From Phoronis australis (taxonomy: Eukaryota > Animalia > Phoronida): a DNA stretch of 49,254 nt. The position numbers and the translations under genes were made by a program. Location of the stretch: contig NMRA01000865.1 in assembly GCA_002633005.1 (NCBI GenBank), forward strand, positions 16,749 through 66,002. The letters run 5' to 3'. The notes below the pieces were generated by a model, which did no database searches, was not told where the DNA came from, and saw only the letters and a list, made by a program, of their open reading frames with translations. The stretch's first letter is position 1; each line of letters begins with the position of its first letter. Shown here piece after piece: positions 1 to 49,254 of this stretch.

Positions 1-304
1 TGTCAAGTGAATATTGGAACTTGTTTATCTTACTCCTCATACTTTTTATTTAAAAATCATCAATTTTGTTATATGTGTTAACACCAGTTTAGTGTTGCAG
101 AACTTTTCAATTCAATAGGACTGCAGACAAACAGTTGGCTCAAATCAAGTTGCCCATGACTTGATTAATGGCTTAGTGAACATATTGCACTCTGTTCACT
201 GGCAATATGGGCTTTTTGTTTTGGGATAAGTTAGAATATATGCCAGTTGCATTTTTTTTTTGAGCTTTGGCAGCTGAAGTAACCAACCTGTCAACATTAA
301 CAGG

Positions 305-449
305 TCAAAAAATACCACCCATTTTTAATGCATCACTTCTTACAGGAACGACCACCCATAATTTGAGTTTTTTTCTGAAGACCACCACCCATGAATTTTT
401 ATTTCTACTGCCGTCCCCCCCTCCCACATGGATTTTACTGGAACAGCCC
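305..449. mobile_element. End fragment of the same Harbinger-type MITE family
   Basis: Ends gattttactggaacagccc followed by TAA; carries accaccc repeats. Confidence 0.75.
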
Positions 450-694
450 TAAATAAAAGTATTATTTTCTGATAGTAGAAGGTTTGTGGAATTTGATTTT
501 TGACTTAATAATACCAGTCTGCCATTTTAAAATATTAAAATTGAAATTGTCTTTTAAGTAATATTGAACAAAAAGGAAAGTACATCCTTAGCAAAACAAT
601 GTTTATCAGATAAAAGAAGGCCTGTTTTTGATAGCCCTCAATTTTGTGAAAGTGGAAAATGTTAGAACAATGCACTAAAAGCATAATTATCTAT

Positions 695-1136
695 CCCGGT
701 TGCATGATACAGTCCCAAATAGGGACTCAACTAAGTTCCCTAAATCTGCTACTAGTACATATTTGTGGGCTTTTGAAAACACTGATTGTCCTTTCTTATG
801 CTGTTTGAGTATCATTACTCAGCAAATTTTGGCTTTGATACAAATCGAGAGTGAACTCCACATTGAATTCTTGATATTATTGATTATAAGTACTGGAATC
901 TTTTCATGCAAAGCCCCAAATTTAAGAACTAAGTTCTTAATTATTTTGACTGAATTAAGGGCTCCATTTTTAGTTATATTGTTAGAAAATGTCATTGGTT
1001 AAAGAGGAGCTTATAATAAAGATGAAATTATAAAAATATTATTATATCTGTCAGTGAATTACGAAACAAATATGCAAAAGATTTAGTGAATTTATTTGAG
1101 TCCCTGTTTGGGACTGTTTTATACAATTGGGCACTG
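695..1136. mobile_element. MITE with about 35-bp terminal inverted repeats
   Basis: cccggttgcatgatacagtcccaaatagggactcaa ... ttgagtccctgtttgggactgttttatacaattggg; related copies at 20606 and 43445. Confidence 0.8.
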
Positions 1137-1294
1137 CTGAAAATTTCATCCTATCAGTTGTTACGAAGTTTAATAGCCAAATGTTGTCTTACATGTAACC
1201 TTTAATACAGATTTTACGTTGATATAGTAATGCCTTTGATGCAAGTTTTACTACATTCATTTATGCAAGGTCTTTTTATTGACATTTTTTTTAG

Positions 1295-1501
1295 AAGTCA
1301 CTGATGTTTCCACCAATTTGATCAGAAATCCAAATTTCGAGGTGACAGAAAATCACGTGCCAGTATTTTGGGAGCCATTCGGTAATGTGAAGTTCAAGGC
1401 AGGAGTGTTGCTTCACAATGGAACGGCATCTTGTCAAACATACCAACGACACGCACTGTGGAGTGGAGTGGGACAAAATCTCTTGTATGAAGTTAAATTA
1501 G
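1295..1501 (+). CDS. CBM-TIR gene exon a (CBM N-terminal part, xVTDVSTNLIRNPNFE...LLYEVKL)
   Basis: Polypyrimidine tract tttttttag, with a NAGNAG alternative start at 1298; donor G|GTAAAC at 1502; phase 1-1. Confidence 0.85.
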
Positions 1502-4500
1502 GTAAACGGTGTTGTATATAATGTGGTAGGAACTTGTTAAATATGTATTGTCAGCGGTCTGTATGGGGTAGAGATAATATCTCTGGTTTGAAGTTAAATT
1601 TGTGTAAATAATGTTGGATAAAAAATTGGTTTTAACTTGTCATACACATTCAACAAAATACTGTGGGGAACAGAGTGGGACAGGATCTCTGAAGTTATAT
1701 TTCACAAAACTTTGTCTGATGGTAGCTTTGGTTTGGAACTTAAGAATGATAAAGCGTTATTTGGTGCTAGTTATCTTTTATGAAGAATGCACCATATTGT
1801 CCTAAATTAGTGGAATGTTGCGATAAATGCTACAGTTAACTGCAGAATGATTCGTGATTGGTATTGGGTGTTCTGATTTTTATTACTGTGCAGTATCATT
1901 GTGCAATATAACTGAGCAGTATTATTGTGCAGTATTATTTTGCAGTATTAACTGCTGTATTTCTGTGCAATAATAACTGTGCAGTGTTGATGTGCAACAT
2001 TACTGTGCAGTATTAGTGTACAGTATTGCTGTACAGTTAACAACTGTCCAGGACTTTTTCATTGACAATAAAAAATCCAGAGATAGTCAATAAACTGAAC
2101 ACAACAAAACGGGCTTGTTCAAGTGTGAACTTCCTTCAAATTCCGACGTGGTTATATAGTTGACTGTAGGCATTGACCTAGATAGGTATGGAAGTCCTGC
2201 CAGGGTACTGTCCTCAATACAGTGTTTGATCCTTGATCTACTGTACCTTGACAATGAAAAAACAAAACTCAGTACATATACAAAATGAAATCACCATGGA
2301 ATACAGGTACCATATATCAGTGCTCTCTCAGTAATCAATACTGTACTGTGATGATTTTGATTACATATGCTCCCAGTGACTGAATTTAGTTCATTTCATT
2401 TTTAGTGTTTGCTTTCAGGTGTAAATAAGTTGACTATTTATAAGCACTACCTATACAAAACACCTTTATATGACTCTCTAGAGATGACAAGAAGATACCC
2501 ATACCAAGCTTGGTTGTAATTAAAACCATGATTTAAACTATGTGGCTGTGAAATAGCATATTCATTTTTTCTTCAATTTCCAAAAGTATGATTTTGTATG
2601 AGATGTTAAAATTAATGCTTGAAGTATGTAATGTGAACACACAAAATCAAGTTTGTCACTCCTAGTAACCTTCATGGATTTCCCAACAAAAGACTGTTTT
2701 CTTAATTGAAGACCTTAAACAAGATAATGTTGACTTAGAAAACATGAAGTGTTTACCTGAAACTGCCTTCTTTTCATAGGCATACCTTCAGTAAGGGCTG
2801 TTCCAGTAAAATCTGTATGGGAGGGGGGGAAGGCACCTTTTTTGCACCCACCACCCATATTTTTCATTTATTTCTTCAGCCTACCACCCGTAATTTTTTA
2901 TAAGTTTGAAATGCAAACACCCGTAATTTTTTTTTTGTTCTTGTGGTTGACTGCACAGGTGCTTGAGTTTATCTGTTCCTCCATCACCACTAACGTCATT
3001 CATTACTAAGAAAACATACGTTTCTTATATATGGTTATTAGCCATCAAGAAATTCGAGCACCTGTGGTTAACTGGTGTTATGGGCATGCCGATGAGGAGA
3101 TCGGATAGAATGAAAAAGTCAGAGCTTTTTGCAAGTTGCATTTTTGTTTCAGTTTTTGGTTCTGTGCGGATTGTTTATAAAATTTACTAAAATTACCCAC
3201 CATCAAACATTTATGGCCCAATGAAACAACAACGACCTGTAAATTTTTATTTTTTGAAGTACGACCACCAGCCATTTTGAATTTAAATCAAACGCAACCA
3301 CCCATAAATTTTTATTTCAGTTGCCTTCCCCACCTCCCACACAGATTTTGCTGGAACAGCCCTAAAATGTATTAGCTGTTCTGCCAGTGTTAATTTTCCA
3401 ATAATTCAGCATTGACAATCAGATCAGTTTGTGCACTGACTTTTCACTACCTGCGACTCCAGATTTATCATTTATTTCAAAACCAATTGATTTAACATCA
3501 AGTCAACATTCTTGACTTGGAGGACCTTAAGTTTGAAATAACGAAGACATCACATTTACCTCACCTTTGAACTGTTATTTGTTCATTTAGTCTGAAAGGT
3601 TTGATAGCTTTATGGTGTGCTGGTGAATAAAATGATGTCAAACCTATAAGAAACACTCCATTATTTATAATAAAGCTATTGGTATTACTATGATTTCTGT
3701 TGTTACTATTTTCAAAATCATTATTATTTGTAGCGTTAATACTCCTACTGCCACTGCTACTCCTTTTAGTGTTATTGTTGTTGTTGTTGTTGTTGTTTTC
3801 TTATTATGTTTGTGGGATATTTTGCATCGGAATATTTGTTGCGATGTATTCAAAGTAACTTGAATAAATAGTTTTTCTTAATTACTTTAGGTTGTTTCCC
3901 TCAAACTTGACATGTGGCTCCTATCTCTGTCTTCCTACAGGTCACCGGTACAAGTTTTCTGCAGTGGTACGCCTAACAGATGATAATGAGTCATCTGAGA
4001 AACATCGCATATGCTGTACATTGAAGTTAAAATTGCAGAACGAAAAAGACGAGCGATACCAATTATTTGCACTTGTAGAGTAAGTAAGATTGAAATTCCA
4101 CTATGTTCTTAAATCCCTCAAGAGATGTAGATGGTGCTGACTGTTGTCCACCAAATATTCTATTACAAATCCTTTTCATTATGTCACCGTTATACTGAGA
4201 AACAGCCAATTGGAATGGTATCTTTAAGGAAGAGAAGTGTTTTGTTTGTTTTAAAAACTTGATGATGATAGACTTTTTAAAGTCAGGTTACTTGGAACAA
4301 AGTTTCCCCATTTTGATAATTATTGTAATTACTTTTCTAACACATTTGCTAACCAGACGTAGTAAAGGTCGTGAACTGTTACTCAACCTTTTAACCTCAT
4401 CAACAGCAATGTAACTTCTGCTGATTGGTCGGAACTCAAAGGTCAACTGAACATGCCCTTGGGAGCAGACGGCTCACTCCTGGAAACTGCCTTCATATAC

Positions 4501-7500
4501 TTTGATGGTCCTCCACATGATGTCAACTTTGTCATTGCTTCTGTCTGCCTTCATGATGTGACTCCACCTGGTGTCAGACAGCGGTGTAAGTATACTGTTA
4601 AAGCCTATCTTGAACCAGAACACCTGTAAATTTAGTTTGTACAGAATGTTAAAAGCATTGCTTTGGGTCTACTATAGTGCCATAAATTGCAAAATGTAAC
4701 GAAATGTTAGGCATATTGGCTTGCTTTTGTCTACGTCACCTCGAGAACCACCTTTTAATTCAAACAGCTGCGAATAACAGTGGTGTTCTATTCAGACCCC
4801 TATTCGATACAACTGTTATAGGCCTTTTGCTGTTTGTGCTGGGATCTTGCAGTGACACAACATGGCACCTAAAGGCAGCTTCACTTATCATTTGCGGGCT
4901 TACATTTGTGCGATTGAACTTGCGTTTTCTTATTATACTAAGGCTTTTCTAGGACTATCTGGTTAGTCCAATATATCTAAAATAACAGAATTTCATTGAC
5001 GTTAGGTTTTAACTGATCAGTAAGAATTTGGCTACATCTGAATCACTTTTTAGTCATTCATGAAGTGTGGTTTTACGTCAAAACCGAGGCATCGTGGGTT
5101 TGCATGTTGTAACAGTCATATTTTCATGGCTTAAATGACAGTAATGTGGATGGCTCTTAAAGTGGTTCGGTGCCCTCAATCAGTGTGCTCTCAAGAGACA
5201 AGCGGTGAGATACGTGAGTCATTCTAAGAGCATCATCAGGTACCATTACATGCAGTTATGTCAACGATTGCCAGGATAAATCTATGCTCCCACAGAAATT
5301 ATGTTCGCAAACTGTTCTACCAGTATTTTACGACCAGGCCACATGGAAATGAAAATAGCGCATGGGTTGTGCTTTCTGTTTTTTTACAATCCAGCTTCAT
5401 ATTGGCCTTATAGCTTTGATAAAATCTGATTCAGAAGTGGTAGTTTACAAATACTACTTTGACATACTCTTAAACTTCATTCCATACAATCAAGACCTAC
5501 TCTGTCTATTTCAGAGGTTATCTTTGTGTAGTGATCTCTGCATTCAGACTGCCCAACTTACAGGCCTACATGCACCTTCATATAATCCTACAGACCAGCA
5601 TTGTAAAAAAATACAGATTTTCAGATACGGTGGTGCTGTTTATGCTAACTTTTTCCTATCCTTTTGTTGTAGTGGAGGCGAACGAAATAATGAGAAAAAA
5701 CACTACGAAGTCGTGCACAGATACTTTGAAGCCTGCTGAGTCATACCCAGTTGTCTATTTGTCGTACCACCAGTCAGCACAGAACAGGGTAAGCTCGAGA
5801 TGTGACTGGTGCAATTGTTTTAAAGATTTTGAGCTATTATCACTTATGCCGTTTTGCAATATAGACATCTACTTTATGCCTAAATTCAAAACGTGCAGAG
5901 AACAAGTGAATGATTTATGCAGATGCACACAGATTGCCTTGGACTCAAAAATTGGATGTTGTGTTCAAATTCAGAAGCGAATGTCAAAAGTTTTTGGACT
6001 GACAAAACGACCCACAATTCCCCATCATGACAGTTCGAAGAGAGTTGAGTTCCTTGTCAGAGTAGTCTCCCATGATGACCGAGAATGAAGGGGAATTAAA
6101 GGGAAAGTTAGTAAGGTGACTAAACTATTCTGCAATTAGAATTTTGCTGCGGCTAGTGGTCATAACTAGTCATTTTTGTGGTTTAAGGAACTGGCCACTT
6201 TGACGGGAAACTGGTCTGATTACTTTCATTGTGAGGAAACGGTGTGGCTCAGTGGTTAGACCTCTGAACTCCCGCATGGGAGACCTGGGTTCAAATCCTG
6301 GCTTCACTCGTCTGGCTGACATTCGAGCATTGCACAAAGATGTCTCCTGTTCCTCTGAGCTCGGTCTTGCTTGTGAATGTGTTCAAGGGAGTGAATGAGA
6401 ACCTGGATATAATGCGAATGGGATTTCCGGGGCTGTGCTCATATTTATGTTCATCTGTCATGTACTGTAAGTTGAGGTTAGATGTTTGAAAGCAGTTTTC
6501 TTTGCCAGTGGCATTGTTGATACCATAAACTTGTGAAGGATAAACCCCAGATACAATTGATAAGTACAGTAATCTGGTTGTGTTGACCAGGTGGAGGAAA
6601 TGAAAAAGCGACTGGTTCATGCTGGAGTGAGAGTGATAGATGTCCATCGTACACGGAGTGGACAAGACCTGACAAGTGCCATTGGAGATGGGATAGAAAA
6701 GGCCAAGGTGAGGATCAAGTTGTAAAGAAATATTGTGCACAATATTTGATTATTAGTTTTGTTGCTGAAACTGTTTAATTTCAGTATCAGTTTTAGGTCA
6801 GTAGAGCCCCTCCGTGGTTACTTTCAAATTCGTATCTGGGATTCTGATACACAAGTCCTGTGAGTTTACTGAATTACAAAACAATATTTTAAAGTTGTTT
6901 TGTTTCTTTTAAAAATGTTTCTGTTCCCAAACGTTAGCATAAGTGTGATGCCTTTAAAAAGTTAGAAATACCTGTCCATTATGACATAAATATGCTGGCT
7001 GCAATAAACTTCATTTGACAACTTTGAGTGAATGTTTTTGTTGTTGCATTGTATGCTTGAATTTCATTAAGAAGTTGTTTTTAATGTCCATTATTTTGTG
7101 AAAAGTTACAGACTTTAGGTGCATCCATCAGCAACCAGGGTTAACACAAGTTTTGTTCTTCAAGTTTTGATTATTCTACCAGTTTATTTAACAACTTAAG
7201 AAGGAATCTATATTTTGTCTTTTGTCCTATTTTGCTATTTTTCATTTTTTTTATTTGAAAAAATGTAATACTGGCTTTACATTTTCCAATCATATTTCCG
7301 AAATAACCATTTTAGGTCGTTATCAGTTGTGTAACAGGGAAACATTGCACAGATGAGATTCACCAAGGGGAGATAACTCTTGCTCACCTGCAACAAGTGC
7401 CAATATGCCCAGTATTGCTGGAACCAATGTCATGGCCACCCAAGTGTTCAGTTATGAAGATTTACGAGAAACTGCGCTTCCTGGACTTTGCTACGCAACA

Positions 7501-7555
7501 CAGCATTACGCAAGAAATGCTAGAAAGGTTACTCGCTGGTATAAAAAGTGCATAG
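1295..7555 (+). CDS. 5'-incomplete multi-exon gene encoding a CBM4/9/22-like carbohydrate-binding module fused to a C-terminal TIR (TIR_2-like) domain; join(1295-1501,3941-4079,4407-4585,5673-5788,6591-6707,7316-7555)
   Basis: All five introns are GT-AG with matching phases (1,2,1,0,0). The 998 spliced nt are open to TAG at 7553-7555. CBM motifs: NLIRNPNFE, RHALWSG, GHRYKFSAVVRL, WSELKG, IYFDGP. TIR motifs: VYLSY, GQDLTSAIGDGIEKAKVVISCVT, EITLA, PICPVLLEPMSWPP, LRFLDF. Confidence 0.88.
1880..2040. repeat. Degenerate minisatellite with an approximately 13-bp unit (attactgtgcagt)
   Basis: Repeated ctgtgcag/tgtacag cores. Confidence 0.8.
2795..3362. mobile_element. PIF/Harbinger-type MITE in an intron
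   Basis: Terminal inverted repeats GGGCTGTTCCAGTAAAATCTGT...ACAGATTTTGCTGGAACAGCCC; TAA target-site duplication at 2792-2794 and 3363-3365; internal accaccc subterminal repeats. Confidence 0.88.
3774..3797. repeat. (TTG)n microsatellite
   Basis: Read directly. Confidence 0.9.
3941..4079 (+). CDS. CBM-TIR gene exon b (GHRYKFSAVVRL...YQLFALV)
   Basis: Acceptor tcttcctacag; donor GA|GTAAGT at 4080; phase 1-2. Confidence 0.87.
4407..4585 (+). CDS. CBM-TIR gene exon c (DNVTSADWSELKGQL...FIYFDGPPHDVNFVIASVCLHDVTPPGVRQR)
   Basis: Acceptor catcaacag; donor T|GTAAGT at 4586; phase 2-1; completes the CBM-like motif set. Not in the ORF track. Confidence 0.87.
5673..5788 (+). CDS. CBM-TIR gene exon d (linker plus TIR strand bA, PVVYLSYHQSAQNR)
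   Basis: Branch-point-like gctaac at 5644, acceptor ccttttgttgtag, donor AGG|GTAAGC at 5789; phase 1-0. Confidence 0.85.
6233..6440 (+). mobile_element. tRNA-derived SINE in an intron
   Basis: Pol III A box TGGCTCAGTGG at 6245 and B box GGTTCAAATCC at 6288; no complete cloverleaf; 3' boundary approximate. Confidence 0.65.
6591..6707 (+). CDS. CBM-TIR gene exon e (VEEMKKRLVHAGVRVIDVHRTRSGQDLTSAIGDGIEKAK)
   Basis: Acceptor gttgaccag; donor AAG|GTGAGG at 6708; 39 codons; matches the TIR aA-bB-BB loop-aB pattern. Confidence 0.88.
7316..7555 (+). CDS. CBM-TIR gene terminal exon f (VVISCVTGKHCTDEIHQGEITLA...LLAGIKSA*)
   Basis: Acceptor ccattttag; 79 codons plus TAG; TIR bC to aE with the WPP motif. 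Confidence 0.88.
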   Translation, partial: VVISCVTGKHCTDEIHQGEITLAHLQQVPICPVLLEPMSWPPKCSVMKIYEKLRFLDFATQHSITQEMLERLLAGIKSA

Positions 7556-10500
7556 ACCAGTGATGCATTCTGTAACACTACATCAGACACTCAGGCGACA
7601 CCTGTTGTGAGAAATTTCAGTTGTGGAACAGAAACTGTGAATTTTCTCCCATAATGCAACATTTCAGCCTTGTGGTTCAGTCACTTCAGTGGCGGCCATT
7701 TTGCTAGTCTATGTTTAGGTCTCAAGCTTACTTTGTAAAACACTCGTATGATTTTACATGATCTTTCTCTACGGAATGTTCCATAACATTCTGCCACTAG
7801 TAGAACATTCCTTGTGTAGAGGCTGATGTCGTAAAAAAATTATGAATAGGCTCAGAATGTGTGACATCACCTCAATGGGACGTCTTCCATCTTGGTTCTC
7901 ATTGTTATCATCGATTTGGTTAATACGGTATCCTGAATGGTTCACAAATGCTGTACCCAAGTTGAAAAATTCTTTCAGTAAAATCAAATTTTGCCTATTT
8001 TGCCTAAGCTGTTCGGAATTTTTGATTATTCGTTTAGTTCGGGTTTTATGCCAAATTAATTCGCAAAACACAAAGCATTTTTTAAAAAAAACAGTGGTAC
8101 GCAAAAACTAGGCATTTTAAAGCAAAATCAACAACGTTTTTGAGACATAATGTAAAGTTTTCATTTAAAAAGTTTTTAGTAAAATCGGCTGAGGAGTTAT
8201 TTTGCTATGAATGTAGTTTTCTTCCACATGAAAAATTGACTTGGGAAACATGGTTACATGACAATAATGAAGATGCAATAGTAAAAAGCATATTTTTATT
8301 ACCCTCTATCTTTCTCGTTTCAGAAAATATATACTTTTAATGATTGACAAAGCATAGTTTTTTTTTGATATTTGACTTTAAATTGAAGTCGTTTATTAAA
8401 GTCCTAGATAACTTCAATCTACGTCATTTTATAATAATAATAATGGGAGTGTGACATAATCACCGTCTTTCGTTTACCGTGGCTGCATTCCATAGAGCAA
8501 GTTACTTGCAAAAAAATTGTGTTCATACAAGAGCAGGCAGGACAATTCCAGTGAAACAGTGAGGAAGTGCAGAGGACGAGCATAGTGCGTGCCGATGAAG
8601 TGATTGGTTAGCGAGGTTAAAACGTAGCATTATGAAACAAAATTCACTGTTTTCATTCCATAAGTGAGGACGTCGGCACAAGTAACTTGTGAGTGTCTTG
8701 CATCTTTCAACATAGCCCAAAAGTTGTGGCACATTAATTTTGAAGGCATGGTGGGTCTCCTCTTTATACTGGGTGATGTAGAACACGCTTTTGAGTGAAC
8801 AAGTTATATGAAATTGCTTCCAAATATTTTAGTTGGAATGTTGGTCCATAAAGGTTCAGTGTACACTTGGCGTTGCTTTGCAAGAGCATTATGTTTCGTT
8901 AATGCGTTAGATTTAATCTGATTGTAACTGCTAATGTGCTCTATATTCTGTTATTATCGTTGATGATTTATGGGTAAACAGGGATTTTTTCTTGTACTAT
9001 TTTTAATAACATTTATAGGAGATGTGATTTTGGTGCCACTGTCTTGCTTTTCTGGCATATTGTTGCTTTTGTGTCCCAAAAATGTATTTTTGTGATTATT
9101 GTTGGATGGGTTAGACTTTTCAAAGTTATTACATTTGACCAGAGCTGTAAAACAACATACTGTATAGTGTTTTTGTGATTTTGTTACAAGTTGTCAGTTA
9201 TCGTGGTGATTTGCCAGACATTTGCTGAAATCAATGTCAGTGTCTTTACTATTTAAATAGGCTTAAAGTACTATGAACATGTGGGATTTGACCGTAGAGT
9301 GTTCAGCTGCTGCTGCTGCTTTAGTGGGTTCGATTCCGCGCCACTTCTAATTACTGTAAAGTTTACGTTTCTTGCTGAGAATGTGCCTTTAAGTGGTCAG
9401 TTATTTGGCACTGACAGGCATACTTGCACACACCGCTGCATGCATACTATATAATGCTGTGTAAAGGAACTGGGACTCCTGTTATCAAAGTTTTAGCTAA
9501 GACGTCGAAGTGTTTTATGAAAGTAACTTATGACTTTAGACTGAATACTGGTCCTTAAAATTACCACTTCACAACTGCTGACGTCTTGTTTCAGTATAAC
9601 AAGGAAACAAAAAGTTGTTGTAAACTTGATCACATCTCTATAATCACACTTTACCAACCATTTTCATAAACCTGTTCCAATGAAGTGAGTGGCAGTGAAA
9701 GCCAAGGATTAAGACTGTTTATTAATGATTAAAAGGACCTTAAGTCGACAGACTATCAGTGCTGTCTTTGAGGTTTGAACCCTTGGTCACTTCGTTGGGA
9801 GGCACACGTTCTATTGCTAATTAAAAACTTCATTGTTTGCTGAAAAGGATCGCAATTGTTGTGGATGTTATATCTGGGTTTTACAAGAGTATCGGTGACA
9901 TTTTGCCCTTTTTGGGCACTTGCATATATTCATGTATATTTATATGTATTCTAATTGTATTATTTCTTTACTATTTTTAATTTGCTTTAGCATTTATTTT
10001 AATTTGAAAATTTACCAGGGTAGTCTATCTATTAAGCATTTAGCACTATTTATTAACGCACTGTGTTTCTACGCATTTTAATATACAAAAACAAGTAATA
10101 TACATGATTGTAATTCATTTCTTCCATATTTTGTAAAGTTTACTGGTTTTTGAGGCTGAGATTCCATTTTGGCTGTACTTTAAGAGGTATGTGTTTTAAT
10201 TTTTCTTGTCAGTAATATTTAAATGGCATTTCTTTAGGTAGTTGTAATTTTCTATATGCTATACCAAAATTTTGCAATTGTAATAAAATTTTGCAAATTT
10301 TGTATTGGTTCTTTAATTTATATGATTATGTTCACCCTACATATATTCAAACATGTTTTGAAATCTTGAGCTCTGAGCCATATTTATAATTTTGAGCCAT
10401 GTTTGACAAGCCTGGTCTGTTTTACCCAAAGACAAATGATTTCTACAGTGTTGTATAATGGCAGGCCTTATTATTTTTCAGTATGTCTGTGATAGTGACA

Positions 10501-11264
10501 TGCTCTGCAAGTGAAGTATTGTTTAACTGTAGTTGCTTCTAAGAAACGCAAAAATTGAATAATTCAATGCAAAAATTATTATTTTTGGATTTTTGTGATT
10601 TACTAGGGAGAACTCTGAATACTAGTATGGGGATTCTTCTGGCAAAAACATTGATTATTTTGTCATTTCCTATATTGCTTTAATGATATCGTTTCCATCA
10701 CATTTGCAGGCCTGGAGTTTTCTGCAGACTTGCCTATCCACAGCTATTACCAGTAGGGGTTTATAAGGAAACTTTTCGCAATTACGTCCAAAACACATAT
10801 TTGGGGAAAATATGCATGCCTCGAGCTGCAGAATGACACTGAACTTGAGTTCGCTCAAAAGTAGAACTCAAAAGTATCAAAAATATTTTAACGTTGGATT
10901 TCCAGAACAAAGATTAGACTCCAGCCCTGGAGAAGTATTTTCTACATTCCAGTGTCTGCTCAGCCGAGTTCGCCTATCTTCCACTGAGTTTAAAGACGCC
11001 CCACGTTTTTGAAGCCCTAGTTTATCATAGAGAACAAAGACTGGATTTGTGAAGAGGGCCCATGCGAGGACAAGTCGCCCACGGCAACTTTTGCCCAAAT
11101 GTCGCCAGCATGCGTTCTCAGCCACATCCTAAGTACACAACATCAAAGGCAATGGCCGAACAAATACACAACAAGCTGGATATTCTGCAAACACTTTCAT
11201 TACGCCATATAAAGAGACTCATCTGTGATCGCTTCCTACTCAATGTCAAACTTAAACAAGCCAA

Positions 11265-11560
11265 AACTTGGATTGATTCTGTTTTCAATTTAGAATAATG
11301 ATGTTTGGAAGGAAGCATTCTGAGACTGGTTTATACGCTGTAAGTAAAATCATTACTCTTAGCACGATCCGTTTCCACATAATTGTAAGTAGCGCTAAAG
11401 CCGGTATTTGGTTAAACATTTTCCGGGATTGTAAAATGTTTTATTTTTTTACTGACTTCAGTTTCAGGCAAGAAGATTAATCCTTGAATATTTGACATAT
11501 TCTTTTTCTGAAGGGTGGTCACAGAAAACCTGTTTTTCATGTTCGTGCACGTGGACCTTC
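11265..11560. mobile_element. Old dispersed repeat, likely a DNA transposon end; copies at about 21025-21320, 28150-28470 and 44260-44550
   Basis: Shared aagcattct.gactggtt...ttgtaaaatg...ttcatgtt.gtgca.gtggacctt; two copies per duplication unit. Confidence 0.6.
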
Positions 11561-14500
11561 AAATGAGCATTGGCAGAAATGGCGAATGGTGTCATGTATG
11601 TACTGATCTCGCTATAGCAACATCTGCATGGAAAGATCTACTTTTATTTTCAAACATACAAAACACCTGCTAAATATCCATTTCGTTTTTACTAGAATCC
11701 ATTTCAATCATAGCAAAAACTTGATCGGTCAGTGTTACTCGGCATGCACCTTGTCGAAATTTAGGAAAGTGACAGCGTAAGTTGGCGTTCACTAACAAAC
11801 ATTTAGCAACTATAGGCGCACGCCATCAACTCCGACTAAACTATAGCAAGAACTTTATCAAAGTTTGCCCGAGTCTGGAACAGTACTGTCGAAGTCTGTA
11901 TAATTTGTTTTGAAAATTTCGGAACATTTTTCCGTTGTTCATAATAAAGTCTTAGCTTTGGCAGCTAGCAATGAGTCCGGCTTTTGTGGAATCCATCAGC
12001 CGGTGCTCGACAGGGCCAAAGGAGACAATTGTCCTCACTCACATACCTCCAATAGGTAAGTAGGTACATGAAATGCATTTTGACACCAGATCACATTTTG
12101 ATTCATTTTCGTCTGTGCTATCGTTTGTTATGTTTTTTTTTGCACTAAAATTGCTATATGATTAGAGTGAATTGACATGGCACTGACTAGTGTATATAGT
12201 AGGCATCAGAGAAGACAGATATGTCGCACTTGTTAACTGGAAATCCCAGAATAACATGCAAACCGGGTAATAAAAATGGTTAAAACAGAAATAGTCATGA
12301 CGGACGCTATACGGTTCATGTCCATGCATCCAGCGGTGACATATGGCTTGTGGCGATCATTTTCTTAGTTTACACACTAGATGTCGCGAACGTTTGCTAA
12401 TCGCAAGATCACGTGTGGGAACTCGAGATAGCAAAGTGAACGTCGAACAGGATCCCAAGTTCACGTATGATTCCAAGTTCTCGCATGACAGTAATACTCG
12501 GCTTACAGGTTCGTTTATACGATTTTTCGACTATTCATGATATTCAGTGCGTGTACAATCAAACATGTATTGCAAATTGCTGTAATGAAGACTGTACAAA
12601 AATAACGGTTGTCGATTATAGACCGGTAAATGATGACACTACCAACCGGCGATCTGTCGTACCGCAGGGATTGGCTGGTAAAATTTAGCCGCACGCCTCT
12701 TTGCTAAACCGCTCAAAACTCAATCCTAGGTGCAAGCCTCTGGTTTCGCTTTTGGTATCGTTGTCGGAATAGCAGCGGGCATAACCAAGTTTTCTCCTGT
12801 TGCCAAAGTCCCGCTTTGAGTTGTGCAACATCTGTCTGGGTTATAGTCTTTTGCTTCCTTCGATTTAGCCTGCGCAATAGGGTGTTATCGAATGACGTCA
12901 TCGTTTAGGTTATCTGCCATGTTGGCGAAGAACAAACACCGAAATGTTTGTTCGGGATTTTGAAGCAAACACATTGCGTAGCTGAATTCTTGGCAGACTT
13001 TATCCTGCGTAATGGTGAATTTTGTGCAGTAGTCGGCTGCGTGCTCGAGTGGGGGGATAGATGCTACGCCATGGTCTTCCAAAAATTATTTTAAAGAATT
13101 GTCTCTGGAATGATTCGAATCAACTTTTTTTCGTTTTGAGGAAAAATTTCAATCATCGGAAAGATAATGCGTCCCGCACAAAAAATTGTCGAAATTGGGT
13201 TAGCAGTACGAAGTTGTTGCAACGTCTGCTGCGAACTAAATTTGGTTGGGTTGCTGTGGGTCGGCCATCTCAGACGACAGCGGAAATTGGCGAGGCACAT
13301 TTTTGCTACTATTCCCAGTATTTCAAAAGTTTTCACCAGAATTTAATCACGAAGATGTTTCTTATTGACAATTCCCGTTGGTCTCATTTCCGACGGCACC
13401 GACCATCAACATGGCGACTTATGCTGAACTGCCAGACATATTCAACCAATGAGCTGTATACCGTATACTATGTATACTATGTGACAGTATATTTACAGTT
13501 GGATCCGCAGATTTGGCAGAAGCGTCAAACTTTTTGACTTTTGCGGCTTTTGCGCAATTCTTTGGTTACATGTTGATATAAGGATTGGAAAGTTATGGAG
13601 GATTCGGGTCTCTCACAATAGAACTAAGAATATTTTTATTTGGTTTGTGGTTATAATTTTTTGAATTCAGTTAATTTTTTATAAAAATAGAGCTTTTGGC
13701 GAAAAAGTACATTCCAGGCATTCAAATTGATTTTCATATGAAAACAACATTGGCACCCCGTTATTGGGTCTATTCTATTGCCGAAAAGACGGCAAAATTT
13801 GTCACTTGTCCGTGTCGTCCACTTTGCGTGGTGTGAAGTTTGAAGTCACGGTCGAAAGCAAACGTCCCGGCCGTGGAGTCCGTGCGTATGAGTTGAAGTC
13901 CGTTCAAGCTTTTGGAATTAGCTACTGGATGTTTCTGGATATGTTAATGCGAGTTCTATTTCACAAATAAACTTTTCGCGTGTGTTGATGTTATTTAAAT
14001 TGGAGGCAAAATCACAAATCCAACAACATTGTGTTCCCCCACTCTATATATGATGGTGTAAAAACAATAACTTATGCCTATGTCGTCCAAGATGGCCGAC
14101 CTGATACAAACAAGTATCCCAAATTAGGCTGCAAAAGTTGCAAAAACTTTGCATTGCTTAAAGATGCTATGTCTCATTGAAACCGTGAATAATGCGAATT
14201 TGTAGGAAGAACCTCCTTGTGACTTCTTGGAGAACTATGTGTAGCGGTATACCAAGGTTGTTATGTACTTGTTTATTCACGATTTGTTAGATTTCAATAT
14301 CAACTTGATTTCTTACGGCTACATTTTTAATCATTATTGGTTCTCTCAGCCATTCACAGTATTCATGGGAGTGAGATGTGCTGTTCGTAGATGAAAATTA
14401 CTTAAAAATGGAGATTCGTCCAAAATTATTCTTCCTGGCTCCCCGACCTCAGTTTACCACTTTTTTGTTATACACATGAAACGAGATCATAAGAAATTGT

Positions 14501-14907
14501 TTGTACAAAAAATCAGTTTCAAAGTAAGTGTAGAGATTGCAGGAAACGTAGTTCTTTCAAGCGAATGATGGAGAAGTCATGAACTCAGTGACTATAGGCC
14601 TACTCTTCGTTCACTGGTGATACCAATCTCAAATGGTTTCAAACAAGATTTACCCACAGAATCCTCAATACAAACTGCCCCCATATCAAAAACGGGCATA
14701 GGCCTAGTTAGCTCACCTGACCGACTCTAAACATTGTGTAGTGGAAAAGCATCTGAGAATCTTTGTCATGTTTTATGAGCGTTATGTTTGTACAGAATTT
14801 TCGTAGGTCAGCGAACAATTGGGTAACAGCAAAAACAGGGTAAGCTACAGATGTTATCATCGGGAAAATGGGAGCCAGACATGTAATCAATCGTGTTATT
14901 TGCTTAG

Positions 14908-15077
14908 GAGCCACAGCACACAGAGCTAGGTTAACTTCCAGACATCATCCTTGTTTACAATTGTTGAAAAAGTGAAGTTCTTGAATATTAAAACATAGGA
15001 AATGTAATTTACCATAAGAACTTGAATTATGAACCACTTAGAAAAAGATGGATCCCAGCAGAAGGACTTCTTGTCTG
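14908..15077 (+). other. Candidate 5'UTR exon of ZIP-A (counterpart 36138-36303 for ZIP-B)
   Basis: Acceptor ttatttgc(t/c)tag and donor CTG|GTAATG are kept in both units. A strong acceptor ttgcatttcag lies 51 nt (A) and 50 nt (B) before each ZIP ATG, implying an upstream exon. Confidence 0.4.
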
Positions 15078-15357
15078 GTAATGTTATAATTATTCATTTG
15101 GCACTATACGAGCCAGTGTGAATGGGGTGTGAATGTTCTTCTTTGAAACACGGTTTTTATATTTTCACCCTGGGTTCATTAATACATGTTATGTGTAACG
15201 CATGCTTTATCTCGATCAGTAGTGTCATGGGTGTGAATGCAATAAACGAATTAAAAACAAAGAACTGAGCAGCGCAGTGAGGAAAAATGTCTTGTCGGAC
15301 GTTACAAAGCGGACACGCATCAACATGACATTAAAACTAATTGCGACTTAGTGTGCT

Positions 15358-15457
15358 TATCTGTGGAGGACCAATTATAGTTCGTTGTTAGTCACTTATA
15401 TGACCTATCTGTGGAGGACCAATTATAGTTCGTTGTTAGTCACTTATATGACCTATC
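15358..15457. repeat. Exact 48-bp tandem duplication specific to unit A
   Basis: tatctgtggaggacc... at 15358 and 15406; a single copy in unit B near 36594. Confidence 0.9.
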
Positions 15458-16907
15458 ACGAGACACAATATTGGAGCCATCTAGTCTCTGCATAAACTGG
15501 TGCAGGTACATCAGACGCTATAAGAGTCCTTGTCGTTATGCTGTGCAAAATGTTGCCCCCCCTTGTGATATCCTAGATCCGCCACTGTTTTTAATATTGT
15601 TATTTTCCTGGGTCCACTTTCTGTAGTAACATAACAATCATAAAATGTGTCCCAATGTCTCTTGTTTACGCACACTACCGTACATGTATAAGGATCACTA
15701 ATGTTTACTTTCTGCTGGTTTAATTAGTCATTTATACAACCTCTGGTTCATTTCCTTTTTATGTTACTATTACACCTCAGATTAATTGGCATTAGCTTAA
15801 TTAGTTGACTAGTTAACTATTTAATAACCAATTGGTACGTGGAGAGTTTCATTGTTGCACACTGTTATTCTGGTAACGCTCTTGGTTTTGAACCTGCCAG
15901 ATATGCAAAATGATATTATTTATGAACTTTCTAATGAGATGGAAAGTTTTTGTGACAATAAAGGTGACACTTTTTCCAATGACATAGTGTTGAAATATAT
16001 ATATATTTTTCCTAGTTACATGACTTTGGTATTAGAGCACTCAGGTAATGCTTGGTCATGTGGTTATATTTTAAGGAAATTGTTAACTTTTGAAATTCAT
16101 GTAATACGCCTATGTGGTGTTACGTTACGCCTACCAGCTAGGCAGTTGTAGTACACATGGCCGGCTTCCCGAATCGCGTAATCACAAGCAGAATATCCCC
16201 GTTTGACAATGTTTGGGGGTATTAGACCACAAAACATTTAAAAAAATAGAGATGAAATTTTCTCGAAAAGCGCTCTTTGTGATAGTAGTTCTTAACTTAT
16301 TTCGTTTGTACCAAGCAAGCATTTCCCCCGAAGCCCCGATATTCACGACAAGAACCGACACTGGAGCGGCGCAACCCGGCTCAGTGGCACGAGATCAAAG
16401 TTAGCACTCCAGGTCTTCTGTTCTATGATTTCACTTCGTTATAGGTTTTTAGTATTTTAACGCCAGCAAACCGAATTTCTGAGAAAACCTTTCTTCAGCG
16501 AATCTGTCTTTATCGCCCGAAAGATGACGAAAAAAATAAACCAATGACGCGTGCTCGTGTCACGAGCCTACTATTTTCAAGTCGTTGATTGACTGAGTGA
16601 CAAAAGCCAAAAATGACGTTTATTAGATTGTGTTTTTATAAAGTAAGGGATCACCAGTATTAATAAAATGAAACCCACAGCCAAACTAGTGGACGTTTTG
16701 TTTCACAACAAGTCGACAGGCACAAGCAAACAACGGATTATTATCTTCAAGAGGGTACAAAGTGGACGAATCAGTATCGTGGTTGGATATTTCAACTTAA
16801 TACACAAATGCTGTGTGACTTCGTGTCTTCTCATTCATTTAAACTTTGCATTTCAGGAAGGGATATTAGAGATCTTGTAAAATAAAATCTACACAACGAG
16901 ACAAAAG

Positions 16908-17341
16908 ATGGCACTGGAAGTGTGGATAGCAAAGGTCCTGGTCCTGGTTGCACTCTTCGTTGTTACGTTGGGCTTCAGCTTAATACCCGTCAAGTTCAAG
17001 AGCGTCATAAAAAAAACAACCGACAGCAACAAGCAGCATAGATATCAAACAGCAATCAGTTTTTGCTCATGTTTCGCGGGTGGTGTGTTTCTTGCTACCT
17101 GTTTTCTTGACTTGTTTCCCCATGTGCAAGAGCAAGTCAATGAAGCGTTTGATCAGTACCAAGTGGTGACGTCATTCCCGTTTGCGGAATTCGTGATGAT
17201 CTTTGGACTGTTCCTAATATTACTCATTGAACAACTCGTCTTATACGTGAAAGAACACCAGGGCAGTGTTGAAGCAGAGAAGGAACCCTTATTGCCAAGT
17301 GCGAGTAGAGCGTCCTCAAGAAAGAGTTCTATTGCATCATT
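16908..17341 (+). other. Truncated near-identical copy of the ZIP paralog A 5' CDS, probably an uncollapsed haplotype (16287-17341 repeats as 17347-18374)
   Basis: Ends at the single N at 17342, after which the sequence restarts about 1 kb back. Differences are few and allele-like (WIAK vs WITK, small noncoding indels). Confidence 0.8.
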
Positions 17342-17941
17342 NTAACAGTTCTTAACTTATTTCGTTTGTACCAATTTCCCCGATATTCACAACAAGAACC
17401 GACACTGGAACGGCGCATCCCGGTTCAGTGGCACGAGATCGAAGTTAGCACTTCAGGACTTCTGTTCTATGGTTTCACTTCGTTATAGGTTTTTAGTATT
17501 TCAACGCCAACAAACCGAATTTCTGAGAAAACCTTTCTTCAGCGAATCTGTCTTTATCGCCCGAAAGATGACGAAAAAATAAACCAATGGCGCGTGCTCG
17601 TGTCACGAGCCTACTATTTTCAAGTCGTTGATTGACTTAGTTACAAAAGCCAAAATGACGTTTATTAGATTGTGTTTTAATAAAGTAAGGGATCACCAGT
17701 ATTAATAAAATGAAACCCACAGCCAAACTAGTGGACGGACAACAAATCGACAGGCACAAGCAAATAACGGATTATTATCTTCAAGAGGGTACTAAGTGGA
17801 CGAATCAGTATCGTGGTTGGATATTTCAACTTAATACACAAATGCTGTGTGACTTCGTGTCTTCTCATTCATTTAAACTTTGCATTTCAGGAAGGGATAT
17901 TAGACATCTTGTAAAATAAAATCTACACAACGAGACAAAAG

Positions 17942-19126
17942 ATGGCATTGGAAGTGTGGATAACAAAGGTCCTGGTCCTGGTTGCACTCTTCGTTGTTAC
18001 GTTGGGCTTCAGCTTAATACCCGTCAAGTTCAAGAGCGTCATAAAAAAAACAACCGACAGCAACAAGCAGCATAGATATCAAACAGCAATCAGTTTTTGC
18101 TCATGTTTCGCGGGTGGTGTGTTTCTTGCTACCTGTTTTCTTGACTTGTTTCCCCATGTGCAAGAGCAAGTCAATGAAGCGTTTGATCAGTACCAAGTGG
18201 TGACGTCATTCCCGTTTGCGGAATTCGTGATGATCTTTGGACTGTTCCTAATATTACTCATTGAACAACTCGTCTTATACGTGAAAGAACACCAGGGCAG
18301 TGTTGAAGCAGAGAAGGAACCCTTATTGCCAAGTGCGAGTAGAGCGTCCTCAAGAAAGAGTTCTATTGCATCATTGTCGTATCAGTCTGACCGCGCTCTC
18401 TCCGTTGGTATTAGTGATAGACCAGTCATACACCACGAGAAAACTTCACGCCCGGTCTCTCCCGACTTAGATCAAGACTTAACTCCAGCCGAATCCAACT
18501 TAGATGTTGTGATCTCAGAGGAACACCAACGCGGTCACCATGGCCACGGACACCATGACCACAGGCACAGCCATTTACATGATGACTTCTCAGTTCATGC
18601 AGATCTGAGTTCTCACTCGGTTATACGATCAGTTTTGCTTCTGCTGGCCCTGTCGTTTCATTCTGTCTTCGAAGGACTTGCTCTTGGACTCCAAAAAACG
18701 ACAGAAGGTGTTGTTAATATTTTTACCGCTCTGGTCATCCATAAGTCAATCTTGGCTTTTAGTTTAGGCATCAATTTAGTGCAGAGCCGACTTAGCTTTT
18801 GGGCAACCATTCGGTCAAACGTCTTATTTGCTGTTGCTTCTCCCATTGGAATAGGAATCGGCATATTAGTTCTAGATGCAGCTAATTCAAAATCAACCAA
18901 CTTGGCTAGTGGTATATTACAAGGTATTGCCTGCGGAACTTTTCTCTATGTCACGTTTTTCGAGATCCTACCGCATGAGTTTAATAACGGGGAGCACAGG
19001 CTCCTCAAAGTTCTGTTCTTAGTCTTAGGTTTTGGTGTAATGGTAGGTGTGATGTTTATACATTCAGAGGCCGGTGACCACGAGCATCATCATGCCATTG
19101 ATAGCAAAACTACTGTTGGTTTCTAA
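17942..19126 (+). CDS. SLC39A1/3-like (ZIP): ZIP (SLC39A subfamily II, ZIP1/ZIP3-like) zinc/metal transporter, paralog A, 394 aa, CDS without introns
   Basis: 8 hydrophobic segments; CFAGGVFLATCFLDLFP; His-rich loop; TM4 HSVFEGLALG; TM5 HKS; GTFLYVTFFEILPHE. Confidence 0.96.
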   Translation: MALEVWITKVLVLVALFVVTLGFSLIPVKFKSVIKKTTDSNKQHRYQTAISFCSCFAGGVFLATCFLDLFPHVQEQVNEAFDQYQVVTSFPFAEFVMIFGLFLILLIEQLVLYVKEHQGSVEAEKEPLLPSASRASSRKSSIASLSYQSDRALSVGISDRPVIHHEKTSRPVSPDLDQDLTPAESNLDVVISEEHQRGHHGHGHHDHRHSHLHDDFSVHADLSSHSVIRSVLLLLALSFHSVFEGLALGLQKTTEGVVNIFTALVIHKSILAFSLGINLVQSRLSFWATIRSNVLFAVASPIGIGIGILVLDAANSKSTNLASGILQGIACGTFLYVTFFEILPHEFNNGEHRLLKVLFLVLGFGVMVGVMFIHSEAGDHEHHHAIDSKTTVGF

Positions 19127-21816
19127 AACACTGGGCATTGATTTACAGTGTTATTTGGAAATTCCATTTGTGCCGGGCGTACAATGAGAAAACATTTTGA
19201 TGAAGTTTGAAAAACAAAATTATCAGAAAATACTTTTAAGTATTAAAATACATCAATTGTTAAGTCTTATTCGAAGCCTTCAATGCACGCATGTCTCATC
19301 TTTATTTACCTGACGAGGAAAATTGTCTTTAATGAGGTGCCACGAATTTGCGCAGATAATTTGAATTTTTGAAAAATCATTTTTAACGATAATTTCTGTG
19401 AACTGTAAAAAGTTGCATTTTTTTGTGGTATACGATGACTTAATGCAATTTTTGGTCAGTACAACACATTTTTTAATGATGTCTTTTATTTAGACAACTC
19501 GATGTAAGTTGAGTTAATGTGACTGACGTACGTGACATACTTACTGTTTGTTTTGGCTGAGATGTCAGTTCAGCTTCAGAATTATTCAAACTTCAGTGTT
19601 TAAGCTATATTTGTCTTTCAACTCATTCAAAATTAAATTAGTGCAATAAACCGTATATTCCTTTTTGATTAAAGATATAAAACGATATCCTAAAATCATA
19701 AAATTTGAAGATGTCAAACAATATGGATGAGAATGGGAGTGATTATTAACTTGCATTTGTCACCTGACCTGATGTTGGTATAAGAAAACTGTTTTTTTCG
19801 TTAAGCAGAAAACAATTTCGAAACATTTGAAGTAGAGATTAAAACATAATTAATTGTTAATGTAATGAAATGCATTTTTATTATTTGCCTTTTGAATTAT
19901 TAGGACTCACATTAAGCTTGGACAGAGTTATTGTCTGGGCCATGCCGCTGATAGTTCTGATATATGACGTGTTAGTAATAAATTTGTTGCTTCAAAAGTA
20001 TTAGTTACAAGGCTTCAGTATCTTTCTATAACAAGATGACTGGTAGACAGTTGGTTCAGCACGGTTTAGTTGACAGCATCGACTTATGACACTCATATTT
20101 TGTTTCAAGACACAGGTGCTGTCTTGGATTGTTAAGGCAGCCATTTAGAAACATGATCTCGGAATATTTGGAGATAATAAAATTATCAGATGCTGTTCCT
20201 TTTTAGTGATGAACTTTTCATTCAGATTTTCATTTCGATTTTAAAGAAAGGCGTTATATGAAGTCGCATCACGGTTCACGCAGGTACAATAAAGAATTTT
20301 TTGATCCACCATTCGACTTATATAGATAATCCTAGCATTGTCTGCAACAATTCCCTGTCACTTTTCTAAACGTTTGCCCGTTTAGAAGACTTGTTCGGAG
20401 GTTTCAGATTTTGCTCCAAAAGTGTGAGGGTGTGAGGTTACCGAGCATTATTTTGCTCCAGAGTATTCGACGGGAACGTCGTGTATGTGGTAGTAGGCCG
20501 AATCAGATTTTGGTATCCTTTTAAGAGAGAAATCTGGTCTCACTTTCTCATTCCACAGTTGCTAAGTAAAGGTTCATTCTGAGTGACTTCTCATGAAGCA
20601 GAGTCCTGTGCCCGGTTGCATGCAACAGTCTTAAATAGGGACTCAGCTAAGTTCCCTAAATCTTTTGCGTATTTGTTTCGTACTATACTCGCAATCGTAG
20701 TATATTTTCTATCATTTTACCTTTATTTTGAGCTCTTCTTTGACGAATGACATTTTCCTATATAATAACTAAAAACTGAGCCCTTAATTCGGTTAAAATA
20801 ATTAGGTACTTAAAATTAGTGCTTAAATAAAAATGATATGTTTGGATAGTTTAGGCTTCGTGTGATTGTACAAATTTGAAAATATAGTTATATACCCATA
20901 AACAGCTTGTTTATAAAATAATTAGCAACACAAATAGAAACCGGGGTTATTTTCTAGGGTCAAAGTGATCCCTCCGCTTAGGAAAAATGAAAGTCATAGG
21001 AAATTCAAATATGAGTCACTCATCAACTTGGAACAATTCTATTTTCGCTATTTTCTAAATTTTGGGAAGCGAGCATTCTCCGACTGGTTACAAAACAATA
21101 ACTGTTGTCGAGAGTATTCTAAACACGATCGTTCTCTACATGATTCCAAGTTTAAGCAGGGCTTAAAGAAGGAATTTGGTTTAAAGATTTCAGGACTTTT
21201 GTAAAATGTTTGACTTTTTACGGGACTTCCGTCTCACTCAAAACAATGCAAGCCTCGGATTTTGGGCCAGCTGGTCACGAAAAAAAAACATGCCTTTCAT
21301 GTTTGTGCAAGTGGACCTTACGGACGTTAGCAGTGAAAATCGCCCGTGTTGCATGCAAGCGAAAAACCAATATCATTTAAGCATAACTTAGATATGTCAT
21401 TACCTCTGTGTCTTCCTCAAACGCTGGACATGTTTGCATCAAACATTATGCCATCAAGTTTCAGTTCAGTTGGTAAATGTTGTCAACTGTCTTCAAAGTG
21501 GTAGACAACCTGCTAAAGATACATACTTATATGTTACTTCAGTCAGTCGAACGCGGTTGATTGTCTTGTAGCGAATAATGGACAGTGATTTGTAAAATAA
21601 ATTGTGCAAAAACGAGTGAACCACCCAGTATTATTTCGCTGAGGCTGTGAAGTGTATCGCAAAGACTCTACATAAAAAGGTGTATTGGTATTTCTGTCGG
21701 CACCAGAAAACACGCAACAATTCCAAAAGTTGCAGGTCAGACAAGGTCCCGGCAATCACCACCTTTCAAAACCCGTCAACGGAGCCTGAAGAGAGTTTTG
21801 TTCTATAGCAAGTGTC

Positions 21817-21990
21817 NNNNNNNNNNNNNNNNNNNNNNNNNNNNNNNNNNNNNNNNNNNNNNNNNNNNNNNNNNNNNNNNNNNNNNNNNNNNNNNNNNNN
21901 NNNNNNNNNNNNNNNNNNNNNNNNNNNNNNNNNNNNNNNNNNNNNNNNNNNNNNNNNNNNNNNNNNNNNNNNNNNNNNNNNNNNNNNNNN
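21817..21990. other. Assembly gap of 174 N; single-N joins also at 17342, 37457 and 45217
   Basis: Read directly. Confidence 0.99.
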
Positions 21991-23704
21991 CTAAGTCCGC
22001 CACTGCTTTCATCTGCATCAACAATTTGTTTACTCCTGGGTTACACGCCACATGGAACAATTGCTGGGTGAGTCTTAGTTTAGAACCCCTTGTTCCCCTT
22101 GGTTTCGTCTAAAAGTAAATGTTTGTATTTCAAAACCCTGGTAGGGTGTACATATACTTACCCCCCGGATTAATCTGTTCGTTTAAGCTCGCCTCACAAT
22201 AATAACAGTGAACGTGTTTCCTGAAATGAAAATAAATTCATGTGTGAAAATATTTGTGATTAAAATAGGGCTTGATGTACATGTACTCGCTCATTTTAAT
22301 TTAATGGTAATGCTATGATATTGTTTAGTTTGGAAACGAAAGTAACAGTAATGATTCAAAATGTGATTAATTCATTGCACCACACTTATTTTGTAACCCT
22401 TTTCACGTTTTATAAGTAAAAAGTTCATAAATGTTCGGCATACCACGATGCGTTCTCGTTCGCATTAACAACACAAAAAATTGCGTTCTCGATCGCATCT
22501 TTCAACAGAAAAGTGTCGAAAAATCAGAGATCCTGACAAAACTACGAAAAACAAACGTTGTGTTATATTTTCACAAGTCACGTCTTCATAACTTCATGGT
22601 CAATTTATTGATTTAGTGCCAAAAATAACCGCAATTTGCCAAAATGACATACGAATCACTTTTGACTCAAGCGCTGCCTCGTTCAACGTAACTTATCTCC
22701 TATAATTGGAACAGACACCAGCCCAAACCTCTACCTGCCCTTCCTCAATGTGTTACGCCTTGAACTCATGTCTCTGTTTTCACATTGGAAGTAAAAACAA
22801 CGTAAATTCATCAAATTTACTCACCTTGCCTGGTTTCGCTTCTCGCAACAGGTTTCGTTCTCGATCGCTTTCCGGTCGTTCTCGATCGCGGGTTGGCCGG
22901 GGTGATAATATGTCTAGTGTGGATGCCTTCAATCCCAAATACCTCTTGCAGCTGAGCGAGAAAATAATTCTACAAAGAACCCGTTAACTCTGCATTAGTA
23001 GCGGCTGAGCCAGATCCCAATGCAGTACATAGCAAGTGGGCGGATGCATCCTTCTGCTGCATCTGCGGCAGACTGTCACAAGGTGAGGATCAAGTTGTAA
23101 AGAAATATTGTGCATAATATTTGATTATTAGTTTTGTTGCTGAAACTGTTTAATTTCAGTATCAGTTTTAGGTCAGTAGAGTCCCTCCGTGGTTGCTTTC
23201 AAATTCATATCAGGAATTCTGATACACGAGTCCTGTGAGTTTACCAAATTACAAAACAATATTTTAACTGTTGTTTTGTTTGTTTTAAAAATGTTTCTGT
23301 TCCCAAAATTTAGCAAAAGTGTGATGCCTTTAAAAAGTTAGAAATACCTGTCCATTATGACATAAATATGCTGGCTGCAATAAACTTCATTTGACAACTT
23401 TGAGTACCATGTTTTTAGTGAATGTTTTATTGTTGCATTGTATGCTTGAATTTCATTAAGAAGTTGTTTTTAATGTCCATTATTTTGTGAAAAGGTACAG
23501 ACTTTAGGTGCATCCATCAGCAATCAGGGTTAACACAAGTTTTGATCATCAAGTTTTGATTATTCTACCAGTTAATTTAACAACTTAAGAGGGAATCTAT
23601 ATTTTGTTTTTTTGTCCTATTTTGCTATTTTTCATTTTTTTATTTGGAAAAATGTAATACTGGCTTTACATTATCCAATCATATTTCCGAAATAAACATT
23701 GTAG

Positions 23705-23998
23705 GTCGTTATCAGTTGTGTAACAGGGAAACATTGCACAGATGAGATTCACCAAGGGGAGATAACTCTTGCTCACCTGCAACAAGTGCCAATATTTCCA
23801 GTATTGCTGGAACCAATGTCATGGCCACCCAAGTGTTCCGTGATGAAGATTTACGAGAAACTGCGCTTCCTGGACTTTGCTACGCAACACAGCATTACGC
23901 ATGAAATGTTAGAAAAGTTACTCGCAGGCATAAAAATGCATAGACCAGTGATGCATTCTGTAACACTACATCAGACACTCAGGCGACACCTGTTGTGA
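23705..23998 (+). pseudogene. Duplicate 2 of the TIR terminal exon, with its complete upstream intron 23083-23704
   Basis: Acceptor attgtag is intact and the frame is open. A 1-nt deletion near the end (ata aaa atg cat) bypasses the original stop and adds a new tail ending TLRRHLL*. Confidence 0.8.
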
Positions 23999-24499
23999 GA
24001 AATTTCGGTTGTGGAACAGAAACTGTGAATTTTCTCCCATAATTCAACATTTCAGCCTTGTGGTTCAGTCACTTCAGTGGCGGCCATTTTGCTAGTCTAC
24101 TTTTAGATTTCAAACTTACTTTTGGAAACACTCACGATTATTTTGCATGGTCTCACTCTATGGAATTTTGCCCTTGTGTAGAGGCTGATGTTGTTGTTAG
24201 AAATATCTGTCCATTATGACATAAATATGCTGGCCGCAATAAACTTCATTTGACAACTTTGAGTACCATGTTTTTAGTGAATGTTTTTGTTGTTGCATTG
24301 TATGCTTGAAGGTACAGACAATCGGAGGGAACACCAGTTTTGTTTTTCAAGTTTTGATTACTCTATCAGTTAAGCGAATTAAGGAATCTATATTATTTTG
24401 TCTTTTGTCTTATTTTGTTAATTTTCAATTATTTTTTATTTAAAAAATGTAATACTGACTTTGCATTTTCCAGTCATGTTTCCAATATAACCATTTTAT

Positions 24500-24739
24500 G
24501 TCGTTATCAGTTGTGTGACTGGGAAACATTGCACAGATGAGATTCACCAAGGGGAGATAACTCTTGCTCACCTGCAACAAGTGCCAATATGTCCAGTATT
24601 GCTGGAACCAATGTCATGGCCACCCAACTTTTCCGTGATGAAGATTTACGAGAAACTGCGCTTCCTGAACTTTGCTACGCAACACAGCATTACGCAGGAA
24701 ATGTTAGAAAAGTTACTCGCAGGCATAAAAAATGCATAG
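24500..24739 (+). pseudogene. Duplicate 3 of the TIR terminal exon, splice acceptor lost
   Basis: Open 79-codon frame (...LLAGIKNA*), but the acceptor reads ccattttat|gtc (AG changed to AT). Confidence 0.82.
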
Positions 24740-25681
24740 ACCAGAGATGCATTCTGTAACACTGACACGCAGACACACCTGTGATGAGAAATTTTGGTTA
24801 TGGAACAGAAACTGTGAACTTTTTCCTATAATTCAACACTCCAGCCCTGTGATTCAATCACTTCAGTGGCCGCCATTTTGCTAGTCTACTTTTAGATTTC
24901 AAACTTACTTTTGGAAACACTCGCGATTATTTTGCATGGTCTCACTCTATGGAATTTTGCCCTTGTGTAGAGGCTGATGTTGTAAAAATTATGAATAGGC
25001 TCAGAATGTGTGACATCACCTCAATGGAAGGTCCCGTCATCTTGGTTTTCATTGTTGTCATCAGTTTTATTAATATACTCTCAAATGCTAAGTTGAAAAA
25101 GTTTATTTTTTTTAATTCTGTCAGTAAAATCAAATTTTGGTTATGTAAATGAATAGGTAAAACCATTTTGTTTATCATCCTTAAACTATATTATGATAAT
25201 TAGGAAAATGACATCAGTAATCACTAACTATGTGTCTGCTGTAGCTGCATTCCGTGAGCAAGTTTCTTGCAACAAAATTGTATTCGTACAAGAGCAGACA
25301 GGACTATTTGAGTGAAAAGCGAGTAAGTGCAGAGGACAAGCAAAATGGCCACTAATGAAGTGATTGATCAGCGAGGCTGAGAACTAGCATTATTAGACAA
25401 TATTCATTGTTTTTGTTCCATTAGCGAGAATCGGCACAAGTGACTCGCGAGTCTCTTACATCTTCGAACATATCCCAAAGGTTGTGGCAGACTAATTTTG
25501 AAGGCATGTGAGTCTCCTCTTTATACTGGTTGAGGTAGAACATGCTTTTGATTGGACCTGGAGCATTTTAGACAAGTTATATGAAGTTGCTTCCCACATT
25601 TTATTTGGAATGTTGGTCCATAAAGGTTCAGTGTACACTTGGCGTTGCTTTGCCAGTGCATCATGTTTCGTTAATGCTTTA

Positions 25682-26502
25682 CAGCCAAGTGACCTAATTA
25701 TCGGACGTTTTGGAACATTTTGCATTATATTTAATTGAAAATACTACGGATTGTTGTACATTCTTTGCTGAAATAAAGACTTAGCTTCACAGAATTGTTC
25801 TGTTCCTATATCTTGTCACTGAAAGCCACATTTATGTTCCAACTGATCTTTAAAAAACACAACTAGCAAACCTTCGGAGAACCTAAATATCGGACACCAT
25901 GTTTCCCCATACGCCACACCGCGGAAAACTGACTAACCACGTAATGGCCGCGGGCACCTTGTAGCCAAATTTCAGCTGTAGTGTTTTGACATATATGCTG
26001 CTAGAACACAGGCCCATTCGCAACAAAATTATCCAGAAAATGAAATCTGATGAGGGCGCCAAGTCGTTTTGATGAATTAGTGCAGACGACTAAAGCACGT
26101 GCAAACTCAGTGCAGTTTTTAATATCTCTTTGGCTTCTTGATATGACACCCGCACGTGCGCGGTCGGGGTTTGACTTGAGTTTAAAAACAAATGAAAAAA
26201 TGGAACAATGACATATTGTCAGTTCAATGAGATGGTTTCATTGTGGAAAAACATTTTATTTTCAACTTTTATAACCGATTTATGCGATCGTACATTTTAG
26301 GCCCACTTGGGGGTCTAGATTGCACCCTCTCTCGGTGAAATCAAAACGAGGCAACGCTGTAAAAAACGAGACGGTGCCGGATATTGAATGCATTACAACG
26401 AAACAAAAATTGTTGTCACTTAATTCTCAGATTATGCTTCAAGTAAGATTTTATGAAATGTCCGATATTTAGGTTCCGTCCGATAATTAGGTACACTATG
26501 TG
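25682..26502. mobile_element. Tc1/mariner-type non-autonomous element inserted only in unit B
   Basis: Inverted ends gtgacctaattatcggacg / cgtccgataattaggtacac; TA duplicated at 25680-25681 and 26503-26504; empty site aatgcgtTAgattt near 8901-8914. Confidence 0.8.
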
Positions 26503-29500
26503 TAGATTTAATCTGATTATAACCGCATTAATGTGTTCTACATTTTGTTGTACCCTTAAATCATCAACGATAATAACAGGGATTTTTTGTACTGTTTTTA
26601 ATAACATTTATAGAGATGTAATTTTTGTATTTTAATAACACTTATGGAGATTTATTTCATTACATATTGCCAATTATTGCCGTGGTTGGCCAGAGAGTTG
26701 CTGGAATCAATGCCAGTGTCTATACTATTTAACTTGTGGGATTCAGCTCAGCTGTGGAGTGTGCAGCTGCTACTTCAGAGTTAGTGGGTTCAATTCCTCA
26801 CCACTTCTAATTACTGTAAAATTGAAGTTTCTCACCAAGAACGTGCCTTTACGTGGTCAGTCATTTGGCACTGAAAGACATACTCATACTTGAAGACACT
26901 GCCGCATGCACACTATGGCTGTGTAAAGGAATTGGGACCCATGTTAACAGAGTTGTAGCTAAGACCTTGGAGTGTTTCATGAAAGTAACTTAAGACTCGA
27001 GACTAAAATTTGGACTTAATACTCCCTTTTCATAATTGCTGACTTCTTGTTTTAGTATTCACTTTATCCTACATGTAGCTCTATAATCACACTTACCAAC
27101 CATTTTCATAAACCTGTTCCAATGAAGTGAGTGACAGTGAAAATCAAAGATAGACTTGTCTGATTATCAATTATTAAAGGGACGATAGTCTATCAGTGCG
27201 GTCTTTCAGGTTGGAACCCTTGGTCACTTAGAAGGCACACGCTCTATTGCTCAACTTCATTGTTTGCTGAAAAGGATCGCAATTGTTGCGAATGTTACAA
27301 TCCGGCTTTTGCTAGAGTATCGTTGTCATTTTGTCCTTTTTGGGCATTGCATATATATATGCATTTATATATATTCTGATTGTACTATTTCTTACCATTT
27401 TTAATGTTCTTTGGCTTTTATTTAAATTTGCACTTTGAAAATTTATCAGGGTAGTTTTTCTGTTAAGCATTACGCTATTTATTAATGCACGATGTTTCTA
27501 CGCATTATGTTATACAAAAACAATTAATATGCACGATTGTAATTCATACAGTACATGCTTCCATATTTTGTAAATTTTACTCTTTTTTGAGGTTGAGATT
27601 CCATTTTGGATGGCCTTCAAGAGCTTGTGTTTAATTTGTCTTGTCAGTGATGTTTAAATGGCATTTCCTTAGGTATGTCAGTGTAATTTTCTGTATGCTT
27701 ACCATAAGTTTTCCAATTGTAATAAAATTTTGCAAATTTTTATTGGTTTCTTTAATTCATATAATTATGTTGACCCCACGTATTATTCAAACATGTTTGG
27801 AAACCTTGAGCTGTGAGCCATGATCTTGAGCCATGTTTGAAAAACCCGGGTTTAGTCTGTTTTACACAAACACAAATCATTTAAATAGTGCTGCGTTGTG
27901 CTAGGCCTACTTATTTTGTATATTTTTTCTGTATGTCTGTGATAGTGACATGCTCAGCAGGTGAAGTATTGTTTAACTTTACAATAGTTGTTTCTCTGAT
28001 TTTATTTAGCAGGACATCAAAGACAATGGCCGAACAAATACACAACAAACTGGACATTCTGCAAACAGTTACAGTACATCATATAAAGAGACTCCTCTGA
28101 CCACATTCGTGATTGTTTTCAACCCAATTTCAAATTTAAGCAAGTCAAAACTTGGAACCACGAGGTTTTCAGTTTACAAAAAAATTATGGGAAACAAGCA
28201 TTCTCAGACTGGTTACAATACGTTGTTAATACAATCAGTTTTTGTTTTTGAGACTATACTGAACACAATCGGCTTTCACATAATTCCGAGCTGAAGCAGT
28301 GCTTAAAGCAGTATTTGGTTAAACCTTTTCAGGGCTTTTGTAAAATGTATGACTTTTGCTGACTTCAGTTTCGTACAAAACAATTTAATCCTTGAATTTT
28401 GGGCATATTCTATTTAGGAAAGTTGGTAACAGAAAACATGCTTTTCATGTTTGTGCAGATTTACCTTATAAACGTGGGATAGAAATGGCGGGTAGTTTTA
28501 TTGATAGTGATTAATATGCATGTAATGATCTCGCTTTAACAACATCTGCACGGAGATATCTATTTTTTGTATTTTCAAACCTACCAACAAATTAAAGAAC
28601 AACATAAAGCATAATGTGCGAAGGTGCTAGGACAAGTATACAGTAGTTTTTAAAATACAGAGGACAACGTCAAAATTTGACAGTTTCGGTGCACCAGACA
28701 TCTACTACATATTCATTTCTTTTTCACAAGAACACATTTCAATTGCAGCTAAATCTTAACAACAACTCAACAGGTGTTGCTCCATGCACACTGCCAAAAT
28801 TGCAAAAACCTGACAGCGTAAGTCCGTTCACAAACAGTTGGTGACTAGAAGCAATGTCACATCCAATTCCGACTAAACTGCAATAATAATTCTGGCAAGA
28901 ACTTCATCCAAGTTTGACGGAGTCTGGGAGAGTTCTTCCAAAGTCTGTCTAGGTTTGTTTTGTTGAAAACTTTGGAACATGTACCTTTAACATGCAACAG
29001 GTATTTTCTTGTATTAACCCGTTAACTGTTAATATAATTTTTCAATGAAAGCACTGGGCGAGCTCAATGCTACACGTGTTGTGTAATGTATGGTTCTCAT
29101 TTGAAGAACGGATTATCCCGTGAATACTAACTGCTAACCTTGGACAAATGCAGTATTGCAACATATGTTCAAATACTATATGCTGTAAAATTTCTCAATG
29201 CTTGATTTCTGTAAATTATTTAGCAAAAGTTGCTTGAGTCACAGTAACAAGTTGAGATTTTGACACAAGTTTTGCTAAAGTTTAATTCACAAGGAAAACT
29301 TTAAAAATAACGTTTAAGCAATAAATGCGATATCCCAGACAAATGTCCAAATTAGAATATTCTCGGAGACATCATGTCTCGGAAATTACTGATCAGATTG
29401 AAATAAAACTTTCAGATAACATACTTTATACAGTGTTCCCAACCCGCTTTTAGGTATTGTTTTTGAAGTGTTTTCCATTGGAATAAGGGCTTAGCCAAAA

Positions 29501-29748
29501 TTGGGACCTTCACCGATTTCACGAAAAACTCAAACTTTGCACAAAATAAGAAAGGTAACTTAGAAACAAGTATCAACGTTTATGAGATTTCCAATTAAGC
29601 ATTTGTATCACAGGAAAAAACGAGACTAACACCGTTTGCAATGAACGTATCTTTTGTATGGAATTTTATCAAAAATATGGTCACGTGACCCGATTAATGT
29701 CATATTGATATACGAAGTCAAAATATACATACTTTCTACATTGAATCC

Positions 29749-29751
<3 letters not shown>

Positions 29752-29804
<53 letters not shown>
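29752..29804. repeat. (TA)n microsatellite
   Basis: Read directly. Confidence 0.95.
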
Positions 29805-29811
<7 letters not shown>

Positions 29812-30539
29812 TCAGAAAGTTGAAATCTATAGATTTGTGCATATTTGGCTAAATGCAAACGGATGTGTCAGTCAGGTCCCACATAATCTCATGTCCTGAC
29901 AATGATAAATTTTGGGTCACTCATGTTGTTTTGTTACATGGCTAGTGGAGCACAGCTAGAGGACTTTTGATAATCTGAAATAGAGGCCCACCACTCTGTG
30001 AAATAAGACTTTTCATTTGTCCAGATATCAGATGTTGCTTTTGGCAGTGTGCCGAAACAGACACTGAAGAAACCACAAACCCTGCACAATGGGCGTAAAC
30101 AATGTCAGTACACCAGAGCATGGAAAAAGCCTCAGTGGTGGTTTAGTAACAGAAATATACACTGATCTATTAGGCATATCAGGTCATATGGACTCGAGAG
30201 TAAAGTATACTGCATTTTTTACCTCAGATGACATTGCTCTTCCTAAGTCTACATGACCTGATATTACCCTCAAGATCGAGGTGTTTGAGGCACTTCTTAC
30301 ATCATTCACCCTGATTTAAGACAAATGTGTAGATTTCATTCAACAGTAGTGTGCAAGGTGATCCATTGACAAGCAGTCCGAGGCTCAGTTACATGCAGCA
30401 ACAAGACACGGTCCTCTGAACTTTGGTAATCCGCCGCTGTTGGCTTACACATGGGCAGTAGCAACAGAATGTTATCACAGATTCTGTGTAAGTGATCATC
30501 TGCCGTCAATGAGACTAGAAGTGTGCCCTTATGAAAAAA

Positions 30540-31600
30540 ACTTAAGGAAATTCTCATTCCGAAAGCTATTGAGAATCTCACTGGATTCCAGTTAGATTCC
30601 AGTGAGAATCTAACTAATTAAAATGCCATTGAAATTGGTGAGAAAAAATCTCACTTTAGTGAGAATACAGTGATATTCCAGTCAGAATTCAGTGAGAATC
30701 TAACTAATTTGCATAGCATTCCCACTCAGTGAGAATTTGTCTAACTGAAATTCTCACTGAGTAGGAATGCTATGCAAATTAGTGAAATTCTCACTGAGTG
30801 AAAATCTCACTGAGTTAGAATTTTGAACTTAGAAAATTTTGTGTGTGCATTTATAGCCACTGACTGAGTAGATGAGAGTTCAAAGCTTTGTTGGTAACCA
30901 ATTTGGGAGTTTATCTTGAAGTTTGACTAAAAGAACAATTAAATTGCAAATTGTGAAATATAGCAGACTTAATCTAACAATTTTAATGCCTTTGGTGAAT
31001 CAGCAAAATACTGAAAACTCAGCTATCAACACAGAATGAAGACACCAATCAAATTCTGGTGCTTCATACACTCTACTAGATGTATGAAATGTACTAAGTT
31101 TAAGGTTATTAACACACAAATTCAGTCCAGGATCTCCTGTGATTGACATGCAGACAAACTGTTCAATAATTTCACAATATTTGTGAGAAACACGTCAACA
31201 ATCTTCAGGCTATTTCTGTAACTGCTCAGCGCCATTTTTTGAATTCAGAAATCTTGTTTGACAGAAATTTCCACGGGAACAGCCAATCAGGGTGTTTGTT
31301 TATCTCAAATTCTCACTAAATTCTCATTTTAATTTTGTAAAGTCCAAATTCTCACTCAATTCTCACTCAGAAAATTTCTTAGTCTGAAATTCTCAATGAA
31401 TTCTCACTCAGAATATTCCCAAGACCAAAATTCTCACTGGATTCACATAACATTTTCTCAGGCTATTTTCTCATTGACTGCCTCAGCGGTTCAATTCCCA
31501 CTGGGTTCTCACTGGCATTTCTAACTGCAATGAGTGATTTAGTGAGAATCTAATTGGAATCTCACTGGAATCTAGTGAGCCTCTCGTTCTTTTTAGTAGC
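30540..31600. mobile_element. Foldback-like element built from TTCTCACT/AGTGAGAA subterminal repeats
   Basis: ctcactggattccagttagattcc at 30577 is inverted relative to 31540-31579; the motif is densely arrayed at both ends. Confidence 0.7.
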
Positions 31601-34600
31601 TTGAACATACTCTGCCAGTGAAGGGTGAATCTCTCTCTCATCATTTTACATTTTGGAACACTGGAAGTTGCTTAGAACCAGTTCAAAATAACTAGAATAT
31701 TTTAAATTCCTTTTATGCAAACATGACAATACTACATCCAAACACTTTTCAGTTATAGATTATTCGTCGACAAACTCGACAATAGTGTTAATATCGCACG
31801 CTGCGTCCTCGTGGTGGCGTGCATATACGGTGTGGTGCATGTTCAACGAACTTTGAAAAGTGAACAAGGGTCGAGGTTTGTTGTCAGTTGATGAAAGTTG
31901 GATCTATTAGATAGTTAAATAAATGAATTTTGTACGTTAACAATTCTCCAGTCAGAGACAAATTTAGTTTGTTCTGCTTCCACATTGTGAAATTGAAGTC
32001 ATTGCCAGCGCTATGCCCCTCACTCACTGAAATTTGCATCAAAAATTACATGCCATCTAGTTTCACTTCCAGTTGGTGGTTGCTTCAAACTGTTGTGGAC
32101 AACCTGAAAATGAGATGCATATTCATATCTTACTAATCTTTAATTTTTAAGGAAAGAGCAAAAATGATTTTTGTCATGTCCCTACAGATGGCTCTCATAT
32201 TTCTGACAATGCCATGACAAAAAACGATGTTTAACAAGTTGTTATTTACACGGGTAGGCCAACATGACGTAAGTAACACGTAGCAAAAGAGGGGCGCCGG
32301 AGGGGCCAGGAAAGATAGTGGGGGCCTTGGGGGCACGGCAGAGTAGGCTATTAGCAAGAATTTTTGCCGTCAGACATTTGCACCCCCGAACTGCCAAATG
32401 GAACCTGGGAGGGTTTTTTTGGGGGGGGGGGGAGGCATGGCCTCCTTCGCTCCTTCGCTCTCCTCTAAATCCGCCACTGGGTAAGATACCCCCTCAGCGC
32501 CACTGCACAGTTTTACTAACTCTAGAGACTACCTTCTTTAAGCACCATGCCACTGCGGCGCGTTGGAGGCACTGAGAATGAGAATTTGAGTGACAATCAG
32601 AGAGACACTGGGTCAGAACATAAATATATATCGCACTTGTTTACTGGGAAGCTAAGAATAAAAATGATCACGTCAGAAACAATTAGTCAAACGCTATACC
32701 GTTCGCGTTGGCTCGTGGCGATCATTACTTAATTTACACACTAGATGTCGCGAATGTTTGCTATCTCAAGATCACGTGTGGGAACTCGTGATAGCAAGTT
32801 TAACGTCACACAAGATTCCAAGTTCACGCAGGATTTCAAGTTCTCATACGACATTGCTACTTTTACTACAGGTTTGTTAATGGGTTTTTGACCGTTTATG
32901 ATATTGTGAGTGCGTGCAATGAAACATTTGTTGCACATTGCTGTTATGAAGACTTAACTAAAATAATGGTTGTCATTTATATAGTCTGGTAAAGGATAAC
33001 ACATAACCAGCCGTGATCCAGAATCGCTGGGAAATTGGCTGGTAAAATTTAGCTGCGCAATATTTTCGCTAAACCGCTCAAAAATCAATCTGTTGGGGAA
33101 ACCTATCGTCCTAAAGAAGCACCTGGTAGCGTTGCCGGAACCGCAGAGGGCGTATCGAAGTTTACTGTTGTTGCCAAAGCCCCGCTTTGAGTTATGCGAC
33201 ATCTGTCTGGATTGTGGTGTTGTGCGTCGTTCAATTCAGCCAGACCAACAGGGAGTTATCGAATGACGTCACAATTAGGTCATATGCCATGTTGGCGGAG
33301 GACAAACATTTCACGATCGTGGTATAGTGAAGCAAAGACACATTGCACACCTGAATTCTCGGCAGAATTTACTCAGTATATTAGTGGATTTTGTGCAGTA
33401 GTAAACTGCTCGAGCTTGGGGATAGAGATGCCATTGCGTTCTATTGTCTTCCAAAAATTATCTCAAAGAATTGTCTCGGGAAGTCGGTAGGAATCATTTT
33501 TTGTTTTGAGGAATATTTTCATATCGGAAAGATAAAGCATTCCACAAAACAAAAACTTGTCAAAATCGGGTTTAGTTGTACACATTTGTAGCAACTTCTG
33601 TGGCGAACTGAATTTGGAGGGATCGGATCAACCATCTCAGACGACAGCGCCAAAAGTTACCTGTTGAATTTTTTATATTTACCGATATTTTAAAGTGAAA
33701 TTTAGTGAGACATTTTTGCCTATTTCCGGCGATTCAAAGGTTTTCACCAGTATTTAGTCACGCAGATATTTCTTATTGACAATTCCTGCTGGTCTCATTT
33801 TCGGCGGCACCAGCCGTCAACATGGCGACTTTTGCTGAACTAGACATGTTCAACCAGCTACTTTGTAATCAGTGAACCTTTACCTATGACACATTTTGAT
33901 AAAAGCTTCGTAAGAAGCAACGTCGCATAATTTTCAGGTTTTTGTACGAAAAATATAGAGAATATTCTTACTATTTCTCTGTGGATTGTCCATTCAGTTG
34001 AAAATTCACAGATTTCAGAAGCCTCAATTTTTTATCTTTTGCGACTTTTGCGCTCACAAGTCTTTGGTTACGTTTGTATAACTATTGTTGAATTCTTTAA
34101 AGGTGGATTGGGGTCCCTCAGAATAGGACGAAGAATTTCTATTTTTATATTGTGGTTATAATTTTTTGATTTAAGTAAAAATTTTACAAAAATAGTACTT
34201 TTGGCGAAAAGTTTTTTTCGTCTGGATTGCAGAAATTCAAACTTATTCTCATATGAAAATCTTCACAAGACGGCAAAATTTGTCGCTTGTCATTTTGCGT
34301 GGCGTAAATTCTTAACTCAAGGTGGGAAGCAAACGTCCACGCTGTGGAGTATGAAAATGCAATTGAAGTCGGTGCAATTTCGAATTAGCTACTGGGCGTT
34401 TCTGGATATATTAACGCGAATTTATTTCACAAAATTAACTTTTCACGCTCGTTAAAGTTTTAAACTTGGAGGCTCAGCACGGCAAATTCACTAATCCAAA
34501 TACATTATGTTCCCCACTGAATATAATTTAAGCCAACTTTGATATTTTTTTGTTCTGTGTGATGTAATATCTTTCCGATGATATTGAAATTTTTCTTCAA

Positions 34601-34849
34601 AACTAAAATAAAATTGAGTTGACCGCCTTACTCCGAGACAACTCTTGGGATGTCCAATAATATTTGAAAGACGATAGAACGACGTAGGATCTATATCAGC
34701 CCTGCTCAAGAAGTCAAATACTTCACAAAACTTCACCATTACGCTGAGTAAATTCTGCCGAGAATGTGTCTGCGTTCACGATACCATGAAATGTTTGTCG
34801 ACGTGGCGGTGACCCCATTTACATCGCCATTTGAGAATACTCTACGCCA

Positions 34850-35486
34850 AAGGGTTCTTGAACGAGTACGTTTATGCGTGTTGAATTTGCTTTTTCACCA
34901 CGCACTTTTTGATTACTCAACGCGTAATATTAGTTATTCAACGTGCTGTGATGGTTCTGAAAAAGAACATCTTTCTAGGCGTGTACTATTGCGTATTCAA
35001 CCGAGTACTTTTAGCCAGTTCATATAATCCAATCACGTCAGCATGGGCGGATCCAGGATTTTGAGTTGGGGGGGGGGGGGTCAGGGCAGACTATTAGCCA
35101 GGATTTCCCCTCAGGCATTCGCATCCCCGAACTGCCAAATGGAATCTGGAATATTTTAGGGGGGCCACGACCAAAACTGTGATCATCGGTGTGCTCCACG
35201 AAGGCCACTTATGACGTTTCGTATTTGCTGCCTCCTCTCTGCGGCACGTCTCACCGTAAAACGTTGTCTTTGGTTGGACTTAAATAACCGGGTCAGCCTA
35301 CTGAACATGCAATACTGCGCATTGATTTAGCGACAGTACGCGTTGAATGGGAACAGAAAGATAATCGTTAATCGTTTACGAACTAGTTCAGCGCGTTGAA
35401 TAAGCAACACTACCTGTTGATTAAGCCATAGCATACATGATAAGAGCATTTCAACTCGCAGAAAGATAAACGTTTAAGAACCCCTT
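34850..35486. mobile_element. MITE with about 100-bp degenerate inverted ends, containing a nested GC-rich element fragment (35040-35170)
   Basis: agggttcttgaacg...ttattcaacgtgctg is inverted relative to cagcgcgttgaataag...cgtttaagaacccct. Confidence 0.7.
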
Positions 35487-35992
35487 GACGCTTCAAACTA
35501 TATAACTCACTTTACGACCTCACTGAGGATAGAAAAATCTTTTATCATTCAAAACTATAATACAAAAACTCATGGTTATTTTTCTTTTTTCTATCGAGGT
35601 ATTAAAACATGGAATCATCACCCAAAAATTTTAGAGCCACCAGTACGCCACTGAGGAATTTTCAATTAGTTCAGTGCACATCAGCTCACGGCTCTGTCAG
35701 TCAGTTGCGACATGATATCTGCCATACATTACAACTAATACCCGTACTCTCTTTGCAGGTAGCATGCAGAACCTCGCGTTTTGGCTCTGTGATTATTAAT
35801 GCTTGGAAATGTTTGTATATAATTTCATAGTGGAAATTAGCATTTGTGCTAATATCACTAACTTCATTTTGTTTAGATGAAAAAACGATTTTAGTTTAAC
35901 TAAACTTCTCTGTACTTTTCTTGTGGGAAACTGGCATTTCTGCTAACATTTATTGTTTGTAACCTCTATGATATTTGATATGAAATGAACTT

Positions 35993-36032
35993 TATTCTAT
36001 TCTATTCTATTCTATTCTATTCTATTCTATTA
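35993..36032. repeat. (TATTC)n microsatellite
   Basis: Read directly. Confidence 0.95.
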
Positions 36033-37031
36033 TAGTCTATTCTGTTATATCGGATGTCACAATTGGGTAACAGCAAAAAACAGGGTATGCTACAGATGTT
36101 ATCATCTGGAAAGTAATAAGTCTTGTTATTTGCCTAGGAGCCAGATATCTAGAGCTAGATTAAATTCCGGGCTTTCTTGTTTACAGTTGTTGAAAAATGA
36201 AGTTCTTGAATATTATAACATAGAATATGTAATTTACCATAAGAACTTGAATTATGAACAATTTAGAAAATGGATGGATTCTCGCAGAAGGACTACTTGT
36301 CTGGTAATGTGATAAATATTCATTTGGCTCTATGCGTTCCAGTGTGAATTGGGTGTGAATGTTCTGTTATGAAATACGCTTGAAGATTTACAACCTGCAT
36401 TCATAAATGTATATTATGTGTAACACATACCTTTGCTCTGTAATGTCATTGCTGTGAATGCAATAAACGTATTTAAAAACAAAACAACGAACTGACCAAC
36501 ACAGTGAGGAAAGTGAGGTCATAAATGTCTTGCCGGACGTTTCCCAACGGGCATGCATCAACGTGAAAAAGTAAATGTGATCTAATGTGCCTTTCTGTGG
36601 AAGGCCAATCTTAGTTCGTTGCAAGCCACTTATATGACCAATCACGTGAACAATATTAGAGCTGTCTAGACTCTGCATGTGCTGACGCATTCAATTTTAT
36701 CGGGCGCTAGACCCGGGCTTAAGTGAAAAAATTCGTGCGGTGCCCGCGACCAACAAGTATTCGACTTCAGTGACCACTAAAGTCATTCCTATTGAATGAG
36801 ATACGTCTGCTGCCGAAAAATATTCCCTTTGTGACTCGCGAGGTTGGCTAGAGACAGGAAAAAATAATCTACTGTCTGTGCCCGGCAGGTGTGTAGTACC
36901 GTATGGTTGTTGAAAAGTGTGACGGAATTTCGTCGGAGTCAGAGAAAACTGAAAGTTAGGTGAAAATGAGACTTTAATCATACCACGTAATTGCTTGAAG
37001 CGTCACACGAGAAGTTTTCTTTTATGTTCTT

Positions 37032-37882
37032 GTACTTCACTATTCCAAGGTGAAGTTTACGCGCTTCCTGGTACGATAAATCCCAGTGTATTTATAGTAG
37101 TGCATGACGGCGACATCCCGTTGCTCCCAACTTGTTCGATTCTATAGCCCAACAACAAATTGGGAAGTTTACTCCCGTAGCCAATATTTTACACTACTGA
37201 TTAACTCCAATCTGGCATTTATGGTTGGAGGGCCTGCGCTCTTTTGTTCGAGAATTGCTCTAATCTCCGATCAGATCGTATGTAGACTGAGTGGGGTGGG
37301 CTGATAAAAATGAAAGTTAAGTTATAACATATTTGAGCTTAAACCAATAGCATTTCTGAATTCCTCGTAAAATGCTGATCATGTTCCGGTTTTGAATCAC
37401 CAAAATCGCCCAACTACAACAGAAGTTAAGATAATCTATTCTGTCCAAACGGACGCNGTACTTCACTATTCCAAGGTGAAGTTTACGCGCTTCCTGGTAC
37501 GATAAATCCCAGTGTATTTATAGTAGTGCATGACGGCGACATCCCGTTGCTCCCAACTTGTTCGATTCTATAGCCCAACAACAAGTTGGGAAGTTTACCC
37601 CCGTAGCCAATATCTTACACTACTGATTAACTCCAATCTGGCATTTATGGTTGGAGGGCCTGCGCTCTTTTGTTCGATAATTGCTCTAATCTCCGATCAG
37701 ATCGTATCTAGACTGAGTGGGGTGGGCTGATAAAAATGAAAGTTAAGTTATAACATATTTGAGCTTAAACCAATAGGATTTCTGAATTCCTCGTCAAATG
37801 CTGATCATGTTCCGGCTTTGAATCACCAAAATCGCCCAACTACAACAGAAGTTAAGATAATCTATTCTGTCCAAACGGACGC
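37032..37882. other. 425-bp doublet around the single N at 37457, probable haplotype overlap artefact
   Basis: 37032-37456 and 37458-37882 differ by a few SNPs only. Confidence 0.8.
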
Positions 37883-40820
37883 ACTGGGTTTGACTGTGTT
37901 CATAAGCATTCGGTAATTGCGTGCAACCACCGTACGTTTCCTTTGAAGCCTGGGAGATAATTGGCCTGCTTGTTATCATACGGGACAAAAGACTGAGCTG
38001 GGCAGTTAACAAAAGAGCCAGATGTTATCGCACATTCAGCACCCCTCACGTCTGGAAAAGTTACTGAACGACAGAACGCTGTAATGGAATTCAAATTCCT
38101 ATGACAATACTTAGTTTTCAGCAAAATTCCCCCAGTATAATGGATAAAAATCAAAACAAGCCCTTTACTCTGACATTTCTTACTCAGAAAGGACTAAGGA
38201 TGCCACTTCCACGTTGTCAACTTGAGTCACGTGTCCTTTCCGAATTAGAGGTTTTATTAACCACAGTGAACTCTGAAGCGTTGACAAGGGTCTCAGATGG
38301 TTTCGATGTTCTAGTTCTTGTGACGGAAATTGAATCGTGTCACTATAAGGAATTTTATGAGGTTCTCATTTTGGCCTACTAAACTGGACGAAACGATATA
38401 GTCTATTACAAATATAGTACTATCACAATCCATTTACTTTTTGCTCAGTACAGGCAAGCAAATTTTTACCGCCAAATTTTGTTGAATGGCGTTTATATTA
38501 CAATACGAAACTCGCGCCATCCAATCGATCAACACTGAGTGCTGCTCAATACGTTTCCGGTTTGGACTTGTTTCAGTTACGAAAAATATGCACCTGAAAA
38601 TGGCAATGGACAATGTCGGGGTTACTGAAATAAGTTTAGAAAATTGTACCCCATGTGTTCTTAGAAGTGATCGTGACCGTTGTTGTTCCCAGGTAGCTTA
38701 CTGAACGCCACAAACAAGTGTTAAAAGATGCATTACGCCGGCTAAAGCAAGAATATCGAATTAGATGTTTTACTCTCATGAAATTGGGTCTCGTGCTACC
38801 GTTTCTGTAGGTAATGTGTGCCCCCGTCATTTTCGATTTTACTATTAAAAGGTTGGCCAAACCGAAGAATCTCCCTTTGGAGCGTTTTCTTCAAACGCTG
38901 ATGGCTTCGACGGTAATATCACGCTAGTGTGACGAATATACGAGACTGATTTGATGGAGAGTAAACGGCCGAATTCGGCTTTCGTTTCCAGCCAGTAAAA
39001 TGTACTGAAGATGTGAATTATGCTTAGCGGAAAGGCAAAGAAATTAAACACCAATTCTTATTGTCATAACACTTAACAGCTCTGTGGTCACGATTATTAC
39101 GACAATCACTAATAAAAAACATTGGACAAATTGCAGCGCCGGTTGCAACCTCTAGAGGTAATGTTGTATATAGTTTTACCTATACCCGTGAAATTAAATT
39201 CAAAAATGAAAAGTTTACCTTTGGAAAAGAATCCAATCCAATATTTTGTGTTACTGACCAAGCGCATTGTACTTGCCAATTGTGTCGCTCTTTACTGACT
39301 GTTCCGCTTTTTTTCCCGCTATCCCGCCACACACGTCTAAAGTGATATATTGTGATTACTATTGTAATTTCCCACTCGACATAGTCCTAATTCCCGTTCG
39401 ATTAAAAATAAAAAAACGGGACGTTTCATGTGTTTTTTTAGTACCCGCAATATCCCATTCCATTAAAACAAAAACCATCGTTGGCTGCTTTCGGGTGTTA
39501 CATAATCCGTTCGACAAAAAACGCTGCCGGAAGTTTTTTGAGTGTTACGTCGAACATTTCACCCTTGCGTTTAGGCATAGACCGATATGTACCGCTTTTT
39601 ATTCTCGAATGTTGACCGTGACAACTATGTAACAGGTGTTCAAAATAACATTGTCTCTTTATTATTATTTTGAATATTGTGTTTCTTTTTATGTTACTAT
39701 TACTCCCTAAATTAATTGACATTAAACTTAATTAGTTCACTATTTAATTAGTTAATGACCAATTATTACATAGAGGGTTTCATTATTGCACACAGTTGTG
39801 AATAGTTTTGGTGACAATAAAAGTGACACTTTTCTCATTGGCAGTGTTGAAATTTGTATTTGTCCTAGTTACATGATGTTGGTATCGTATTAGAGCACCG
39901 GCGGTACTTGATCATGAGGATATATTTGAAAGAAATAGTTAACTTTTGAAATTATTGTTATATGTCTATATGGTTTTAAGTTGCGCCTACCAGCTAGGCA
40001 GTTGTAGTACACATTCATGGCCAGCTTTCCGAATCGCAGAATCAGATGATCATCCGTTTGACAATATTTGGATGTATTGGACCGCAACACATTCCAAAAG
40101 GTAGACGAAATTTGTTCGGAAAACTTTTTCGGTGATAGCAGTTCTAAAATTACTTCGTTTGTACCAAGCAAACACTCCAGCTAAGCCCATAGTAAGAAGT
40201 GACACCGGAACAAGCGAATTCGAACAAATCCCAAGCATGCGCGGCGCAACTCACCAGCACGAGGTCGACTGAAGCTGGCATTCAAGGTTTTCTGTTTTTT
40301 GGTTTCGCTTCGTTATAGGTTTTCAGTATTTTAACTCCAAAAAACCGAATTTCTGAGAAAAATTGTCTTCGGCGAAGCTGTCATTATCGCCCGAAAGATG
40401 TTGACAAAAATAGCAAATGGCGTGTGCTAGTATCACGAGCGTCGTTTTCAAGTCGATGATAGACCTTTCCAATGAGCTATATTTATCTCATGGTACCTTT
40501 CTTTGTGACAAAGAAGAAAATGACGTTTACTAGATTGTTTTTTTATTTAACAGGGACCACCATTTGAATAAAATGAAACATATAGCCAAACCAGTGGACG
40601 TTTCTGTTTCACTGTAAGTTCACAGGCACAAGCAAACTCGGCAGATTCATTGAACCTACTCCAACAGGTCACAAATTGGACATATCAGTATCGTGGTTGA
40701 ATATTTCAACTTCATATGCAAATGCTGTGTGAGTTCATGTCTTTTTATTCATTAAAATTTTGCATTTCAGGAAGAGACATTGGGGGTCTTGTAAAATAGA
40801 ACTACACAACGAGGCAAAAG

Positions 40821-41963
40821 ATGGCTCTGGAAGTCTGGATAACAAAAGTCCTAATCCTGGTTGCGCTCTTCATTGTTACGTTCTGCTTCAGCTTGATACC
40901 CGTCAAGTTCATGAGCGTCATAAAAAACACAATCGACAACAACAAGCAGCATCGATATCAAACAGCAATCAGTTTTTGCTCTTGTTTCGCGGGTGGCGTA
41001 TTTCTTGCTACCTGTTTACTTGACTTGTTTCCCCATGTACGAGAGCAAATCAATGAAGCGTTTGATCAGTACCAAGTGGTGACGTCCTTTCCGTTTGCGG
41101 AATTCGTAATGGTGTTTGGACTGTTCCTAATATTACTCATTGAACAACTCGTCTTGTACGCAAAAGAGCGTAAGGACAATGCAAGAGCGAGTAAAGTGTC
41201 CCCAAAAAAGAGTTCCGTTATATCATTGTCGTATCGGTCTGACCGCGCTCTCTCCGTTGGTATCAGCGATCGACAAGTCATACTCCTCGACAGGCCTTCA
41301 CGCCCAGCCTCATCTGACGTAGATAAAGACTTAACTCAAGCTGAATCCCACACGAACGTTGTGATCTCAGAGGAACACCACCGCGGTCACCATGGCCACG
41401 GACATACCCATTTGCATGATGAGTTCTCAATTCACTATGATCTGAGTTCTCACAACGTTATTCGATCGATTCTGCTTCTGCTGGCCCTGTCGTTCCATTC
41501 TGTCTTCGAAGGACTTGCAGTTGGACTCCAAAAAACGTCAGAAAGTGTTGTAGATATTTTTGTTGGTCTGGTCATCCACAAATCAATCGTGGCTTTTAGT
41601 TTAGGCATCAATTTAGTGCAGAGCCGACTTAGCTTTTGGGCAACCATTCGGTCAAACTTAATATTTGCTGTTGCTTCTCCTATTGGAATAGGAATCGGCA
41701 TATTAGTTCTAGATGCAGCTAATTCAAAATCAACCAACTTGGCTAGTGGTATATTACAAGGTATTGCCTGCGGAACTTTTCTCTATGTTACGTTTTTCGA
41801 GATCCTGCCGCATGAGTTTAATAACGGGGAGCACAGGCTCCTCAAAGTTCTGTTCATAGTCTTAGGTTTTGGTGTAATGGTAGGTGTGATGTTTATACAT
41901 TCAGAGGCCGGTGACCACGAGCATCATCATGCCATTGATAACAAAACTACTGTTGGTTTCTAA
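40821..41963 (+). CDS. SLC39A1/3-like (ZIP): ZIP (SLC39A subfamily II) zinc/metal transporter, paralog B, 380 aa
   Basis: Same motifs as paralog A, intact ORF, two in-frame loop deletions of 9 and 5 aa. Confidence 0.95.
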   Translation: MALEVWITKVLILVALFIVTFCFSLIPVKFMSVIKNTIDNNKQHRYQTAISFCSCFAGGVFLATCLLDLFPHVREQINEAFDQYQVVTSFPFAEFVMVFGLFLILLIEQLVLYAKERKDNARASKVSPKKSSVISLSYRSDRALSVGISDRQVILLDRPSRPASSDVDKDLTQAESHTNVVISEEHHRGHHGHGHTHLHDEFSIHYDLSSHNVIRSILLLLALSFHSVFEGLAVGLQKTSESVVDIFVGLVIHKSIVAFSLGINLVQSRLSFWATIRSNLIFAVASPIGIGIGILVLDAANSKSTNLASGILQGIACGTFLYVTFFEILPHEFNNGEHRLLKVLFIVLGFGVMVGVMFIHSEAGDHEHHHAIDNKTTVGF

Positions 41964-43444
41964 AACACTGGGTATTGATTTACAGTGTTAATTGGAAATT
42001 CCATTTGTGCCGGGTGTACAATTAGAAAACATTAATGAAATTTGAAAAACAAAATTATCGGAAAATATTTAATACATCAATTGTTAAATCTTATTTGCAG
42101 CTTTCAATGCATGCATGTCTCATCTTTATTTGCCTGACTGGGAAAATTGTCTTTAAAGAGGTGCGCAGAGAATTTGAATTTTTGAAAAATCTTTTTAACG
42201 TTAATTTTCTGTGAACTGTAAAAAGTTGCAATTTTAGTATACGATGATTTAACGCAATGTTAGGTCAGTACAACACATTTTAATGATATCTTTTATTTAG
42301 AAATTTTCGTCTGACAAATCGATGAAAGTTGAGTTAATGTGACAGATGTATGTGACGTACTTACGCTCTGAATTTCTAGTGTTAAACTGTTTGTTGTGAC
42401 TGAGATATCAATTCAGAATTATTCAAACTTCAGTATTCAAGCTATATTCGTTCAAAATTAAATTAGTGCAATAAAACGCATATTCCTTTTTTATTAAAAA
42501 TATAAAACAATCTCCTAAAATCATAAAATTTGAAGATGTTAAACAATATGGATGAGAATGGGAGTGATTATTAACTTGTATTTGTCACCTGGCCTGATGT
42601 TGGTATAAGAAAACTGTTTTTTCGTTATGCAGAAAACAATTTCAAGACACTTAAAGTAGAGATCAAAACATAACTAATTGTTAATGTAATAAAATGCATT
42701 TTATTATTTGCCTTTTAAATTAGGACTCGCCTTAAGCTTGGACAGAGTTATTGTCTGGGCCATGCCGCTGATAGTTCTGATACATTCCCGTGTTAGTAAT
42801 AAATTTGTTGTTTCAAAAGTATTAGTTACAATGCTTCAGTATCTTTCTATAACATGATGACAGGTAGACAGTTGCTTCAGCACGGTTTAGTTGACAGCAT
42901 CGACTTATGGCACTCATATTTTGATTCAAGGCACAAATGCTGTCTTGGCTTGTTAAGGCAGCCATTTAGAAAAATGATCTCGGAATATGTGGAGATAATA
43001 AAATTATCAGATTCTAGTCCTTCTTAGTGAAGAACTTTTCATTCAGATTTTTTAACACATGTCTTCATTTCGATTTTAAAGAAAGGCGTTACATGCAATC
43101 GCATCACGGTTCACGCAGGTACAATAATGAATTTCTTGATCCACCATTCTATTTTTACAGATGATCCTAGCTTTGTCTCCAACAATTCACTTTTCTAAAT
43201 GCTTGCCCGTTTCAGAAGACTTTGTTGTACGGAGGTTTCAGATTTTGCTCCAAAAGTGTGAGGGTTGTCGAGGTAACCATCACTATTTTGCTCCAGAGAA
43301 TTCCATGGGAAAGTTGTGTGTGTGTTAGTAGGCCGAATCGGATTTTGGTATCCTTTTAAGACAGAAATATGGCCTCACTTTCTCATTCCACAGAACTTTG
43401 CTGAGTAAAGGTTTATCCAGAGTGACGTCTCCTGAAGCAGAGCC

Positions 43445-43870
43445 CTGTGCTCGGTTGCATGCTACAGTCCCAAACAGGGATTGAAATTAGTTCTCTAAAT
43501 CATTTCGTATTTGTTTCGTACTATACTCGCAATCGTAGTATATTTTCTATCATTTTACCTTTATTTTGAGCTCTTCTTTGACCAATGACATTTTCCAATG
43601 AAATAACTGAAAACTGAGCCCTTAATTCGGTTAAAATAACTAGGTACTCAAAATTAGTGCTTAAGTTCGGGGTTTTGTATAAAAAAAACTACTTATTTTC
43701 AATAATATTGAGAATTTAACGCAGAGTTTACTGTCAGTTTTATATCAAAGCCAAAAACTGACTTAGTAATGACACTCAAACAGCCTAAGAAAGGACAATC
43801 AGTGTTTTCACAAGCCCACAAATATGTTGTAGATTTAGGGACCTTATTTGTTTCATGCAACCGGCCACTG
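43445..43870. mobile_element. MITE of the 695-1136 family in the opposite orientation; the matching copy in unit A (20606-~20826) is truncated
   Basis: ctgtgctcggttgcatg...catgcaaccggccactg; the interior is the reverse complement of 740-1090. Confidence 0.8.
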
Positions 43871-46800
43871 GGATCTAAAATTTTGGTCAAAAGTACTGAG
43901 TGACAAGTTAAAAAAAGAATCGGAAATCATTTTGATTGAAAACGTTTGACTTAAGTGAACTTCTTAATTGTTTTGTGACGAACGAACGGCTTTACGATAT
44001 CCAGAATTTGACCTTCGACACCCAGAGGTCGACTATATGCTAAGTCAAATGATATTTTTGGATAGTTAAGCTTCGTGTGATTGTACAAATTTGAAAATAT
44101 AGTGATATACCCATAAATAACTTGTTTATAATAAAATTAATTAGCAACACACATAGAAACCAGAGTTATTTTCTAGGGTAAAAGTGATCCCTCAGACACC
44201 GATCCGTTTAGGAAAAAATGAAAGCTACCGGAAATTCAAATATGAGTCGCTCCCCTGCATCAACTTGGAACAATTCTATTTTCGCTTTACAAAAACTTAA
44301 TGTTGGGAAGCGAGTATTCTCCGACTGGTTACAAAACATTGCAAACTGTTGTTGAGAGTATTCTAAACACAATCGTTTTCTACATGATATCAAATTGAAG
44401 CAGCAGTATTTGGTTTAACGTTTTCAGGGCTTTTGTAAAATGTTTGACTTGTTATGGGACTTCAGTTTCATTCAAAACAATGCAATCCTCGGATTTTGGA
44501 CCAGCTGGTCACGTAAAACATGCCTTCCATGTTTGTGCAAGTGGACCTTACGGACGTTAGCAGTGAAAATCTCCCGTGTTGCATGCAAGCGAAAAACCAA
44601 TATCATTTAAGCACAACTTAGATATGTCATTACCTCTGTGTCTTCCTCAAACGCTGGAATGTTTACATCAAACATTATGCCATCAAGTTTCAGTCCAGTT
44701 GTTAAATGTTGTCAACTGTCTTCAAAGTGGTAGACAACCTGCTAAAGATGCATACTCATATGCTACTTCAGTCAGTCGAACGCGGTTGATTGTCTTGTAG
44801 CGAATAATGGACAGTGATTTGTAAAATAAATTGTGCAAAAATAAGTGAACCACCCAGTATTATTTCGCTGAGGCTGTGAAGTGTATCGCAAAGACTCTAC
44901 ATACAAAGGTGTATTGGTATTTTTGTCGGCACCAGAGAACACGCAACAATTCCAAAAGTTGGAGGTTAGACAAGATCCCGGCATTCACCACCTTTCAAAA
45001 CCCGTCAACAGAGCCTTAAGAGAGTTTTGTTCTATAGCAAGTGTCTTCAATATTTAGACCTGTTGTCATCATGCAGCATACCAATGAAAAACTTATATAT
45101 TTATTTAACAACATGTTTAACAAAGAAATTGTTAACCATTTATCTGCCTCTTCATATTCGGCATCCTGTTTATTGCTAAGGGCCACCATATTACCACTCA
45201 CTTCAGCCCTCGCCCGNATGTTTGTAAAAAATGAGCGAGCTCCAACCTATGAAAGTGGAAAAGTAAGCGATCTAAACAAAATGCGCTTTTATTCAGGTTT
45301 ACATTTTTTATCAACAGACCAGCCTACTTGAATCAGGGCAAGGGGAAAACATGTCTTAGACTGCCTAAAATCTTAGTGAGTTTATTGTAACATTGTTTGC
45401 TTGGTTTGCTGGGAGACCATTTGCTAACTCACCAAACAAGTACGTCGAGACTGAATTGTGAATAAATGAATTTATTTACCAAAATAACGAACACTTGGTG
45501 TAAAATAAGGTGAACAAAACAGGAACAAATATAAACTTTTAGTCTGTGATTTGGTACTGTGAGCAGGAAAATTTTTTTTAAACACTTTTCACTTTTGTTA
45601 AATTTCCTGGTACGAGTAAACACCGTCATAACAAGTTTGATGGATGACCAGTGATAATGTTACGCGCCTTATTGTTGATTCTCACTGCAGTGCACGAAGA
45701 CACCAGTTTTGGTAACTATTCAGTAGGCTATTTCCATTGGTCAGTTGCATGAAATGATATTCGCTGGACATTGTCAACAACATCACACATTCGCTGCTCT
45801 ATGGATTACCATTTGTAAATTTATAACAAGTTCATAGTTCAAGATTTAGTTAAATCACACTTTTTACTCAAGTTCCTATATTTAGCATTCAAAATCTTTT
45901 ATCGCAAGTTTCCAACATTTAAAATTTTTTTCTTACTCGGTTGAATAGGTGGTTGCGCTCCTCAAAGTTTGGTGTTGCAGCAATGTAAAGGTTACTAATG
46001 TCATTTGCTTGATTTTTGAGTCTATTCCGATTGAAAGAATGCTAGTTGTTGATTACGTGGGTCACCTTTTGATCCGTCGTGACTTTTCCGGGATTGCACG
46101 TGGAAAATTGAAACTTAGCAAGATATTCAGGTACCCTCCAGACATTTGAATTAGCAAAATAAGAAACTGGCCGACACTCACTTTGTACCTGATTCCTATA
46201 ATCTGGTGGATTTTGGCGGTCTGGATGCACTGTCTTCTAGATCACAGTAATCACCTGCACATGGTGGTTTTGGGGATGAAAACTCCTACTTTGGGATATT
46301 TTTGTTCATTTTTCAAGTAGTCGGCCCTTGCGGTAGTTGTAAAAGATGGTAAATTGATGTCGAAATCATATTCCATGGGCTAATTGTGCAAGGTTTTAAA
46401 AGTCTTTGGCTCAGTTCATTTTTACATATTTGGCACTTTTCGCTCCAAAACCACTACTTCCATGCCGATGCGAGATAAAAACCAATATTAGATTCAAAGC
46501 AAATTTCCTACGTACAATTTTAAAAAATATACATTTATTTTATTTTGCAATTCTGGCTTGTTGGAGTGCTACAAGAAATCGCCGCCGCTTTCTCAGTCGC
46601 TACTCAACAATGCACAAATGCAACAGGAGGCCGCCATCTTGAAGAATAGTGTATGTACAACCAAACAAGTGGTAATTTCTCTTTACCGACACAAGCGCGC
46701 ACCCGGGGGGACGGGGCTCGAAGGAGCCCGCCCCCATTTGGCGAAGTGGGCATAAAGGTCCGCCTCAGAGAAAGAAAAAGTCCGAGAACACGAGACAAAA

Positions 46801-47814
46801 GTCCACAGGAATTCAGCGCGAATACACAATTCATAGGCCTGAACCTAGTACCCCGTTTTTTGTTTTTTTATTCCAAGTTTTTTCAGTAAAAAGTCCACAT
46901 ACTGAAAATTCGAGCCTCCTCGTATATTTTAGGCTGGGTGCACGCATGCAACACGTCTACAAATAAAAACAAACCAATGAGCTTACATGCAACGCCAAAC
47001 TCAAAAATAACCCCAAGTCTAACCTTTTATTAAACGAACAATTTTTATTTGATCGCTGGCTACATTACTAATTCGCTCGGACGCATATCGGCACCACTAA
47101 ATAATTCACGAAAGACAAATATTTCTTCTAAAATGCTATACGTTCAATACTTTGACTCATCGGTGCAAAAGAAGTTCAATGTTGACTGACAACTCCATCA
47201 GTCATCCAAGTTCGTGAAGGCGCAAACGCTCAAGCGTAGTGAAATGACCCATACATAACGGTGTCACTGTAAACTGAGCAGTGGGTGTTTCTTCGCTCAC
47301 ACGTAAGTAACGTAAATTTTACACGTGAGAGATTCTATTGGAACACCTGTTGTTTGATATGATAATCCGGGACATTTGAGATATGTGAATGAACCTATTC
47401 GCGGAATTGACCAAAACCACTCCCAAAAATTAAAAACCTAACGTACCTCATTTAGTTAGCGTAACTTGCTGTAAAAATAGAAAACGTTCATCCAGTCACG
47501 TCGACTTGTTTGTGTTATCATTTTAAATAGTTTGAGAGTTTGAGAAACAACATATTGTCTCAGTGGTCAAGCCGTCTTGGCTGACAAATCATGTTTTTGT
47601 GGACAGTTTTGGTAAGTTTCTTATAACATCACAATACTGTTTGCAGTGGGGATGGTATTTATTGTTGTCACAAATTGAGGAAGAAAGTATTCAAAGGAGC
47701 AGTAAAAAAAGCAACTAAATTACACATAGCCGTGGTCCCACAGAGATTGAATGCTTTTTACAATCGGTAACATTAAAAGTTTCATGTTAAGCGTAAACAG
47801 ACGGAATGCTAATA

Positions 47815-47940
47815 CATCTAGTGTGGATGCCTTCAACCCCAAATGCCTCTTGCGGCTCAGCCAGAAAATAATTCTACATAGTAGTGTGGAATAGAACCCA
47901 TCCACTCCGCATTAGTGGCCGCTGAACCAGATCCCAGTGC
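47815..47940 (-). mobile_element. Degenerate tRNA-derived SINE; related copy at 22909-23020 (-), more distant ones at about 9290-9430 and 26740-26890 (+)
   Basis: Minus strand reads TGGTTCAGCGG ... GGGTTCTATTCC. Confidence 0.55.
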
Positions 47941-48268
47941 AGTACATTGCATAGTACTTTTAAAGTGAATTTGTTAAAAACACCGGCCTTGATTTTAGCG
48001 AATGGCTAGAAAAAAACTGCAAAAATTGGCAATTAGTAAAAAAAATCACAAAAACACCGGATGTTGTTTTATAACTGTGGTCAAAGTTAAAAACTTCGAG
48101 AAGCACATCCTAACCAACAGTTATCCCCAAAGTGCATTTTGGCAGTAAAACCGAAAAAGTCTGTTTTAATAAGCATTTTAGTTTTTGTCTAAACTTCACG
48201 TACCTTCTATATAAGCAACGGTGATTTTCGCCAGAAATGCTTTCTCCCAGAATACTCCATTTAGGAGT

Positions 48269-48515
48269 GGGCCAACGACGACAGCCTACCCAGACACTAT
48301 CACAAAAGCAAAGACGAGTAGGCCAACGACGAGAGCCTACCCAGACACTACCACAAAAGCAAAGACGAGTCGGCCAACGACGACAGCCTACCCAGACACT
48401 ACCACAAAAGCAAAGACGAGTAGGCCAACGACGACAGCCTACCCAGACACTACCACAAAAGCAAAGGCGAGTGGGCCAACGACGACACTCTACCCAGACA
48501 CTACCACGAAAGCAA
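48269..48515 (+). repeat. 51-bp minisatellite, about 4.8 units; one frame reads as a Thr/Pro-rich repeat PTTTAYPDTTTKAKTS(R/G)
   Basis: Units start at 48269, 48320, 48371, 48422 and 48473. Confidence 0.92.
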
Positions 48516-48920
48516 TGCCCACAGGCCGGTCCTAAGCCCGAGCCGGACTACCCTTTGAAGCGTAAAGCATGTGAACAATGCAAGATGAGAAAAATAACAA
48601 AGATCGAGAATGAAAACGGTTTTCTCGAACCCTAATAACAGTATTTCAACCATAGAAGTGCCTGCTCAACGCGTAAGTAATACTTGTTACGCTGTTCAGC
48701 TGTTATGTGAGATGGCTTCGCATACAAGGTTTTCGATTCATTGGCGTTAACTGATCATGCCGCAATTTCAGGCGCTCTGGTACACCTTTTGCCAAACGTG
48801 TGCAGGCCGTTCGGGTGTTCCTTTTGCATTGATCACTTGGAACAGTTTTTATGTTTTATTAATATATAATTGAAATTGAGGTGAGGAGCTAGAGATCTGG
48901 CTTAAGAGTCTAGCAATGTA

Positions 48921-48986
48921 CCTCAGGGGAACTCGAACCTCACGCCTTGAGCAAAGGAAGCGGACACTAAGCCATACTGCCTCCGC
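48921..48986 (-). mobile_element. tRNA-like SINE head
   Basis: Minus strand reads TATGGCTTAGTG ... GGTTCGAGTTCC. Confidence 0.5.
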
Positions 48987-49120
48987 AAACCATACTATAC
49001 TCCAACAATGTATGCAGGCCCGTAGCCACGGGGGGGGGGGGCGTTCCAGGGGTTAGAACGAGACCCCCCTCCTCTGCGGAAAATGTCCAGCCCCAGTCTA
49101 TCCGTTAAACATAGCATACA

Positions 49121-49254
49121 CAGTGGCGGATCTAGGATATCACAAGGGGGGGGCCCAACATTTTGTCCGGCTGGAAGCATTTGCGCAAACTGAACCACGA
49201 TTGTAGATGCGCATAGCACCGAATGGGGGGAGGTCGGGAGGGGGGCAAACCCCC
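49121..49254. mobile_element. End of a GC-rich CAGTGGCGGATCTAG-type DNA element; related ends at 15547-15587, 21991-22005, 32465-32479 and 35042
   Basis: 49121-49163 is nearly the exact reverse complement of 15547-15587. Confidence 0.7.

Follow-up and report, generated by a model that had tools for sequence, protein, structure and literature searches.

A predicted six-exon gene joining a CBM22-type module to a divergent TIR domain, a candidate glycan-responsive protein

Background

The locus described here raises the question of whether a carbohydrate-binding module (CBM) and a TIR domain encoded side by side in an animal genome belong to one protein and, if so, what such a protein would do. 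To our knowledge, few cytosolic polysaccharide sensors are known in invertebrates. Apart from SARM1 and Raw, hardly any animal TIR protein is known to be an enzyme (PMC13455253). A protein consisting of these two domains would have a predictable class of ligand and could be followed simply, by NAD+ loss upon addition of xylan or beta-glucan, making both questions testable. We analysed a stretch of 49,254 nucleotides of Phoronis australis DNA, referred to below as the window.

Results

Six exons were predicted between positions 1295 and 7555 (Table 1) and, when spliced, their 998 nt gave 331 amino acids and one stop. This agrees with the initial annotation, which had proposed six exons with canonical splice sites and a single frame of about 332 residues. 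AG was present at all six acceptors and GT at all five donors, the phases agreed between successive exons, and the 331-codon frame contained neither internal stops nor frameshifts. Three other acceptors for exon 3 (4356, 4362 and 4367) were rejected owing to in-frame stops downstream, leaving 4406 as the real one. No start codon was found in the frame of exon 1, nor did any exon running from an ATG to a phase-1 donor score above threshold within positions 1-1250. The start codon lies upstream of the window and the six exons lack the N-terminus, as had been anticipated.

Table 1. Positions of the predicted exons, intron 3 and the partial duplicates in the window
Feature	Positions	Strand	Remarks
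Exon 1	1295..1501	+	Internal, phase 1/1; N-terminal third of CBM; E15, R51, W55 (1459-1461)
Exon 2	3941..4079	+	Phase 1/2; middle of CBM; Y108 (4057-4059)
Exon 3	4407..4585	+	Phase 2/1; end of CBM with Y146, D148, A159; start of linker
Intron 3 (predicted)	4586..5672	+	1,087 nt; GTAAGT donor; joins CBM and TIR halves
Exon 4	5673..5788	+	Phase 1/0; linker and first TIR strand
Exon 5	6591..6707	+	Phase 0/0; helix A and strand B (D230) of TIR, diverged BB loop
Exon 6	7316..7555	+	Terminal, phase 0/stop TAG (7553-7555); C-terminal TIR half; E271 (7370-7372), WPP motif
Partial duplicate 1	23079..24166	+	Intron 5, exon 6 (from 23705), 3' flank
Partial duplicate 2	24330..24955	+	Exon 6 (24500-24739) in an unbroken frame; AG acceptor gone

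The highest hydropathy of any 19-residue segment of the spliced protein was 1.03, indicating no transmembrane helix. A membrane-spanning exon hidden in intron 3 was likewise ruled out, as the sole phase-compatible candidate of at least 30 nt peaked at 1.16. The proposal that no membrane segment separates the two domains was thus upheld, and in this respect the protein differs from Toll-like and IL-1 receptors, which have a transmembrane helix between sensor and TIR.

Exons 1-3 scored 55.9 bits over positions 3-137 of 162 against a local CBM_4_9 profile built from 41 bacterial PF02018 domains, compared to a maximum of 7.1 among 2,000 shuffles. A single domain was obtained only when the exons were in genomic order (58.7 bits; the five other orders gave 16.7-42.2), in keeping with the CBM4/9/22-like module originally suggested. 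A six-frame scan recovered just these three exons, ruling out additional CBM exons in the window. When Pfam's own models were run, on single exons only, exon 1 matched CBM_4_9 (E=0.0033) and exon 5 matched TIR_2 (E=0.024), both below the curated cut-off, and the five remaining queries matched no CBM or TIR family. In the ESM Atlas, the top scores for exon 1 were 0.83-0.84 and a CBM_4_9 cluster ranked 13th at 0.78, and these are treated as leads only; an AlphaFold2 model of exon 1 alone was uninformative (pLDDT 36.7).

The solved structures closest to the best-matching bacterial CBM seeds were CBM22 modules (PDB 1DYO and 4XUP/4XUO). The cleft positions R..W.G, Y and Y.E/D of these modules, from C. 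thermocellum XynY/Xyn10B (CBM22-2, 1DYO) and Xyn10C (4XUP/4XUO), also occur in the window CBM. Counted along the 1DYO chain and through the alignments, W53, Y103 and Y136 correspond to W55, Y108 and Y146 of the window protein, and E138 to D148. Of the five CBM22-2 residues that we take to form the ligand-binding cleft (R25, W53, Y103, Y136 and E138), three are therefore identical, one is conservatively replaced by Asp and one is changed, the position of R25 being Phe in the window as it is in the best bacterial match (L157). What is presumably the calcium site of CBM22, an N-terminal Glu paired with a C-terminal Asp, is incomplete: the Glu is present as E15, and the Asp, which 37 of the 41 seeds have, is A159. 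In these enzymes the CBM22 modules adjoin a glycoside hydrolase, and the GH10 xylanase XYNA_THESA also has CBM22 modules; the window CBM adjoins a TIR domain instead.

The assignment of exons 4-6 to a TIR domain also stood. Against a profile of 223 TIR_2 domains picked for their likeness to the window TIR, they scored 86.9 bits over positions 5-139 of 147, compared to a maximum of 5.6 in 1,000 shuffles; the exon order 4-5-6 gave 89.9 bits and two other orders 46-47. Every one of the 223 domains scored at least 168 bits, so that the window TIR reaches about half of this or less. It keeps 24 of 52 family-conserved columns, with changes in the W, GGGD and Y..S.NC motifs and in the BB loop, and a quick 93-row tree left it as an unplaced long branch.

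When the TIR family profile (A1) was compared with solved structures, the best matches were the NADase TIRs Cat1, AbTIR and SARM1. The family Glu, present in 222 of 223 domains, aligned with the Glu of the Cat1 WCWDE motif, and through the profile the window has E271 at this position. The catalytic Glu position of these NADases, in helix C, is thus kept in the window TIR, and Y206 and D230 are also retained. Four residues before the Glu, SARM1 has a Trp where the window has I267 and the family Asn. The predicted CBM-TIR protein also differs from these NADase TIRs in having no ARM-SAM or CARF regulatory part.

The best phmmer matches to exon 6 shared 33-38% identity, the top two being from Ptychodera and Antedon. 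Pfam was run on 64 of 65 matches, omitting P0001, a 4,342-aa repeat protein that was the top phmmer match on a 19-residue stretch. TIR_2 was found in all 64 and a Death domain in 34, many of the proteins exceeding 1,000 aa, and ROC/COR was found in none of the 64. The nearest TIR sequences belong to an invertebrate TIR_2 subfamily of Death-TIR-TIR and TIR-only ("tirA-like") proteins with the motifs VFISYQW and WPP, but the window TIR keeps the conserved columns of this group only in part and does not nest in its clade in the quick tree. Beside the TIR, members of the group have Death domains, a long N-terminal region that weak Pfam matches suggest to be helical-repeat-like, or nothing, and never a CBM in those retrieved; four short fragments in this group start at the position of intron 5. 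Named relatives were all bilaterian and mostly Death-TIR-TIR or TIR-only. Among all 177 proteins retrieved, none combined a CBM with a TIR and none contained a CBM.

Other searches gave no confirmed relative. A word-based search for longer homologous proteins yielded 15 candidates with exon 6 and 11 with exon 1, none at E<=0.001. Metagenome scans returned 597 pattern matches for exon 3 and 275 for exon 6, with none confirmed. Nothing below E=0.6 was found in a PDB sequence search with exons 6, 1 and 3, and the best tblastn match of single exons to plasmids and phages had E=0.3.

Discussion

Our preferred reading, held tentatively and at somewhat less than an even chance, is that a soluble product of this spliced gene, a CBM22-type module followed by a TIR, acts as a cytosolic switch in which glycan clusters the TIR domains. 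The protein would sit in the cytosol, where its CBM would bind a polymeric beta-glycan, xylan-like or a beta-glucan, for instance of algal, fungal or oomycete origin and escaped from the phagosome. Several copies aligned along one polymer would bring their TIR domains together, and the assembled TIRs would either cleave NAD+ via E271 or nucleate partners such as the Death-TIR-TIR relatives, with an immune or cell-death signal as the output. Glycan clustering is a plausible fit to the retained cleft residues and TIR glutamate, and the protein would then serve as a sensor of foreign polysaccharide inside the cell. In favour of the switch are the phase-matched frame, the CBM and TIR profile matches in linear order, the splice signals of intron 3, the synonymous excess in exon 6, the cleft aromatics, E271, Y206 and D230, together with the two precedents described below. 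Against it are the divergence of the TIR, I267, the Phe at R25, A159 and the 177 retrieved proteins without both domains; SARM1 having been the sole enzymatically active animal TIR known before Raw also counts against it (PMC13455253).

Such an architecture is not entirely without precedent. In the literature searched, a single case of CBM with TIR in animals was found: van der Burg et al. 2016 list, in their Table S9, five sea-anemone transcripts carrying both, without a functional test (PMC5094078). Two are from Actinia tenebrosa, one is from Anthopleura buddemeieri and two are isoforms from Aulactinia veratra. The initial annotation knew of no characterised animal protein of this kind. The listing gives neither a family description nor a functional test, but the combination itself had already been recorded in three anemone species, so that one objection foreseen in the annotation partly applies. 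As in the genome-predicted gene of the window, CBM and TIR/TIR_2 share one animal transcript. The anemone CBM is labelled there by clan CL0535 only. The best Swiss-Prot match listed for the anemone transcripts is XYNA_THESA, and their TrEMBL matches include A7RN39 and K1QWV6, given as ROC-COR-Death-TIR_2 proteins (PMC5094078), in contrast to the 64 scanned relatives of the window TIR, which lack ROC/COR. In bacteria, Kaur et al. 2021 describe NPCBM lectin-TIR fusions in predicted counter-invader systems (PMC8195603). These similarly place a lectin-like beta-sandwich with a TIR effector, but differ from the window gene in their CBM family and in being bacterial, intronless and operon-linked.

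Because every named relative of the window TIR is bilaterian, with Death-TIR-TIR and TIR-only proteins making up most of them, and no CBM occurs among the 177 proteins retrieved, the fusion may be independent of that in anemones. A more specific version, in which a marine bilaterian shuffled a CBM22 by exons onto a TIR of the Death-TIR-TIR family, independently of anemones, and gained a lineage-specific cytosolic pattern-recognition enzyme whose NAD+ cleavage is triggered directly by beta-glycan, is doubtful. Were the protein a glycan-triggered enzyme, SARM1 would be joined by another animal TIR NADase, this one with a polysaccharide as the trigger. Two separate origins of the fusion, one in anemones and one here, would point to repeated selection for coupling glycan to TIR; simple orthology with the anemone transcripts would instead widen the range of a gene that is uncharacterised.

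Several other explanations bear on whether this is the working unit. Exon 3 is very probably spliced to exon 4 (4585>5673), the basis being splice signals and phase: scored with a crude matrix, acceptor 5672 was the best in intron 3 and at the 99.6th percentile among the 2,634 AGs of the window, and donor 4586 was at the 96.5th percentile among its 3,094 GTs. Two adjoining genes, one ending with the CBM by reading past this donor to a stop at 4627-4629 and the other a TIR-only gene beginning at ATG 5690, are quite unlikely. The frame of exon 3 does close 14 codons beyond the donor, the in-frame ATG in exon 4 (5690-5692) has A at -3 and precedes the TIR by 19 codons, and TIR-only proteins are frequent in this family. 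Opposing this, a GTAAGT donor and the best local acceptor are in matching phase (a one in three chance), and a 3' end and a promoter would have to fit into 1,087 nt containing no AATAAA, ATTAAA or TATAAA. The latter argument is weakened because the 3' end of the gene itself also lacks a near canonical signal, the first ATTAAA downstream being at 8395. It is also unlikely, if slightly less so, that a longer protein, with more CBMs, a GH10 or ROC/COR/Death domains upstream, ends with these six exons and is controlled mainly from elsewhere. Exon 1 opens in phase 1 exactly at the edge of the CBM, its start codon being absent from the window, and the Death domains and length of many TIR relatives are in line with such a protein, but no domain apart from CBM and TIR is given for the anemone transcripts (PMC5094078).

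Since the TIR retains just 24 of the 52 family-conserved positions, the main rival to the glycan switch is a real CBM-TIR protein that is a non-catalytic adaptor or decoy, its diverged TIR binding or dampening Death-TIR-TIR proteins and its CBM fold serving localisation or protein contact rather than the sensing of microbial glycans. We consider this improbable but a serious contender. The altered BB loop, the long branch and a CBM without the C-terminal Asp and R25 are all consistent with it, whereas E271, Y206, D230 and three cleft aromatics have been retained despite wide drift elsewhere. Very improbable is a decaying, non-functional chimeric copy produced by local segmental duplication. 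The region is duplicated, both additional copies of exon 6 appear damaged, and the searches run found no close homologue. Duplicate 1, from which exons 1-5 are missing in the assembled sequence, has an intact AG acceptor but frameshifted last codons. Against decay, the gene itself has an undamaged frame and intact splice dinucleotides throughout, and exon 6 carries an excess of synonymous changes that points to purifying selection relative to the two partial copies, on a branch that this excess does not assign. Compared to the copy at 24500, exon 6 showed 9 synonymous and 5 non-synonymous changes, where 23% synonymous was expected (P=0.001), and among changes common to both copies the ratio was 6:1 (P=0.0008).

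Structure of the predicted CBM-TIR gene

The window DNA is AT-rich and of animal type (GC 34-42%). A six-exon model was reconstructed from its sequence and a list of open reading frames (table below). AG/GT ends were present throughout and the phases matched, giving 331 residues and a stop; the initial annotation's open frame of about 332 aa, with six exons bounded by canonical splice sites, was thus rebuilt, and the gene is real. Its further claim that both domains lie on the same side of any membrane agreed with a 19-residue hydropathy maximum of 1.03 for the spliced protein. Exon 1 starts in phase 1 without a preceding in-frame Met, and no convincing starting exon was found in 1-1250, a good part of which is repeat DNA. 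The gene therefore begins outside the window, as had been proposed for the N-terminal part.

Predicted exons of the CBM-TIR gene (forward strand, window positions)
Feature	Positions	Half
Exon 1	1295-1501	CBM
Exon 2	3941-4079	CBM
Exon 3	4407-4585	CBM
Exon 4	5673-5788	TIR
Exon 5	6591-6707	TIR
Exon 6	7316-7555	TIR

Intron 1 holds a MITE-like element (2794-3366; inverted ends 2794-2838 and 3319-3363, 91%), and an end related to it lies at 384-453.

The CBM half

When exons were scanned singly against Pfam, only exon 1 had a CBM match, a weak one to CBM_4_9 (E=0.0033). Against a CBM profile of 41 near-full-length matches among collected bacterial PF02018 domains, the spliced protein scored 55.9 bits over profile positions 3-137, and 2,000 shuffles reached at most 7.1. 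Among the six possible orders of exons 1-3, the genomic one alone gave a single CBM domain. The best pairwise seed among the 41 was the bacterial domain L157 (E=6e-10), to which the CBM22 modules of Xyn10C and XynY were the nearest solved structures; the same modules were nearest to an alignment of 12 seeds with the three CBM exons. The CBM4/9/22-like module noted earlier was accordingly recovered. By residue count along the chain, W53, Y103 and Y136 of the CBM22 in 1DYO correspond to W55, Y108 and Y146, whereas E138 is replaced by D148 and R25 by F28; near the C-terminus, an Asp found in 37/41 seeds is A159 here. In CBM22 modules these positions have roles in ligand and calcium binding. Beta-glucan binders include CBM22, according to the available text of PMC10076258.

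The TIR half and its relatives

Exons 4-6 cover a TIR domain without gaps and scored 86.9 bits against a family profile (1,000 shuffles, 5.6 or less), which bears out the TIR assignment. The best solved-structure matches of that profile were Cat1, AbTIR and SARM1. A phmmer search of 1.84 billion representatives gave 65 matches to exon 6; TIR_2 was present in 64/64 scanned and a Death domain in 34/64, and neither CBM nor ROC/COR occurred in these 64 among the families listed, five for one of the proteins. PF02018 was likewise absent from further profile-search relatives (20-760 aa) among the 120 of 358 matches listed. The CBM half and the CBM profile matched none of the retrieved proteins (n=173 or 177; best E=1.5 and 0.99). 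All relatives with organism names were bilaterian (named: 5/8 clusters, 27/120 listed rows, 7/10), the two best being from Ptychodera flava and Antedon mediterranea, which hints weakly at a hemichordate or echinoderm host. Four short database fragments start at the intron 5 position, which suggests that the gene and its relatives may share this intron.

Among the exon 6 relatives is a family that is widespread in invertebrates and labelled 'uncharacterized' in source records. Its proteins, 900-1,570 aa in length, combine an extended N-terminal region with a Death domain and two TIR_2 domains in tandem, and the TIR_2 domains have a conserved Glu.

Proposed mechanism and rival readings

On the simplest reading the product would be a soluble cytosolic protein. 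A polymeric beta-glycan would gather several CBMs, the gathered CBMs would bring about TIR assembly, and once assembled the TIRs would either cleave NAD+ or draw in partner TIR proteins. Of this, the sequence establishes the two domains, their topology and the key residues; splicing across intron 3, cellular location, ligand and activity are inferred. The principal rival reading sees the protein as an adaptor or decoy with no catalytic role. The window TIR keeps E271, Y206 and D230; of the 52 columns that 80% or more of the 223 family domains conserve, it retains only 24; it is outscored by far by every member (minimum 168 bits, the members being in the profile), and a quick tree left it unplaced on a long branch. 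The boldest reading, in which a NADase activated by polysaccharide evolved independently, seems unlikely. A longer protein, as a start beyond the window might allow, is a less likely alternative.

Two separate genes are also less likely. Counted against the junction 4585>5673 are the natural end of the exon 3 frame at 4629 and, within exon 4, an ATG at 5690 whose context is fair. The donor at 4586 (GTAAGT) lies at the 96.5th percentile of a crude matrix, by which two other GTs of intron 3 outscore it; the acceptor at 5672 is the intron's top-scoring one, phases across the junction agree, and AATAAA, ATTAAA and TATAAA are absent from the intron. A hydrophilic in-frame 21-nt micro-exon is possible at 5184-5204, with the intron's strongest donor score. 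As judged from these sequence signals, the two halves very probably belong to one fused transcript. A decaying copy is less likely as well. Selection was assessed on exon 6, which has duplicates; the CBM exons have no second copy. Relative to the copy at 24500, exon 6 has 9 changes that are synonymous and 5 that are not (P=0.001); relative to that at 23705, across 77 codons, 5 are synonymous and 4 non-synonymous (P=0.035). The other two frames gave 2:12 and 2:11, and changes common to both copies 6:1. This pattern of substitutions shows exon 6 to have evolved as coding sequence in its frame, without distinguishing the constrained branch.

Precedents in the literature

Five anemone contigs combine CBM and TIR, with XYNA_THESA as best match (PMC5094078); the available text neither discusses nor tests them. 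Their TrEMBL matches include ROC-COR-Death-TIR_2 proteins (PMC5094078), a type absent from the 64 relatives of the window TIR, so the two fusions may be independent. Bacterial NPCBM-TIR fusions are reported in the available part of PMC8195603, and according to that of PMC13455253 no animal TIR enzyme other than SARM1 was known before Raw. Term searches for CBM-TIR found none in PMC2575513 (text and supplements), PMC8662601 (supplement), or PMC9440496, PMC9334734 and PMC6321704 (text). The initial annotation knew of no characterised animal protein with this architecture; no characterised animal CBM-TIR protein was found in the literature searched, but the architecture itself is already listed in print, uncharacterised, among the anemone contigs. 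Surveys by Poole and Weis (2014) and Gerdol et al. (2017) reportedly may list it too.

Duplication and other features

A tandem segmental duplication repeats 6704-21816 at 23079-45045; the TIR 3' end and a ZIP gene lie within it, and it provides two further copies of exon 6. Its blocks are about 70% to 93% identical, which suggests multiple events or gene conversion. The duplicate resembles the main gene from 23079-23083 on, four bases ahead of the exon-5 donor; the sequence upstream of that point is unrelated, its frames are closed by stop codons, and part of it is a repeat common to 47807-47955. A 174-N gap (21817-21990) could conceal more of the duplicate.

Two intronless ZIP (PF02535) zinc-transporter genes lie on the forward strand (17942-19126 and 40818-41963; 394 and 381 aa), their proteins 81% identical with His-rich loops. 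Near-identical tandem stretches at 16334-17341 and 37032-37456 (97% and 98%) run up to a lone N in each case (17342 and 37457) and are probably assembly overlaps; the former creates a truncated third ZIP copy (16908-17341). A 51-bp tandem repeat at 48265-48515 (4.9 copies, 94% matched) lies within open frames of both strands, which had only a weak Pfam match.
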